From a virus: a stretch of DNA of 64,000 bases. The DNA lies in the IMG/VR virus record IMGVR_UViG_3300046170_000494, positions 114,984-178,983 of that record; one strand, 5' to 3'. Each line of letters begins with the position of its first letter. Position 1 is the first letter of the stretch. The translations under genes were made by a program, and so were the position numbers. Shown piece by piece: positions 1-64,000 of the stretch. The notes under the pieces were generated by a model. That model worked only from the letters and a program-made list of their open reading frames with translations. It did no database searches and had not been told where the DNA came from.

Positions 1-2
1 GT

Positions 3-602
3 GATAACACTGATGTTAATGATTATATAAAAAAAAATATTAGCGCTAAAGATTTTGATCTAATAAAACATAAGAAAATGGTCGAAAAATCAGATCTTTG
101 GCGTTTACTAAAAATATATAACGAAGGAGGAGTTTATACAGACATAGATAGATTCTGTAATCAATCATTATGTAAAATTATTAAACCAGAAGTAAAATGC
201 GTCTTACCTATGTATCAAAATATAGACTTCTCTCAAGATATCATGATAAGTTCGCCAGGAAACCCAATACATAAAAGAGCTATTGATCTCAATTTAGAAA
301 GAAGGAGGCATGGTTGTGTAGATATTTTATCTCTAGCACCAATAACATACTTCCATGCAGCAACCGAAGTTTTATTAGGAGAGCAATTAGCTAGATGGCC
401 GAGCAAAGAAAATATAAATAAGTTAAACTCAATCATCAATAGATCTAAATATCTACAGTCCTGCACAGAAAACCCTCCGTTTAATACGTTCACCTATCAA
501 GGTCCCCCCATATTCAATGATAAAATGTCTTTCTATCACTCGCAAGAGGTTAATCACTGGACATTTAATTATAACGATAATACAGAAATTAAATACGAAT
601 GA
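3..602 (+). CDS. DxD-motif glycosyltransferase (sugar-binding/GT32-like), 5'-truncated by the window edge
   Basis: SDLWRL...GGVYTDID motif; the frame is open from base 3 with no stop before the listed ATG at 78. Confidence 0.75.
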   Translation, partial: DNTDVNDYIKKNISAKDFDLIKHKKMVEKSDLWRLLKIYNEGGVYTDIDRFCNQSLCKIIKPEVKCVLPMYQNIDFSQDIMISSPGNPIHKRAIDLNLERRRHGCVDILSLAPITYFHAATEVLLGEQLARWPSKENINKLNSIINRSKYLQSCTENPPFNTFTYQGPPIFNDKMSFYHSQEVNHWTFNYNDNTEIKYE

Positions 603-1975
603 TTAAATTAATTATATTTGATTTAGACGGAGTATTAGTTGAGTCGCGCGAATTACATTACATTGCTCTTAACAAAGCTCTCGCTGAAATAGGTGATCAA
701 TATACAATTAGCAAAGAAGAGCATCTTTGTAAGTATGACGCATTAACAACAACTCAAAAATTAAAAAAGTTAACCGCCGAAAAAAATCTTCCAGAAAAAT
801 ACCACAACAGGGTATGGGAGCTAAAACAACAAAAAACTCTACAAGAAATAGATCAATATAAACCCGACTACAGAATAATAGATATTCTTAAAAAATTAAA
901 ATCACAAAACTACAAAATTGCATGCGCAACAAATTCAATAAGAGAGACTTCAAAATTAATGTTAATAAGAAAAGGTTTTTTTGATTACATAGATTTTCTA
1001 TATTCTAATGAAGATGTAAATAACCCAAAACCTAATGCCGAGATTTACATGAGATGCATGTTGAAGTGCGGAGTTAATCCAGATGAAACAGTAATAATTG
1101 AAGATTCTCATATAGGCAGGAAAGGCGCAATAAGGAGCGGAGGTTATTTGTGCGCTGTTAAAAACTCTAAAGACTTGACATTTACCAAACTAAATCATAC
1201 TATAGTTAGCGCAGAACAGCGATCTAAAATTTCACCAAAATGGCAAGGAGATAAAATGAACGTACTAATACCAATGGCGGGAGCTGGCTCAAGATTTGAG
1301 CAGGCCGGATACACTTTTCCCAAACCTCTTATTGATGTTAATGGAAAACCTATGATTCAAAGAGTTGTTGAAAACTTAAATATAGATGCAAGGCATATAT
1401 TCATTGTACAAAAATCTCATTACGAAAAATATTCATTACAACACACTTTAAATTTAATATCCCCAAATTGCGAAATAGTACAAGTGGAGGGTATGACAGA
1501 AGGCGCTGCATGCACAACTCTACTAGCTAAAGAATTTATAGATAATGACGAACCACTTATTCTTGCAAATTCAGATCAATATGTAAAATGGGATAGCAAT
1601 CAATTTATGTACTCATCTATGGCTGATGATATAGATGGATCTATACTAACATTTCATTCCACTCACCCAAAATGGAGTTATGCAAAATTAAATGAAGATG
1701 GATTTGTCACAGAGGTTGCAGAAAAGAAACCTATTAGCGAACACGCAACAGTAGGAATTTATTTTTTTAAAAAGGGTTCAGATTACATTAGATGCGCAGA
1801 AAGCATGATTAAGAAAAATATTAGAGTCAATAATGAATTTTATGTATGCCCCGTTTACAACGAAGCCTTACTTGAAGGTGCTAGAGTAAAAACATTTCAT
1901 ATTGATAAAATGTGGGGATTAGGCACTCCAGAAGATTTAGATACATTTTTAAAACATGATATTAGTATCTCATAG
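599..1975 (+). CDS. HAD-family phosphatase fused to a sugar-phosphate nucleotidyltransferase (GT-A fold)
   Basis: N-terminal DLDGVL, KPKP and IIEDS HAD motifs; second domain starts MNVLIPMAGAGSRF...PKPLI, with LANSDQ, VAEKKP and GLGTPEDL. Confidence 0.85.
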   Translation: MIKLIIFDLDGVLVESRELHYIALNKALAEIGDQYTISKEEHLCKYDALTTTQKLKKLTAEKNLPEKYHNRVWELKQQKTLQEIDQYKPDYRIIDILKKLKSQNYKIACATNSIRETSKLMLIRKGFFDYIDFLYSNEDVNNPKPNAEIYMRCMLKCGVNPDETVIIEDSHIGRKGAIRSGGYLCAVKNSKDLTFTKLNHTIVSAEQRSKISPKWQGDKMNVLIPMAGAGSRFEQAGYTFPKPLIDVNGKPMIQRVVENLNIDARHIFIVQKSHYEKYSLQHTLNLISPNCEIVQVEGMTEGAACTTLLAKEFIDNDEPLILANSDQYVKWDSNQFMYSSMADDIDGSILTFHSTHPKWSYAKLNEDGFVTEVAEKKPISEHATVGIYFFKKGSDYIRCAESMIKKNIRVNNEFYVCPVYNEALLEGARVKTFHIDKMWGLGTPEDLDTFLKHDISIS

Positions 1976-2378
1976 AGGAAATATTTCTGGGCCAATCCCA
2001 GAAAGAGAGAATCATCCGGACTATATAAAAGAAGCTCTTTCTAAAGGTTACGATGTAGAGGTAGATATATGGGGAGATAAAGAATTATGGCTTGGTCATG
2101 ACAAGCCTCAATATAAATGCTCTGTTAGTTTCCTTATTAATAATTATCAAAAATTATGGATTCATTGTAAAAACTTAATGGCTATAGATATATTATCTGA
2201 GTTTAAAGTTTTGAATTATTTTTGGCATCAAAACGACGACCACACACTAACTTCTAAAAATTTCATATGGACTTACCCCGGAAAACATGTCTGTAATAAA
2301 AGTATTTTAGTAGTAGATGACGCTAGAGAATATGCAGGTCCGATTTGTTTTGGTTTGTGTTCTGATTATTTAAAGTGA
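1956..2378 (+). CDS. PLC-like/GDPD-like phosphodiesterase
   Basis: SHRGN, YDVEVD, LWLGHD and WIHCKN motifs. Confidence 0.7.
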   Translation: MILVSHRGNISGPIPERENHPDYIKEALSKGYDVEVDIWGDKELWLGHDKPQYKCSVSFLINNYQKLWIHCKNLMAIDILSEFKVLNYFWHQNDDHTLTSKNFIWTYPGKHVCNKSILVVDDAREYAGPICFGLCSDYLK

Positions 2379-3256
2379 AATTATCTGATGACCATTTTTT
2401 AAATTACTTAAGCCATAACGAACATTTATCGTTAGAGCAAAGAATACGTTATAAATTTTTAAAAAACTACCTTCGGTCAATGGAGGAGTTTACAGACACC
2501 TTTTCTATTATAATACAAGGGCCTTTAAATGAACGATCAATTAATACTATTCCAGAATATTTAAACTATGGCGAAGTCATAGTTAGCTGCTGGGAAACGG
2601 ATGATTTTTCCAAACTTGAAAAATACAAAGATAAAATAAAACTAGTAATAAATAAATATTCCAATATAAATATAAAAAAAAGAAAAACAGGTAGTCAGGC
2701 TCCTTGGATTTATCAAAATTATACTACATTAAATGGAATAAAAGCTGCGTCTAAATACTTTTGTATTAAAGTTCGCTCGGACGAAAGCTATCCAGTCTTA
2801 GATCCATTTTTAAATAAGCTAAGAGATAATAGAGATACTAAAAATAGCGAAACAGGCTTATATAATCACTACAAAATAGTTACATCTAATATTTATTTTA
2901 GATATGATTGGCAAAATAAATTTCATCCATCAGACCATATTATAGGAGGAACAAAATCCAGGATGCTTGAATCTTTCAAACTTTCCACAGCGTATTGCCA
3001 ACAAGAATTAACTAGATTCCCTGAGCAACTTATTTGCAAAGCGATTATTAATAGTTATTGGGATCCTTATCTAAAAAAACAAGAATCAGCAACGGATAAT
3101 GAATCTATAGAGTTAATGAAAAAACACTTCGATATAGTTAGAATAAAAAATTTACCTAAACATATATGGACCTCTAGTTATAGGAAATATGATGAGTTAT
3201 ACAGCGAAGAAGATTGGTGTCATGATATAAATTCTATAGACATAAATACTAGGTGA
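2375..3256 (+). CDS. WavE-like lipopolysaccharide synthesis protein
   Basis: SIIIQGPL, VIVSCWE, YQNYTTLNGI...KVRSD and FHPSDH resemble the WavE family; GTG start overlaps the upstream stop. Confidence 0.55.
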   Translation: MKLSDDHFLNYLSHNEHLSLEQRIRYKFLKNYLRSMEEFTDTFSIIIQGPLNERSINTIPEYLNYGEVIVSCWETDDFSKLEKYKDKIKLVINKYSNINIKKRKTGSQAPWIYQNYTTLNGIKAASKYFCIKVRSDESYPVLDPFLNKLRDNRDTKNSETGLYNHYKIVTSNIYFRYDWQNKFHPSDHIIGGTKSRMLESFKLSTAYCQQELTRFPEQLICKAIINSYWDPYLKKQESATDNESIELMKKHFDIVRIKNLPKHIWTSSYRKYDELYSEEDWCHDINSIDINTR

Positions 3257-3265
3257 AATAAATAC

Positions 3266-3293
3266 TAGACAAAAATAAATCATGATATATAAT
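3266..3293 (+). promoter_or_regulatory. sigma70-like promoter TAGACA-16-TATAAT
   Basis: Read directly; the -10 box ends 8 nt before the ATG at 3302. Confidence 0.55.
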
Positions 3294-3301
3294 CTTTTAT
3301 C

Positions 3302-3871
3302 ATGAGCATTTCACTTTATAAACCAAACAGTAAAAACACAGGATGCGCCTTTAATTTCAAAATTGGCGTAAACAAAGTAAAAGAGCCGGTAATTTACGCT
3401 AGCGCAATTCAACAATATAGCTGGGACGATAGAAAAAAAACCGGCAACTTCTCTGGAAACGGTAGTGATCCAGATAAAAGAATTAACCTTAAATTTACAG
3501 AATTTGAAATCGGCGGAATAATTAGTTCTTTTAAGAATAGAAATGAGTTTTCTACATTTCACGCGTTTGAAGAAAACAAAACATCAATTAAATGTACTCC
3601 CTGGGATAAAAAAACTAAAGTCAAACAAGGAGATAAAGAGGAGTGGATAGTAATCCCGGCATTTGGAATTAATGTTACCAGAAACGGGAATCAGACTTTC
3701 AGGATACCATTAGAGCCTGGAGAAGTGGAAAACCTTCTTGAATTTTTCTCTTTTTACCTTTCTGAACTATATAAACACAGAAGAAGAGAAGAGATTAAAA
3801 GACTAAAAGAATCCAAGGGCGGAGGTAATCAAAATCAATCATCAGAAGATAGCGAACAAGCGCCTTTTTAA
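3302..3871 (+). CDS. Putative single-stranded DNA-binding protein
   Basis: Beta-rich core, Gly/Gln-rich linker and acidic-aromatic C-terminal tail (SEDSEQAPF) typical of SSBs; fold not confirmed. Confidence 0.4.
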   Translation: MSISLYKPNSKNTGCAFNFKIGVNKVKEPVIYASAIQQYSWDDRKKTGNFSGNGSDPDKRINLKFTEFEIGGIISSFKNRNEFSTFHAFEENKTSIKCTPWDKKTKVKQGDKEEWIVIPAFGINVTRNGNQTFRIPLEPGEVENLLEFFSFYLSELYKHRRREEIKRLKESKGGGNQNQSSEDSEQAPF

Positions 3872-5778
3872 TGAAGAGGAAAAAGGTATTAATTCACAGT
3901 AATCACTGTAAAGCTTATACAGGCTTTGGAAAAAATACTAAAAATATATTACTACATTTACATAAAACAGGTAAGTATGATTTAGTTGAATTCTCTAATG
4001 GAATGAGATGGGGAGATCCTTCTTTAAAACTATTACCATGGAAAACCGAAGGTTCTCTACCGAGTGACACAGTCACTTTACAGAAAATGAATCAAGATCA
4101 AGCTCTAGCTAGAAATGCTGGTTATGGAGGTCAAACTATTGATAAAATCATAGAAAGGGAAAAGCCTGATGCTTACATAGGTATTGAAGACATATGGGCT
4201 TTCTCTGGATATACCGATAAAAAATGGTGGAATAATATAAACTGTATGATATGGACTACTTTAGACAGTTTACCCATATTACCCGAAGCGGTCAAGAATG
4301 CTAACAAAATAAAAAACTATTACACCTGGTCATCTTTTGCATCTAAAGAATTAAATAGATTAGGACACAAACACGTAGACACATTACATGGAGCTATAGA
4401 CACCACTAATTTTTTCAAATTTAAAAGCGATGAAAAAATTAAATTAAGATCAAGACTTAAAATAGATAAAGATGATTTCATTATTGGATTTGTTTTCAGA
4501 AATCAGTTAAGGAAAAGCGTTCCAAACTTATTAGAGGGTTACAAAATATTTTGCGAAAAAAATCCAGAATGTTCGGCTAAATTATTATTACATACTCATT
4601 GGAAGGAAGGTTGGGATATACCTAGATTGATAAACGAAAAGGGTATAAACCCTAAAAACGTTTTAACAACATATGTTTGTGCGCATTGTAAAAATTTTGA
4701 AATCAAACCTTACGAAGAAGAAAAGAAAGATTGCGGTTTATGTGGTGCAGAGAAAACCCAAGTAACCCCAAACACTAGGCTAGGAGTTACTGAAGAACAG
4801 CTCAATGAGATTTACAACCTGATGAATGTTTATTGCCATCCTTTTACCAGCGGAGGTCAAGAAATACCCATACAGGAGGCGAAACTTGTAGAACTTGTAA
4901 CTTTAGTAACTAATTATAGTTGCGGTGAAGATTGCTGCACAGAGGATAGTGCTGGACTACCTCTCAGTTGGTCAGAATATAGAGAGCCAGGCACTCAGTT
5001 TATCAAGGCTAGTACAAATCCAGAAAGTATCGCAAGTCAGTTAAAAAAAGTTTACAGCATGAAAGACTCTAAACTCAAACTCCTAGGTAAACAAGCTCGC
5101 GACTTTGTGATAAAAAACTATGGTATAGAGGCTATAGGTAAAAAATTAGAATCTATCATAGATAACATGCCTGAAGTAAATTGGGATTATGATTTTAAAC
5201 CTATTGAAAAAAACCCAAACTATATTCCACCTGAAATAAAAAACGACGACGATTTTATAAAAGATATATATAAAAATATATTACAATTAGACGTAAACGA
5301 ATCAGATGAAGGATTTAAACACTGGAAGAATAGACTATCCACCGATATGGATAGACATGGAGTATTGAAACATTTTCAACAAGTAGCTAAAAAAGAAAAT
5401 AAAAAGCAGGAAAAAATAGATTTTACTGATATTTTAGATAAAGAAGACGAAGGGAATAGAATTTTATTTTCAATGCCTCAAAGTATAGGTGATATCTACA
5501 TGTCTACATCTTTATTAAAAAATATAAAAGAACTATACCCAAACTATAATATTTATTATGCAACAAAGCCTGAATACTTTGAAATATTAGAGGGAAACCC
5601 TTATATTCATAAAGTAATTCCTTACAGTAAATCTTTAGATAGCTTACCAGCTATGGAAGGACAAGGCAACCATAAAGGTTTTTTTGAGATAGCTTTTCTT
5701 CCTTTTATCGGAACTCAAAAAATGTTAAATTACATTCACAATGGAAAAGATAAAATACAATTCGAATTATGCACTTAA
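3871..5778 (+). CDS. GT-B (GT4-like) glycosyltransferase with Zn-ribbon insert, DUF4214-like segment and C-terminal GT9 N-domain-like fragment
   Basis: TGFG N-terminal motif, FVFRNQLRKSV, FTSGGQEIPIQEA; CAHC..CGLC; FIKDIYKNIL..DEGFKHW; SIGDIYMSTSLL..LEGNPYIHKV. Confidence 0.7.
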   Translation: MKRKKVLIHSNHCKAYTGFGKNTKNILLHLHKTGKYDLVEFSNGMRWGDPSLKLLPWKTEGSLPSDTVTLQKMNQDQALARNAGYGGQTIDKIIEREKPDAYIGIEDIWAFSGYTDKKWWNNINCMIWTTLDSLPILPEAVKNANKIKNYYTWSSFASKELNRLGHKHVDTLHGAIDTTNFFKFKSDEKIKLRSRLKIDKDDFIIGFVFRNQLRKSVPNLLEGYKIFCEKNPECSAKLLLHTHWKEGWDIPRLINEKGINPKNVLTTYVCAHCKNFEIKPYEEEKKDCGLCGAEKTQVTPNTRLGVTEEQLNEIYNLMNVYCHPFTSGGQEIPIQEAKLVELVTLVTNYSCGEDCCTEDSAGLPLSWSEYREPGTQFIKASTNPESIASQLKKVYSMKDSKLKLLGKQARDFVIKNYGIEAIGKKLESIIDNMPEVNWDYDFKPIEKNPNYIPPEIKNDDDFIKDIYKNILQLDVNESDEGFKHWKNRLSTDMDRHGVLKHFQQVAKKENKKQEKIDFTDILDKEDEGNRILFSMPQSIGDIYMSTSLLKNIKELYPNYNIYYATKPEYFEILEGNPYIHKVIPYSKSLDSLPAMEGQGNHKGFFEIAFLPFIGTQKMLNYIHNGKDKIQFELCT

Positions 5779-6923
5779 TAGAACAATATGCACTTTCATG
5801 TGGGGTTAAAATAGATAAACCCTTTATCGAGACTTCTTTTTTTCCTTCTCCATTTAATAAATATATTACAATTCATGCTAGTAGCGGAATGGATTCGAAA
5901 AATTACGACTACTATAATGATGTGATAGAAATGATATTGCCCTTTTTAAAAAAAGAAGATATACATTTGGTGCAGATAGGCGGAAAAGACGACATAAAAT
6001 TGAATCACTGCGAGCATTTAAATGGAGCGACAACAATAAGACAAACAGCTTACATAATAGAAAAAAGCTTATTACATTTTGGCAACGATTCATTTTCTAC
6101 TCACGTAGCGTCTGGTTTTAATAAAAAAATAGTTTCGCTATACAGCATATTATATAAAGAATGTTGTGGGCCTTATTGGGGAGATAAGAAAAATCATATA
6201 CTACTAGAGTCTCACAGAAAAGGTTTAAAACCTTCTTTTTCTAATAAAGAATTACCTAAAATGGTAAACTTAATAAAACCAGAAGATATTGCCAGAGGAG
6301 TATTGGATTTATTAGATATACCTCATAATTTAAATAATATAGAAACAATTCATATAGGCTCAGAATACCATCTCCCATCTTTATCTGTTATCCCAAACCA
6401 CGTCATGCCGGCAACATTCGCACAAGGTCAACCAATAAACATTTGGGGGCACGAATTTTTTGACGAATCAAATATAGTAGAATGGGCATATAATAGAAAA
6501 TGTAATATTTTTCTTAATCAACCAATGTCGGTAAAATATTTAGATGTTATCAGACATAATATAAATCAAATTAATTATTTCGTAAATAAAGACACGGACC
6601 CAAAATACTTTAAAACACTAGAGCGAGGTGGAGTTAAATTTAAACTATTATGCGAAAATGAAAACGATTTAAATGAACTAAGATTACATTTTTTCGATTG
6701 GGAAATACATGCCCACAAAAAAACAACAAAAAAAGATCTTGACAATATAGATAAAGTCTGCGATAATACTCGTTATAAAAGTCAAATTAAAGTAATATCA
6801 AACGCAAAAATATATAATAGTAAAGCTGCATGGAAAGAAAATGAACAAAACAGCGACACAATTATCGACACACCAGAATTCTGGGAACAAATTAAATCAT
6901 TTAAACTTTACAACGAAAAATAA
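5769..6923 (+). CDS. GT9 (heptosyltransferase-like) C-domain-containing protein
   Basis: YITIHASSG, LVQIGG, HFGNDSFSTHVA and IVSLY match the GT9 C-terminal Rossmann domain pattern. Confidence 0.6.
   Translation: MHLIEQYALSCGVKIDKPFIETSFFPSPFNKYITIHASSGMDSKNYDYYNDVIEMILPFLKKEDIHLVQIGGKDDIKLNHCEHLNGATTIRQTAYIIEKSLLHFGNDSFSTHVASGFNKKIVSLYSILYKECCGPYWGDKKNHILLESHRKGLKPSFSNKELPKMVNLIKPEDIARGVLDLLDIPHNLNNIETIHIGSEYHLPSLSVIPNHVMPATFAQGQPINIWGHEFFDESNIVEWAYNRKCNIFLNQPMSVKYLDVIRHNINQINYFVNKDTDPKYFKTLERGGVKFKLLCENENDLNELRLHFFDWEIHAHKKTTKKDLDNIDKVCDNTRYKSQIKVISNAKIYNSKAAWKENEQNSDTIIDTPEFWEQIKSFKLYNEK
6739..6767 (+). promoter_or_regulatory. Intragenic sigma70-like promoter TTGACA-17-GATAAT with extended -10 (TGn)
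   Basis: Read directly; lies upstream of the annealase gene. Confidence 0.45.
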
Positions 6924-6924
6924 T

Positions 6925-7746
6925 ATGTCAACAAAAACAACCGCAGATAATTCAGTTACATACGAATCTCAAGCAACCATAAAATCTTCCAAAAAATCTA
7001 TCCCCGAAAAATATAAAAATGGCCCAGGTCGTTTTTGTAGAAATGAATTCGGACTACTAAATGAAGTAGATTATGAATTTGATGAAGATGGTTCGGTAAA
7101 CTGGAGGTCCATGATTAAAGATGAACATTTATTTCCTAATAAGTCATGGTTTGATTTACGTAAAAAAGATGTACCGCGAACAATTGATGGGCTAAAAGAT
7201 CATCAGCTACTCATTAAGCTTTCAGGAATTAAAGAGCTCGCTAAGCTAAGAGGCTTCTCAGATGTATCTTATGAAGTCGTGAAATGTCAAGCAGACCACG
7301 TTGCAGTTATTTGTAGGGTTACATTTTTACCTAATTATGAAACTGGAGGCAAAGCAGTCACTTTTCAAGACATGGCAAATGCAACGTTAAATAATACAAG
7401 TAGTTTTGCAACTAAATTTTTAGAGACCATTGCATGTAATCGTGCGTTTGTTCGTTGTGTTAGAAATTTTCTCAATGTCCATATTGTAGGCGATGATGAG
7501 ATAGATAAATCATCCAACAATAATAATGCTCAAGTTAATATATCAGCCACATTAACTCCTTATTCAATGATCGAAAACTTAGCTAAGGATAAATTAAATT
7601 GCGGAAATTTCGAAGAGTTTAAAGTAGTACTTCGTGATTGGTGGGCTTCAGGAAAATATAAAAATGATGAAGTCAAAAACTGGAATGATTATTCAGATAT
7701 TCCTGCAACGCAAGCAAGAATACTAATGAAAGTCATGAATGAATAA
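6925..7746 (+). CDS. Rad52/Sak-like single-strand annealing protein
   Basis: GIKELAKLRG...VAVICRVTF...ETIACNRAFVRCVRNFLNV..VGDDEI resembles the Rad52 superfamily core; ATG 6925 preferred over 6841 because it follows the upstream stop. Confidence 0.55.
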   Translation: MSTKTTADNSVTYESQATIKSSKKSIPEKYKNGPGRFCRNEFGLLNEVDYEFDEDGSVNWRSMIKDEHLFPNKSWFDLRKKDVPRTIDGLKDHQLLIKLSGIKELAKLRGFSDVSYEVVKCQADHVAVICRVTFLPNYETGGKAVTFQDMANATLNNTSSFATKFLETIACNRAFVRCVRNFLNVHIVGDDEIDKSSNNNNAQVNISATLTPYSMIENLAKDKLNCGNFEEFKVVLRDWWASGKYKNDEVKNWNDYSDIPATQARILMKVMNE

Positions 7747-7812
7747 AATTTAAAAATCAAACGCAGTTCACCGTATCATTAAGTTTATTCTTAATTCAGC
7801 CTATCATTGCGT

Positions 7813-8430
7813 TTAATTTTCTAGTTTAGATATTCTTTCCTCTAAAGATTCTATTATTTTTTGTTGTTCTTTTATTGCTCCTACCAATAACGAAGTTACT
7901 CGATCGTATTTTACTGCTTTAAATCCATTTTCTCTAGTAGTTACTATTTCAGGAGCTACCTCTTCAACCTGTTGAGCGATAAGTCCTATATCGTGACCAG
8001 AATAAACTTCTTGATTATCGTTCCAATTAAATTCTACAGCATCCAAAGATAATACTTTATTTAAAGGATTTTCTATTAATGTGATATCATCTTTTAGTCT
8101 TTCGTCGGAAGAAGTAAATGCAACAACATCGCCATTTACATGTAAGCCATTAAAACAACCAACATAAAAAGCGTCAGTTAAATCGGCAGTAGTAAAACTT
8201 CCTATAATATGAGTATTAACTTTATCTTCAATTTTATTTCCATATCCTTGTATAATAGAACACCCTCTTGAATTTTTAATAATATTATTTTGTCCGGCTA
8301 ATATTGCATTAATTCCGTCATACCCACCTCCAAACAAGCTAGAATCTGACGGAGGCAAAGGGTTATTACTTAAATTTTTCTCAGGACTTCTTAAATCAGG
8401 ATTGTCAGTGGTTATATCAGGAATACTCAT
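7813..8430 (-). CDS. Short tail-fibre-like protein with Peptidase S74 intramolecular chaperone domain
   Basis: SSDERLKDDI...FNW...DIGLIAQQVEEVAPEIV...VKYDRVTSLLVGAIKEQ followed by a coiled coil. Confidence 0.85.
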   Translation of the reverse strand: MSIPDITTDNPDLRSPEKNLSNNPLPPSDSSLFGGGYDGINAILAGQNNIIKNSRGCSIIQGYGNKIEDKVNTHIIGSFTTADLTDAFYVGCFNGLHVNGDVVAFTSSDERLKDDITLIENPLNKVLSLDAVEFNWNDNQEVYSGHDIGLIAQQVEEVAPEIVTTRENGFKAVKYDRVTSLLVGAIKEQQKIIESLEERISKLEN

Positions 8431-11400
8431 AATAATATATTATTGTTAGTGTTAGTATCGTTTGAATAATATTTTCCAGCAAAGTCTGGATAGGTAGCTT
8501 GATTCCAAATAAACATCCATGATCTACTTTGGCTCCAAATCCAATGACCTTGACTATTGTAAGAGTTACTAACATAAAAAAATCCGTTATATATGCTATT
8601 TGTTAATACTCCAGTGACCCAATAATTACTTTCAGCCCCTTCATTAAAAGTAGGTATAACATATAAAGTGACTGGAACATTATTATAAAATGCATATTCA
8701 ACATTAATGAAAAAACCTTGCTTCGAAATTTCATCGCCTCTTAATATTTGCTCTTGGATTTGAACTATCGCTCCGAATTTAGAATTATTTATGGTATAAT
8801 GATAACCACTCGAAGAAGCTGCACTTGCTATTACAGCGTCAGTACCGTTTCTACCTAAAAGATAGGAGCTTAAAGGAAATCTTTTAGAATCAAGTACAAC
8901 TTTTCTCTGGCTTGAATTATATATATTATCAACATATGAGCCAAAGCTAATAACTGGTGGATCATACTCTATGCTATTATATTTTCCTGCGATTATACTT
9001 TGGCTACTACCTCCGTCAATTGAATTACTAACTCCCGCCCCGATTATATTTCCTCCCGCATTACCACTAACAAACTGAGGCATTTCATTATTATACCCCG
9101 CGCCGACAAAAGAAAAGTTATCTCCAACATTATTATTAAAACCTCCAGCTACTGTAGAGAATCTTCCGGTTATATCATTATATGCTCCACCAATAATCGC
9201 AGAAGCTAATCCGTGATATCCGCCATAACCAGTAATAAAATTATCATAACCACCTCCAATGAATGTTGCGTTTTCTCCATCTAAACTATTAAATCCAATA
9301 CTAGAACCTCCAGCTGCGGAGTCCAGACCGTTCAATATAAGAGACCCTTTTAATTCTATTCTATTTTCTTGCCCATTAAATCTAATGTAAGAGTCTGAAC
9401 CACCTATATCAAACTTAGGATTTGGCAAGCCATTTTCTTTTTCATTACCTATAAAAAATCCCGTAACGCCGTTTCCGTACTCTTTACCAACAGTTTTAAT
9501 AATTCCGCCATGTCCAACATATTGATTATTGGAATTAACATCCCCCTCTCCCATAGTAAGAGTATGAGTGATTGCAGTGTCTTGAGCTAACAATATATCA
9601 GTTGCAACCATATCAAATTGAGCATCAAACTCTTGCCAATCGTTATTAGAAGAAGAAGGGGTGCTGCTAGTGGTTTCGGCTAAAGCCATCCAATATCCAT
9701 TGCCATAAAATACTACATCCCCTCTTAAAGATTCTTCCGTTGCTCCCTGATAAGTTTTACTTGAATCAAATTCTCCTCTAAAAACTATACCCGCACCCTT
9801 ATTTCCTTTTCGCCCATCAAAACTTAAAGATAGATTTTGTTCAACTGTGAAAGTGCGCACTCCGCCGTCATGATCACGTGTTGTTACATTGTAAGTAACT
9901 TTAGCTTTACTATTCGATTCGGAGCTCCATCCACTTAATTTTGTTCGAAAGCTCTGATTAACTGGTGGCATAATGGATATAGTACAATTATTAGTTGAGG
10001 TTGTTACATAATACTCACCATTTTGACTCCCACTTGTTCCTCCATATTCAAGAGAGTCGGTTCCCTCGAATACTGTTAATATATTTTCTGTTGTATTTAA
10101 ATTCGCAACTGTATTTATTTGACTCAATCCACCTTTTTGTCCATTAGCGTCTGTACCTACGGTTATAGTAACAAACTCTTGGCTTTGAAGTATCGTTATG
10201 CCATTAGATCCTTCTTTTAATTTACTAATAGTTATTTTATCTGTGGATTTTTTCACAAACGATGACCCAACATTAAAAGAGTCGTAAGCTTCAACCTCTA
10301 TGACTGTAGGCAAGTCGCTGGAAGTGTAAGAGCTTGGAACAGTAAAACCATAAGTGTTATCACGGCTCATATTTTGCACTATAGTGTTATCTCTTTTAAA
10401 TATAAAATGTGGAGTATGATAATAAAAACCTCCAGCTTCAGCACTTACTGTTACCGTGCCGGCATGAGGATTTGAACCTAAAGAATTATATTGAATAGCT
10501 TGAGGTTGTGCGGTAAGATCAAGAGTTCTTCCAGCAGAACCTTCTTTTATTTTACTAAAAGTATATAATCTCTCAAACTCAATAGGACCAAGATCAGCCC
10601 TTGTTGAACCCGCTTTATAATGATTATCTTGAAGAGTTATTTTTAAAAAGCCAGTAGTTAAATCATCTGGTAAACTTGTAATTTCTATATTTAATTGATC
10701 AGATGAATTTTTAGTAGCGCTATATGATATACCGCCATCACTTTTCTCTATGCTTTTACAAGAATATGTACCGGTTTGATTAGATCCAGAAAGATATTCA
10801 TAAGATTGATAACCCTTCATGAATACAGTATTAGTAGAAAATCCTTGGTAATCAGTACTATGAACTTTATTATTTTCGTCAGAAGGAAATGAAACGTTTT
10901 CGTTATCTAAAAATACTGTATATGAGTCTTTTCCTGGAAGCGATCCATATATAGTTACAAAATCACTAGCAATAACATTAGTATTATATATTCCACTAAT
11001 TTCAACATGAGCAAGAAATGGAGTATCATCATATTCATTAAATTTAAGATCTAAATTATTTATAGTATGACTAGTATTATCTTGTTGATTAGCTATCTCT
11101 ACTAAATTATCTAAATCCTTACCAGTAGAAAATATATAATGCAATGAACCATATGTATTATATGGAATAGCTTTTAATGATAGTGTTTTATTATTGTCCT
11201 CAAACTCTCTATCGTAATTATATTTATAAACTTGTTGAGCAGCATCTAATTCAACATATATAGAAGCTGCGCCGTCTGCAATAAAGTTAACAGAAATTGA
11301 CCTCTCAGTAGAAGTTTTTTCTCCAGAAGCAGATATTAAAATTGTATTACATGTATTAGGTAATGTAGAATTAATTATATGATCAAATCCGGTGACACTA

Positions 11401-14400
11401 AATTCTGCTCTTGCCTGCTTAACAAATCCATTTGTAAAATCCGAAGCTGGATCATATGTAAATCCACTAATATCATATTTTCCATTTGAATCGCGATCAT
11501 CGTAACCAAATATTGGAATTATATTTCCACCAACAAATACTTTATCAGCTCTAAATCTAACCTCATCAGATTCAATAGAGCTATTTTGAAATCTAGCAAT
11601 AATATCACAAATATCATTATCATCTTCAGGTATATAGGTTCCATCTGATTGCTCAACATAAAAAAACGAATTAGGTTCAGCGGTCATATCTGGAAACGTA
11701 TATTCTTTATCGTCTTCAGTTCTTAATTTTCCGGCAAGAGTTAATACCCCATTATCAAAATATAATCTACCATCGTCTCCTGCGAATACAAAACTTCCAT
11801 CCCCGCTTATGGCAAAACCTTTTTGTTGATCCCCGACAGTTGGAGCTAAACCAGAAAAACCTACACTTCTTATTTGCCCAGTTCCGCCTATTTGGATATC
11901 CTGACTTCGTACTTCTGCAGATCTAATTTTATCTGCAGTTAATGTATGGATTTTAGCGCTCGTTATGGCTGCTTCTCTTATATGAGCGGTTCCTATTGAT
12001 GCATTTGCAAAAGCGTGCCACATAGGAGTAGCGGTACCTGCAGCATTACGAGCAATAATAAAATCATGCTCTTCTCCCAATAAAGAGGGTTTTAAGTTAT
12101 TATTATAAGGGTCTCCATTTAATTCTGTAGTGTCTCCCTCTCCTGCAGGATGATATTTCGATGTATTATAATTACCACTGTATACAATATTTCGAAGAGG
12201 ATTATTTATACTACTATTTAAAGGGCCTCCCCCAGCACCAGTTAGTCCTAAATGTCCACTCTGTACACTTGTGAGTGGAGTTACATCATATCCATGAGTA
12301 GCTTGTTTACCTGTCGCGCTCCAATATACATACGGTTCATCAGTATCAGCGAATCCTTCTCCTATTACATAACCAGTTCCATTGTAATAAACAAAATGTC
12401 TATCCCAGCTAATTTGGTTTGCTGATGGATAATTATCAAAGAAAGGGTCGTTAGGGACTAAAGCTAAAACATTAGGGAATGAATCTGTCAAGTTTTGTTC
12501 GAAATCGGCGAGGTCAGTTGTTTTTGCTTGACCCAAGATTAACTCAAGCCCCTTCACGTCATCTGTACTCAAATTAGCAGCTCCAGTAAATGGACCTTTA
12601 TTTCCAACTTGATCTACTGGCCTAACCCAAAAATATCTTTTATCATTTATTCCTCCTTTATGAGTGATTTGAGATAATTGAGAAATTGCCGGACTATTTA
12701 ATATATTAGTTGCATTTGTAATTCCACTTCCAGGGTCTTGAAGTTCTGGAGGTATAGGACCAACACTACTTAATTCTTGTCCAATTCTATTAAATCCTGT
12801 ATTAGACGCCTGAGTTAAATTAACATTTAATGTACCAAAATGCAAATAATCATCTTCTGATTCCCAAATTTCATAATATTTAACATCGTCAGGAACAATA
12901 TCTAATCTTCCTACGCTATAATTTGGCGCTGCCCAGTTAAGAAAATAGTTTTCAAATGCAGTATCTCCACTGAAATCTATAACAGGCCCAGGAACTAAAT
13001 TTTTAAGAATATTTTCAGATATAGGACCAGCAGGAATACTTGGATCTTGACTACTATATCCCTTGGGATATATCTTAATAAGGTCTAAGGCTCCTTGATT
13101 ATTTTCTAAATTATATACATCACCACTACCAAAAGCATCGAAAGGTAATATCTTGTAATAGTAGCCAGTAATTTCATCATTTATAGGAGGAGAATCAACA
13201 ATAGTAGTTATATTTTCTCCAAAAGTAGAGTCTCCAGCTCCTAAATTTATTTTAACCAAGGGAGAATCTATTTCTTGCCCACCAACATTTATCTTACCGA
13301 CTTTATCTATAGCGAATCCACGATCATCATATATGCTAAAATTAGGTTGAGTAGATCTATACAAATGAACTTTAGTGGTAGATTCTTGAGCTCCAAAAGC
13401 ATAATTAAAATTAAATTTAACTTTAGTTACTTCGCTAAATGGATCTACATTAAAACCGTTAGCTAAAATACTAGGCTCATAATTTTGTCCGATAATCTTT
13501 TCTTTTTGAATTATTTCTCCATAATTATCCAATATCGCGACCTCTAAACCAACCGATCTTTTTCCGCTCTGAGGAATACCTATATGTTTAAATACTATAT
13601 CATCATATTTAGTATCTCTTTCCCATATAGGCATCCAGTGAGAATTTATATAATTAATATCATCAACACCCCCAGCATCAGTTGTAGCAAAGATAGGTTG
13701 TCCGGTCGGATTATTTTGTAAAGCTTTATAAACAATATCTTCACTATATACAAGATCATTAGCATTATAATTCGCAAACTCATCATAAAACGAAACTTGT
13801 AATTGAAATTTATCGGAAACTTCTGGAGTCTGCTCTTCCCAATTAGCAGAATCTATAGATGGGTCGATAGTAATAGGTGAAGATATATTTGCTTTTGCTT
13901 TGAACACAGAATCCTTATAGTCTACCCCTTCAGTGGCGACTCTCCAGAAATCGCTTTCTATACTAGGAGTTATAGCATTACCAATAGATTGAGATCTTAA
14001 AGCTATATAAGCTTCTCCGCTATACAAAACAACAGAATCTTGCTCATATCTTATATTTTCTTCAAAAATTGAGACATTAGATTTGGGTGAAGTAATTATG
14101 TCTCCAGAGTTATATGAATCATATTCATTAAAAAATCCATTAGTATATTCTGGACCAGAGTTTTGAGTTGATTTATAAACATTACCCCCATAACTTACTG
14201 CATCCGAGTGAGGAGTAGAACTTCTATAAATATAATTCTTAGCAGAATCCCACTCAGAGTAAGAAGGTCTAATAAAAGGAGTTGATATACTATTTTGCGA
14301 TTTTATTTCAAATAAACCTAAGTTAGTAGTTGCATTTTTAGGTCCAGAATCAGGAGAGTAAACAGTCGAAGAGCTAAAATCATAAGCGTCAGAAGGAAAT

Positions 14401-16019
14401 CCTCCGGCTTTATAAATTGCGTTATTTATTTCTCTGGTATATTCATAATTGTTAAATACTTTAGCGTTATGCAGACCTTCTACTTTTTCTTTTTCGCCTT
14501 GAGCATTTAATGCGGCGGATGAAGCTTCATCTCCAACGGTTATTCCAGATAAAAACAATTCGGTATCTGCATCAAATAAAGAGCCGCTAATACCTAATAA
14601 AGATGGAACATCTGATTCAGTAAATATAAATTTTCTTTCAGATAAATCAACGGAATTCCCGTCATTATCAACTAAGTCCCAATCAAATATTAAATCACTA
14701 TCTCTTTCTCTAAATCTTAAATTATCTATTCTAATCAAAGAAGTAAAATCCCGCAAAGGGCCTTCTTCATGTAATCCAGTTATTGTTAGATTATAATTTT
14801 TCCCAGGGCCAAAACTATCATTAGCTTCAAATCCATAATAATAAGAATAACCAAATACCTGCATCTGCTCGTGATTGTTTTCAGTAGCAGTTTCCTCTAT
14901 GTATTTAAAGTCAAAAGGTTCTTCTAATTGATTCCAATAATTAGAGTTTGCAGGGCTTTTAGATAAACTTGCTGTATGAGTAACTTTAGCTTCATAAACT
15001 AGTCCGTCAGAATGAAGAACAGTTTGATTCCTTTCATATACTTTATTAGGAATATTCCTCCATGGGCTCGCATTTCTTAGATTAGTATAATAGTAAAAAT
15101 TATCATGAATACTATCACTAGAAAATAGATTTTTTTCTGATGGTATAGCAATCCCGCTTATTTTCACAAAGGAAAAATCGTTATCTACAGAAGACCAAGA
15201 AAAAGAAGTGCTAGAGCCCCTCATTGAATGAGAAAATGAATTTATAGTTGGCTCGTAATTTATTCCCGTAAGTATACCCGTGCAAGTCCTCCCAAAAGAA
15301 TCGTAAGCTACAATTTCAAACGAATTAACTCTCTCCAAATCTAAATCGATAAAAGAAGCTGGATCTATATCTAATTCAAAATTTCTGTAAAAACTTAAAG
15401 CTTGCGCAGGCTCAGATGAATTAAGTTTTACCTGAAGAGCCTCAGAATCATTTAATATTGAATTACTAACAACTAAACCATTCACTCCCCTTTTAATTGT
15501 AACTTCAAAATGGTCAAAAAAATCATCATTAAGCAATTCTGAACTTAAAGATGAACCTTCTTGAGCATGACCTACAGGAGGAATTAATTCCCACTGAATT
15601 TTACTTTTTTTTCCAAGAAATTCCGATTGACTTGCTAATAGATCCCCTTCTTCTTGTGGGATTATTTGATCAACAATATTATTCTGACTAGCAGGGGGAA
15701 GATCTGCGATACGTAAGTTATTAAAAGTAAATGTTCCATCGAAATTTGGCGGACTAATAGTAATCCTTTCTTGTATAAATTCAGAACGAATACCTATATT
15801 ACTTATAGCATAAACCCTAACATCAAATACTCCATAATTACCTTTTAAAGGTATAGTTTTTCTAACAGTATTATTTGAAGATCCTCGATCATTATTTATT
15901 AAAGAACTTCCAACCCCAAGATTATATTGAAAAGAATAATTATCAGAAGTACCAACAACCTCATATGCTGCATCCAAATCTTCAATGTCGAACTTTATTC
16001 CTAGAGTTGTTGTGGCCAT
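8427..16019 (-). CDS. Large tail fibre / host-specificity protein (gpJ C-terminal-like; FN3-like, CBM5/12-like repeats, Gly-rich head repeats)
   Basis: DVRVYAISNIG FN3 strand; repeated Y...V.Y.G..Y.A...W motifs; IGTAHIREAAITSAKIHTLTADKI; GGY.N/AGY.N repeats near the C-terminus. Confidence 0.7.
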   Translation of the reverse strand: MATTTLGIKFDIEDLDAAYEVVGTSDNYSFQYNLGVGSSLINNDRGSSNNTVRKTIPLKGNYGVFDVRVYAISNIGIRSEFIQERITISPPNFDGTFTFNNLRIADLPPASQNNIVDQIIPQEEGDLLASQSEFLGKKSKIQWELIPPVGHAQEGSSLSSELLNDDFFDHFEVTIKRGVNGLVVSNSILNDSEALQVKLNSSEPAQALSFYRNFELDIDPASFIDLDLERVNSFEIVAYDSFGRTCTGILTGINYEPTINSFSHSMRGSSTSFSWSSVDNDFSFVKISGIAIPSEKNLFSSDSIHDNFYYYTNLRNASPWRNIPNKVYERNQTVLHSDGLVYEAKVTHTASLSKSPANSNYWNQLEEPFDFKYIEETATENNHEQMQVFGYSYYYGFEANDSFGPGKNYNLTITGLHEEGPLRDFTSLIRIDNLRFRERDSDLIFDWDLVDNDGNSVDLSERKFIFTESDVPSLLGISGSLFDADTELFLSGITVGDEASSAALNAQGEKEKVEGLHNAKVFNNYEYTREINNAIYKAGGFPSDAYDFSSSTVYSPDSGPKNATTNLGLFEIKSQNSISTPFIRPSYSEWDSAKNYIYRSSTPHSDAVSYGGNVYKSTQNSGPEYTNGFFNEYDSYNSGDIITSPKSNVSIFEENIRYEQDSVVLYSGEAYIALRSQSIGNAITPSIESDFWRVATEGVDYKDSVFKAKANISSPITIDPSIDSANWEEQTPEVSDKFQLQVSFYDEFANYNANDLVYSEDIVYKALQNNPTGQPIFATTDAGGVDDINYINSHWMPIWERDTKYDDIVFKHIGIPQSGKRSVGLEVAILDNYGEIIQKEKIIGQNYEPSILANGFNVDPFSEVTKVKFNFNYAFGAQESTTKVHLYRSTQPNFSIYDDRGFAIDKVGKINVGGQEIDSPLVKINLGAGDSTFGENITTIVDSPPINDEITGYYYKILPFDAFGSGDVYNLENNQGALDLIKIYPKGYSSQDPSIPAGPISENILKNLVPGPVIDFSGDTAFENYFLNWAAPNYSVGRLDIVPDDVKYYEIWESEDDYLHFGTLNVNLTQASNTGFNRIGQELSSVGPIPPELQDPGSGITNATNILNSPAISQLSQITHKGGINDKRYFWVRPVDQVGNKGPFTGAANLSTDDVKGLELILGQAKTTDLADFEQNLTDSFPNVLALVPNDPFFDNYPSANQISWDRHFVYYNGTGYVIGEGFADTDEPYVYWSATGKQATHGYDVTPLTSVQSGHLGLTGAGGGPLNSSINNPLRNIVYSGNYNTSKYHPAGEGDTTELNGDPYNNNLKPSLLGEEHDFIIARNAAGTATPMWHAFANASIGTAHIREAAITSAKIHTLTADKIRSAEVRSQDIQIGGTGQIRSVGFSGLAPTVGDQQKGFAISGDGSFVFAGDDGRLYFDNGVLTLAGKLRTEDDKEYTFPDMTAEPNSFFYVEQSDGTYIPEDDNDICDIIARFQNSSIESDEVRFRADKVFVGGNIIPIFGYDDRDSNGKYDISGFTYDPASDFTNGFVKQARAEFSVTGFDHIINSTLPNTCNTILISASGEKTSTERSISVNFIADGAASIYVELDAAQQVYKYNYDREFEDNNKTLSLKAIPYNTYGSLHYIFSTGKDLDNLVEIANQQDNTSHTINNLDLKFNEYDDTPFLAHVEISGIYNTNVIASDFVTIYGSLPGKDSYTVFLDNENVSFPSDENNKVHSTDYQGFSTNTVFMKGYQSYEYLSGSNQTGTYSCKSIEKSDGGISYSATKNSSDQLNIEITSLPDDLTTGFLKITLQDNHYKAGSTRADLGPIEFERLYTFSKIKEGSAGRTLDLTAQPQAIQYNSLGSNPHAGTVTVSAEAGGFYYHTPHFIFKRDNTIVQNMSRDNTYGFTVPSSYTSSDLPTVIEVEAYDSFNVGSSFVKKSTDKITISKLKEGSNGITILQSQEFVTITVGTDANGQKGGLSQINTVANLNTTENILTVFEGTDSLEYGGTSGSQNGEYYVTTSTNNCTISIMPPVNQSFRTKLSGWSSESNSKAKVTYNVTTRDHDGGVRTFTVEQNLSLSFDGRKGNKGAGIVFRGEFDSSKTYQGATEESLRGDVVFYGNGYWMALAETTSSTPSSSNNDWQEFDAQFDMVATDILLAQDTAITHTLTMGEGDVNSNNQYVGHGGIIKTVGKEYGNGVTGFFIGNEKENGLPNPKFDIGGSDSYIRFNGQENRIELKGSLILNGLDSAAGGSSIGFNSLDGENATFIGGGYDNFITGYGGYHGLASAIIGGAYNDITGRFSTVAGGFNNNVGDNFSFVGAGYNNEMPQFVSGNAGGNIIGAGVSNSIDGGSSQSIIAGKYNSIEYDPPVISFGSYVDNIYNSSQRKVVLDSKRFPLSSYLLGRNGTDAVIASAASSSGYHYTINNSKFGAIVQIQEQILRGDEISKQGFFINVEYAFYNNVPVTLYVIPTFNEGAESNYWVTGVLTNSIYNGFFYVSNSYNSQGHWIWSQSRSWMFIWNQATYPDFAGKYYSNDTNTNNNILL

Positions 16020-16023
16020 TATA

Positions 16024-19000
16024 TTAAATAGTTAAATCAGTTAACACTAAATTTTCCGGAGGTTCCGGTAAAGACATATCCGCTTGAGGCGGAATAGGTA
16101 GGGCAGGCATTTTAATTGATAAATTTTTATCCACAGAATCAAATTTTGAGTCATTATACTCCATACCATTCACTTCGAATTTTCTATCCTCAACTTCTTT
16201 CACAGAAAGAACTCTAAATAATTGAGACTCAAAAGATCTAAATAATCTATTTTGAATAGATTCTATATATTCTACACTCCCTTTATCGTTAATTGTCACA
16301 TCAAAAATTAAATATGCATTATGAGAATCAATTAGTTCGATTTCATCATTGCTAATAAAAATAATATTCCAAGTTTTATTAATTACATTATCATCTAAAT
16401 TAGAAGAGCTTGAGTCAAAATCTCTTATAGTAATTTTATTGTTTTTAAAAAAATCTAAACCGTGCCCTGATTCAAATTTTATTCTTAAAGCGTCCATGTT
16501 AGTAACATCATTATTTAACGATGAAACTTTTTCCCAATCACTTATAACTGCTGAATGATAAGCGGGATTTCTCTGTACATCTTGCAAAGTTAATTCTGCT
16601 TCCACCTCTGAGGGGGTTACTCCTAAAAATTGTTGAATCTGAGAACTACCCATATTTGCTTTAGATGTAATCCAAAAACCGGAAGAAGCAGCAGCGTGCA
16701 AAATTGAAAAATCTCCTCCATCAGGAATGCTATAAATATCATTTTTTGAATAGTTATGGTTCTCTTGAAATACAAAAAACATTAACGGAGAAAAATTAGA
16801 ACCTGTTTGTAAAAACTTTACATATATCCATTTTTGATCATTACTAGACCACCAGTATTGATTATATAAATTATTAGTGGTAGACACCCACCCAAATTCC
16901 GCAGACCAAAACCAAAAAAATTCATTATCATCATTTCTTGAATAATTCATTGATCCAACATAAATCCATCCTAACGAAGCAGAAAATATAAAACCATTAT
17001 CGCTTGGTATATTAACAGTTCCAAACATTAAAGATTCATACCAATTAGTTTCAATTTCTGAAGTGAAGATAAAATAGTTTTCTAAATCGTTTGGGTTATG
17101 AGTCGCTTGCTCTGTAATTTCTGATCCAAAAATTCCTTGTAAAGAGTATGATGCTCCAATTTCTATTTGATCAATATATCTTTGCGTAAAACTTTGGCTT
17201 TCTACAGCAAAGTAATGAAGTCCACCTGTATTAGAAAACTGGTCTCGTCCACGGTCTGAGATATTTATATGATCACCATTTAATGTCAAAGCTACTTGAA
17301 ATGTATGTAATCCAGCATTAACAACAAAATAAGAAGAAGATCCAACTCTAAGTTTATCTAGACCAGCGGGTAATAATCCAGAGGAAATGAATCTAACTCG
17401 ATCTCCGTTTTCTAAATTATGATTGTATGCCTTAATAACATTTTTATTTAAATCAACAGAAAAAGGAACTTTAACCATTAGATTAGATAAAATTGTTTTT
17501 TGTCCTTGAGGTCCAAATTTATTAATATTTTCATTAACTCCTATACTAGCCTGAAACTTAATAAATTGAGGTGTATTATAACTTTCAATTTCAGCATCTT
17601 GATCTTCGGAAGATTTATGTGAAGAAGCTCTTCCGTCTATGATTTTATCAGTCAGAAAAGGAAGTCCTACATTTACTGAAAACTCAACTTTATTTATGGA
17701 AACAAAGTCTTTTGCAGATTTATCTATCAAAATATATGGAGACTCACCTTCAAACGAAGATATATCCAAAACCCTACCACTCATATTCTTACCAGCTCTA
17801 TTTTCATCAGACACTTCGAAGATTGCGCCAGGATACAAATAAGAACCTTCTTCAGAGGTAGTAAAGCTTATTTTTTCATTTTCTAATTGAGACGAGTACA
17901 AAACCCATCTAGCTAATCTTCTAGCTTGAGTTTCAGAGGTTATTCCTAAACCCATAACCTCATTTTCTTGATATCCATAAACCCTCATAGCTGCAGAATC
18001 TTCTTCATATACTAAATCTGGCTTATAGTTTTTATTTTTATTATTAAACCGAACTAAACAAGATGTAAATTTTTTATTTTTATCCATACCAGAATACATA
18101 AATCCAGTCTCTCGATCTATATTTGAATTATTAAATAAAATAATTGGATCTTTTTGGCTGTCCTGTATAGTTAAAATTTTACCAAAATCATACCCAATAA
18201 TTCCTCTGAATACAGAAGCTAAATTGTTCATAACCGTCAAAGCCTCGCCTCTTTCGTGGAGATATGTGCTGCATGTAAACCGTGGTTCTATAACAGGATA
18301 GTTTTTTTGTAGGCAGGCAGCGCCTAACGTTCTTCTTTTTCCATTTATTGAAAAAGTCGAAGGTATTTCTTCTAGCGATGGGCCAAATACAGTAATACTT
18401 TTTTTTGCTGGATTAGACTCTTTTAAAACTCTTTCTTCGATAACTATTTCTCCTCTACGAACACATGAATTCTTTCTTACTAACTGCCTGGCATTAGTTT
18501 GTTGCATAGTTGATTCTGAAAAATTATGTTGATACATAAAAATAGCTACTTTAAGACCTTGAAATTCAACACCTTCACCAAAATCTTTCCTAAATTCGCC
18601 TTCAGAATAAGAGGTGTATTCAACATCACTACCATTAGAGTTATAAAAACCGTTTTGATGAAAGCTAATTTCAAAACTTCCCTCTTCTCCATCTCCTTCT
18701 TGATTAGATATATTGTTATTTGTAACACACGACCGAGGGGAAAAAGTTAATGTTTCGGGAGGGTGTCTAGTTTCAACCAGTTCGTCACAATATTTTGCGG
18801 CTTTATATAATTGCCATTTATCTATATTATATTCCTCTAAACCATATTTCCCCAATCCATATCTAGGATTTTGTACTAAATCATAAAATATCCAAGCAGG
18901 GTTGTCTGTCCAATATCTAAATTCGTCAGAAATATCATTAACAGAACTTCCATCAATAGTTTGACCTTTAAAAAATCCATTCCAAGGACCCTTATATTTC

Positions 19001-21210
19001 CTAGATATAGGATCGTAATTTGAAGGGATTAATACTTTCTTTAATTTTAAATGATACGCCCTAGAAGGTAGTTGACTAAAATTTTTACTATCAAATTTTA
19101 TTTTACATAAAGCGCTATGAGGGTAGCTTAATTTAATTGAGGATCTTTCTTGTACATCAGAAACTTGCAAAAGCCTTTGTTTTCCTATTCCTCCTACAGA
19201 ATCCAATCGACTTTTATTGTCTTCATCGTCAGTAGAATCATATTGCCCCCCACCTGTTTTAAGCGCAGGGTCATATTCTGAGCTTAATTTCACAACAGTT
19301 ATAATTGTAGACCCCTGCATCGCATTATAATTTTCTTCTGGATCAAATTCTATTTCAATATCAAATTTATAAGGAGATGAAGCAATACCCTCTATTATAA
19401 AGAAATTATCTCTCGAGATACTTAATCCTACATTAGAAGAGTCGCCATTTCCTTGGTCTGGCAATGATTTCACCCATGGATTAAAAACGCTACCAAGACT
19501 TAGAAGGTCATCTCTAGAAAGATCATCCGCAAGCTTAGCAAACGGGCCTCTCGAACTTAATGAGGATTCTTTTTTCATATCGACCAAGCCATCAACCTCT
19601 TCGGTATTTTTCCATTTTAAATAAATGTCCAATTCTTCATTAGTTATCGGACTGCCGTTTACATAAGCAAGGCCTGCTCTAATTCGACCTTCAGGTGTGT
19701 TGAGTCGATTTGATTTAGAGAAACCTTTTCCTAAAGAAATTTTCGACGATTTAGCTGAAGAATTTATATAATTAGCGACTTTCACATAAGTATTTTTTTC
19801 CTCTGCAAATTCCGCAGCCCTTTGCGATTCTTCTATTCGTTCAATTTCTTGTTGTTTTCTCATCTCAGCATAATTTAATTCAACAATATCTCCCTCCTTG
19901 TCATAAAATTTTAGACTTATAACTCCCGATGAAAGATCTAATATATTAACAGGGCTTCCTTTTTTAGATATATAAACAGAGAATCTGCAAGAATTTCTTA
20001 AAGTATTACCTTGATCGTCGCTTTGAGAAAGCTGCACGGCCATAGTGATAATGCATTTATTTATAAATTGATTTCTTATTGCGTGAGTAAATTTTTTAGC
20101 TCCATTATTTACAGCGTCTTGAGCGAAAGTGTATTCTGATTTTTTCTCACCATTATCATATGGACTTGCACCATAAAGAAGAGTGTCATATTCGATTACA
20201 TATGACACCTCATCAGTCATTATTTTATACTCATAATCATTGCCGTAAGATATTTCTGGCATTTCTTCCTCTTCATTAAGAACGAAATTAAAGCTGCCTT
20301 CCTCAAGGGAGCTTGTAGCAATTGTTTTTCTTCCAAATCCCTTCCTTTTTTTTCTTGTAGATGTAGTAAAAGTTGATGGATTTTTTACAGGCACTCCATT
20401 AAGAAAAATTCCTTCGCGAATATCATTCCCACTTATAGCTCCTCCAGCTTGACTCACAAACCCTTCAATAGGGCCTTCGGATAATAAATCTATATATTCT
20501 ACATTAGTATAAGACTCCAAAGACAGATCGCTTTTGCTATTCGATTTAAGAATATGCGTACTTTTTTTTGCATCTATAGTAGTAGACCCAACTTGTAGCC
20601 TCCCATAACCTAAAGGAACAGGAATACCTTGAGCCGTTTTATTCTGAGAGGATGAAAGCAAATATGATTTTGTTGAAATTTGCTTTCCTGGTTTAGGTGG
20701 CTCAGGGGGCTTAAATAGAGCTTGCATCACAAAACTGATTGCAACACTTACTGCGATAGCTTTTATAAATCCTGCCGCAGTAAAACCTCCTGCTGCTCCT
20801 GCTCCTGCACCAAGACCCATCGCAGAACCTAAAGTGCCAAGACCAGTCATTAATGCGGAGCCGATTCCAACTGCAGCAGTAGCAACGGCTGATGCAAATC
20901 CTACAATAGCGCTTACTACAAATCCTCCTTGAATTGCGCAAACTAAATGAATCTCTTTATTTTTGTATTTCATTTCAAAATCTTTGGGCAAAACAACATC
21001 TTCAGGGGATATACTTTCCTTATTTTTAGGCTCGTACTTTGAGAGCATAATATACTCAGTTCCTTCCGACTTTAATTTATACATATGCTCAAAAAACCCG
21101 TCCAGATTACATTCTAGAGCCCACATAAGCTCAGGGATAGTTTTTGCGTCAACCTCTAATTTATGCACAAACTTCTTACCTAAATCTCCATGTAAATAAA
21201 CCGTCTTCAT
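16024..21210 (-). CDS. Tail tip protein: lambda gpI-like N-terminus fused to the gpJ-like central region
   Basis: MKTVYLHGDLGKKF and QGIPVPLGYGRLQVGS (gpI-like); DLLSEGPIEG, YPHSAL, WTDNPAWIFYDL..RYGLG and EPRFTC (gpJ-like). Confidence 0.85.
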   Translation of the reverse strand: MKTVYLHGDLGKKFVHKLEVDAKTIPELMWALECNLDGFFEHMYKLKSEGTEYIMLSKYEPKNKESISPEDVVLPKDFEMKYKNKEIHLVCAIQGGFVVSAIVGFASAVATAAVGIGSALMTGLGTLGSAMGLGAGAGAAGGFTAAGFIKAIAVSVAISFVMQALFKPPEPPKPGKQISTKSYLLSSSQNKTAQGIPVPLGYGRLQVGSTTIDAKKSTHILKSNSKSDLSLESYTNVEYIDLLSEGPIEGFVSQAGGAISGNDIREGIFLNGVPVKNPSTFTTSTRKKRKGFGRKTIATSSLEEGSFNFVLNEEEEMPEISYGNDYEYKIMTDEVSYVIEYDTLLYGASPYDNGEKKSEYTFAQDAVNNGAKKFTHAIRNQFINKCIITMAVQLSQSDDQGNTLRNSCRFSVYISKKGSPVNILDLSSGVISLKFYDKEGDIVELNYAEMRKQQEIERIEESQRAAEFAEEKNTYVKVANYINSSAKSSKISLGKGFSKSNRLNTPEGRIRAGLAYVNGSPITNEELDIYLKWKNTEEVDGLVDMKKESSLSSRGPFAKLADDLSRDDLLSLGSVFNPWVKSLPDQGNGDSSNVGLSISRDNFFIIEGIASSPYKFDIEIEFDPEENYNAMQGSTIITVVKLSSEYDPALKTGGGQYDSTDDEDNKSRLDSVGGIGKQRLLQVSDVQERSSIKLSYPHSALCKIKFDSKNFSQLPSRAYHLKLKKVLIPSNYDPISRKYKGPWNGFFKGQTIDGSSVNDISDEFRYWTDNPAWIFYDLVQNPRYGLGKYGLEEYNIDKWQLYKAAKYCDELVETRHPPETLTFSPRSCVTNNNISNQEGDGEEGSFEISFHQNGFYNSNGSDVEYTSYSEGEFRKDFGEGVEFQGLKVAIFMYQHNFSESTMQQTNARQLVRKNSCVRRGEIVIEERVLKESNPAKKSITVFGPSLEEIPSTFSINGKRRTLGAACLQKNYPVIEPRFTCSTYLHERGEALTVMNNLASVFRGIIGYDFGKILTIQDSQKDPIILFNNSNIDRETGFMYSGMDKNKKFTSCLVRFNNKNKNYKPDLVYEEDSAAMRVYGYQENEVMGLGITSETQARRLARWVLYSSQLENEKISFTTSEEGSYLYPGAIFEVSDENRAGKNMSGRVLDISSFEGESPYILIDKSAKDFVSINKVEFSVNVGLPFLTDKIIDGRASSHKSSEDQDAEIESYNTPQFIKFQASIGVNENINKFGPQGQKTILSNLMVKVPFSVDLNKNVIKAYNHNLENGDRVRFISSGLLPAGLDKLRVGSSSYFVVNAGLHTFQVALTLNGDHINISDRGRDQFSNTGGLHYFAVESQSFTQRYIDQIEIGASYSLQGIFGSEITEQATHNPNDLENYFIFTSEIETNWYESLMFGTVNIPSDNGFIFSASLGWIYVGSMNYSRNDDNEFFWFWSAEFGWVSTTNNLYNQYWWSSNDQKWIYVKFLQTGSNFSPLMFFVFQENHNYSKNDIYSIPDGGDFSILHAAASSGFWITSKANMGSSQIQQFLGVTPSEVEAELTLQDVQRNPAYHSAVISDWEKVSSLNNDVTNMDALRIKFESGHGLDFFKNNKITIRDFDSSSSNLDDNVINKTWNIIFISNDEIELIDSHNAYLIFDVTINDKGSVEYIESIQNRLFRSFESQLFRVLSVKEVEDRKFEVNGMEYNDSKFDSVDKNLSIKMPALPIPPQADMSLPEPPENLVLTDLTI

Positions 21211-21233
21211 CCTTATACCTTAAGCTTATTACA

Positions 21234-21542
21234 CTAATTATTTAAAAAATAAAAACTATCATCAATAACTCCATAAATTAAAAAAGGGATGTCAATTTGC
21301 TTCTGGAAGATGATATCAGTTCTTGATGGTTTACACGTTCCTATCACATGAGAATGATAAATACATGAAACATCTTTTTCAATTAATAATATTGGATTTA
21401 TAAAAAAATGATATTTCGGTTTTTTACTTAAATTTTTACAATAATAAACTTCCCCATTCTCAATAAAGCCGCATACTTCTTCATTCAAATTTTGTAAAGC
21501 GTATTCTTTAATTTTTTCCTTAATCTCTTTTGAAATTATCAT
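21234..21542 (-). CDS. JAB/MPN metalloprotease-domain tail assembly protein (gpK-like, no NlpC/P60 domain)
   Basis: NEEVCG and IYHSHV..PSRTD JAMM motif; positioned between L and I/J. Confidence 0.8.
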   Translation of the reverse strand: MIISKEIKEKIKEYALQNLNEEVCGFIENGEVYYCKNLSKKPKYHFFINPILLIEKDVSCIYHSHVIGTCKPSRTDIIFQKQIDIPFLIYGVIDDSFYFLNN

Positions 21543-22615
21543 CCCTCAATTGGAAATCTTTCTGTGCCAGGAAAACCTCCAAACGGAAGAGAATTATTTT
21601 TTGATTTATTGTATTCTTGTAATTCTTTGCCAAACCTTAGTTGACAAGCATCTAAAGTCTTACGGCATTCGTCTTTTATCCAGTAATCGTTATCAATAAA
21701 AGGGTGATGCTCTTTAGCGATTTCGTGTGCTTGAACACATACAAAAACATTAGGGGTTGTCCTGTAAGGGTTATTAGAGCCTTTTCCTATAATTTTTACT
21801 ATATCTCCCAAGGAATAGCCATTTATATTTTGTGGGTTACCATTTTTGCCATATCGATTCCACTCGGGAATATCATTAAAACTCAAACTACTATCAATAC
21901 TTCCTCCCGCTCCTGCTTTATTTTTGTTTTTAGCAAAACCAGCTATTAAGCTAGTTTCGTCCGAAGCCTCTATAGGAAGTCCTTTGTACCCACAACCTAT
22001 ACTGCACCTATATTTCCAAGTACAATAAGCAGACAAAACAGTTCTTGCAGGAACAAATGCGTTTTCGAGTTCTAAAGCAGAAACTAATTCAAGTTCAATT
22101 AAGTTTTTAGCATCTAATATTTTTTTATTCACAAAAAATATATCATCAGGAAAATGAGCGTCAGCATCAGGAGAGCCAAAATGATTATCTCCGGCATCAT
22201 TGGTGTTTCTGTTGAGATAATTTTCTGCATCCAAAAATCTAGCATAAGTTCTTTTTCTTGAAATTTTACAATTAGCAAAATCCTTATTAGTTTTTAGTAT
22301 CAAAGAGAAAATGCCATCTGGATTAGCGATTTTAAGTCGAGGTCTAGGAAGCTTCCCGTCTCCGGTTTTTTCAAAACCATCTGTTTCTATAGGTAAAGGT
22401 TGATACGCTTTACCTTGCCAATAAATTGGATTAGCGCCATTAATCATACCGCAAAATCTATATATGGAACTGTCCCCAAAATTAATATCAGCAATATCAT
22501 TAAAATAAGCAACATTTTCTTGCATAATACTAAAATCTATCTCATATAGCTCTATAAGAGCATCAGGAGCTATAGAAAGCATTTGCTTTGATAGATTTGA
22601 TGTTGATTTACTCAT
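21539..22615 (-). CDS. Minor tail protein L-like (putative Fe-S cluster)
   Basis: LIELYEID, LPRPRLKIAN, RTYARFLDA, YCTWKYRCSIGCGY, DECRKTLDACQLRF and LPFGGFPG. Confidence 0.88.
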   Translation of the reverse strand: MSKSTSNLSKQMLSIAPDALIELYEIDFSIMQENVAYFNDIADINFGDSSIYRFCGMINGANPIYWQGKAYQPLPIETDGFEKTGDGKLPRPRLKIANPDGIFSLILKTNKDFANCKISRKRTYARFLDAENYLNRNTNDAGDNHFGSPDADAHFPDDIFFVNKKILDAKNLIELELVSALELENAFVPARTVLSAYCTWKYRCSIGCGYKGLPIEASDETSLIAGFAKNKNKAGAGGSIDSSLSFNDIPEWNRYGKNGNPQNINGYSLGDIVKIIGKGSNNPYRTTPNVFVCVQAHEIAKEHHPFIDNDYWIKDECRKTLDACQLRFGKELQEYNKSKNNSLPFGGFPGTERFPIEG

Positions 22616-25600
22616 TTACTTCTATATATATTTGAATTTGACCTTCTTGTGGACTTAGAAATGTATCACTGTTTATTATAACATTTTGAGAAAAATATCT
22701 ATTTTGTTTAGATAAAACAACCTTATCCGTTTCATAATCACTAGCCGAATGAACTTGATGATAATAATAATTAAATAAGTCAGCGTGGTATTTCACATAA
22801 GCTTCGTAATCATTTGATCCATTTACTGTAGGCATAAATCTACCTTCGCCATTTCCATTGTTTTGCCAATGATTTTCTCCCCATGAAGCCATGGAAGTTG
22901 CGCTTGATTTCAAAGTTCTTACTAAAATTTCATCATTATTTTGATCCACAAGGAAATCTTCTATATCTAAACTTGAAGGAAGGTAAACTACATAAAGATA
23001 ACCTCTTTGACCAGGCTTTAACTTATTTGTTTTTCTAATAGAAGTAAATATAGAAGATATAAAGTAACTAGATTCAGAATAGTTTGTGGATTGCCCAGCA
23101 GTAATTCTCTTTATATCTCCATTATTTCTTTGAAAATATTCATTCAATTCAACTCCATTTGCATCAACTTCTGTAAAATATTCGCCACCCTCAATCCCAT
23201 TATCATAACCCTCTAACCTTATTGTTTTACCGTTAAGGCCAAAAGGTAGGTTATGTGGAAAGGAAGCGTCGTATGAAGGAATTGGATATGTGTAATCTTC
23301 TTTAGATAATTCTTCTTCAACTATAATAGCCGGATTATTTGGCGCATTTCCTAAAATAGAAAAATTAACATCATTTGAATTTGTATCTAGCGATATTGAA
23401 CTTATATTTACGGTTTCTCCTCCAACATTCTCTAAAAACATTTTTTTCCTTAAAACTTTATTTGGGTTTATATTATCGTCGCCTAATTTAGATGCAAAAA
23501 TCAAAGGGTTAGTAAAGTGTAATTCACCCGGCCCAACAATTGGCTGTGTTGAAAAATTAGTTAATGTTTGCGCTTCAAAATTAAATGGATATTGCTCGAA
23601 AACTGCGGTTATATCATGATTATTTTTATATTTATAAGTATGATCCCAGGATTGGCATACAAAATTTTGCGGAGCTTCATATGGAGCTGGGGGAGAAAAT
23701 AAAAATGGAATATAACCTAAATGACTTTCTAAAAAATGAAGTATAGCATAAGCCTCTTCGTCGCTTCTATTATTAAATTTTAAATTTAATTTCAGTAAAC
23801 TTTCATTAATTCCATCGTTATAGATCTGAGTATACTTAGAACTTAAAGAAACTGTATTCAACCTAGGTTTTTGATTAACATTTAAACCTATAGAAGGTAG
23901 CCAAAAAAATTCTCTAGTCCAATACTCTTTATTAATATCAGCATATTCACCGCTAGCCCTAGTCCATTCAGAATTTTTTATTACTGGATCCTTGCCGGCG
24001 ACACCTGTTTGATTATACCAATAATAATATTGATTATTTATTTCTGAATATGCAATATCATTTTTTTGATAAGTTTCACTACTATCATAGCTAGGAGCTC
24101 TTTTAGTGAACAATGATTCTCCTTTGTTTAGAATAGAAGTATTTAAATTAGTTAAGCTAAGACTTATATTATTACTATCTTCAAAATTCAATGAATGATT
24201 AAAATTTCCGCAATAAAATGTTTTAGATTGATTACTTAAAGAATCATAAGGATGAAACGTTGAATTTCCATCCCACCTAAATCCAGAAATTCCTTGAGAA
24301 TATTTTAAATAACTTATATTTTTATCTTTTTCTAATTGACCAAGATGATTTTCTACAAAATGAATAATTGCATTAGCCTCTTTATTAGTTCTATTTGCAA
24401 ATTTTAAATTAGCTTGAAATTTCAAAGAGTTAGTTGAAACCGGAAACAATTTATAATAACCATTTCCATAATCCATTCTTCTATTTTTTGCTTGAAACTG
24501 AACATTAGATCCGTAATCCGCATCGAAGAAAAACCTATCGGTAACCCAACTATCACTACCATTAGGGTCTTCATTTATTGCGGTTAAAATAATTTCATGA
24601 GAGCCAGCTTCTTCAAAAGAATTAATAGTTATTTGATCAGTTAGACCTTGAACCTGAATTCTATCATATTTACCATCCCCTGCGCGGACAGTTTCATCAA
24701 GATTAGGAAGGCTTTTTGGAGACTGATTTTGAGTAGAGTCTGCGCGTATTTGATAATTCTTATCTATAATATAATATTTTTGATCATTATAATTATAAAA
24801 CGCTCCATGCACTGTTTTAACTTGTGGTAGTTTATAACAATATATCCAACTATCACTACCCAAAACGTCAAAGACCTCATCTTGTTCAAAATCGTCTTGC
24901 CCTAATATATAAAAAAAGCTACTTCCTCTCCTTCTATATTGGCCATTTTCAGGAATTGTATTATATTCATCCCTTGAAATCCTTAAGTTTTCCCACGAGT
25001 CAAGGAAATTATCTTGATCATCTCTCATATTCTCCCCGTTTTTGTCTTGAAACAATACTTCGGTTAAACCTGTAAGATCATGTAAATCACTCGCGCTTGA
25101 AACAGCATAAAAATAAGAACTGTCAATTTTTAAAAAACCATTAGATGCAGAGTTTTCGTTACCTATTGAACCTTTATCAGCAAGAATCCAAACTCCGTTA
25201 CCTTTTCCTATACTAGAATCGCTTCTACTATTATCCTGATTCTTCCAAAACCAAAATTTCTGTAGATAAACCCCATTTTCTTTAACAGGTATAATATATA
25301 TCCACCCCCAAAAATAATGACGAATCCACCCATTATTACTTTTAGACATAAAAAATTTACGATTATCAATCTCAGTACTTTCGTCTTTATTTGCAAGCAT
25401 AAACCAAGACGATCTATAACGACCTCTCCCAAGAGCATTAGCATCTAAAGTATCTCTAATTGTGCCATCTGAATTTATATCTAAATCGGTCGCAAAATTT
25501 TTATCAATATTTATAACATTATATAAACCTGAAGCGTCTTGAATCGATCCTTCTAGATTTATAGTTTGTCCTACTTTGATAGAATTGCCTAAAGCATCTG

Positions 25601-25889
25601 TCTTATTATGATCATCAAGTATATAATGCGAGGTTCGCCCATTTACAGTTGGCCCATCAGGGTCTAAAGAAAATCTATGAGAGCCAGATAAAATAGCTCC
25701 ACCACCATAGGACATATCTTCGGTAGCGTAATAAAATAACCCATCACCAGTATTATATACAAAATCAAATTTTTCATAAGAAGCTCCGGCTTGAAATATT
25801 CCCGAATAATTAGAAGTATGAGTTATTCTTTCATGAGAATACTTCGCAGTTGAACTTTGATTATATGATTCGGGAAAAGGTAGTGTCAT
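22608..25889 (-). CDS. Distal tail protein with two gpM-like domains and inserted accessory domains
   Basis: Two copies of the motif L.F.NR...EA.AI.HF.E.HLG; PFLFSPP..FVCQSW; located just before L. Confidence 0.7.
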   Translation of the reverse strand: MTLPFPESYNQSSTAKYSHERITHTSNYSGIFQAGASYEKFDFVYNTGDGLFYYATEDMSYGGGAILSGSHRFSLDPDGPTVNGRTSHYILDDHNKTDALGNSIKVGQTINLEGSIQDASGLYNVINIDKNFATDLDINSDGTIRDTLDANALGRGRYRSSWFMLANKDESTEIDNRKFFMSKSNNGWIRHYFWGWIYIIPVKENGVYLQKFWFWKNQDNSRSDSSIGKGNGVWILADKGSIGNENSASNGFLKIDSSYFYAVSSASDLHDLTGLTEVLFQDKNGENMRDDQDNFLDSWENLRISRDEYNTIPENGQYRRRGSSFFYILGQDDFEQDEVFDVLGSDSWIYCYKLPQVKTVHGAFYNYNDQKYYIIDKNYQIRADSTQNQSPKSLPNLDETVRAGDGKYDRIQVQGLTDQITINSFEEAGSHEIILTAINEDPNGSDSWVTDRFFFDADYGSNVQFQAKNRRMDYGNGYYKLFPVSTNSLKFQANLKFANRTNKEANAIIHFVENHLGQLEKDKNISYLKYSQGISGFRWDGNSTFHPYDSLSNQSKTFYCGNFNHSLNFEDSNNISLSLTNLNTSILNKGESLFTKRAPSYDSSETYQKNDIAYSEINNQYYYWYNQTGVAGKDPVIKNSEWTRASGEYADINKEYWTREFFWLPSIGLNVNQKPRLNTVSLSSKYTQIYNDGINESLLKLNLKFNNRSDEEAYAILHFLESHLGYIPFLFSPPAPYEAPQNFVCQSWDHTYKYKNNHDITAVFEQYPFNFEAQTLTNFSTQPIVGPGELHFTNPLIFASKLGDDNINPNKVLRKKMFLENVGGETVNISSISLDTNSNDVNFSILGNAPNNPAIIVEEELSKEDYTYPIPSYDASFPHNLPFGLNGKTIRLEGYDNGIEGGEYFTEVDANGVELNEYFQRNNGDIKRITAGQSTNYSESSYFISSIFTSIRKTNKLKPGQRGYLYVVYLPSSLDIEDFLVDQNNDEILVRTLKSSATSMASWGENHWQNNGNGEGRFMPTVNGSNDYEAYVKYHADLFNYYYHQVHSASDYETDKVVLSKQNRYFSQNVIINSDTFLSPQEGQIQIYIEVNE

Positions 25890-26809
25890 TTAATTACCTC
25901 CTTGATAGTCATAGATCCTTTTGCATAACTACCTTCTGAAACTTGTAGCGATTGAGTATGTATCTTACCAGATGTCGAAAATTTTGCAACTTGCTCTCCA
26001 GTTAGTCCATATAAATAAGCAGTGATTGTCGAATTATTCAACCCAAAAGGGGTTGAACCATTTTGTTGATCGCCATAAGGATTAAGGTTAGGAATAAGTT
26101 CGTTAGATTCAATATTCATTTCGCTAGTGATATTTTCTGCGGTAATTCTATATGGAGTTGCTCCCTCTGATCTCGTGTTTACAGAAGTATGTTCGTTATC
26201 TCGAATATGGCTATGAACTTTTCTTGTCACATTTATATTATATTTTAGATTACTAATCTCAAATTGCCTTCCTATTGCGCTTGCTGCGCTAGCCCCACTT
26301 ATTTTAACATTACCAAATGATTGTAATCCGTGAGCAAAATCTACAACAGGTTGAGAAAATCTATCTATAGCTTCTTCATATCTTTTAATTGTTCCATATA
26401 TATCATAAACTGCAGTAGCTATTAAATTTTTAAATGGAGCCAAAGTAAAACTAAAGCTTTTTAAAAACATGCCATCAAATTTATACCTTCCAACAATATT
26501 ATCATCAATAGGATTGTCTGACATACCAGCTTTAATTTCGAACATTTTTTCTATTGAATTAGGATTCTTATTAATTAAGAAAGTTTCAGCAGATATATAA
26601 AAATTTATTTCTAATTGCCCTTGAAGCATTCCAACCGGATAAAATTCAACAAATTGAGTTGGCGCACCGCATATACTAAGATCTGTTCTGCCGTAAACTT
26701 TTTCTTCAGTAAGTTTTGGAGAAATAGATAAATTTGCACTATTAGCCATAATATTCTTGCCGCCTATTTGAATACGGCTATTTTCAAATCTTAAAAATGG
26801 ATCACTCAT
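25886..26809 (-). CDS. Tail tube-fold/baseplate protein
   Basis: Pattern similarity to the 39034 tube family (FLKSFSFTL; ISNLKYNINVTRK); lies between TMP and M. Confidence 0.45.
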   Translation of the reverse strand: MSDPFLRFENSRIQIGGKNIMANSANLSISPKLTEEKVYGRTDLSICGAPTQFVEFYPVGMLQGQLEINFYISAETFLINKNPNSIEKMFEIKAGMSDNPIDDNIVGRYKFDGMFLKSFSFTLAPFKNLIATAVYDIYGTIKRYEEAIDRFSQPVVDFAHGLQSFGNVKISGASAASAIGRQFEISNLKYNINVTRKVHSHIRDNEHTSVNTRSEGATPYRITAENITSEMNIESNELIPNLNPYGDQQNGSTPFGLNNSTITAYLYGLTGEQVAKFSTSGKIHTQSLQVSEGSYAKGSMTIKEVIK

Positions 26810-27935
26810 CTCCGTCTATAGAATTATGTAAAGTATCATAACCTTTATAAGTTAAAGAAATAGACATTTCTCCTTCGATAGAAGAGTTAATTGATTCTCC
26901 TATTAATCGAACATTATGACCCGTATACGCATTAATCATTTCCTTAGTTTGTCCATCTCGAATTTCTATTGAAACTGTACTTTTCGGCGCAGATTGAATT
27001 CTATCTTTTATTTCTCTAATTTCATATTCATTAGCGATCATAGTAAAATTTATATCTGTTTCAATTGGGTATTGAGTGTCAACCTGAACAGGCTGAAGGT
27101 TAGGTACTGAAGGTTTTGATCCGGCAACCCAATCCTCTTCCGTTCCTCTAGGTAGTCCATATACTGGGGTTAAATTCAGTGTTCTTGTGAAAGAAAAATC
27201 ACTAATAGCATCAATACTGAAATCGCTAACCGTAACCCTCATGCTTGCTTGATCAGTAAATTGAGTTGGTGGGTGATTATACTGAACTATATCATCATAT
27301 GAACGTTCAATCTTAAACGCTTCCTGACCTAATCGAAGTATTATGCCTCCATCTATTATATCAGTAGGGTGTAGACTATTATATTCTTCTTCGGTTAATT
27401 CAATCGATTGATTATTATAGGCATAACTAATATTTTCACCAACTGTATTTCCATCTGAATCGGTTAGAAATACTGAAGATGCATTCCAAGGATAATTTGT
27501 ATGATTTTGATCTACAAGAGCGGTAAAGCTTTTTAACACATCTTTGCCAAGTTCGCCGTATACTGTAAAATCAGTTTGTATTTCAGGTAATTGTCCAACC
27601 GTACAAGATACTGAATATCTATTTAATCTTGCCTGAGTAAAGCCGAAACCTTTAGTTTTGTTACTGTATAAAATTACCCCACTAATTTCGTCTTCATCAA
27701 ATTTATACTTTCCTATAGAGTCGGTTTCTAGCATTGGATCTGCGCTGACCATTGTTCTATTTATAGAAAAGTTTCCTTGTAAAGGAGAATCAATTAAAGC
27801 ATCAATAAAACCAACACCAGCTACTCTAACAGGTTTCTCTGCTATACCGTAACTACCATCAACAGACTGAACGCCAGATAATGCGTATCCATTAAGAACA
27901 ATAGTTTGTTCATAATTGGAATAACTACTACTCAT
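26802..27935 (-). CDS. Tail tube-fold protein (paralogue)
   Basis: LSGVQSVDGSY, RLNRYSVSCTVGQLP and ISDFSFTRTLNLTPVYGL align by eye with the 39034 and 40379 proteins. Confidence 0.55.
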   Translation of the reverse strand: MSSSYSNYEQTIVLNGYALSGVQSVDGSYGIAEKPVRVAGVGFIDALIDSPLQGNFSINRTMVSADPMLETDSIGKYKFDEDEISGVILYSNKTKGFGFTQARLNRYSVSCTVGQLPEIQTDFTVYGELGKDVLKSFTALVDQNHTNYPWNASSVFLTDSDGNTVGENISYAYNNQSIELTEEEYNSLHPTDIIDGGIILRLGQEAFKIERSYDDIVQYNHPPTQFTDQASMRVTVSDFSIDAISDFSFTRTLNLTPVYGLPRGTEEDWVAGSKPSVPNLQPVQVDTQYPIETDINFTMIANEYEIREIKDRIQSAPKSTVSIEIRDGQTKEMINAYTGHNVRLIGESINSSIEGEMSISLTYKGYDTLHNSIDGDE

Positions 27936-30900
27936 TAACTTAATAGACCCCCAGGCCTTTGTTCTTCGACTATAATACTTAAAACTTGCTGCTTCACTCT
28001 TTCTGACAACAACTTCATTTTATCCCCTCCTTCTTGAGCGGGAGCTCCTCCATCTTGCTTTTTTTCTTCAGACCCTTTAGCTGTATTTATGGAAATATTA
28101 ATATTGTTAGTGTTGCCCCCAGCAGAAGTTCCTTTGCTTTCTGACATTGGAGAAGTTTCTCCACCATCATAAAATTTTCCTGCGTTTATTTTATCCAACA
28201 TCGGCTTGCCTAGCTGGCGAGCACTACTTGCTTTAATAACGTATTCTCCTTCACTGAGCATTGCAGGAATTTGGTCGATACCAGATTTGCCAGAGATGTG
28301 TCCTCCGCTGGCGTATTTATTTATTTTTCCCCCAAAATATGGCATTTTTACCATTAAAGCTTCTTTAAGAGATAAATTTTGACTAACAAAAGGGTTTGCT
28401 AGATCTGCATCAGTTATATCTAGAGAGCTCATTTGAGTACCTGAACCTCCCTCGGTCACAGGAACTATATTTGCTCCTCCTCCTTGATCTCCAGATAAAG
28501 GAGTTGAATCTGCTCCTCCCCCTCCAAAATTTATATTTTTTAATCCATAAGTTAGCCCCGCACTTATTACGGTTGATAAAAGAGCTTGTCTTCTAGCTTT
28601 CTTTTTCGCTTTTTTTGCGGCGGCTTCCTGAGCTCGCCTTCTGTCTTCTGCTAAAAGACCTTGCATTTCATCGACATCAGCTTTAAGCCCAACGCTTTTG
28701 GCTTGCCCGCTATAGAAAAAGCCCGACATTTTTCTGTATTGATGAGCTCGACTACTTAATCTTTCTCTAGCTCCTGCAGCTCGAGCAGAGCCAGGAACTC
28801 CTCCTCCTTCAGCAAACTTAAGTACGCTACCTCCATTGTATTTTCCTTGTGTTCCACCAAATCCACTAAAAATAGAGCCGAGCATTTTAAATGGAGCAGA
28901 TATAACACTAAATAATCCACCAAATAAATTATCAAAAAATCCCGGTTGTGCTGCGCTTTTATTTATATCTTTTCCAGATTTAAGGGCAGCTAATACATCT
29001 CCATGAGGAGCTTTTCCTGCAAAATTCCCTCCAGGACTTTTAATTCCAGGGATTTTTTTCATATCTTTTTTAAAGCTAGCCATTTTTTTGACGTCCACAC
29101 TTGGCTGAGACGGAGCCTTTGGGCCAGAACCAAAAAACGAAGCTAAATCTTGTTTTTTAGTTATTGCAGAAGATGCGCGGGCTTTTTCATATTCTTGCTG
29201 ATACAATCGCATATTCTTTTCGTTATTAAAGAATTTGCGCATTCTTTGTCTCATTGATGGTCTTGAAATTTTACTATATTCTGGTTGTGGAGCAAAAGCG
29301 TCAGCAAGACCCATAGTTCCACCTGCTGGTTGTCCGAAAGCTTCGGCGAGACCCATGGTTCCTCCTCCGCTAGAAAATTTTGGAGTTTTGCCTCTAGCAT
29401 TTAAACTATGCATAAAGTTTGAGCCGTATTTATTTACAGCTCTTCTACTCATTACATATTCTCCATTAGTGACCATTGCAGGAACGCCACCGCCTTTAGA
29501 GTATTTTCTCACATTACCCCCTTGCGATAAACCCATTGCTCCGACGACTTGATTTGCGGCACTTTGAAGAAAAGCATTTCTTAAAGCCGATAAAAATCCC
29601 ATAGCCACTCCTTGAAGTGCATCTCCTAAATCTTTACTTTTATCTAAAGCTGCATCCATGGCGGTCACAAGTCCATCACGAAAATGGGTTGCGGTTATTG
29701 TTCCTAATTGGTAATCTATGGTTTCTGCGTCTTCAAGCATTTTTTTTCCTGCATCCTTAAATGCATTACCGAAAGCTCCTGGTCCAGTCTTATGAGCCCT
29801 TGCGGCAGCAACTCGCTCTTTTTCTATTTCCAGAAGAGTCTTAGATGAAGAGATTTCTTTTTCTGTTTCTTCTTTTAGTATTTTTTTCTTTTGAGCTATC
29901 TCTTCTAACTTCTTGATTCTTTCATCTTTGTCTTTCAGTAAAGCTTGGTAGTCTTCTATTTCTGACTTAGTCATATCTAACTTAGAACCATAGACTCCCC
30001 CTCCCTGATAAGTTTTTTCGTGAGCTGCTATTTTTTTCTTGTATTCTAAAAACTTTTTTTGCTCAAAAGCTTCCGGACTAGTATTTAGCTTTGCCATTTC
30101 ATTTTCTTCGTTTTCTTTAAGTCGTTTTATTTTTTCTTCTAAAGCAAATTCTTTTTCTCTTATAGCAAAAACTTCTCGCTCCTTTTGAGTTTTATATCCC
30201 GGACCGGCGGCTAGAGCTCTTTGAGCTGCGTCAACCTTATTATCAAATCCCCGTATTTTTTGGGTTGATTGCAGAGATCTAGAGTTCATTTCATTAATTC
30301 TCTGCATGTCAGTAAGTGTTTGCTTTCTATTTGAAAGTATTAAATTAACGTTTTTCTCTGCGTCCGCTAAATCTTTGGCGGTATCTCGAGTTTTTTGAGC
30401 CACTTCTAAATTGTTAATTCTTTTTTGTAGTTCTGTTTCAAGAATTTTTACGACAATTGCCTCCGTGCCCCCCTTCTGAAGTCTTTTCATTTTATCTAAG
30501 ATCTCTTGAAGGCTCATCGCGCTTACTCTATCAGTTAGATCTTGATCTTCCATCTCTTCATTTCCTAAAGAAATTTTAAAAGCTGAAGATAGAGATGGGC
30601 TATCTTTTATTTTTTGAAGTAATCCTGTTTTTGTTTGGGCGTCGATTTGTGCTGTAGCTTTTTTGTAAGCCTCAGTAGCTTTATTGATCGCTTCGGTATG
30701 CTTATACATAGTTTTTTGTCTTTCTGTAATAGAGCTACCTATTATTTTTTGCTCAAGCTTTAAAGCTTGGTTTTGCTTTGCATAACTTGCTTGTATTTCT
30801 AACTGTTCGATTGTAGCAGCTTGCTGAGCAGCAAGCATAGCTTTCTGAAAGTTCAGGGCAAGGATGACACCATCTTTAAGTTTATTATTTGCATCATTTA

Positions 30901-33900
30901 TTTTTTCTTGTTCAAGATTATAAGATTCCATACCATTTAGCATTTCTACTCTTAACGATTCTAGGGCAATTTGTTGGTTTTCTGTTTTTGGATCTAATAT
31001 GCCTTGCTCTCGAAGCATTTTCTCATATTGAGCGCCAGTCATGGCCTTTTTTTCTTTCGAGAATTTTATTCCATCTTCGCCGACATTTTCAATTTGCGTA
31101 AACAACTGTTTACCTTCAAGCCGTTTTAAGTATTTACTAATTATGTCCCCTTGACTTTGAGATTTTTCTGTAAACTCCCGTCTCATGTAAGTTGTTCGTT
31201 GTTTAGAGCTATCTCCATAAATATAACTTTCAAGAGGTCTACCATTAGGTCCGTACTCAAATTTTGGTAGCTTTTTACGCATACTTTCCATTTCAGATGA
31301 TGACATTTGAGACATCGTCTCTCCTATAAATTCTGGGGGTAAAGCTTGAGCTATTTGTTTGCCGACTTCGGACGCACGTTGTTTCTCTGCATCCCTAGCT
31401 TCGTTAATAGAGGACACTAAGCCAGAAAAAGCTCCAACTGTTGCTCCTACTGCTGTCCCTAAAGCTCCAAACATCATGCCCATAGAGGCGCCCATACCTG
31501 CCCCAGATAATGTTCCTCCTATCGCTTTACCTGTAGTTCCACCAATAGAGTCTTCTAAAAACCCTGCGGCCATAGGAAGCCCCATCATTAAACCCATCTG
31601 TCCACCCGTGCTGCCAAGAGCTCGACCCATGGTTGTATTAGAAAATCTTTCGTTTGCGTTTCTTAATCCTAGAGATCTAGTAGTCCTACCTCTTGCGTTA
31701 TTGAGTCTATCAATAGTGGAAATACTTTTTCTTAATCTTTGATTAACTTCTTGTTGAGCACTGCTTCCGAGGTGATAATTACTAGCTATTTTTTGCGCAG
31801 ATCTATTTAATTGATCTAGAGTTCTATTGCCTTGTTTATAAGAATCAATTCTTTTCTTGAGGTGAGCGTTCGCCTGTTTGGCTAAATCATTTGCTTTCTC
31901 TTGCTCTATAGATCCAAAATCTCCAGGCTTAAATATTGCGTAATTTGGAACATACCCTTTTGCTCCAAATACATCTTTTAATCCGTTTGGTTCGTCACGA
32001 GTATTAGTTACTCCAAGACCAATTGGATTGCCTTTATTCATTAGAGCTGGATGCGTTCCTACCCTGATTTGAGAAACAGGAACTCCTGCATCTCGTTCTC
32101 TTCCTATTGCATCAGATAATGGGTTTGCGAAATTAGGAATAAAACCATCAGCGCGACCTGATATATAATTTAATATTTTTTTAGGAATACCTCCAGACTT
32201 AGCGGATGCGAGAGTGTATTTTAGTTCTAAAGCGCGCTTCGTAGGGTTATTTTTATCATTCAAGAATTTTGATAACTCCGATGCGTCAGCTCCTCTAAAA
32301 TCAAAAGAAGCTTGTTTATTATCTTCAATCCTATCTCCAATTGCAGTTCTTAGTGAAGTTTCATATAAGTTCCCTAAAGTTCCGGGATCGATATGTTTAA
32401 CAATATTTTCGCTAGTAAAATCTGGTTTTTGACCTTTACTTGAACCTTTAAATATATTTTTATGCAATCTTTCTGCGAACCCCCTCAGAGGGTCTTTAAC
32501 CAAATCTCCTATTGTTTTTCGAGCCACACTATCAGACTGACCCTTCCGGATTAAGTTTAAATCTTGCTCTGAAACAGGTGAGATAGCTTTAGTTGGCAAT
32601 GTGCCTAATAATGTTTTCCCTTTTAAATCTTTTACGTTAACTCCAATTTGTTGAGCCAAAGTTTTTTTGGAGTCAGGATTTACTTCTGAAATCGGCGTAC
32701 TATATCGAATGTCTATAGGACTTTCTGTTTCTGCGCCAACGCCCAGAATAACTCCTAATTGACTAATTGCTCCAGGATATATTTGATTTAAATCTATTAC
32801 TGGATTCTTAAACCCCTTTTCTTTCTTGAAAGCTTTTCCACCAAGTTTCCCTCCAGCCGCTTTATTAAAAGCGCTCATATTTACTTTGTTTCTTGCTAAG
32901 CTTTTATACTTTCCCTCCATTTCCTTCTCAGAAAAGCCTATTGAATTAAAATTAGGTATATATCCCCCTGCGGCATAAGGATCAAACCCATGCACAGAAC
33001 CAAACGCTTGCTGATAATTTTTGCCTGCCTTACTAGATAAAGGAGGCATTATTGCTGGTTGACTTAATCCTGAGAATGTTTTAACTTTTTCTGCGCTATT
33101 ATAAATAACAGATCCTTCGCCAGGCATATTCATTGATCGAATACTTCCTGCGGCATATCCACCACGAGCAGCCTGTTCTCTTTCTGGGTTCGCAAAATTT
33201 GGTATATGACCGTAAGCACGGCCTCTGCGAGGTGTTAGGTTTGCTCCAAAGCCTTTTGAGTATAATGTAGCTGCACTGCTTTTAGCGACAGAGTCGAGCA
33301 TTTTTGCTTCAGCTACTTGAGCTCTTAAAAGTCCAAGAATTATTTTTTCTTTTTCTGTTCGAGAAATGTCCGTGCGCAACATTTCTTTGCTTAATTCAGA
33401 ACTTCTTCCAAACAGTCCTACAAGAGATGTTTGAATTACTTTTTGTTTCTGAGCTTCGCTAGTTACTCCAATTAATGAAGTTAAACTTTCTTTAGCGAAG
33501 CTTGCCGCTTTTAAGAATAACTTTCCAAATACAGCAGTGATAACAACTAAACCCGGACCGCTAATTACATTGCCTAAGCCCCTTAGGAATCCATTTGCAA
33601 ATTTACTTCCAGTTCCCTCTCCATCCCCTAAAAGTCCAGACAAACCTTCTGCTCCACTTTTAACTATATTTAAAACTTTTTCAATTCCGGGAGCAAGCAT
33701 TATCTCTCCGATTTGAGCAGATACCTGTTTAATTGCCAACCCAGTTTCGGTTGCCATTGCGGCCATGGTATTCCTTAATTGTTCATTTTTCTCTATAGCT
33801 TCGTTTGTTGCTCCTGCAGAAATTTGAGTAGCGTTTGCAAGAATACCATTTTGTTTAGCGGCATCACCAAGAACAGCTTTTAAAACGTTGATTTGAAAAA

Positions 33901-34834
33901 CGCCACCGACTGTCTGAGCTATTTGCGCTTTTTGGGCTTCGGATAATGAATCAAAAGTGTTTGCGAGATCAGTTAATATTTTCTTTGCTCCAAGAGTCTT
34001 ACCTTCGATATCTCTAACAGCAATTCCTAAATTCTCTAGTTGATTTAAAGTATCAGTTCTTCCGATACGAGTAAAAATAGTTTTAAAGGAGTTACCAATA
34101 ACCTTACCGCCTCGAGCTGTTTGTTGCTGAGCGGCAGTGACTAAGCCAATTAACTCATCAATATTGACTCCAGCTCCTTTAGCTGCTGCACCAGTTCTAG
34201 ATATAGCGTCAGCAAAATCTTCTGCGCTAACCGCAAACTTAACATCAACTGCGGCGAATTTACTTACTAATTGAGTAGTATCCTTGATTTGATTACCATA
34301 GGTATTCATTGCGGCAGTTAATGACTTTACTGCCTCCGCAGAATCCATACCTGTTAATCGAGTAAGAATAAGAGCGTCTTTTGTTCTTTTTAAAGATTCT
34401 TCTACATTAAGGCCTTGACGAGCATACTCTGTCGCAGCGTCAGCTGCAACCTTAAATGCTGCACCAGTTTCTTTAGCTACTTTAAATAAACCATCACTAA
34501 ACGCTTCAAGCTTTTGAGTGCTCAGGCCCATAACAACATTAATATCCGCCAAAGATTTTTCAACTTCAACCATATTGCGAACCATTCCTTTAAATGCGTC
34601 CGCCATACCGTTGATTATTGCCATCGAAGCGCCGAAAGCTATAATACGAGCATTCGCGGCTTCCATAGACTTACTGAATTCATCAGCAGCCCGCTTCATA
34701 TTACCTAAAGGTTGGGTCGCGCCCTTATCGTCAACACTTATTCTAATAGGTTGACGCCGAATTCTGTTTACAGCAGACTGAACCGCTGCCTCAAGAGGTT
34801 GTGTATTACCGTGTACGTCAAGATTTATAGCCAT
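27935..34834 (-). CDS. Tape measure protein (TP901-like core), 2299 aa
   Basis: Ala/Gly/Lys-rich helical protein; AATEYARQG...AVSAEDFADAISRTG core; C-terminal F/YxxGG and AMLSEGEYVI motifs; directly upstream of the tail tip genes. Confidence 0.92.
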   Translation of the reverse strand: MAINLDVHGNTQPLEAAVQSAVNRIRRQPIRISVDDKGATQPLGNMKRAADEFSKSMEAANARIIAFGASMAIINGMADAFKGMVRNMVEVEKSLADINVVMGLSTQKLEAFSDGLFKVAKETGAAFKVAADAATEYARQGLNVEESLKRTKDALILTRLTGMDSAEAVKSLTAAMNTYGNQIKDTTQLVSKFAAVDVKFAVSAEDFADAISRTGAAAKGAGVNIDELIGLVTAAQQQTARGGKVIGNSFKTIFTRIGRTDTLNQLENLGIAVRDIEGKTLGAKKILTDLANTFDSLSEAQKAQIAQTVGGVFQINVLKAVLGDAAKQNGILANATQISAGATNEAIEKNEQLRNTMAAMATETGLAIKQVSAQIGEIMLAPGIEKVLNIVKSGAEGLSGLLGDGEGTGSKFANGFLRGLGNVISGPGLVVITAVFGKLFLKAASFAKESLTSLIGVTSEAQKQKVIQTSLVGLFGRSSELSKEMLRTDISRTEKEKIILGLLRAQVAEAKMLDSVAKSSAATLYSKGFGANLTPRRGRAYGHIPNFANPEREQAARGGYAAGSIRSMNMPGEGSVIYNSAEKVKTFSGLSQPAIMPPLSSKAGKNYQQAFGSVHGFDPYAAGGYIPNFNSIGFSEKEMEGKYKSLARNKVNMSAFNKAAGGKLGGKAFKKEKGFKNPVIDLNQIYPGAISQLGVILGVGAETESPIDIRYSTPISEVNPDSKKTLAQQIGVNVKDLKGKTLLGTLPTKAISPVSEQDLNLIRKGQSDSVARKTIGDLVKDPLRGFAERLHKNIFKGSSKGQKPDFTSENIVKHIDPGTLGNLYETSLRTAIGDRIEDNKQASFDFRGADASELSKFLNDKNNPTKRALELKYTLASAKSGGIPKKILNYISGRADGFIPNFANPLSDAIGRERDAGVPVSQIRVGTHPALMNKGNPIGLGVTNTRDEPNGLKDVFGAKGYVPNYAIFKPGDFGSIEQEKANDLAKQANAHLKKRIDSYKQGNRTLDQLNRSAQKIASNYHLGSSAQQEVNQRLRKSISTIDRLNNARGRTTRSLGLRNANERFSNTTMGRALGSTGGQMGLMMGLPMAAGFLEDSIGGTTGKAIGGTLSGAGMGASMGMMFGALGTAVGATVGAFSGLVSSINEARDAEKQRASEVGKQIAQALPPEFIGETMSQMSSSEMESMRKKLPKFEYGPNGRPLESYIYGDSSKQRTTYMRREFTEKSQSQGDIISKYLKRLEGKQLFTQIENVGEDGIKFSKEKKAMTGAQYEKMLREQGILDPKTENQQIALESLRVEMLNGMESYNLEQEKINDANNKLKDGVILALNFQKAMLAAQQAATIEQLEIQASYAKQNQALKLEQKIIGSSITERQKTMYKHTEAINKATEAYKKATAQIDAQTKTGLLQKIKDSPSLSSAFKISLGNEEMEDQDLTDRVSAMSLQEILDKMKRLQKGGTEAIVVKILETELQKRINNLEVAQKTRDTAKDLADAEKNVNLILSNRKQTLTDMQRINEMNSRSLQSTQKIRGFDNKVDAAQRALAAGPGYKTQKEREVFAIREKEFALEEKIKRLKENEENEMAKLNTSPEAFEQKKFLEYKKKIAAHEKTYQGGGVYGSKLDMTKSEIEDYQALLKDKDERIKKLEEIAQKKKILKEETEKEISSSKTLLEIEKERVAAARAHKTGPGAFGNAFKDAGKKMLEDAETIDYQLGTITATHFRDGLVTAMDAALDKSKDLGDALQGVAMGFLSALRNAFLQSAANQVVGAMGLSQGGNVRKYSKGGGVPAMVTNGEYVMSRRAVNKYGSNFMHSLNARGKTPKFSSGGGTMGLAEAFGQPAGGTMGLADAFAPQPEYSKISRPSMRQRMRKFFNNEKNMRLYQQEYEKARASSAITKKQDLASFFGSGPKAPSQPSVDVKKMASFKKDMKKIPGIKSPGGNFAGKAPHGDVLAALKSGKDINKSAAQPGFFDNLFGGLFSVISAPFKMLGSIFSGFGGTQGKYNGGSVLKFAEGGGVPGSARAAGARERLSSRAHQYRKMSGFFYSGQAKSVGLKADVDEMQGLLAEDRRRAQEAAAKKAKKKARRQALLSTVISAGLTYGLKNINFGGGGADSTPLSGDQGGGANIVPVTEGGSGTQMSSLDITDADLANPFVSQNLSLKEALMVKMPYFGGKINKYASGGHISGKSGIDQIPAMLSEGEYVIKASSARQLGKPMLDKINAGKFYDGGETSPMSESKGTSAGGNTNNINISINTAKGSEEKKQDGGAPAQEGGDKMKLLSERVKQQVLSIIVEEQRPGGLLS
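29291..29365 (-). repeat. 42-bp-period tandem duplication within the TMP (GGTMGLA[ED]AF x2)
   Basis: Copies at about 29333-29365 and 29291-29323. Confidence 0.75.
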
Positions 34835-34874
34835 ATTACCTTATTCCTTAGTTCAGGTAATTATACACTAAATA

Positions 34875-35861
34875 TTATTCTACTCCATGCAATTTCATTA
34901 AATCTTGCATATTTAAAGTTCCGCCTTTTTTCTTCGCTTCGTCATGCAGACTAACTCCGCCTTTAGGTTTTTCAATACCAAGATACTCATAATCTTCATC
35001 TTTAGCTCCAACAAGCGTTCCTGCGGCGCCTTGAGAGAGTTTATCTTTTGCCTTATCTCTTTCTTCTTTTGAACTACTGCCAAACTCTAACAATTTAGCA
35101 GGATCTTTTCTTATGCTTTCTGGTATATTTTCATTACTATCAAATATATTTTTAAATACTCTAGTATAAACAATTAATCTTATTTGATTATATGTTAATG
35201 CACAAAATGGTTTTCCATAAAACTGCATACTATCTTCTGCAAAACTTAAATATGGATTATAAAATTCTTCTAATATAGTATATTGTATATTTTCTTCAGT
35301 AAAGCCCTCAAATATTTGATTATAATTAAATATATATTTTTTAATATCATGATCTTCTAATTCATCATAAACTTTTTCACTAAATAATACTTCATTTAAA
35401 TCCTTGTCTTTGTAAAAACTTTTAATCATATAAAAATCATTCATACGATCTTTTGCATATTTTTCACAAGTATTACCAATAAGAGATATTTTATGATTTT
35501 GTTTTTCTAATAAAATTTTCTGCTCTTGATCTATAAGCTCAGACTGTTTATCAATAGCGCTTTTAAGTACCATTTTATTTCGCGCTTTCTTTAAGCTATC
35601 AATAAAAATAGTTTTTTCTTCAATAAATTTATCTTCCGCTTCACTCCATTCTCCTTCTTTCATTAAGAAGTCAAGCATATCTTTTTCTGTTGGAACTCCG
35701 CGTTTTTGCGCTATTTTGAAATACTTATCTTCTACCTCTTCAAGTTCTACTTGATCGTGAGGTGTTAGGTGCTTAATATATACAAATTCTTCTTCGATTA
35801 TAGCCGTAGAGTATCCACGAACTATATCTCTAAATATTTTTCTGCGCGCTACAGTTTCCAC
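34875..35861 (-). CDS. Putative tail assembly chaperone (GT-like position)
   Basis: Helical charged protein immediately before the TMP; N-terminal part aligns by eye with the upstream ORF; GTG start. Confidence 0.55.
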   Translation of the reverse strand: METVARRKIFRDIVRGYSTAIIEEEFVYIKHLTPHDQVELEEVEDKYFKIAQKRGVPTEKDMLDFLMKEGEWSEAEDKFIEEKTIFIDSLKKARNKMVLKSAIDKQSELIDQEQKILLEKQNHKISLIGNTCEKYAKDRMNDFYMIKSFYKDKDLNEVLFSEKVYDELEDHDIKKYIFNYNQIFEGFTEENIQYTILEEFYNPYLSFAEDSMQFYGKPFCALTYNQIRLIVYTRVFKNIFDSNENIPESIRKDPAKLLEFGSSSKEERDKAKDKLSQGAAGTLVGAKDEDYEYLGIEKPKGGVSLHDEAKKKGGTLNMQDLMKLHGVE

Positions 35862-35866
35862 GCATA

Positions 35867-36688
35867 TTAAACTCTACCTTCTTCGATGTCTTCGTCTAGT
35901 TTAGCGAAATCAGCTGTCGATACTGCGCCAGAGCTATAATACCAGAAGCTAAATAATGCAGCAACTTTGCCTCCGACGATGTCATAAAGTTCATCACCTT
36001 CTTCTTCAAGTTCATAATATCTTTCTAGTTTTTGATCGAAGTCATTTCCTTCAAATAATGGAATAAGATCATCACTATCTTCTTTTTGAGTATAAGTCAG
36101 ATGAAGAATATACCACTGAATAACTTTATTTTCCGCGCGAACATCTGCAGTGTGATTAAATAAATTAGAATATGAAGTTTCTACATCAACAATATTTTTT
36201 CTAAGTTCAGTAATCTCAGCGGAAATGTCATCCAACTTCTTTTGGTCTTCGTTAGAGATATTGCTTTTAATTCTGATCCTTTCGCTTTCTTGAGATAATT
36301 CGCCGTAACGGATGTACATTTTTGTTAGAGCTTTTGCATCTTCTTCAGGAAGCAGTCCTCCTGTATCGCTATACTTTTTCGCTAACATGGCTTTAGTAAG
36401 AATTCCTTTTTTAACACACTTACTCATCTCAACACTAAATTCTAATTCCGCATCTTCGATTTGCCTACGAGTTGGTTGTTTCATAACAAGCCTATAAGGC
36501 ACAGCTTCTTCAACCTCTTTTGTCATGGAGACTTCTTCTTCTTCTCCAGTCTCTTCATTTTTAATTTTTTTCTTTTGAGTTTGCTTAACCTTTTCTTTCT
36601 TCTCAAAAGTAAAACTATAAATTTCACGTAATTTTTTACGAGTATCGTTCATAGTTGGTGTCTTTTCTAGTGTTTCCGTAGTTGCCAT
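35867..36688 (-). CDS. Putative tail assembly chaperone (G-like position)
   Basis: Acidic helical protein two genes before the TMP. Confidence 0.5.
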   Translation of the reverse strand: MATTETLEKTPTMNDTRKKLREIYSFTFEKKEKVKQTQKKKIKNEETGEEEEVSMTKEVEEAVPYRLVMKQPTRRQIEDAELEFSVEMSKCVKKGILTKAMLAKKYSDTGGLLPEEDAKALTKMYIRYGELSQESERIRIKSNISNEDQKKLDDISAEITELRKNIVDVETSYSNLFNHTADVRAENKVIQWYILHLTYTQKEDSDDLIPLFEGNDFDQKLERYYELEEEGDELYDIVGGKVAALFSFWYYSSGAVSTADFAKLDEDIEEGRV

Positions 36689-36695
36689 AATATTT

Positions 36696-36983
36696 TTATT
36701 TAAATGTAAATCCTATAGTATAATTATCTAATTCTGTTTCGATATTTCTAATAGTTTCGTTACCAATATCTAAAGTTCTTTTTCTTAAGTATTGCAACTT
36801 TTCTTCATCGAAGTAATTAGCTTGATCGATAATAGGGCTACAGCCTTCAGGTAGATTCTTTTTTAATTTGTCGAAATGAATCTGATGCTCATTATGTAAA
36901 TCCTCAAGCATAACGAGGAAACCCTTAAAAAGGGAAACCGTATTCCTTTGATAGGACTTTCTGAAAATACCTTCTGCGTCCAT
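36696..36983 (-). CDS. Hypothetical protein (tail module)
   Basis: ORF track; ATG 36983 (MDAEG) chosen because a GTGTA motif lies upstream. Confidence 0.55.
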   Translation of the reverse strand: MDAEGIFRKSYQRNTVSLFKGFLVMLEDLHNEHQIHFDKLKKNLPEGCSPIIDQANYFDEEKLQYLRKRTLDIGNETIRNIETELDNYTIGFTFK

Positions 36984-37006
36984 AAACCTTGTACCTACAA
37001 AGGTAA

Positions 37007-37034
37007 TACACAAAAAATATAGTTTAGTGTAAAG
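37007..37034. promoter_or_regulatory. Back-to-back GTGTA motifs (candidate divergent late promoters)
   Basis: GTGTATTA on minus (37011 downward) and GTGTAAAG on plus (37027), at the divergence point. Confidence 0.55.
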
Positions 37035-37040
37035 TTAGTT

Positions 37041-37508
37041 ATGGCAGAATTTTTATCATCGTCCGACAGAGCTACAATTGCGGCTCACTTATTAGATCTT
37101 CATGATACATTTGGAAGAGATATAATTGTATATAAAGAAGCTCAAAAGGTAATTATTAGCACAGACCCAAACTACAACTATTTATATAATACTGCAGGAG
37201 CGACGAATCAAAGCGTAGAAAATGTTCCAGTTAAAAAAGTATTTAAAGCAAGAATAAGATATGACACAGATCGCAGTTTAGAAAATTTTGGAGAAGCAGA
37301 TGCGCAAATAAAAGTTGATAGACCAGACGCAAATAGTTTAGTTAGAATTAAATTAAAAATCGAAGACTATCAATATATAAAAGAAGCTAAAAGAATTGAA
37401 TTTGATGGTAGAATGTTTAGAGTAGAATCTGACCCTAGAGCTCACGGACTTTTTGATGTAGTTCAATTTTATACTTTGTACCTCAGACCAATTGAATCAA
37501 GTGGCTAG
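37041..37508 (+). CDS. Putative head-closure/neck protein
   Basis: Beta-rich; RIEFDGRMFRV motif typical of head-tail joining proteins; first gene of a neck-tube operon. Confidence 0.5.
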   Translation: MAEFLSSSDRATIAAHLLDLHDTFGRDIIVYKEAQKVIISTDPNYNYLYNTAGATNQSVENVPVKKVFKARIRYDTDRSLENFGEADAQIKVDRPDANSLVRIKLKIEDYQYIKEAKRIEFDGRMFRVESDPRAHGLFDVVQFYTLYLRPIESSG

Positions 37509-38124
37509 AATAAAAGATAGATCTGTTAGAGACAGCGTTCAAAAACAACTTAGATCAGATAAAGATTTAAACTTACAAGTTCGTGTTTTAATAGATAAGC
37601 AATTTAAAACAGCTCATCAAAAACTTCTTTCAGACTTCAGATCTCATCCTATTACCAGAGAATTAAAAGTTGCAGAAGGAGCGTCTAATTACAGCGGAGG
37701 TTTGGCAGAAGGCAATCTTTTTGGATTCATAGGTTTCGAATCAGGTTATGATGCTATTGAGCCTATTGAAAAACTATTAGTAAGAGCAGATATTTTAATA
37801 AAACAAAGAAGAGTTATGAGATCAGGATTTATTTGGGCTTATGCAGTAAATATGCCATCAATAAATGATCTTTATAAAGTGACCCCAATGCCATGGTCTC
37901 AAGGAGCTAGTTGGCTAAGAGAGCTTGAAGGTAGGGGCATACCAAACTTAGGTCAATATATGTATGTTGATGCCAAAACTAGCCGCTCCTCCGAAGGTAT
38001 ACAAGGAGGTAATAGGTCAGGAGGTAGGCTTAGAATGACATATATAAAGCCTATGCTAGAAGAATTTGAAAAGAATTTAAATAATATTAGTGGCGCACAA
38101 AGAATATCTGCGCGCAATTTTTAA
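37492..38124 (+). CDS. Putative neck/tail completion protein
   Basis: Position between the closure and terminator genes; no diagnostic motif. Confidence 0.4.
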   Translation: MNQVARIKDRSVRDSVQKQLRSDKDLNLQVRVLIDKQFKTAHQKLLSDFRSHPITRELKVAEGASNYSGGLAEGNLFGFIGFESGYDAIEPIEKLLVRADILIKQRRVMRSGFIWAYAVNMPSINDLYKVTPMPWSQGASWLRELEGRGIPNLGQYMYVDAKTSRSSEGIQGGNRSGGRLRMTYIKPMLEEFEKNLNNISGAQRISARNF

Positions 38125-38126
38125 AT

Positions 38127-38975
38127 ATGAAACCGCAATTCCAACACGAAGTAACAACAAGTTTTATGTTATGGGCAGATAATTTTCTATTAAGAAAAGG
38201 TGAAGCTTATACAAATTATGTATCAACTTTCTATCCAAATACAAGTGATGATAGATTAGGTCCAGGATTAGTTAGCTACAGTAGCCCTCACAAACAGTGG
38301 GTTTTTGACAGTAGTATAGAAGGCGCAAATATTCCTAGTGGAGTATATGACAACGGCACCTTTATTCCAAGAGATACAAATGGATTAAAATTAGACTTCG
38401 ATAATGGTCGAGCAATACTTGATTCTTCATTCGGAGACTCTAAAACAACAGTTAGCGGAGAATATTCAGTAAAAGATTTCAATTTTTACATTACAAACCA
38501 AACAGAAGAGCAATTAATAATAGATAGTAAATTCGATACAAATAATAGATTTAAACAAGATGTATCAGGAATCGCGCCTTACAAACAAGTTATACCAGCA
38601 ATTTTTGTTAATTCAGAAGTTTCTGAAAACGAACCTTACGCTTTTGGAGGAGAAGATAAAACATCAACAAATATAAGATGTGTTGTTTTCGCGGAAAATA
38701 CATATCAACTTGACGGCGCACTATCTATTTTTAATGATGCAAAAAATGAAGTATATGCAAAATTAAGTTTTGAAGATTATCCATTAAATGAATATGGAGA
38801 TGTTATAGACTTTAATTATAGAGAACTTTCAGACAACACAAAACAACAATATTTTCACATAGAAGAAGCAAGAGTTTCTAAATTAAGTGATAGAATAAAT
38901 AAAAATATAGACCCAACTTTATTTGTAGGATTTATTGATTTTGAAATTACAAATTTAAGATTTCCACGATCATAA
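38127..38975 (+). CDS. Putative tail terminator/completion protein
   Basis: Directly before the tube gene; IPAIFV..TNIRCVVFA..FIDFEI beta pattern. Confidence 0.45.
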   Translation: MKPQFQHEVTTSFMLWADNFLLRKGEAYTNYVSTFYPNTSDDRLGPGLVSYSSPHKQWVFDSSIEGANIPSGVYDNGTFIPRDTNGLKLDFDNGRAILDSSFGDSKTTVSGEYSVKDFNFYITNQTEEQLIIDSKFDTNNRFKQDVSGIAPYKQVIPAIFVNSEVSENEPYAFGGEDKTSTNIRCVVFAENTYQLDGALSIFNDAKNEVYAKLSFEDYPLNEYGDVIDFNYRELSDNTKQQYFHIEEARVSKLSDRINKNIDPTLFVGFIDFEITNLRFPRS

Positions 38976-39033
38976 TTCCCTTTTTAAAATAAAAAATGTA
39001 ATTAGTGAAAGAAATTTAACCTTTTAAAATATT

Positions 39034-40326
39034 ATGGCAGACAAACATAGAGCACGAGTAATTTATCAAAGTGAGGCATTATATGCAGGCACAGTTGATG
39101 CAACAGGTAATCACTTCAGCACTTCAACGGACTGGAGCACTAGAGCAGGATACAAAACGCACGCAACTTACGCATCTGCAGTTGCAGAGGGAGCAGATAT
39201 TCGCACAGGTATCCAACAACTAAGGAGAGTACAGAGCGCAAACTATAGCTTTTCTATCAACAGGCAAGATGTAAATCAGTTCGGACAATTAGGAAGAATT
39301 GACTCAGTTGCAATTGACCCTCCCACCGTAACGCTGGATTTCTCTTATTACATCACAAATGGAGTGAATGAAAGAATTTTAGGTATGAATGTATTAGGTC
39401 AGCAAAGTGCTCTTGCTGATGAAATCGTAGATGGCTTAGTTTGTGGGGATCCAGTTGGCCACGATGGGCAAAACTTTTTCATACTCACAACATGCGAAGG
39501 TCATGATGCAGTTAATAATGAGGATATCGACAACATGAAAAGTGTTATTGCGCTTGGAAACGGTTATATCTCTAATTATTCTATAGAAGCTGCAGTAGGA
39601 GGTATGCCTACAGCAAATGTTACTGTAGACGGTTTAAATTTAAAAAGTTATGTAGGAACTACTGGGCTAAGTTCTCCAGCTATTAATGTGAACTATGGCA
39701 TCCCAGTTGACGGGGTAGAGTTTAGCATTCCCCCAGCAATTAGTGGAGTTTTAAATGATAGTGCGGCAGACCCTAACGCAGAAACAGAAGGATGGTCTTG
39801 CTTGCGTCCAGGAGACATTACAATGGCACTAGGTACAGACGGAAAAGCTGGAGAATTCGAGAATTTACCTTATGAAGATGCCCCGCATGACTTTACCGCA
39901 GGAGCAGCTCACATTCAAAGTTTTTCTATTGACGTACCGCTTTCTAGATCTGTTCTAAATAGATTAGGAAGTCCTTATGGATACGCTAGGGTTGTAGACT
40001 ACCCAGTCAATGTCAGCGTTAGCGTTAGCGCTATAATGTCTGATTTAAAAGAGGGTAATGTAGCAGATCTAATCTGGGATACAGAAGAGCACGACTTAGT
40101 GTTTACTCTTCGCGAACCAGAACCTTATGGTACAGGAAAGAAAGCTATCGAATACAGAGTGAAAGGAGCTCTTCTTGAGGGAGAATCATTCAGCTCCTCT
40201 ATTGGAGACAATAAGAGTGTGGACTTGACATTTACCGCTCAGATTGGTGGCCCAGAAGACCTTGCAAGAGGATTGATGATCTCTGGATCAAGAAACGCTC
40301 TAACAATTACTGGCGAATTCGCTTAG
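39034..40326 (+). CDS. Major tail tube protein candidate
   Basis: Internally duplicated tube-like pattern (VQSANYSFSINRQDVNQFG / IQSFSIDVPLSRSVLNRLG); followed by a strong terminator. Confidence 0.65.
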   Translation: MADKHRARVIYQSEALYAGTVDATGNHFSTSTDWSTRAGYKTHATYASAVAEGADIRTGIQQLRRVQSANYSFSINRQDVNQFGQLGRIDSVAIDPPTVTLDFSYYITNGVNERILGMNVLGQQSALADEIVDGLVCGDPVGHDGQNFFILTTCEGHDAVNNEDIDNMKSVIALGNGYISNYSIEAAVGGMPTANVTVDGLNLKSYVGTTGLSSPAINVNYGIPVDGVEFSIPPAISGVLNDSAADPNAETEGWSCLRPGDITMALGTDGKAGEFENLPYEDAPHDFTAGAAHIQSFSIDVPLSRSVLNRLGSPYGYARVVDYPVNVSVSVSAIMSDLKEGNVADLIWDTEEHDLVFTLREPEPYGTGKKAIEYRVKGALLEGESFSSSIGDNKSVDLTFTAQIGGPEDLARGLMISGSRNALTITGEFA

Positions 40327-40348
40327 TAATATAATTACATAAAACTTT

Positions 40349-40377
40349 AAAGCCCGTCATTTATGGCGGGCTTTTTT
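40349..40377 (+). terminator. Rho-independent terminator (possibly bidirectional)
   Basis: AAAGCCCGTCA-TTTA-TGGCGGGCTTT followed by a T run, between convergent genes. Confidence 0.88.
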
Positions 40378-40378
40378 G

Positions 40379-41512
40379 TTAAACCTGATATATCCTCAAC
40401 CCTTTTGCAGAACTAATCCCAAAATTAAAATTAGTGGATACGGTAGATTGTCCACCTATTTGATTTGAAAAAGATTGAGATCTAAGTTGAGCATTATCTA
40501 TAGCTACATTATTAATTACTGAAGCTAATTCTAGTTTTCCGCTGTGATGATATCTATCAGTATGCTTGATTAGGATGTCATACTTAGAACCTTCTTCAAA
40601 GAAAGACTCTATTTGACCTGTCGCATACTCTCTTACAATCATATTTATACTTGCGGAAGCTATAATTGGAAGTTTTAGTTTTCTACCAAATACATAATTA
40701 CTACCAAACCCATAAATATCTTGCCTTGGAATAGGCATGTTAATAGAAACACTTTGTATGGCAGCATCAACAGATTCAACTGGAGCTCCACCATATTCTC
40801 CTGCGGTTTTAGTTATTTTTATAATCATATCACCAGGCATTATAGCATTTGCTCCATCAACCACTTCTGGATTAAAAGAGTCGGAATTTAGGTATATTTT
40901 TTCTTCAGAAAAAATATTATCAACACCAAGTTTAATTGATGGAAGAGTTGGGGCATCATTTGGGTCATACAAATCAAACTTTAAATTGCTTGCTGCGTAT
41001 GACACGGAGGCAGTAGGTAAAGATCCTACTTGGGCATTATAGGAGTATTGAGTTAAAAAACAATTTCCAACACCAATAACATTATATCCAGAAAAATCTT
41101 CAGTATCTACGAAATTCAAATCAGTAATATTTCCTTCATTTGCAGAAACCCCTATAATACTTATATCATCAGAAGTTTCAGCTTCAAAATAATTCTTAAA
41201 AACACTACCATCAGAGTAAGTATAAAAACCTATAGCTCTTTCATTTTCTCCGCTAGAAAATAAATACTCTATTTCGCAACTAACCTCGGGTTGCCGTATG
41301 ATTGGGGACTCTCCATCTTTTTGTGTAACGTTTTGAACTAACTCATCCGAACCGATTTCTTTAACATCTATAGCTGGATGCTGAAAACCAAAATTCATAT
41401 TCTGAACTCTAATTAATTGCCCTGACGTTGTGCCTCCTTCTTTATATGCAGGAAAATCAGTAACTAAGACACCTAATTTTTCATAAGTGATTCGTGAAGC
41501 TGTACATGCCAT
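40379..41512 (-). CDS. Tail tube protein paralogue
   Basis: RVQNMNFGF, NCFLTQYSYNAQVGSLPTASV, IMPGD and AIQSVSINMPIPRQ match the 39034 protein motif by motif. Confidence 0.7.
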   Translation of the reverse strand: MACTASRITYEKLGVLVTDFPAYKEGGTTSGQLIRVQNMNFGFQHPAIDVKEIGSDELVQNVTQKDGESPIIRQPEVSCEIEYLFSSGENERAIGFYTYSDGSVFKNYFEAETSDDISIIGVSANEGNITDLNFVDTEDFSGYNVIGVGNCFLTQYSYNAQVGSLPTASVSYAASNLKFDLYDPNDAPTLPSIKLGVDNIFSEEKIYLNSDSFNPEVVDGANAIMPGDMIIKITKTAGEYGGAPVESVDAAIQSVSINMPIPRQDIYGFGSNYVFGRKLKLPIIASASINMIVREYATGQIESFFEEGSKYDILIKHTDRYHHSGKLELASVINNVAIDNAQLRSQSFSNQIGGQSTVSTNFNFGISSAKGLRIYQV

Positions 41513-41521
41513 TAATCTGTT

Positions 41522-41549
41522 TACACCTTTTGATCTATTAAGTGTATAA
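41522..41549. promoter_or_regulatory. Back-to-back GTGTA motifs (candidate divergent late promoters)
   Basis: GTGTAAAC on minus (41526 downward) and GTGTATAA on plus (41542). Confidence 0.55.
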
Positions 41550-41563
41550 TAAAAAGACTCCTT

Positions 41564-42985
41564 ATGCCTAATAAAAGAATTTCAGATTTCCAAGAAAGAA
41601 AAGTTTTGTATTCAGATTCTGCTACAGAACCCTTTCCTCATGCGCCAAGATTAAACGATCAGTCTTTAGATGACAATGAAACTTTATTTTTGTTAGCGAG
41701 ACCTAAAGTTCAAAACGAAACAATTACATACCCAGATCTAAAAAGTAATATTTTAGATAATTCAATATATTTAACGGGCTCGCAATTAGTTAGTGGGCAA
41801 AAAATTTTTACAGATAAATGCACTTTTTTAAGTAGAACGAACATAAACGAAGTAATAGATTCTACATTTAGTGGGGATATATCAGGCAATATATTTGTAG
41901 GAGAAAGTGGGTTATTGCAGAGCTTAAAAATAGGAACTGATTTTTTCGAAAGAAAGAGCGACTTTTCTTCTTATACAGCTCATATTTCTGGAGATTCTTG
42001 TTTTTTGGGAGACATTACGCTGACAGGAGATAATTTTCAAGAAGGTGATTCCTCAAGGATAGGGGACTCCAATCAAATTGGATTTGCTCATATTTCAGGT
42101 AATAAAACAATTACAGAAAATTTATATGCACAACAAAACATTTTTTGTCTTTATGATGACGACACATTTATAAAATTAAAAAATCAACAGATTGATATTG
42201 AAGCTGGAGTAAATACACGACTACATCTTATAGATGATGAAGATGACCGAATAGTTTTCTACACAAACAATGAAGAGCAGATGAGGTTGTATAAAAACCC
42301 TTATTTAGCAATCAATAATACAGACCCCATGGGAGAACTGTCGGTTACTGGAAAAGCTTTCATACAAGATATTTTCACTTACGACCATTTTAGTAAAAAA
42401 TTTAATAGAGTATATGGTGGAGACGATGAAAATGTATATTTCAAAACAAAATTAAGAAAAGGTAAGAGTCAGTATAAAATTAATTTACCAAAAACATTCA
42501 AACTAAAACCGGTCATGTCAGTTATGCTGGAAAATACGAACGGAGGAGTCATAATTCCACTAATTATCTCCAATATAACTAGACATGATTTTTTAATTGA
42601 CTTCGCAAAAGAGCTTGAAGACGATAATTATATCCTGCACACTATGGCGTTGAGTACATCTATCGAACCCGAAGTAGATAAAACTCATTATGACCATTAT
42701 CCACATGTAGTTTGTTCTGATAATTCTGCAGGTAGACAGCATAGTCAAAGATTCTATACGCCTATTCAAGAAGTTTCCGACACTGTCGAAATTACTTTTC
42801 CATTTAATTACTACAAGGACACTCCATCTGTATCAGTCACAATCGAAGGGCCAAACAATATTGTTCCACATGCAATATCTAGTGTAAATAATAGATCTTA
42901 TAAAATAATTTTCGGAACTCAAGTGGACAGCAGATATACAATACATACATTTTCAAGCATTGAAGAAACAAAAAGGTTAGGATGA
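41564..42985 (+). CDS. Tail fibre/appendage protein with two C-terminal lectin-like beta repeats
   Basis: Paralogue of the next gene; repeats F...P.VSV..E......P..IS.......F.I.F; fibre-like GDSS/GELSVTG segments. Confidence 0.55.
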   Translation: MPNKRISDFQERKVLYSDSATEPFPHAPRLNDQSLDDNETLFLLARPKVQNETITYPDLKSNILDNSIYLTGSQLVSGQKIFTDKCTFLSRTNINEVIDSTFSGDISGNIFVGESGLLQSLKIGTDFFERKSDFSSYTAHISGDSCFLGDITLTGDNFQEGDSSRIGDSNQIGFAHISGNKTITENLYAQQNIFCLYDDDTFIKLKNQQIDIEAGVNTRLHLIDDEDDRIVFYTNNEEQMRLYKNPYLAINNTDPMGELSVTGKAFIQDIFTYDHFSKKFNRVYGGDDENVYFKTKLRKGKSQYKINLPKTFKLKPVMSVMLENTNGGVIIPLIISNITRHDFLIDFAKELEDDNYILHTMALSTSIEPEVDKTHYDHYPHVVCSDNSAGRQHSQRFYTPIQEVSDTVEITFPFNYYKDTPSVSVTIEGPNNIVPHAISSVNNRSYKIIFGTQVDSRYTIHTFSSIEETKRLG

Positions 42986-44916
42986 ACACTCCAGACAACA
43001 GATTATCAAACTTTAAACATATGCGTACATTGTTGTCCGACGGACTATCTCCGTTTCCACACCATACAATTATTCGAGAATCGGGAAATAAAGATGATGA
43101 TGTGTTATTTTTAATAGCTGAATCAGGCTCGCACAATGAAAAAATCACTTATAAAAATTTAAAAAAATCAATTTTAGATAACAGCGTCTTATTGACGGGT
43201 AATCAATTAATAAGTGGAGAAAAAACTTTCGCAGATGTATGTACATTCGAAAGTACAATTTACATAAATGAGGTTATAGATATAACTCAAACTGGAGATA
43301 TAAGCGGAAATATTTTTGTGGGTGAAAGCGGTTTATTTGAAAACGTGGGAGTAGGATTACATTATACAGACAGAAGAATTATTAAAGACGTTTTTAGCGA
43401 TTTCCCCAGAGACGACTCAGAATATTTAGAGTATGATTTTGGCGGAGGGATAAAGTCAGGGATCCTTGATTTTGATGAAAATGATAATCCAGATTTATCG
43501 ACATCAATTAAATCTTACGAAATATATGAGCCTTCGGGATATTATAACTCAAATATACCAGAGTCGCAGCAAAACTACACTGGAGATTTATCTTTAGACG
43601 GCCATTCATTTATTCCTGATGAAATTCACAGAGAAATGGGAGGAGCTTGGTTAGGAATTGATTTCGCTTCGCCATTTAATTATAAAGGTTTTGCTGTATA
43701 CAGAAAAGCGATAGAAAATTCTGCAGATCAATTTAAAGTAGTTGCATCAAATAATGGAAAAGACTGGTATACAATACATAGAGTTAGTGGTTTAACTGAA
43801 TCAGATTATAAAAATCAAGACCAAAGAACCTCTTTTGAATTACAAGATTACTATCCAGAAAAGTATTCTAAGTATCGTCTGGTTGCGCAAAAAATAATTT
43901 CAGGAAACTATTGGGAACTTGGTCATTTTAACTTTTCTGGGGTAGAATTTCATGAGCACGTGCATACCGTTGACCCAAATTACACATTGCATGTTTCTGG
44001 AGATTCTTGTTTCTTGGGAGATATGACGCAAACAGGGAATACAAGACAATCTGGAGATTTATATAGATTAGGTAATTTTACGCAAACCGGAGATACCCGT
44101 ATAGATGGTAACGAAATAGTTACTGGTGATATACATTTAGGTAAAACACTGTATCATTTAAACGATGAAGATACTTATATTGCTTATACAGATGATAAAG
44201 TAGATATTAGCGCAGGAGATGGAGTTAAAGTTATTTTAAATGAAATAGAAGATAATAAAATTCAATTTTTTACCAATGGTGTTGAGCAAATGCGCCTAGA
44301 TGAGAGCGGTTTTCTTGGTATTAACACAACTACGCCTTTTGCAGAACTATCTGTAACAGGGGATTCGTATCTCGAATGTTTATTTACAACAGGAGAAGAT
44401 GGGCAATGGGAAAGAGTCTATGGTGGATCAGATGAGGTTGTTACTTTTGTCACTGAATTAGATGGCGGAGAAGATGTTTATAAAATAGATTTCCCAAAAA
44501 CTTTTGGAGAAAAACCTTCAGTAACACTTTCTTTAGAGAATGACCAAGGAGGACCTATTGTTCCGTATATAATTTCTGGAATCAACGGTCACGAATATTA
44601 TGTTAATTTTGGTTCAGAACTTTCAAATCATGGATATAAAATTCATACTTCAGCAAGAGCAACAGGTCAATCTTCGGTAAATAAAACGACAACACAATCT
44701 TTTATAACAGAAATAACTCCTCAAACAAATAAAGATATATATGAAATATTTTACCCCAATCAATTTCATGCAAATCCAGTTGTCTCTGCGACATTAGAGC
44801 ATGAGAGTGCGATTCTACCTTATGTTATATCAGGAATAACATCCACTTCATACAAGATTGTTTTTGGAAGGGAATTGCATGATACTTGCAAAATTCACAC
44901 TCATGCAGTCAGATAG
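42982..44916 (+). CDS. Tail fibre/appendage paralogue with inserted F5/8-type C (discoidin)-like domain
   Basis: AWLGIDF...FKVVASNNGKDWYTIH...YSKYRLV...WELGHFNF insert; same N- and C-terminal architecture as 41564. Confidence 0.6.
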   Translation: MNTPDNRLSNFKHMRTLLSDGLSPFPHHTIIRESGNKDDDVLFLIAESGSHNEKITYKNLKKSILDNSVLLTGNQLISGEKTFADVCTFESTIYINEVIDITQTGDISGNIFVGESGLFENVGVGLHYTDRRIIKDVFSDFPRDDSEYLEYDFGGGIKSGILDFDENDNPDLSTSIKSYEIYEPSGYYNSNIPESQQNYTGDLSLDGHSFIPDEIHREMGGAWLGIDFASPFNYKGFAVYRKAIENSADQFKVVASNNGKDWYTIHRVSGLTESDYKNQDQRTSFELQDYYPEKYSKYRLVAQKIISGNYWELGHFNFSGVEFHEHVHTVDPNYTLHVSGDSCFLGDMTQTGNTRQSGDLYRLGNFTQTGDTRIDGNEIVTGDIHLGKTLYHLNDEDTYIAYTDDKVDISAGDGVKVILNEIEDNKIQFFTNGVEQMRLDESGFLGINTTTPFAELSVTGDSYLECLFTTGEDGQWERVYGGSDEVVTFVTELDGGEDVYKIDFPKTFGEKPSVTLSLENDQGGPIVPYIISGINGHEYYVNFGSELSNHGYKIHTSARATGQSSVNKTTTQSFITEITPQTNKDIYEIFYPNQFHANPVVSATLEHESAILPYVISGITSTSYKIVFGRELHDTCKIHTHAVR

Positions 44917-44941
44917 CCGAAAACTGGTGTAATACAATACG

Positions 44942-47218
44942 ATGATCTCAAAACATATATTTACTTCGGATGTTGTTAGCGGAAAAGCTTTTTGGTTAAA
45001 TAATTTACAATCTACTGGGAACCTTGTTACAGCAAACGGCGATTTCATAATCACTGATAATGCAGAAGTTCTTGGGAATTTATTGGTTGAAAACAATTTA
45101 ACAGTAAACGGAACAACCACAACAATAAATACAGTTAATCTTACTGTAGATGATCACAATATTGAATTAGGGTCTGTGGAAAATCCAACAGACTTAACTG
45201 CGACAGGGGGAGGAATCACACTTAAAGGGTCTACAGATAAAACTTTTAATTGGCAGACCAATTTCGACAAATCTTGGGTATCTAGCGAAAATCTTGGGAC
45301 TGCTGATGGAAAATATATTTTTACGGATAAAGTTAGGGCCAGAGATGCAGCTGGATTATTGCTTCAAGATGACAGTGGAAACGGAATTACAATTAATGAC
45401 GGAGGAAATGTATCTACCTCAAGCGATTTTGCGGTAGGAAATAACTTATTAGTTCCCGGAACTACATCTTTAGTCGGAAATGTAACGACAATAAATAACA
45501 TTAGCGCAGGAGGGAATCTTACTGTTGCTGATGGAAAATATATCACTACCGATAGAGTTAGGGCTAGAGATGCAGCAGGATTACTGCTTCAAGATGACAG
45601 CGGAAACGGAATTACAATTAATGACGGAGGAACTACTAGCGTCTCTCACTCCTTTCTTGTTGGAGGGAATACTACAATTGGAGGAAATACTTCTATTGTG
45701 GGAACCACTTATCACGGAGGCGCTGCTACTTTCGATGATAACTTAACAATTAATTCATCCAAAACTTTGCAGGCAGGGAACATCACAGTTGCTGATGGAA
45801 AATATATCACTACCGATAGAGTTAGGGCTAGAGATGCAGCAGGATTATTGCTTCAAGATGATGGTGGAAACGGAATTACAATAACAAATGGAGGAAATGT
45901 ATCTACCTCAAGCGATTTTGCGGTAGGAAATAACTTATTAGTTCCCGGAACTACATCTTTAGTCGGAAATGTAACGACAATAAATAACATTAGCGCAGGA
46001 GGGAATCTTACTGTTGCTGATGGAAAATATATCACTACCGATAGAGTTAGGGCTAGAGATGCAGCAGGATTATTGCTTCAAGATGACAGTGGAAACGGAA
46101 TTACAATTAATGACGGAGGAAGTACTATTGTCTCTCATTCTTTTGCTGTTGGAGGGAATACTACAATTGGAGGAAATACTTCTATTGTGGGAACCACTTA
46201 TCACGGAGGCGCTGCTACTTTCAATGATAACTTAACAATTAATCCATCCAAAACTTTGCAGGCAGGAAATATTACGGTTGCAGACAATAAATATATCACT
46301 ACCGATAAAATAGTAGCTCGCGATTCTGCAGGTTTACTTCTTCAAGATGATGGTGGAAACGGAATTACAATAGCAAATGGAGGAAATGTATCAACCTCGA
46401 ATAACCTAACCGTGGCAGGCGCTTCTACTTTCAATAACAATGTCACAATAGCATCAAATAAAACACTTAATGTTGGAGGTAATGTCAATATTGGAGGAGC
46501 AACTACTTTCGAAGGTGCAACAGTATTTGAGCAGAGCGTAGTAATTTCTGGAGACTTTAATGTTACAAGTGAAACACCAATGACTCTTGAGCAGGGTCAA
46601 CTTGAAATACAAACTTTAACAAGCGCCCCACAAAACACAAATAATCAATTATACAATGTAGATAATGTTTTATATTGGAACGATGTCAATTTAATAAACA
46701 ATCCTAATACTACTTATACGGCAGGAAGTAATCTAACATTAAATTCAAATCAATTTTCTCTTGCTAGCGATGTTACTATTGGAGATGATTTAACTGTCAG
46801 TGATAAATTATTTGTTGCAGGAACTTCAACTTTAGTTGGAAATACAATTGTTAACGGAACTCTTACGACATTTTCAAATCTTGCTGTAGACGGAACTGTT
46901 ATTTCAACTGGTGACGTTGTAGCATTCAGTTCTTCAGATAAAAAATTAAAAAATAATATTTCAAACATATCTGATCCAATAAACAAAATAAAACAAATAA
47001 ACGGAGTAAATTTTGAATGGTCAGACAAGCAGTCAACTTATAGCGGTAAAGATGTTGGGGTTATTGCGCAAGAAATAAAAGAGGTTCTTCCTGAAGTCGT
47101 TGCGGAAAGAGATAATGGTTATCTAGCGGTAAAATATGAAAAGATTATACCACTACTTATAGAAGCAATAAAAGAACAACAAAAAGAAATCGAATTTCTT
47201 AAGTCAAAAATAAAATAA
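44942..47218 (+). CDS. Long tail fibre with internal repeats and C-terminal Peptidase S74 chaperone
   Basis: NLTVNGTTTTIN..VDDHNIELG fibre motif; SSDKKLK..DVGVIAQE..AVKYEKIIPLLIEAIKEQ. Confidence 0.85.
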   Translation: MISKHIFTSDVVSGKAFWLNNLQSTGNLVTANGDFIITDNAEVLGNLLVENNLTVNGTTTTINTVNLTVDDHNIELGSVENPTDLTATGGGITLKGSTDKTFNWQTNFDKSWVSSENLGTADGKYIFTDKVRARDAAGLLLQDDSGNGITINDGGNVSTSSDFAVGNNLLVPGTTSLVGNVTTINNISAGGNLTVADGKYITTDRVRARDAAGLLLQDDSGNGITINDGGTTSVSHSFLVGGNTTIGGNTSIVGTTYHGGAATFDDNLTINSSKTLQAGNITVADGKYITTDRVRARDAAGLLLQDDGGNGITITNGGNVSTSSDFAVGNNLLVPGTTSLVGNVTTINNISAGGNLTVADGKYITTDRVRARDAAGLLLQDDSGNGITINDGGSTIVSHSFAVGGNTTIGGNTSIVGTTYHGGAATFNDNLTINPSKTLQAGNITVADNKYITTDKIVARDSAGLLLQDDGGNGITIANGGNVSTSNNLTVAGASTFNNNVTIASNKTLNVGGNVNIGGATTFEGATVFEQSVVISGDFNVTSETPMTLEQGQLEIQTLTSAPQNTNNQLYNVDNVLYWNDVNLINNPNTTYTAGSNLTLNSNQFSLASDVTIGDDLTVSDKLFVAGTSTLVGNTIVNGTLTTFSNLAVDGTVISTGDVVAFSSSDKKLKNNISNISDPINKIKQINGVNFEWSDKQSTYSGKDVGVIAQEIKEVLPEVVAERDNGYLAVKYEKIIPLLIEAIKEQQKEIEFLKSKIK
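45302..46400 (+). repeat. Tandem 489-bp duplication (225+264 bp subunits, about 2.2 copies) inside the fibre gene
   Basis: GCTGATGGAAAATATAT anchor at 45302, 45527, 45791, 46016 and a degenerate copy at 46280. Confidence 0.92.
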
Positions 47219-47220
47219 TC

Positions 47221-47249
47221 TTGACATCATAATACAATGCTGCTATAAT
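47221..47249 (+). promoter_or_regulatory. Consensus sigma70 promoter TTGACA-17-TATAAT
   Basis: Exact consensus; 6 nt from the -10 box to ATG 47256. Confidence 0.88.
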
Positions 47250-47255
47250 TGTGGC

Positions 47256-47810
47256 ATGGTTAAATTCGAAGAAAAAAATCTATTGTACAAAACCAAGTGT
47301 TACTTGGTAGGACATATGCAATATGTTAGTGGTCGCAATTGGCGAGAAGAAGTAACAGAAAAACTAGATCCATTAAGTATTACTTGTTTCGATCCTTACA
47401 AAAAACCATTCATGAAAGACGTTGAAGAAGATGAAGCTCAGCGCGCAGAAATGGAAACATGGATGAGGACAAAGCAGTATGATAGAGTGACAGAAAGAAT
47501 GAAAACTGTTCGAGCTTATGACCTTAACCTCGTAGATAGAAGTGATTTTATTATCGCGCATCTTGTTCCTGAAGTCGCTAGTTGGGGTAGTGCAGAAGAA
47601 ATTGTTACCGCTGTGCGCGAAAAAAAGCCTGTATTCGTAAGTATGGAGGGAGGAAAGTCAAAAACTCCACTGTGGATGCTTGGAATGTTTCCTCATAAAT
47701 ATATTTATAATAGTATTGACGAAATCGTTGAAATGCTATACGCTATTGACAATGGAAACAAACCAATCGATTCAGATAGATGGAGATTATTAAAGAAAGA
47801 ATTTAGATGA
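47256..47810 (+). CDS. Nucleoside 2-deoxyribosyltransferase-like / nucleotide N-glycosidase fold protein
   Basis: CYLVGHM, NWREEV, FDPY, DLNLVDRSDFIIA and SWGSAEE. Confidence 0.7.
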   Translation: MVKFEEKNLLYKTKCYLVGHMQYVSGRNWREEVTEKLDPLSITCFDPYKKPFMKDVEEDEAQRAEMETWMRTKQYDRVTERMKTVRAYDLNLVDRSDFIIAHLVPEVASWGSAEEIVTAVREKKPVFVSMEGGKSKTPLWMLGMFPHKYIYNSIDEIVEMLYAIDNGNKPIDSDRWRLLKKEFR

Positions 47811-47929
47811 TACAAACACTAGCGACAGCATATTTTGAATTTTTTCCCGGAGACTGGTTACTATTTGGCTTCATTGGTACCGTAGTATATTTCTTTAAGT
47901 CTAAAAAAGATGATGATTTTTATGGATAA
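47807..47929 (+). CDS. 40-aa single-pass membrane peptide (not in the ORF track)
   Basis: MIQTLATAYFEFFPGDWLLFGFIGTVVYFFKSKKDDDFYG; ATGA overlap upstream and overlap with the guaC start. Confidence 0.55.
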   Translation: MIQTLATAYFEFFPGDWLLFGFIGTVVYFFKSKKDDDFYG

Positions 47930-48896
47930 AGCATATAAATATTCAGATATTGTACTTATTCCTGAGTACAGTGAATGCTCAAGCAGATCAGAATGCGAGA
48001 CAGGTGCTGAACTTTGTGGTTTCAAATTCAAACTACCAACTATTCCTGCGAATATGCAATCTGTTATTAACATGAGTTTGGCAAAATGGATGAGCGAGAA
48101 TGATTATTTTTATGTGATGCATAGATTTCACAATGATCTCGCGGAAAATATCGCAATCGCAAATAGCGAAAAATGGAATATTATATCTTTTAGCGTTGGA
48201 GTTCAAGACTCAGACAAAGATAAAATCCATAAAGTAAAACAACGAAAGCATAGAATTGATTTTCTAACAATAGATATTGCTCATGGTCATTCAAAAAATA
48301 TGATTGACATGATTGAATTTATTAGAAAAGAACTACCTAGTACAAAAATTATTGCGGGAAATGTAGCTACAAAACAAGCTGTCATTGATTTAGCTACAGC
48401 TGGAGCAGATGTGGTAAAAGTAGGAATAGGTCAAGGCTCTCCCTGTACAACAAAAGATAAAACTGGATTCACACTACCTATGTTCACTTGTGTCAAAACA
48501 TGCGCTAATGCTTACATAGGTAAAGATGAAAATAATTTAAAAGAAGTCCCCATTATTGCAGATGGAGGCATAGGATGCAACGGAGATATCACTAAAGCTT
48601 TAGTTGCTGGAGCTAAAATGGTTATGGCGGGAGGACTATTCGCTAGTTGCGTTGATAGTCCCGCAACAATAGTAGAAATTAATGGAGAGTTTCATAAAGC
48701 TTATTTCGGTTCCGCAAGTTATGAAAATAAGAGGCATCGAAATCATATCGAAGGTAAATTAAATAAAATAAAAAATAATGGTATGACATACGAGCAAAAA
48801 CTTAAAGAAATTAAACAAGATTTACAAAGCTCAATCTCTTATGCAGGTGGTCGAGATGTGAGCGTTTTACAAAAAACTAAATATTTATATCAATAA
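47922..48896 (+). CDS. guaC: GMP reductase
   Basis: IPANM, MHRF, TIDIAHGH, IAGNVAT, KVGIGQGSPCTTKDKTGF, IIADGGI and YFGSAS; no CBS domains; start MDKAY at 47922. Confidence 0.85.
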   Translation: MDKAYKYSDIVLIPEYSECSSRSECETGAELCGFKFKLPTIPANMQSVINMSLAKWMSENDYFYVMHRFHNDLAENIAIANSEKWNIISFSVGVQDSDKDKIHKVKQRKHRIDFLTIDIAHGHSKNMIDMIEFIRKELPSTKIIAGNVATKQAVIDLATAGADVVKVGIGQGSPCTTKDKTGFTLPMFTCVKTCANAYIGKDENNLKEVPIIADGGIGCNGDITKALVAGAKMVMAGGLFASCVDSPATIVEINGEFHKAYFGSASYENKRHRNHIEGKLNKIKNNGMTYEQKLKEIKQDLQSSISYAGGRDVSVLQKTKYLYQ

Positions 48897-48899
48897 CAC

Positions 48900-48928
48900 T
48901 TGACATTTACATTTTTTTATACTATAAT
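48900..48928 (+). promoter_or_regulatory. Consensus sigma70 promoter TTGACA-17-TATAAT
   Basis: Exact consensus; 6 nt to ATG 48935. Confidence 0.88.
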
Positions 48929-48934
48929 CAGTAC

Positions 48935-49111
48935 ATGAATAGCAAAGCAGCAAAAACAATTAGGGGTATATTAAACTTTAATCCGAATGCCTCGGATGAA
49001 ACCAGCAAAAGAGTATATTCTCGAGCAAAAAAACAATACAATAAGCTAAGTAAGAAAGCTAAACCTTTATTCTTACAAGAATTACAAAATTTATACAATA
49101 AGCAAAATTAA
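48935..49111 (+). CDS. 58-aa basic protein (not in the ORF track)
   Basis: MNSKAAKTIRGILNF...KRVYSRAKKQYNKL; directly behind a consensus promoter. Confidence 0.65.
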   Translation: MNSKAAKTIRGILNFNPNASDETSKRVYSRAKKQYNKLSKKAKPLFLQELQNLYNKQN

Positions 49112-49113
49112 TT

Positions 49114-49452
49114 ATGGAAAATCAAACACAAGAAAAACAAGATTCAAAGTGGCGCAACAGAGAGCTTGGAGCTCTTTGGGTAAGAAGCGGAAAAAACCAG
49201 AAGTATCTTTCTGGAACTATTAATATCGAAACAATGCCAGGAGTAACAGAAGCTTTAAAAGTTGTTGTTTTCACCAATAAAGGTAGAGATAAGAATGAAA
49301 AAGCTCCTGATTATGTCATTTATAGATCAGAAGATCAGCAACAGCAACAGTCTCCAGACGTGGCTAAAGTCGCAGAGGCTGCAACTGAAGAAGTTAAATC
49401 TTCTAAGGCTAGTGTATCTAATGACGAGGACATTCCTGAAGAATTGTTCTAA
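49114..49452 (+). CDS. DUF736-like, putative ssDNA-binding protein with acidic tail
   Basis: ELGALW..SG..KYLSG.I...APDY pattern; ends DEDIPEELF. Confidence 0.55.
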   Translation: MENQTQEKQDSKWRNRELGALWVRSGKNQKYLSGTINIETMPGVTEALKVVVFTNKGRDKNEKAPDYVIYRSEDQQQQQSPDVAKVAEAATEEVKSSKASVSNDEDIPEELF

Positions 49453-49470
49453 TTGATCTTTGAAAATTAT

Positions 49471-49837
49471 GGGCGTATACTGGATTCGATTTAAATTGAA
49501 TTTGTATACTGCAAGTAGGAGTGTGTCTGGCTCCTAAATAAGGCACAAATCATTACATGGCAAAAATCTTAGTCGTGTCGAAAGCTTCGCTCCAAAAAGC
49601 GAAGTTTTCGCTTTGGCAGCATAACGTCTGTCACCTCGCAACTTTTGACGCAGATAGAAAGATTGCGAGGTCATCAATCTGCAAAACAGATAAAAGTTTT
49701 CCTGTATCACAAACTGTAAATAATTGAAACAAGAAGTTGGATGTTAATATCATAACTTTAAAAAAAATTAACTAAACTTGTAGATGTATATCTCTGAAAA
49801 TTTAAAGACGCGGGTTCAACTCCCGCTACGTCCACCA
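49471..49837 (+). ncRNA. ssrA: tmRNA (one-piece), tag (A)GKNLSRVESFAPKSEVFALAA*
   Basis: Acceptor stem GGGCGTA/TACGTCC with G3-U70 pair, discriminator A and encoded CCA; GGATTCGA D-loop; T-arm GCGGG-TTCAACT-CCCGC; pk1 AGGAG/CTCCT plus GTGTCT/AGGCAC; tag ORF 49559-49624. Confidence 0.95.
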
Positions 49838-49844
49838 ATTTAAA

Positions 49845-50123
49845 ATGAATTTATTAAATAAAATAACAAAAGTATTTTCTAAACCTAAGAAAGAACATGA
49901 GACTCCAATCATTGATTTTATCATAGATAAGATCACCAACTGTGAAGAAAAGCCGGAGTCAGTAGATGAACAAGAATGGAAATCTATCAAAAAAAGTATG
50001 CTTTTTGCATTTCGAGCAAAAAAAAGAAAACTACCATTAATATCAAAAGGAAGAAGAAACGCTGAATTAATCAAAACCAAACAAGGCTTCGAGCTTTTTG
50101 AGGTCTACATAAAACATTTATAA
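49845..50123 (+). CDS. Hypothetical protein
   Basis: ORF track; starts 7 nt after the tmRNA CCA. Confidence 0.6.
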   Translation: MNLLNKITKVFSKPKKEHETPIIDFIIDKITNCEEKPESVDEQEWKSIKKSMLFAFRAKKRKLPLISKGRRNAELIKTKQGFELFEVYIKHL

Positions 50124-50125
50124 TT

Positions 50126-50299
50126 ATGAACAAAGAAAACGAAGACGAAGATGAAATTTTTTTTGAGCCAGACGAAGCGCTCATTTTAGCTCTTAATGAA
50201 GTAAATGATCTCAGAGAGCTCATGGAAAACCAAGACTCTGAAATCGAAAAATTAAAGAAAGAGCTCCTTTCACTAAAGAAATACATCAAAAAGTCTTGA
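50126..50299 (+). CDS. 57-aa acidic coiled-coil protein (not in the ORF track)
   Basis: MNKENEDEDEIFF...EIEKLKKELLSLKKYIKKS; fills the gap; its TGA lies within the next -35 box. Confidence 0.6.
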   Translation: MNKENEDEDEIFFEPDEALILALNEVNDLRELMENQDSEIEKLKKELLSLKKYIKKS

Positions 50300-50324
50300 C
50301 ATAGTAAAGATTTTATGGCATAAT
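50296..50324 (+). promoter_or_regulatory. sigma70-like promoter TTGACA-17-CATAAT
   Basis: Read directly; 8 nt to ATG 50333. Confidence 0.75.
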
Positions 50325-50332
50325 AATGTCAT

Positions 50333-50602
50333 ATGAAAAAAATCTCATTAAACAAAGATGGTACTCCCCGCAAACGCCGAAATTCAGGCAAAGGCGGTCA
50401 CGCTATTGTTTCCTTGTCTGTTGACGAGATATTAAATCTCGCATCACAAGAAGTTACCTCTATTCCAGTTAGCGAAAGTTGGGTTAAAGGCAGACTATAC
50501 GCTAATTATTTAGCTAATAAAAAAGTCAGTAATGACTTTAGTGAACTACAGTCAGCAGAGGACAAAATTGAATATGCGTTAACATCTTTTGATAATGAAT
50601 AA
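50333..50602 (+). CDS. Small protein with basic AT-hook-like N-terminus (putative DNA binding)
   Basis: KDGTPRKRRNSGKGG. Confidence 0.5.
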   Translation: MKKISLNKDGTPRKRRNSGKGGHAIVSLSVDEILNLASQEVTSIPVSESWVKGRLYANYLANKKVSNDFSELQSAEDKIEYALTSFDNE

Positions 50603-51521
50603 TTATTTTTCACATTTAATAGGTCAGGAAAACGTTAAGAAAAAACTTAACTTTTACCTCAAAGCTTATCATGCAACAAGCGTATGCCCGTTTCTGAATT
50701 TAGTAGGAGCTAAAGGATTGGGTAAGACTTTGTTTGCAAAAGAATTTGCAAAAAACCTTCATAATCAAGATGGTTCTAAAAGACCATTTCTTGAGTTAAA
50801 TTGTTCAACAATCAAGAATAACGCGCAGTTTTTCGAGCAGATTTTTATTCCTATAATCATGAATAACGAGATTACAATCTTGTTTGATGAAGCTCACGCC
50901 TTACCTAAAGATTTGACTATGGCATTTCTTACTATTTTCAATACGGAGAAAACTAACACGAAAGAATTTGTATATGATGATCAAACTTTTACATTTGACT
51001 TTTCAAAGCAAACTTTCATTTTTGCTACAACCGAAAGCGATAAGTTATTCCCGCCACTAAAAGATAGGCTTAGTACAGTTGATTTTGAGCAGTACTCTTC
51101 CGAAAACCTATCAGACATCATCAAATTAAATTGCGATGGAATTAATTTCACAAAAGACGCGCTAGACGCTTTGTCATTAACTGTTCGAGGTAACGCTAGG
51201 AATGCAGTTATGAGGTCTAAAGAAATCGTGTTATATTGCGAGTCAGAAAATAAAAACACATTTGATCTTAGTGACTACGCAAATCTTACGGATCTACTCG
51301 GTATTCTTCCGCATGGAATCACGTGTACAGAAAAGCAGATTCTAGAGATCCTTGCTGATAGAGGCAGCTGTAAGTTACAAACGTTATCAGCGGTTACGGG
51401 ACTCAGCCCTACATCTCTAAGAAGGGATCATGAGATATATCTCCTAAGAAAAAATTTCATACAAATCGACGGAGAAAGAAAAATCACCAATTTTGGTAAA
51501 AACTTAATTCAATCAATATAA
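50595..51521 (+). CDS. ruvB: RuvB-like Holliday junction branch-migration AAA+ ATPase
   Basis: LIGQENVK, Walker A GAKGLGKT, Walker B LFDEAH, FATTE, PLKDRL, RGNARNA and a C-terminal wHTH-like E.YLL..NFIQ; ATG 50595 preferred over TTG 50589. Confidence 0.8.
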   Translation: MNNYFSHLIGQENVKKKLNFYLKAYHATSVCPFLNLVGAKGLGKTLFAKEFAKNLHNQDGSKRPFLELNCSTIKNNAQFFEQIFIPIIMNNEITILFDEAHALPKDLTMAFLTIFNTEKTNTKEFVYDDQTFTFDFSKQTFIFATTESDKLFPPLKDRLSTVDFEQYSSENLSDIIKLNCDGINFTKDALDALSLTVRGNARNAVMRSKEIVLYCESENKNTFDLSDYANLTDLLGILPHGITCTEKQILEILADRGSCKLQTLSAVTGLSPTSLRRDHEIYLLRKNFIQIDGERKITNFGKNLIQSI

Positions 51522-51526
51522 TAATT

Positions 51527-51715
51527 ATGACAGAAAAAAAGACAGTATATGTAGTAACAAGAAATTCAAGGAGAGTAGAGGAAAACAACTATTCTTCTAA
51601 AGAAGATGCTGAAAATAGAGCAGAAAAGCTAGTTCAGGTTTTAAAAAAATGGAAAGATCCAGACCAAAAACGTGTAAGAGTTGTTGAAACAAACAATCCC
51701 TTAAGAATAAGATAG
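51527..51715 (+). CDS. Hypothetical protein
   Basis: ORF track; YVVTRNSRRVE..Y.SKEDAE. Confidence 0.6.
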   Translation: MTEKKTVYVVTRNSRRVEENNYSSKEDAENRAEKLVQVLKKWKDPDQKRVRVVETNNPLRIR

Positions 51716-52221
51716 TGTTACAGCAAAAATCTAGTTACAAAAATCTTTTTGAAGAATCAGCTTCTCACAGAGGGTACACCCCCAGAAAGAAAAATAGGGG
51801 AGACGAAAATTGCAAAAATGTCTCTCATATTTTAACAGGAAAAGGTAAAGAAGGAAAGCCTATCAAAATTAAAGTTGATTTAAAAAAAATCAAAAACAAA
51901 AAACAAGACCAAAATTGGCTATGGATTGAGTTTAAAAATGCAAGTGGGAGATCGGGCTGGATTCACGGAGATGCGCATTTTGTGGTTTTTGAAAGAAAGG
52001 AAGATTTTGTATTTGTAAATAGAAAAGAATTATTATCTTGGATAGGGGCATCTAATAAAATTAGATACGATTTACCATTTGTAACATTAGCTAAAAAAGC
52101 AAAGTACAGAATATATAAGAGAGCCGGAGAAAAAGATGAGATAACTCAGATTAAAGTTGATGACATAAAAGATTTAAAGTCATTCCAGATATGGAAAAAG
52201 CCCGATGGCAAATCAACCTGA
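51715..52221 (+). CDS. PD-(D/E)XK-fold nuclease-like protein
   Basis: VDLK...WLWIEFKN..G..GWIHG.A..VVFE, a pattern seen in phage PD-(D/E)XK proteins. Confidence 0.5.
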   Translation: MLQQKSSYKNLFEESASHRGYTPRKKNRGDENCKNVSHILTGKGKEGKPIKIKVDLKKIKNKKQDQNWLWIEFKNASGRSGWIHGDAHFVVFERKEDFVFVNRKELLSWIGASNKIRYDLPFVTLAKKAKYRIYKRAGEKDEITQIKVDDIKDLKSFQIWKKPDGKST

Positions 52222-52633
52222 ACTAGATAAAACTTATATAAAAATGGCGAGACAGTGGAGTTCTTTATCTAAAGCTAAGAGGCTCCAAGTTGGATGTTTA
52301 ATTGTTAAAGACGGATCAATTATATCCGATGGATATAATGGCACACCAAAAGGTTTCAACAACCAATGTGAAGACATAGACTATTTTAATCAACTTGTAA
52401 CTCGCAAGGAAGTTTTGCATGCAGAAAGTAATGCGATTACCAAATTAGCAAAGTCTACGCAATCTAGTTCCGGAGCAACAATGTATGTCACAACCTCACC
52501 TTGCATTGAATGCGCTAAGCTTATTATTCAATCAGATATCATTAGAGTTGTATATTCAGATTTTTATCGCAGTAATGCAGGTATAGATCTTTTAAAAAAA
52601 GCGGGAATAAAAGTAGAACAGCTACAAATTTAA
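52205..52633 (+). CDS. dCMP deaminase
   Basis: VGCLIV, GYNGTP, LHAESNAI and SPCIECAK. Confidence 0.92.
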   Translation: MANQPELDKTYIKMARQWSSLSKAKRLQVGCLIVKDGSIISDGYNGTPKGFNNQCEDIDYFNQLVTRKEVLHAESNAITKLAKSTQSSSGATMYVTTSPCIECAKLIIQSDIIRVVYSDFYRSNAGIDLLKKAGIKVEQLQI

Positions 52634-52646
52634 ATTATCATCTAAA

Positions 52647-53210
52647 ATGATAGAAGGTATCTCAATTATAATAATTTTGTTTTTGTGTTATTTCGTATAT
52701 AAATACAAACCGCAAGACGATTCCGAATTAAATGATTTAAGAAATGAAAATGAATTTTTAAAATTAAAATTAAATGAGAATAATCAAGAGTCAAAGCATA
52801 GAGAAGATAATTTAACAAAAATTATTAATGAATTGCAAACATCTATTCCTAAAGATAGAGAAGATTTTCAAAAGAGAAGTGATCTTCAGTCGCAGCAGAT
52901 TAAAGAGCTTCAGGAGAGGCTCGATAGCGAGACTGAGGCTCGTAAGAAAGTTCTTTCGCAGAAGAAGAGTGGGGAGGTCAGGCTTGGGCATATAGCGGAG
53001 ACCCTAGCCCCCTTCTTGGATCAATTTGAATTTGATCCAGAGAGATGTTCTTTTATGGGTAAACCGATTGACTATATATCATTTGGAGATGATGAGATAA
53101 CTTTTATAGAAGTAAAAAGCGGTAACGCACAATTAAATCAAAGACAAAGACAAATTAAACAACTAGTACAACAAAAAGCAATATCATGGAAGGAAGTCAG
53201 AATAAAGTAA
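52647..53210 (+). CDS. Endonuclease related to archaeal Holliday junction resolvase, with N-terminal TM and coiled coil
   Basis: GHIAETLAPFL, GKPIDYI, FIEVKSG and LNQRQRQIK. Confidence 0.8.
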   Translation: MIEGISIIIILFLCYFVYKYKPQDDSELNDLRNENEFLKLKLNENNQESKHREDNLTKIINELQTSIPKDREDFQKRSDLQSQQIKELQERLDSETEARKKVLSQKKSGEVRLGHIAETLAPFLDQFEFDPERCSFMGKPIDYISFGDDEITFIEVKSGNAQLNQRQRQIKQLVQQKAISWKEVRIK

Positions 53211-53626
53211 AAATTAAATTTAAAAAATTAAACAAACGCGCAGAAATTCCTTTTTATGCAAAGGATGGAGATGCAGGAATGGATTTAGTCGCAACCACTC
53301 TTGTTCGAACAAGCAAGTTTTTTGAATATGGAACAGATTTAGCAATGGAGATTCCTAAGGGTTATGTTGGTTTACTATTCCCAAGATCAAGTATTTCAAA
53401 AACAGATCATTTTTTGCGCAACTCCGTTGGAGTTATAGACTCTGGATATCGTGGAGAAATTAAACTACGTATGAGCATTCCTGCTTTAGGTGAAACTGAA
53501 TATTTAATAGGAGACAAAGTTGGTCAATTAATTCTAATGAAACTTCCTTGGGTAGAGATCGAAGAAGTAGACGAATTGTCGGAAACTGATCGAGGCGAAG
53601 GTGGATTCGGAAGTACAGGAAGTTAA
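53186..53626 (+). CDS. dut: Trimeric dUTPase
   Basis: AGMDL, PRSS, GVIDSGYRGEI, GQL and RGEGGFGSTG. Confidence 0.95.
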   Translation: MEGSQNKVKIKFKKLNKRAEIPFYAKDGDAGMDLVATTLVRTSKFFEYGTDLAMEIPKGYVGLLFPRSSISKTDHFLRNSVGVIDSGYRGEIKLRMSIPALGETEYLIGDKVGQLILMKLPWVEIEEVDELSETDRGEGGFGSTGS

Positions 53627-53635
53627 AATTAAGTC

Positions 53636-53664
53636 TTGACATAAAACCCAATATATGAGATAAT
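53636..53664 (+). promoter_or_regulatory. sigma70-like promoter TTGACA-17-GATAAT with extended -10
   Basis: Read directly; 6 nt to ATG 53671. Confidence 0.8.
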
Positions 53665-53670
53665 ACTAGC

Positions 53671-53919
53671 ATGTTCAATATTAAATCAAAGTTAAAAAAC
53701 AAAGTTATGAAAAATCAAGATCAACGTTATTTCGTAGTATATAAAAATGCAGAAGATGAGGTCAAGACCTATGAAATTGGTCGCCCTCAATTAACAGAGT
53801 CCTTTGGAAACAAAGAAGAAGAAAGAAACAATATTGGATTTAAAGCTTATTGCTTTGGTCGTCAAGAAGTACGCTCTTTTCGTCATGACAGAATTGTTTC
53901 ATTGACTCGCGCTTCGTGA
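53671..53919 (+). CDS. Small stand-alone WYL-like (SH3-fold) protein
   Basis: AYCFGRQEVRSFRHDRI resembles the WYL signature AYC..R...R.FR.DRI. Confidence 0.5.
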   Translation: MFNIKSKLKNKVMKNQDQRYFVVYKNAEDEVKTYEIGRPQLTESFGNKEEERNNIGFKAYCFGRQEVRSFRHDRIVSLTRAS

Positions 53920-54122
53920 GAGCGAGAATAATTGATTATTCTCTTAATAAATTTTGCCCATTATTGATTATAGGATTCTTGCTTTTTTATAATTTCGGTT
54001 ATGCAAAGTTTGAACCCTATGTCATTATGGGCTTAATTTTTTTTATTGAGAGATTTAATTTCAAAGTTGGTTATGCAGTAGCTTATTGCGAAAGTATGGG
54101 AATAAACCTAGAAGATGAATAA
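53916..54122 (+). CDS. Small membrane protein
   Basis: Two short hydrophobic segments; overlaps the upstream stop. Confidence 0.55.
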   Translation: MRARIIDYSLNKFCPLLIIGFLLFYNFGYAKFEPYVIMGLIFFIERFNFKVGYAVAYCESMGINLEDE

Positions 54123-54288
54123 AGAAGAAAGAGATAGATTAAAACAAGAAGTATATGCTTTATGGTATCACGAAGAAGATCAAGCAAAAAAAATAACATT
54201 TCAAAAAATTCTAGATTTGTTAGATTTTGCAGATGAAGTAAGATCTCGACTTAAAGCGGTAGAAGCATTATTTCAAGAAATAGTTTGA
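54115..54288 (+). CDS. 57-aa hypothetical protein (not in the ORF track)
   Basis: MNKEERDRLKQEVYALWYHEED...; fills the gap with overlaps at both ends. Confidence 0.6.
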   Translation: MNKEERDRLKQEVYALWYHEEDQAKKITFQKILDLLDFADEVRSRLKAVEALFQEIV

Positions 54289-54467
54289 AATTATCAGATC
54301 AAGATAAATTCTTCTTTTTGAAGTGCGCAGAAGAGCTGGCTGAGCTTTCTGTCGAATTATTACAGGCAGTCAATAAACCCAGAAAAAACAATCATAAAAA
54401 AATTCTACTTGAGATACAAGATGCAGAAAAGTATTTTAAAGAAATTAAAGCTATATTAAAAGTGTAA
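54285..54467 (+). CDS. Minimal MazG-like (all-alpha NTP pyrophosphohydrolase) protein
   Basis: KCAEELAEL...LLEIQD EExxE..ExxD pattern. Confidence 0.45.
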   Translation: MKLSDQDKFFFLKCAEELAELSVELLQAVNKPRKNNHKKILLEIQDAEKYFKEIKAILKV

Positions 54468-54475
54468 CATATTAT

Positions 54476-54703
54476 GTGCGCACTTTTTGCTTTTTGCTGA
54501 TATTCAGTAGTTGTGTTCATACCCACAACCCGCAACCATATGATACAATTTTTAAAGATGAATTAAAAAACTGGGAACTGGTTTATGAGCACGAACTAAA
54601 AGTTGCTATAGAAAACGAAGATATCGCAGCTTTTTATTTTTTTTGGCCAGAATACCTTAAAGAGATAGAAAAAAGAAAGCTTAATAGTGTAATTCAAAAA
54701 TAA
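54476..54703 (+). CDS. Small lipoprotein
   Basis: Short signal with lipobox-like FSSC; GTG start 14 nt after a GTGTA motif. Confidence 0.5.
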   Translation: MRTFCFLLIFSSCVHTHNPQPYDTIFKDELKNWELVYEHELKVAIENEDIAAFYFFWPEYLKEIEKRKLNSVIQK

Positions 54704-56262
54704 TGAATTTTAAAATATTTTTTATTTGTCACGAAGAATCTAATTCGTATAAAGATGCGTTTAATTTATTTGATTTGCTACCAGATGAGATTAAAAATTC
54801 TTTAGAAGAAGTAGAACTAATTGACACTCTTAATGTAGTTGATTTAACTCATAATTCATTGCAGAATATTACCCCAATAAGCAAAGAACAATCTATTTCT
54901 TTTTCAACAAATCCTCAACTTATTGGATTATGTCAAACCCACATAAATATATGGCGCAAAGTCGCAGAGCAAGAGCTTGATTTTTGCTTTGTTATTGAAG
55001 ATAATGTCAATTTTTCCGACTTCTTAACGCTTTTACTTTCCAATCCAGATATTCCAGAAAAATTAGATTTTGTAAATTTCACTTCAACAGATTTCTTATC
55101 CTCCGCTTGCTATTACATTTCAAATCGAGGTGCAAAAAAACTCATATCAATTCATGAAGACCCAAAATTACTTAATTTGGACATTTTTTACGAAAATAAT
55201 TTTACTAAAAATTCAATTAAATGTGAGCATCTTAAATTTATAGAATATTGTACTCTTGAAAAAGTAGGCTTCCATTATAGAATAAATTTCATCAACAAAG
55301 ATCTGATAAGATATCACCCAAAAAATTATAAAAAAATAGAAGATAATTTTGAATTTTGGAAAAAAGACTTAAGCATTACCTCTTGCATCTGTACTTATGG
55401 CAATTATGAATCCTGCAGAGAAACTCTTTTATCATTAATACAACAAACTATATCAGATGATAAAAATAAAATTTTTATTATAGATAATTTTCCCATAAAT
55501 CAAATCGATGGTGAGAGATTAGAGCATTTTAAAAAGTTAAAGTCTCTTTGCGATTTATATGATCACTGCGAGTATATTCACACCCCAACATCTGGGTTGT
55601 CCGAGTCTCGTAATATAGCTATAGATAAATGCACAACTGACTTAATTTTTTACATAGACGATGATGCGATAGCAAATTTTGACTTACTTGAGAATTTTAA
55701 ATCTAAATTTTTAAAATTCCAGAATCTTGCGGTTTGCGGTGGAAAAGTTGTCCCCAAGTGGATCAGCGAAAGACCTGACTGGCTAAACGATAATTTACTT
55801 AAGTTTTTATCAATACAAAATTCCGATTCAAAAAATGTCATTCTTACGGAAGAATCTGAGGAATATATAGTCGGAACAAATATGTGCTTTCGCACCCCTA
55901 TTCTCAAAAAATCTGGAGGGTTTAATGTCGCATTAGGAAGGCGAGGTCAAATTTTAATGAGCGGAGAAGAAGATGAATTATTTTCTAGACTAAAACAAAA
56001 TTATACATGTGTTTACAGCTCAGATTGCTTGGTTTACCATAAAATATTTCCAGCAAGACTTGAAGAACATTGGTTTATAAAACGATGTGCTTGGCAATTA
56101 ATTTCTAACAAATTTATCTTAGGACAAAAACACTCCTACCCAGAAGAGTTAGAGATTTTTCTCAACCAAAACAAAGATAAACTATTTGCAAAAAATCTAG
56201 ATTCTAAAAGTTTTTCAGATAAATTAAGCTATATTCAATTACTGTTAGAATATCTTTTATAA
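54703..56262 (+). CDS. Two-domain glycosyltransferase (GT25-like plus GT2)
   Basis: GLCQTH..W..FVIED N-domain; ICTY, GLSESRNIA, YIDDDA, GTNMCFR and GEEDEL GT2 domain. Confidence 0.8.
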   Translation: MNFKIFFICHEESNSYKDAFNLFDLLPDEIKNSLEEVELIDTLNVVDLTHNSLQNITPISKEQSISFSTNPQLIGLCQTHINIWRKVAEQELDFCFVIEDNVNFSDFLTLLLSNPDIPEKLDFVNFTSTDFLSSACYYISNRGAKKLISIHEDPKLLNLDIFYENNFTKNSIKCEHLKFIEYCTLEKVGFHYRINFINKDLIRYHPKNYKKIEDNFEFWKKDLSITSCICTYGNYESCRETLLSLIQQTISDDKNKIFIIDNFPINQIDGERLEHFKKLKSLCDLYDHCEYIHTPTSGLSESRNIAIDKCTTDLIFYIDDDAIANFDLLENFKSKFLKFQNLAVCGGKVVPKWISERPDWLNDNLLKFLSIQNSDSKNVILTEESEEYIVGTNMCFRTPILKKSGGFNVALGRRGQILMSGEEDELFSRLKQNYTCVYSSDCLVYHKIFPARLEEHWFIKRCAWQLISNKFILGQKHSYPEELEIFLNQNKDKLFAKNLDSKSFSDKLSYIQLLLEYLL

Positions 56263-57258
56263 ATGAAAAAAATTTTAAGTTTTTCCAGCAGTATAAAAAA
56301 AGACTCGATCATTTGTCTTTGTCCAATGCGCAATGAAGAGCATATTTTACATAGCTTCCTAGACCACTATTATTCGCACGGAGTCTCTCATTTTGTTTTT
56401 TTTGACAATTTATCTGATGATAATACAATTAATATACTAAAAGACTTAAGCTCAAAATATAATATTGAAGCTTATATATGCGAAGAATCTTTTATTGGTT
56501 CCAAATGGGGTAGCAATTGGGCTAATGATTTTATGCAAAAATATTGCATTGATAATTGGTGCATCACTATTGATGCTGATGAATTTTTTATGCCAAAAAA
56601 TAACCAAAAGATAATAGATTTAATCAGCAATCTTGAAGCACGTAAATTAAATTCTGCGAGATCAATACTCGTAGATATGTATCCAAAAAACTTAAATTCT
56701 GTACATAACCAAACTATAGAAAGTTCTTGTTTTTTTGATCGGTTTAATGAAATATATTACAAAGATGGCTACAGCGATTTTGGTCAAAAATATGTCATGG
56801 GAGGACTTAGAAAAAGAGTTTATGATTCGTTTAATATGATCAGTAAATGCAGTTTATTCAAAAACGAATTTTATTTATCTCACCATGTTAGCGGGGGATG
56901 GCACTGGATCAAACCTTTATCTGAATTTTACAACTTCTATCTCAATAATATAGCCATAGCACCAGTTTCATCAACATCATATTTTGATAAAAAATCTTAC
57001 CTTGAAGCCGTTAAAAAAAGCTTAGAGACCGTTAGAGATACAGAAGCATTTTGCGCTCTTTTGCATTATAAATTTTTAAGAAAAGATATCTACGCATTTT
57101 TCCAAGAAAGAGTTGAAAGAAATCAAGATTGGAATGATAGCGAAGAATATAAAAATTATATTTCTCAAAAAGAAACATCATTTTTTCATGAGAGATACAG
57201 CGTAGATTCTTCTGATAATATCAATTTAGTATATAGCGAATTAATTGATAAATTATGA
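56263..57258 (+). CDS. GT2-like glycosyltransferase
   Basis: PMRNEEHIL..FLDHY, FDNLSDD, WCITIDADEF and LLHYKF. Confidence 0.75.
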   Translation: MKKILSFSSSIKKDSIICLCPMRNEEHILHSFLDHYYSHGVSHFVFFDNLSDDNTINILKDLSSKYNIEAYICEESFIGSKWGSNWANDFMQKYCIDNWCITIDADEFFMPKNNQKIIDLISNLEARKLNSARSILVDMYPKNLNSVHNQTIESSCFFDRFNEIYYKDGYSDFGQKYVMGGLRKRVYDSFNMISKCSLFKNEFYLSHHVSGGWHWIKPLSEFYNFYLNNIAIAPVSSTSYFDKKSYLEAVKKSLETVRDTEAFCALLHYKFLRKDIYAFFQERVERNQDWNDSEEYKNYISQKETSFFHERYSVDSSDNINLVYSELIDKL

Positions 57259-57977
57259 AAGCATACATGATAACATACATGAAATCCAAAGAGAGGGTTG
57301 AAAACTTTAAGCTGGCCAAGACTTTGTCTGATGGTAATTTAAATTTATTTGAAGCGGTAGACGGACTTGAAAACTATGAATCTTTATGTGAATTTGATCG
57401 CAAGCATCATTTTCACACAGATTTTTACAAAGATAAATGGAAAAACATGCCTGGAAAATTAGGTTGCAATTTATCTTATTCAGTTTTATTTAGCAAAATA
57501 CTCAAAGAAGATCTCAAAGAAAATTGGTTTTTAATATTAGAAGACGATGCTGGAGTAAAAAAAGGCTTTATCGAAGAAGCTGAATTAATTGCCGAAAAAG
57601 CCGATTCAATAGGCACTCATTTTGTACGGCTTCATGTGGGAGAAGGAAAAGGGTTTTGGCCAGAAGACACAGGTTATTGGAATTTTTCGAAATCGCAACA
57701 GTTTAATGAAGCTTTTTTAGTAGGTCACAATTTTTATAAAATGATTCCGCAGTGGTACACTACCGCCCAATTAATTAACAAGGAGGGAATTAGAAGATTG
57801 CTTGAAGTTCGCCCTTGGAATGAAAACATTGATTTGCTATTAAATAGCTTTTCGCATCTTATTTTCGCAACGGCATACCCCTCTGAAAGTTTTTTCTCAA
57901 AAGGAAGTTGTGGAGTCGAAGATGATCAAAGCGAAATGGGAAGTGTAATCTATGAAAACCAAACTTTTTTATCATGA
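57255..57977 (+). CDS. GT25 glycosyltransferase
   Basis: FEAVDG, GKLGCNLSY, LILEDDA and TAQLINKEG. Confidence 0.75.
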   Translation: MKAYMITYMKSKERVENFKLAKTLSDGNLNLFEAVDGLENYESLCEFDRKHHFHTDFYKDKWKNMPGKLGCNLSYSVLFSKILKEDLKENWFLILEDDAGVKKGFIEEAELIAEKADSIGTHFVRLHVGEGKGFWPEDTGYWNFSKSQQFNEAFLVGHNFYKMIPQWYTTAQLINKEGIRRLLEVRPWNENIDLLLNSFSHLIFATAYPSESFFSKGSCGVEDDQSEMGSVIYENQTFLS

Positions 57978-58690
57978 TAATATCACACTCAAAAAAATTT
58001 ATTTTTATACATATTCCAAAATGCGCAGGCACATCAATTAGAAAAAAAATAGAAAACCATTTCCATAAAAACGGAATGCTCGAAATGGAAGATTTAATTT
58101 CTTTTAAAGTGGGATATGACGAGCTACCTATATCAGGCACTTCGGCAAACTGGGAAATAATACATGATTATACAGAAGATCAGTTAAGGCTGTATGAAGA
58201 ATTTCATCAACATAGCACCTTTTCTTTAGTAGAGTCTGTTTTTAATAGGGAAAAAATTAACTTAGACGAGTATTTTAAGTTTGCATTTTGCAGAAACCCT
58301 TGGGACAGAAAAGTATCTCAATATTTTTTTGGTAGACAGCAAGCGGAAAAAGGACACGAATGGGCAGTGTCGAACAAAAATCTTCAAAAACCATTTAAAC
58401 ATTTTGCTTCGAGAGCTGAAAACTGGGGAAAATTTAGAGATGGGCAGCATCAGTGGGTTTTAAATAAAGAAGGTAAATTAGGCTTAGACTTTATCGGCAA
58501 ATCAGAAAATCTTCAGCAAGATTTTAATTATGTTTGCGAAAAAATAGGCTTGCCTCAGATGGAGTTGCCGCATTCTAATAAATCTAAACACAAACATTAC
58601 ACAGAGTACTATGACGAGGAAGCTAAAAATTCGTTCGCCAAAAACTACTCAAAAGACATTGAATTTTTTAATTACAAATTTGGAGAATGA
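57974..58690 (+). CDS. Sulfotransferase family 2 protein
   Basis: FIHIPKCAGTSI (5'-PSB-like), FAFCRNPWDRKVSQY, DFIGKSENL and YSKDIEFFNYKF. Confidence 0.88.
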   Translation: MIISHSKKFIFIHIPKCAGTSIRKKIENHFHKNGMLEMEDLISFKVGYDELPISGTSANWEIIHDYTEDQLRLYEEFHQHSTFSLVESVFNREKINLDEYFKFAFCRNPWDRKVSQYFFGRQQAEKGHEWAVSNKNLQKPFKHFASRAENWGKFRDGQHQWVLNKEGKLGLDFIGKSENLQQDFNYVCEKIGLPQMELPHSNKSKHKHYTEYYDEEAKNSFAKNYSKDIEFFNYKFGE

Positions 58691-58691
58691 A

Positions 58692-59675
58692 ATGTCATAC
58701 ATCGATCAAGCTGTTAAATTTCGGATGGGAAAGTGGCATTTTCAAAAATATCCATCTAATTTAGAGCTTGACTGGGAAGATTATTCTTTATTTAGCCCCG
58801 ACGACCAAAGATTTTTGTATTGGATAGAGAAATGTAAATTTTTTGAAATCAAAAAAAACCCCGGTTTAATTTTAGATTCGAGAGATCACTTGAATGAAAA
58901 AAATCTAGAGTTAAGGATTAATCGATTACAGAAAAATCATCATCTCAACCTTAAAAAATATCCATACGTATCTCACAATCGCCCTGCTGACAAAGATTAT
59001 TCTATACTATGGTCTCTGAGCCAAACGCACGAAAGAATAGTATCGAAATGGCAAGATCACTATAATTTTGAAGATAAAAAAGACGAAATCGTATGGAGGG
59101 GAGTCGCATCAGGGTTAGACCGCCAACTTAATCGCGTTGGTAAATTTTCTGATTTTAATAAAAGCATTAAAGAAGTTCAAAGGTTCATTTTTGTCAACAA
59201 ATTTTCAAAAAAATATAATATAAAATTCGTTGACTTCCCCTTGAAATTTAAAAATAAATTTACTAAAGATAGATTGCAGGATTTTGATTTATTTCTTAAA
59301 AATAATCCTCACGCATTGGGCGAACAATTATCGTGGGCTCAAGATATTTGCTCTTATAAATACATACTAAACCTAGAAGGCTATGATTGGCCCTCTAGCT
59401 TATGCAAATCCTTACGGTCTAACAGTGTAACTATTGCAACGACCCCTAAGTGGCATAATATTTTACATTTTAAGCTTGAACCATGGGAGCACTATATTCC
59501 AATCAAAGATGATGGGTCGGACCTAGAGAATAAACTCGCATGGTGTAAATCCAATAACAAAGAATGTAAGAAAATCTCTGACAGGGCAAGTCTTTATATG
59601 TCTCAGTTTACCGAGGTCTCTGAAACTGAAATACAAAAAAAAATATTCAAAAAACTTCATGAAAACAGAATATAG
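58692..59675 (+). CDS. GT90/CAP10-like glycosyltransferase
   Basis: IVWRG, YKYILNLEG and LEPWEHYIPI..DGSDL; ATG 58692 follows the upstream stop. Confidence 0.78.
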   Translation: MSYIDQAVKFRMGKWHFQKYPSNLELDWEDYSLFSPDDQRFLYWIEKCKFFEIKKNPGLILDSRDHLNEKNLELRINRLQKNHHLNLKKYPYVSHNRPADKDYSILWSLSQTHERIVSKWQDHYNFEDKKDEIVWRGVASGLDRQLNRVGKFSDFNKSIKEVQRFIFVNKFSKKYNIKFVDFPLKFKNKFTKDRLQDFDLFLKNNPHALGEQLSWAQDICSYKYILNLEGYDWPSSLCKSLRSNSVTIATTPKWHNILHFKLEPWEHYIPIKDDGSDLENKLAWCKSNNKECKKISDRASLYMSQFTEVSETEIQKKIFKKLHENRI

Positions 59676-60291
59676 TCCTAATAAATTTCTTTTTATACAT
59701 CTTCCAAAATGCGGAGGAATGTCGATGGAGCAGATCTGCAGAGATAATGGAATACTAATTGACCCAAGAAACGCAGACACTAAATATTTAAATGAAAAGT
59801 TTAATACTGATGTATATTGTAGCTTTGAGGACCAAAAAAAATTAAGTTTTTCTTTTTCTTTCGCAAGAAATCCATACGACAGGGTGGTTTCAGCCTGGAA
59901 ATGCCCATGGGTTAGCGGAAAAAAAATATCTCAAAATAATTTTAAAAATGAATTTCATGATTTTCGTGATTTCGTTTTTAATTTTTTACCTAATGAACAC
60001 GACTTTTCTTTTTTTAGATGGTCTCATGTTATGCCTTTCACAGACCCAAGGTTCGCAATTTTTGACGATAAACAAGAACTTCAATTAAGTTTCTTGGGAA
60101 AACTGGAGACATATCAAGAAGATTTTGATTTCGTGTGTGATTCTATTAATATAAAAAAACAAAACTTACCTCATAAAAATAAAACTAATCATAAAAAATA
60201 TACTGAATATTATGATGACGAAACTCGTCAAATCGTTGCGGAAAAATACGCAAAAGACATTGAGTATTTTGGGTACAAATTTGCGGAATAA
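59659..60291 (+). CDS. Sulfotransferase family 2 protein (paralogue)
   Basis: FIHLPKCGGMS, RNPYDRVVSAW, GKLETYQEDF and YAKDIEYFGYKF. Confidence 0.85.
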   Translation: MKTEYSPNKFLFIHLPKCGGMSMEQICRDNGILIDPRNADTKYLNEKFNTDVYCSFEDQKKLSFSFSFARNPYDRVVSAWKCPWVSGKKISQNNFKNEFHDFRDFVFNFLPNEHDFSFFRWSHVMPFTDPRFAIFDDKQELQLSFLGKLETYQEDFDFVCDSINIKKQNLPHKNKTNHKKYTEYYDDETRQIVAEKYAKDIEYFGYKFAE

Positions 60292-60300
60292 TTATTGAGC

Positions 60301-61104
60301 TTATTCTGGTCTTTTGCCTAAAGGTTTTCCATCTTGACCAATTTGACCATCCCTGATCTTGGTGGCAGACACTTCTTGTAATTCTTTACTTAGCTCTAGT
60401 TGTTCGATATTATAACCAACACCTCTTCCATAAAATACATCCATAATATTAGGCAGTTCAACAACCTTAATTTTGTTTCCAAACTCAATACAAGCGGAGT
60501 GTATTTCTTTTTTGACTTTTTCAAAATCGTAGGGATTACTATCATCAATTCCGCCGACATCTCTTAATGCAATGCAACATTGACCTGTTCTTTTTACAGC
60601 TTCAGCAACAAGGCTCTTGTGTCCGATGTGAAATGGTTGATACCTGCCTATAAGTAACGCAGTTGGAGCCTGATTATCCCATGCTTCAGTTTCATCTAAT
60701 TTTTCAACAACTTTATGAACCCACTCTTCTGGAGTTCCATCAGTAAGTCTTAAATCATAATTTAGAGGTCTTTCGAACATTTTATTAGTATCTTCGTATC
60801 TACCCTCCATTATACGATCTACCCATATTACAAAATCTGCACCAAAAGCGGCTCTAGTTTCTTGGGTTGGGCATACAAAATCCGCGATAACATATGAACC
60901 CCCCATTTTTGCCCAATCGCAAAGTTTCCCCATTCGTGTGGCGTGAGACAATCGATCTTCTGGAGAAAATCCAAGTTCAGAATATATATCTTGGCGAACT
61001 GCATCTGCGTTAAACCATGCGGCATTTAATTTAGCAACAAGCTTTTCAGCGAGCGTTGTCTTTCCTGATCCAGGAAGTCCCATTATAAGAATTTTTCTTT
61101 TCAT
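60301..61104 (-). CDS. Adenylylsulfate-kinase-like domain fused to an HxGH nucleotidyltransferase domain
   Basis: GLPGSGKT, NADAVR, LGFSPEDR, ADFVCP and FERP; then GRYQPFHIGH and SATKIR. Confidence 0.75.
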   Translation of the reverse strand: MKRKILIMGLPGSGKTTLAEKLVAKLNAAWFNADAVRQDIYSELGFSPEDRLSHATRMGKLCDWAKMGGSYVIADFVCPTQETRAAFGADFVIWVDRIMEGRYEDTNKMFERPLNYDLRLTDGTPEEWVHKVVEKLDETEAWDNQAPTALLIGRYQPFHIGHKSLVAEAVKRTGQCCIALRDVGGIDDSNPYDFEKVKKEIHSACIEFGNKIKVVELPNIMDVFYGRGVGYNIEQLELSKELQEVSATKIRDGQIGQDGKPLGKRPE

Positions 61105-61127
61105 ATTTTTTTAGTACACAATTTTGA

Positions 61128-61487
61128 TTAAGTTAAATAAGTTAATTTTAATTTTTCACATATCGCTATTTTTTCAGCCTTAGACAATAAACGATATTGA
61201 TTTTGCGCATATTCATTTATCCTCATTTCTCTTTTTTCAGGAGATCCATTCACCCAATCTAAAACTAAAGAATGATTAATATTATCAATTAAATAATTTA
61301 TTATTTCTTTTTCTAGTAATTTGCTATAAATTTCAATTCTTTCTTTTGTAGACATACCTTCGTATTTCATTTTTGCTTCTAACATACATCCTGTTCTCTT
61401 CAAAATTTCTGAGGGAACTTGTGAAGCCACAACGCATTCTTGATACAAATAATCAAGCACCATTTGACGCTCTTTTCTTTTTAGCAT
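61128..61487 (-). CDS. Hypothetical protein
   Basis: Start trimmed to ATG 61487 (MLKRKE), 14 nt after a GTGTA motif; the longer start would overlap the divergent gene. Confidence 0.55.
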   Translation of the reverse strand: MLKRKERQMVLDYLYQECVVASQVPSEILKRTGCMLEAKMKYEGMSTKERIEIYSKLLEKEIINYLIDNINHSLVLDWVNGSPEKREMRINEYAQNQYRLLSKAEKIAICEKLKLTYLT

Positions 61488-61539
61488 ACATATATATACA
61501 CCCCGAAAACCGCTATTTATGCAGGTTTGATAAATTTTC

Positions 61540-61568
61540 TTGACATACGATTCCGTAAATGATATGAT
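61540..61568 (+). promoter_or_regulatory. sigma70-like promoter TTGACA-17-TATGAT
   Basis: Read directly; 6 nt to ATG 61575. Confidence 0.82.
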
Positions 61569-61574
61569 AAAATT

Positions 61575-61835
61575 ATGTTTGACGATGGTATAGCAAATGA
61601 ATTTGAAGAAGCTCATCAAAAAGGATTGAATCGCGGATTTGATCTTGGATGGAGTTATAAAGGTCAATTTGATCGTTCAATTATTCGTGGACACTTGGAG
61701 AAATTAGAGAAACAACATAAGAAACTTTCTAATTCAGAAGCTAAATTAAGAATCTTATCGCAAAAAGATGTTCTGCGCCAAGCTTTAAGGGAAATGGAGA
61801 ATCATCCCTGTAATAAAGAAAGAAGGTATAAATGA
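61575..61835 (+). CDS. Hypothetical protein
   Basis: ORF track; directly behind a promoter. Confidence 0.65.
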   Translation: MFDDGIANEFEEAHQKGLNRGFDLGWSYKGQFDRSIIRGHLEKLEKQHKKLSNSEAKLRILSQKDVLRQALREMENHPCNKERRYK

Positions 61836-62014
61836 ACAATTATAAGCTAGATATTTCAAAAGAAGAATGGATAGAAGCTTATACCCAAGAATGGATTTTG
61901 GAATGGTGCGCAAAGAATCATCCTGAGATTTTTGAGAAAGCAAAGCAGAGCTTATCTGAAATTTATGACGAAAAAGAGTGTATACTAGATAAACCTAGTA
62001 TTGCTCATGAATGA
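61832..62014 (+). CDS. Hypothetical protein
   Basis: ORF track; ATGA overlap. Confidence 0.6.
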   Translation: MNNYKLDISKEEWIEAYTQEWILEWCAKNHPEIFEKAKQSLSEIYDEKECILDKPSIAHE

Positions 62015-62204
62015 AAAACAACTTCAATTTGAAATAATAAAACGCGACAGACAAATTCAAGATTTGTATGTATTAATAGACACGCTTCAAACAAACCTTC
62101 GATCAGCTTCTAATTTATTAGACAAAGAAAACAAAGATAAAATAGTTAATGTACAAAGTTATAAATGGTGCATGAATTGGAAAGCTGGAGACGAAAAGTT
62201 ATAA
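62007..62204 (+). CDS. Hypothetical coiled-coil protein
   Basis: ORF track; ATG 62007 chosen. Confidence 0.55.
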   Translation: MNEKQLQFEIIKRDRQIQDLYVLIDTLQTNLRSASNLLDKENKDKIVNVQSYKWCMNWKAGDEKL

Positions 62205-62205
62205 T
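62177..62205 (+). promoter_or_regulatory. sigma70-like promoter for the tRNA (TTGGAA-17-TATAAT)
   Basis: The -10 box ends 10 nt before the tRNA 5' end. Confidence 0.5.
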
Positions 62206-62215
62206 ACCTTAGCTA

Positions 62216-62307
62216 GGAGAGATGGCTGAGTGGTCGAAGGCGGTGGTTTGCTAAACCATTGAAGGGATATTACCCTTCCGCAGGTTCGAATCCTGTTCTC
62301 TCCGCCA
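62216..62307 (+). tRNA. tRNA-Ser(GCT)
   Basis: Acceptor GGAGAGA/TCTCTCC, discriminator G plus CCA; anticodon stem GTGGT/ACCAT around TTGCTAA; long variable arm GAAGGG/CCCTTC; TTCGAAT loop. Confidence 0.96.
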
Positions 62308-62314
62308 CTTTGTC

Positions 62315-62343
62315 TTGACTTATCTTGCATTGCATGGTAATAT
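62315..62343 (+). promoter_or_regulatory. sigma70-like promoter TTGACT-17-TAATAT
   Basis: Read directly; 6 nt to ATG 62350. Confidence 0.7.
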
Positions 62344-62349
62344 CATTAC

Positions 62350-62655
62350 ATGACTAAAGAAAAAGATCCATTTTACGACGAAGAGATTGACTCGGCTTGC
62401 CCAATTACAAATAAACAAGTAATTGATGATTGCCACATTAAAATTGAGTTTGGATATGGTAGTGATTTAGATATGACGACTTATAGTTTTTCTCCTGTTC
62501 ACGACGAAGTCGGCAAGAAAGTTTTAGATTACATACAATCACTGATGCCAAAAGGACACTCCATAGATGAATTCGGCAATAATATGATGGATGAAGATTT
62601 TGATTGGGGTGAATGGTCAGAAGAAGACAAACGCAACCACGGATTAATAGATTGA
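62350..62655 (+). CDS. Acidic hypothetical protein
   Basis: ORF track; CPIT...HIKIEFGYGSDLD. Confidence 0.65.
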   Translation: MTKEKDPFYDEEIDSACPITNKQVIDDCHIKIEFGYGSDLDMTTYSFSPVHDEVGKKVLDYIQSLMPKGHSIDEFGNNMMDEDFDWGEWSEEDKRNHGLID

Positions 62656-62828
62656 GACCTTGGAGAAATGTAAACGCTTTAGGCAAAGTATGCATTATAT
62701 TTTGCGTAATTAATATGTTTTTAGCTATAAAATTAGCATTAATACCAAGTTATTTATGTTTATTTCAATTTTTTTTCGCAGCCACTTGCGGATTAGGAAC
62801 TTATTCAAATAAATGTCAAAAAGAGTAG
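62652..62828 (+). CDS. Small two-helix membrane protein
   Basis: TTG start overlapping the upstream TGA; two hydrophobic segments. Confidence 0.45.
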   Translation: MRPWRNVNALGKVCIIFCVINMFLAIKLALIPSYLCLFQFFFAATCGLGTYSNKCQKE

Positions 62829-63352
62829 AAAAAAGACACAATGGAAATACCTTATTCCGAGGGCATAGTATGCTCAACGGCTTAATAAAAGATTTACTTG
62901 CATACTTTCAATCTGCTTCTTGGACAGATGAAGATGAAAAAGCGAAACTTAAAATATTTTCAGATATAATCAAACCTAATAAATGCTGGTATTGTGGAGT
63001 GAAAGATCAAAGAGATATGGATCACTTTATGCCAACGAATGGAAGATTATTTGATCCCCCTATGTTTGGCTTAGAGCATCAAGGAAACATCATTCCTTCT
63101 TGTAAGTCTTGCAACGCAAACAAAAGCAATAAGCATCCTATTGCTTGGCTTAAACGAGGCATCGTAACCAAAGGTAAGGAATTTACATTCCCTAAAAAAA
63201 GAGTCGCGGCGTTTGAATTATTTTTCGATACATTTAAAGATAAACTTATTGCAGATAAAGACCTAACAGATATAATAGTTAACCAAGCAATTCCAAAATG
63301 TGAAGCGTCAACACAACAACTCGCAGATTTTGAAAAATGGATAGAATTATGA
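62813..63352 (+). CDS. HNH endonuclease
   Basis: CWYCG, DHFMP, GNIIPSCKSCNANK. Confidence 0.88.
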   Translation: MSKRVEKRHNGNTLFRGHSMLNGLIKDLLAYFQSASWTDEDEKAKLKIFSDIIKPNKCWYCGVKDQRDMDHFMPTNGRLFDPPMFGLEHQGNIIPSCKSCNANKSNKHPIAWLKRGIVTKGKEFTFPKKRVAAFELFFDTFKDKLIADKDLTDIIVNQAIPKCEASTQQLADFEKWIEL

Positions 63353-63576
63353 GTGACTTCAAATTAATAGAATCAGAAGAAGAATATAAAAAATATGAAA
63401 AACACCTTCAAGACAAAGGCGGAGTTTTTAGTGTAGAAATATGTAATGCACCATCAACATTTCCGTCTCTTGTAACCTATGCTTACTCCAACGATTCCAA
63501 TGGTCGAAGAATGATATTAAAACATATGAACGTAGAAGAAGTGTTTAATAAAATAAAAAAATATGTGGAATTATAG
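63349..63576 (+). CDS. Hypothetical protein
   Basis: ORF track; ATG 63349 overlaps the HNH stop. Confidence 0.55.
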   Translation: MSDFKLIESEEEYKKYEKHLQDKGGVFSVEICNAPSTFPSLVTYAYSNDSNGRRMILKHMNVEEVFNKIKKYVEL

Positions 63577-63859
63577 AATAATTAAAGATAAAGATACTTA
63601 TGGTCTTTATGAGGTCATGTATAATGATAATGGAGAAATTTTCGCACATACCGAAGATCCTGAAATCGTTGGTGAAGACCCTAAAGATTTACTCGACACT
63701 TTGGAATTAATGATTTCTGATGTAAATAAACACATTATTGATGGCAAAGAAATACTTGAAATAGATAAAATAAAATTCGCTAAACCATGCGAAGATTATG
63801 ACAAAGGCGAAGAAGTAACATTTGAAGAATTAGAAAATATATTAAAGAATTTAGAATAA
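63563..63859 (+). CDS. Phage hypothetical protein (WNYRII..YGLYEVMY type)
   Basis: ORF track; motif common among small phage ORFs. Confidence 0.6.
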   Translation: MWNYRIIKDKDTYGLYEVMYNDNGEIFAHTEDPEIVGEDPKDLLDTLELMISDVNKHIIDGKEILEIDKIKFAKPCEDYDKGEEVTFEELENILKNLE

Positions 63860-64000
63860 GTGTAATATATAGAGTGCAAGTTAATTTCAAAGATTTTTGA
63901 CTACATTATAATGTTTTTTGCTTTTTGGCATTATCTTTTGATTGAAAACATTAAAAGATTCTTTCGCGGATATTAAGCTTGACATATAATTATTTTTTTG

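Follow-up and report, generated by a model that had tools for sequence, protein, structure and literature searches.

A motif-fenced, recombining insert with a candidate enzyme module in the tape measure protein of an uncultured aquatic phage

Tape measure proteins (TMPs) are usually viewed as passive rulers and channel formers, and few of them, to our knowledge, are known to carry an enzyme. The TMP of an uncultured aquatic phage, encoded in the window analysed here (the whole stretch of 64,000 nucleotides at positions 114,984 to 178,983 of IMG/VR virus record IMGVR_UViG_3300046170_000494), bears in its N-terminal third an insert divided by a repeated short peptide. That the gene encodes a TMP, as proposed in an earlier note made from the sequence, was confirmed: PF10145 was found in the protein with 100.4 bits against a cut-off of 33.2 (E 1.6e-28), all the best PHROGs were tape measure families, and lambda-type tip genes (M-, L- and K-like genes and an I+J fusion) lie downstream. 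The protein is very long and is encoded upstream of tail tip genes, as in the Pfam class of TP901-type TMPs (PF10145), and it is of the lambda-type siphophage kind. A Pfam scan of the whole protein (E up to 1) returned, in addition to PF10145, only a weak Gly-zipper, and it detected no peptidase domain, MPTase included. The family is a very large one of uncultured marine and freshwater phages, with at least 953 representative clusters at 50% identity, and its hosts are probably Flavobacteriia, two pieces of host evidence being labels on metagenome-assembled genomes. The insert gave no match by tblastn to 50,697 GenBank phages.

Four copies of a G-x-[IV]-P-N-[FY] linker had been pointed out in the TMP, and all four were found in place (Table 1), with [IV]PN[FY] at residues 544, 626, 899 and 962. 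In 20,000 shuffles of the protein, the motif occurred 0.02 times on average and twice at most, and it is absent from all other ORFs of at least 80 aa, in any frame, of the window. Among 254 relatives, we counted 1152 instances, compared to 35 expected from composition, with the consensus [AS]-x-G-[FYLH]-[IV]-P-N-[FY]-[AS]; each relative has 3-13 strict motifs, and more than 20 are reached under a looser pattern. Alignment columns that hold its P-N pair show either no variation or a conservation of at least 90%. Synonymous codons at the motif vary at the background level, which rules out the motif as a DNA-level recombination signal. Hence, the data go part of the way to showing that this fence peptide is selected as protein and not as DNA. 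Motif 2 and the next ~45 residues have low confidence in the AF2 model of the adjoining module, and the motif would lie at the edge of the modelled domain, at least in the case of motif 2 within a low-confidence stretch.

Table 1. Features of the tape measure protein gene and its insert, with coordinates in the window.
Feature	Residues	Coordinates	Strand	Remarks
TMP gene P0001	2299 aa	27935..34834	minus	ORF; PF10145; tape measure PHROGs; tail tip genes downstream
PhageMin_Tail (PF10145) domain	120-311	33902..34477	minus	Pfam
Motif 1, G-H-I-P-N-F	542-547	33194..33211	minus	
Module A, first bookend	548-623 (about 78 aa)	32966..33193	minus	near-invariant
Motif 2, G-Y-I-P-N-F	624-629	32948..32965	minus	recombination breakpoint
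Module B, orphan alpha/beta domain (predicted)	630-896 (267 aa)	32147..32947	minus	exchangeable
GNLYE (G821-x3-E825)		32360..32374	minus	G and E invariant, 176/176 ungapped copies
F-D845-F		32297..32305	minus	D invariant with hydrophobic flanks, 176/176 ungapped copies
E870-L-K872		32219..32227	minus	position 870: E 104, D 73 of 177; K872 177/177
K886		32177..32179	minus	invariant Lys in last helix of module B, 171/172
Motif 3, G-F-I-P-N-F	897-902	32129..32146	minus	recombination breakpoint
Module Z, last bookend	903-959 (57 aa)	31958..32128	minus	near-invariant
Motif 4, G-Y-V-P-N-Y	960-965	31940..31957	minus	third breakpoint, in several relatives

The four motifs fence three modules, A, B and Z. 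A stands first and Z last in almost all relatives: HMMs found both in 318 of 322 full-length relatives. Module A has a median identity of 86% to 119 relatives and 26 invariant columns (57 sequences), and module Z has a median identity of 81% to its relatives, with a core, V-T-N-T-x-D-E-P-N-G-L, that is invariant even when distant freshwater relatives are included. These two bookends are the most conserved parts of the TMP and always bracket the array. An origin of A and Z as mutual paralogues was rejected, as hhalign found no relation between them, and Pfam gave no match for A, B, Z or the whole insert.

Module B has a median identity of 28.5% to its relatives, its alleles having diverged to about 20-30%, and the way in which this divergence is distributed was seen by comparing close relatives at the DNA level. 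They are 90-100% identical up to motif 2, fall to the random level across B and are again ~100% identical at motif 3, often with a second break at motif 4. For instance, the identity of L008-L010 drops from ~90% to 13-30% just past motif 2; identity to the relatives is back at 96-100% by residue 901, within motif 3, and it is lost after residues 961-971, at motif 4, in L008-L010 and L046, whereas L001 shows no such drop. The breakpoints coincide with motifs 2, 3 and 4 in protein and DNA alike, and mosaicism is seen in other segments of the TMP too. In summary, recombination has replaced the content of the slot between A and Z, and its junctions lie at the fence peptides. The view of the motifs as module boundaries is thereby upheld, since near-identical TMPs differ between the motifs and break at them. 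Two further proposals of the earlier note stood in part. The linkers are recombination sites in the sense that breakpoints fall on them, but their synonymous codons hold no DNA-level signal; and different domains do enter the array in distant relatives, which add unrelated cassettes, some of them enzymes, whereas close relatives differ in the slot by diverged alleles of one family, that of module B.

The number of cassettes per relative ranges from 2 to more than 12. A staphylococcal-type nuclease (SNase), which passes the Pfam cut-off in P0166 and P0229, was traced among the relatives by an HMM whose seed was five genomic SNase domains (a simple SNase regex gave no match in them). All 29 carriers have it wholly within a single inter-motif slot, at a position in the array that varies. 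Among the 322 full-length relatives, 163 carry module B and 29 carry SNase, and none carries both, compared to about 15 expected; this exclusivity may be only a clade effect, as the SNase carriers are distant relatives. In these carriers, the slot after A is filled by another, unrelated module. An ART-PolyVal domain is present in the protein of one relative, and most extra cassettes hold no recognisable enzyme. Kinship of the extra cassettes with A, B or Z was looked for by hhalign and rejected; related to each other are only clusters 3 and 10, which contain the SNase-bearing slots. A GFO_IDH_MocA match in one relative (L073) lies at a cut contig end and is either a fusion or an assembly artefact.

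We then asked what module B might be. After a Lys-rich start of ~45 residues, which is modelled with low confidence, an AF2 model from a 60-sequence alignment reached a pLDDT of 84.9 and a pTM of 0.76. Conservation was counted over 183 distinct module B sequences, with 171-177 ungapped copies per position. GNLYE, FDF and ELK, which had been singled out beforehand, are indeed arranged in that order, all within the final third of the module that motifs 2 and 3 enclose, and the residues chosen in them (E825, D845 and E870-x-K872) proved to be the invariant ones. In the model, GNLYE falls within a predicted helix (model residues 198-212), followed by D226 with a strand at 227-228, a helix at 229-239 and a strand at 249-253, on which E870-L-K872 is placed. 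The invariant G-x3-E, h-D-h, (D/E)-x-K and final K would thus, as far as the aligned sequences go in showing it, form the pattern expected of an active site. With no fold or family recognised for module B, it is its invariant charged residues that lead us to speak of a candidate enzyme.

The same residues had been taken as motifs I, II and III of a PD-(D/E)XK nuclease, and this assignment fared less well. The invariant residues do follow the exact order of the superfamily in 176-177 ungapped copies, with E on a helix, h-D-h, (D/E)-x-K on a strand and then a basic residue, position 870 shows the diagnostic D/E alternation, and the distance of ~25 aa from D to (D/E)xK falls inside the range known for type II enzymes (EcoRI, for instance). 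In addition, relatives without B have another nuclease, SNase, in the same array, to which module B itself showed no similarity by hhalign. However, the confident model found no fold match: searches of 48,161 PDB representatives with VIA-align (wide and second look; best Z 3.5, rmsd 4.0 Å, 56 aligned), of the PDB with Foldseek (best E 0.48) and of BFVD were all negative, as was the structural search with a first AF2 model from 30 sequences (pLDDT 70). HMM searches of PDB sequences with three alignments (A2, A3 and A4) gave only noise (E 0.25 or worse), 60 module B homologues showed no recurrent Pfam family at E up to 10, and the top score in a feature search of the ESM Atlas (0.75) belonged to an unnamed cluster. 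In hhalign, module B reached a probability of 0.2% with UPF0102/YraN and 0.4% with Mrr_cat, the two member families compared, against 18% (E 0.0013) in the positive control of UPF0102 versus Mrr_cat. The predicted topology around the motifs also differs, being beta-alpha-beta: D845 and E870-x-K872 are separated by a helix, and D845 precedes a strand of only 2 residues. The canonical alpha-beta-beta-beta-alpha-beta core instead has a beta2-beta3 hairpin at this place, with D where beta2 starts and (D/E)xK on beta3. With neither a structural nor a profile match and with this local topology, the nuclease call is unproven, and we consider it unlikely that in module B a genuine, though highly derived, PD-(D/E)XK (restriction-endonuclease-like) nuclease is injected with the TMP. 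What it has in common with PD-(D/E)XK phosphodiesterases (such as UPF0102/YraN, Mrr_cat and Hjc) is the order and chemistry of the invariant residues. A phosphodiester substrate is a reasonable guess, but for a fold that is not recognisably PD-(D/E)XK.

The most likely reading of the insert, in which we place middling confidence, is that of a virion-borne enzyme cargo in a motif-fenced, recombining slot. As TMPs leave the tail, a tube of roughly 4 nm, before the DNA, module B would most probably be a virion-carried enzyme acting on the host as soon as infection begins. The fence peptide probably keeps the modules autonomous, and we propose that chimeras joined at it stay functional for this reason; it may in addition serve in processing or docking. 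A cargo role does not explain why A and Z are so extremely conserved. In a doubtful alternative, A, B and Z have a structural role in the tail-assembly or channel-forming machinery, where they might make tube, chaperone or neck contacts or set the trimer register; bookends that top the conservation of the TMP and always bracket the array fit an assembly contact. Module B would then vary because the TMP is targeted by host defences, not as an effector; at least one defence system, SNIPE, binds TMPs (bioRxiv 10.1101/2025.11.03.685801), and the mosaic segments elsewhere in the TMP and the lack of a known enzyme fold for B agree with this. However, six acid/base-type residues are strictly invariant while the rest of B is at ~20% identity, which is unusual for a purely structural surface under immune pressure, SNase and ART-PolyVal occur in the same array in relatives, and a contact fixed by assembly would hardly be expected to tolerate a cassette number of 2 to >12.

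The fence peptides could also be cleavage sites in a polyprotein, cut by a tail-maturation protease or by self-cleavage at the conserved Asn, so that A, B and Z are freed as separate proteins, within the virion or once ejected, an arrangement that we hold to be somewhat improbable. It would explain a protein-selected motif at the module edges and the conservation of its P-N pair. That TMPs are cleaved as they mature is established from T5, where the cut follows R1127, and from lambda gpH (PMC10038345), and the 80alpha TMP is often seen fragmented (PMC11661146). The T5 site, S-F-V-P-R/A-E-G-G as read from AY543070 (the slash marks the cut at R1127), shares with G-F-V-P-N-F-A an aromatic-V-P core. 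However, this likeness is one of three residues only, and the A-E-G-G that follows the T5 cut resembles another motif class, found in the C-terminal third of the present TMP. In addition, the Pfam scan found no peptidase domain in the TMP, and cutting at residues 547-965 would be possible only after the tail length has been set. A bolder combination, that the fence is a dedicated processing signal (possibly cut at Asn), that these TMPs, as a large family of aquatic phages not described before, are recombining effector polyproteins and that B founds a new phosphodiesterase or nuclease fold, functionally interchangeable with the SNase cassette and released into the host ahead of the DNA, seems to us decidedly unlikely.

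The exchange of modules between two invariant bookends and across a short fence peptide amounts to a defined, cassette-like insertion platform within a ruler protein, and nucleases can be recognised among the exchanged modules. Provided that delivery takes place, long-tailed phages would have in it a general and evolvable route for injecting ready-made enzymes, and those wishing to load phage tails with cargo would find in it a natural scaffold. Module B, which is abundant and well conserved, with an active-site-like signature and no known fold, is a target for structural and biochemical work.

Several known systems resemble parts of this arrangement. The T5 TMP occupies the tube as a trimer and is expelled from it, and a cut separates its hydrophobic stretch from a muralytic domain (PMC10038345). 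Like this protein, pb2 (pb2* and pb2C; Linares et al. 2023, PMC10038345), the present TMP has an embedded domain, enzymatic in T5 and a candidate here, and a hydrophobic or Gly-rich stretch, and T5-like [FY]-[AS]-x-G-G motifs occur in its C-terminal third; the two would also share the trimeric state, the expulsion on infection and a defined maturation site that sets the domain apart. However, pb2 has a single muralytic metallopeptidase, at its C-terminus, and is cut at a single site, whereas the inserts here are in the N-terminal third, are bounded by a different, repeated fence and are exchanged among relatives, and the candidate domain matches no known family. A second case is gp96 of the Thermus phage P23-45, a giant TMP whose N-terminal part is an active virion RNA polymerase (PMC10770324) that works in the host after ejection, which shows that TMP-borne cytoplasmic enzymes exist; it carries a single large identifiable enzyme, without a repeated fence motif or cassette exchange. 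Polyvalent proteins are likewise giant and are delivered together with the DNA, with varied effector domains strung together (Iyer et al. 2017, PMC5512222), and the ART-PolyVal domain in one relative is named after them; the present TMP has one candidate enzyme module (B), SNase and ART-PolyVal being found in its relatives. The description of polyvalent proteins makes no mention of tape measure proteins or of a G-aromatic-[IV]-P-N-[FY] fence (PMC5512222), and these proteins are thought to be self-processed by an MPTase peptidase domain, of which Pfam finds none here. Finally, in the contractile injection systems of actinobacteria, the Sle1-type TMP-related effectors combine a TMP-derived carrier with a functional domain that varies between relatives and can be swapped experimentally, as reported in the abstract of their description, which names no fence motif (PMC13277306); they are the cargo of a bacterial apparatus, not the ruler of an infectious phage.

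The gene that carries the G-x-[IV]-P-N-[FY] peptides lies on a viral record and encodes a tape measure protein (TMP), as Pfam matched PF10145 at aa 120-311 (E 1.6e-28) and all of its strong PHROG matches were to tape measure families. It is followed on the same strand by lambda-type tip genes (M-like, L-like, K-like and an I+J fusion). The parts resembling lambda gpI and gpJ are joined in one polypeptide, and the length of the M-like minor tail protein is unusual. Three ORFs lie immediately upstream of the TMP, in the place where one would expect the genes for the tube and the chaperones. Directly downstream of the cassette insert is a Gly/Ala/Met-rich hydrophobic stretch which, by analogy with the hydrophobic stretch of T5 pb2, is probably a membrane-inserting segment.

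Features of the TMP gene and its neighbourhood (window coordinates)
Feature	Position	Strand	Remarks
2530-aa ORF past J-like gene	8427-16019	-	zero PHROG matches
I+J fusion	16024-21210	-	1728 aa; gpI-like tail assembly domain (phrog_32) at aa 1-217, and gpJ-like central fibre (phrog_31)
M-like minor tail protein	22608-25889	-	1093 aa; phrog_14 match covers only aa 658-782
Two ORFs between TMP and M-like gene	25886-27935	-	377 and 307 aa; no PHROG match
TMP ORF	27935-34834	-	6.9 kb, 2299 aa
[FY]-[AS]-x-G-G motif, third	28175-28345	-	K-Y-A-S-G-G-H-I; ~aa 2164-2220
[FY]-[AS]-x-G-G motif, second	28775-28816	-	K-F-A-E-G-G-G-V-P; ~aa 2007-2020 (motif aa 2006-2014)
[FY]-[AS]-x-G-G motif, first	29312-29503	-	K-Y-S-K-G-G-G-V-P; ~aa 1778-1841
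Helical middle	~29675-31954	-	aa 961-1720
Gly/Ala/Met-rich hydrophobic stretch	31412-31540	-	aa 1099-1141; weak Gly-zipper match, E 0.055
Motif 4, GYVPNY	31940-31957	-	[IV]-P-N-[FY] at aa 962
Motif 3, GFIPNF	32129-32146	-	[IV]-P-N-[FY] at aa 899
Motif 2, GYIPNF	32948-32965	-	[IV]-P-N-[FY] at aa 626
Motif 1, GHIPNF	33194-33211	-	[IV]-P-N-[FY] at aa 544
Three ORFs directly upstream of TMP	34875-37013	-	328, 273 and 105 aa; no PHROG match

The four copies of the motif reported in the earlier note are present, compared with a mean of 0.02 in the shuffled TMP, and among the ORFs of at least 80 aa in the six-frame translation of the 64-kb window, none outside this protein contains [IV]-P-N-[FY]. A word-indexed search yielded 920 long relatives, and when HMMER was run exhaustively over 1.8 billion representatives, 953 matched at E up to 0.001; among the matches listed, those of at least 1500 aa are TMP-sized (1504-5354 aa), and the shorter ones look like fragments. 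The sources of the relatives are IMG/VR and metagenomes of marine, estuarine and lake waters, with two matches carrying Flavobacteriaceae and Crocinitomicaceae metagenome-assembled-genome labels. Across 254 collected TMP relatives, the motif occurs 1152 times versus 35 expected, with the consensus [AS]-x-G-[FYLH]-[IV]-P-N-[FY]-[AS]. Full-length proteins have 0-13 strict copies, four being the commonest count, and a looser form exceeds 20 copies in one 5354-aa relative. Since synonymous codon use at the G, P, N and F/Y of the motif does not differ from that elsewhere in the gene, this fence is kept as a peptide, which rules out a recombination signal at the DNA level.

All the relatives' proteins were split at the motifs and the pieces clustered, giving three near-universal modules, A (~78 aa past motif 1), B (~270 aa) and Z (~60 aa ahead of the last motif), together with more than 120 other clusters (91 singletons) that are extra cassettes between B and Z. 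Profile-profile comparison found the cassette families mutually unrelated, apart from clusters 3 and 10, into which the SNase-bearing slots fall, and ruled out A and Z as paralogues. The median identity to the window TMP is 86% for A, 81% for Z and 28.5% for B, and BLASTP directly finds only 32 of 120 B modules; among the 322 full-length relatives, HMMs detected A and Z in 318 each and B in 163. Several relatives (P0021, P0023 and P0025) are 95-100% identical to the window TMP at aa 1-600 and 921-960 and 10-40% identical across B, and another, P0012, is 95-100% identical past motif 4, yet has a different B. The DNA of the relatives L008-L010 is 86-100% identical up to ~aa 610, 13-50% (the random level) at aa 631-891 and again 96-100% at aa 901, before falling past aa 961-971; in the relative L001, identity holds at 90-100% past motif 4. 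From these protein and DNA breakpoints, the junctions coincide with motifs 2, 3 and 4. The TMP is mosaic outside the insert too: its helical middle is 15-50% identical to relatives that match the N-terminal 600 aa at 95-100%, and P0021 and P0025 also show 95-100% identity over its last ~580 aa.

Residue conservation in B was counted over the ungapped copies in an hmmalign alignment of 183 distinct sequences. G821, E825 and D845 are invariant (176/176), as is K872 (177/177); K886 is kept in 171/172, and position 870 is E in 104 and D in 73 of 177 copies. The residues picked in the earlier note, whose GNLYE, FDF and ELK peptides were all located in B, are exactly the invariant ones, and such strict invariance, against a background identity of ~20%, points to a site of catalysis or binding. 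An AlphaFold model of B reached a pLDDT of 70 with 30 sequences and of 84.9 (pTM 0.76) with a trimmed 60-sequence alignment; past a low-confidence, Lys-rich lead-in of ~45 residues, motif 2 included, it shows an alpha/beta body in which three long strands and a helix of 29 residues are joined by a C-terminal part.

The earlier note proposed a PD-(D/E)XK nuclease-like domain in B, and the invariant residues do follow the order of the PD-(D/E)XK motifs. However, between D226 (= D845) and the strand bearing E251-x-K253, the model has a helix (229-239) in place of the canonical beta2-beta3 hairpin. The best Foldseek match in the PDB had an E of 0.48, and with VIA-align against 48,161 PDB representatives the top score was Z 3.5 (56 residues aligned at rmsd 4.0 A), so that no representative reached Z 5; sequential aligners would miss a circular permutation. 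Neither a second look with VIA nor a BFVD search with the model gave a match, and 60 B members had no hits in Pfam or among PDB sequences. Profiles of two bona fide PD-(D/E)XK families, UPF0102 and Mrr_cat, were made from Bacteroidia genomes, and hhalign gave 0.2% and 0.4% for B against them, compared to 18% (E 0.0013 over 63 columns) for the two against each other. With the tests leaning negative, a true PD-(D/E)XK fold is unlikely; the earlier interpretation is partly supported, through the motif order and the exchange of content at the motifs.

Recognisable enzymes are found in the slots of relatives. In 29 giant relatives, Pfam detected, besides PF10145, SNase (PF00565), ART-PolyVal (PF18760), DUF7178, PGDYG and a weak GNAT. 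An HMM made from five genomic SNase domains identified SNase in 29 of the 322 full-length TMPs, in every case wholly within one inter-motif slot; it starts 31-45 residues past the left motif in 22 carriers, and more than 250 residues past the nearest one in the other seven. The start positions of these slots range between aa 615 and aa 2160. SNase is above the Pfam cut-off in the relatives P0166 (aa 898-995, slot 637-1058) and P0229 (aa 912-1010, slot 881-1073), and precomputed annotations place it in about a dozen more. B and SNase (163 and 29 carriers) occur together in none of the 322 proteins, with ~15 expected, but this exclusivity is only suggestive, since the SNase carriers are a more distant clade in which another, unrelated module occupies the first slot. 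PF07022, presumably a CI-repressor-type HTH family, is annotated in P0266 and P0334 (~4240 aa) by precomputed Pfam, alongside PF10145 and, in P0266, SNase. In the relative L073:47-1081 (metagenome contig MDSX01048521.1), the first 51 residues of the slot-2 piece match the GFO_IDH_MocA Rossmann C-terminal part with 35.8 bits, above the cut-off of 24. This ORF runs off the end of its contig, and the match is a fusion or an assembly chimera.

In summary, the TMP has a motif-fenced A-B-Z insert, in which B is exchanged at the motifs and has active-site-like invariants. TMPs form trimers that occupy the tube and exit ahead of the DNA (PMC10038345; PMC11661146), and a TMP-borne enzyme is able to work in the host (PMC10770324). 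B would be a virion-borne enzyme cargo that acts early in infection, the fence would preserve the autonomy of the modules and may also act in processing or docking, and A and Z would serve the platform itself, in assembly, register or processing, rather than the cargo. Alternatively, the role could be purely structural, and TMP-binding defence systems, of which SNIPE is an example (preprint, bioRxiv 10.1101/2025.11.03.685801), would then drive the variation; the PD-(D/E)XK reading of the earlier note is the other rival. The cassette in the window TMP is an orphan domain with a putative active site.

In T5, the trimeric pb2 leaves the tube by expulsion, and a cut after R1127 separates its muralytic domain from its hydrophobic stretch (PMC10038345). 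The site in AY543070 reads S-F-V-P-R/A-E-G-G (the slash marks the cut); the three residues ahead of the cut resemble the fence G-F-V-P-N-F-A, and those past it (R/A-E-G-G-M-M-Y-P) resemble another TMP motif class, [FY]-[AS]-x-G-G. This class has three copies in the C-terminal third of the TMP, two of them then followed by ...P-A-M-[VL]-[TS]-x-G-E-Y-V, and two of the three regions match PHROGs 10030 and 13338. The likeness of the fence to the T5 site is too short to be evidence, and cleavage at the fence is put forward as a hypothesis. A literature search found the fence motif and the bookends A and Z in no publication, and the polyvalent-protein paper (PMC5512222) does not mention tape measure proteins. 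TMPs with embedded enzymes and polyvalent virion proteins are kinds already known, and what is new here is a platform whose bookends are conserved, whose fence peptide is repeated and whose cassettes can be exchanged.
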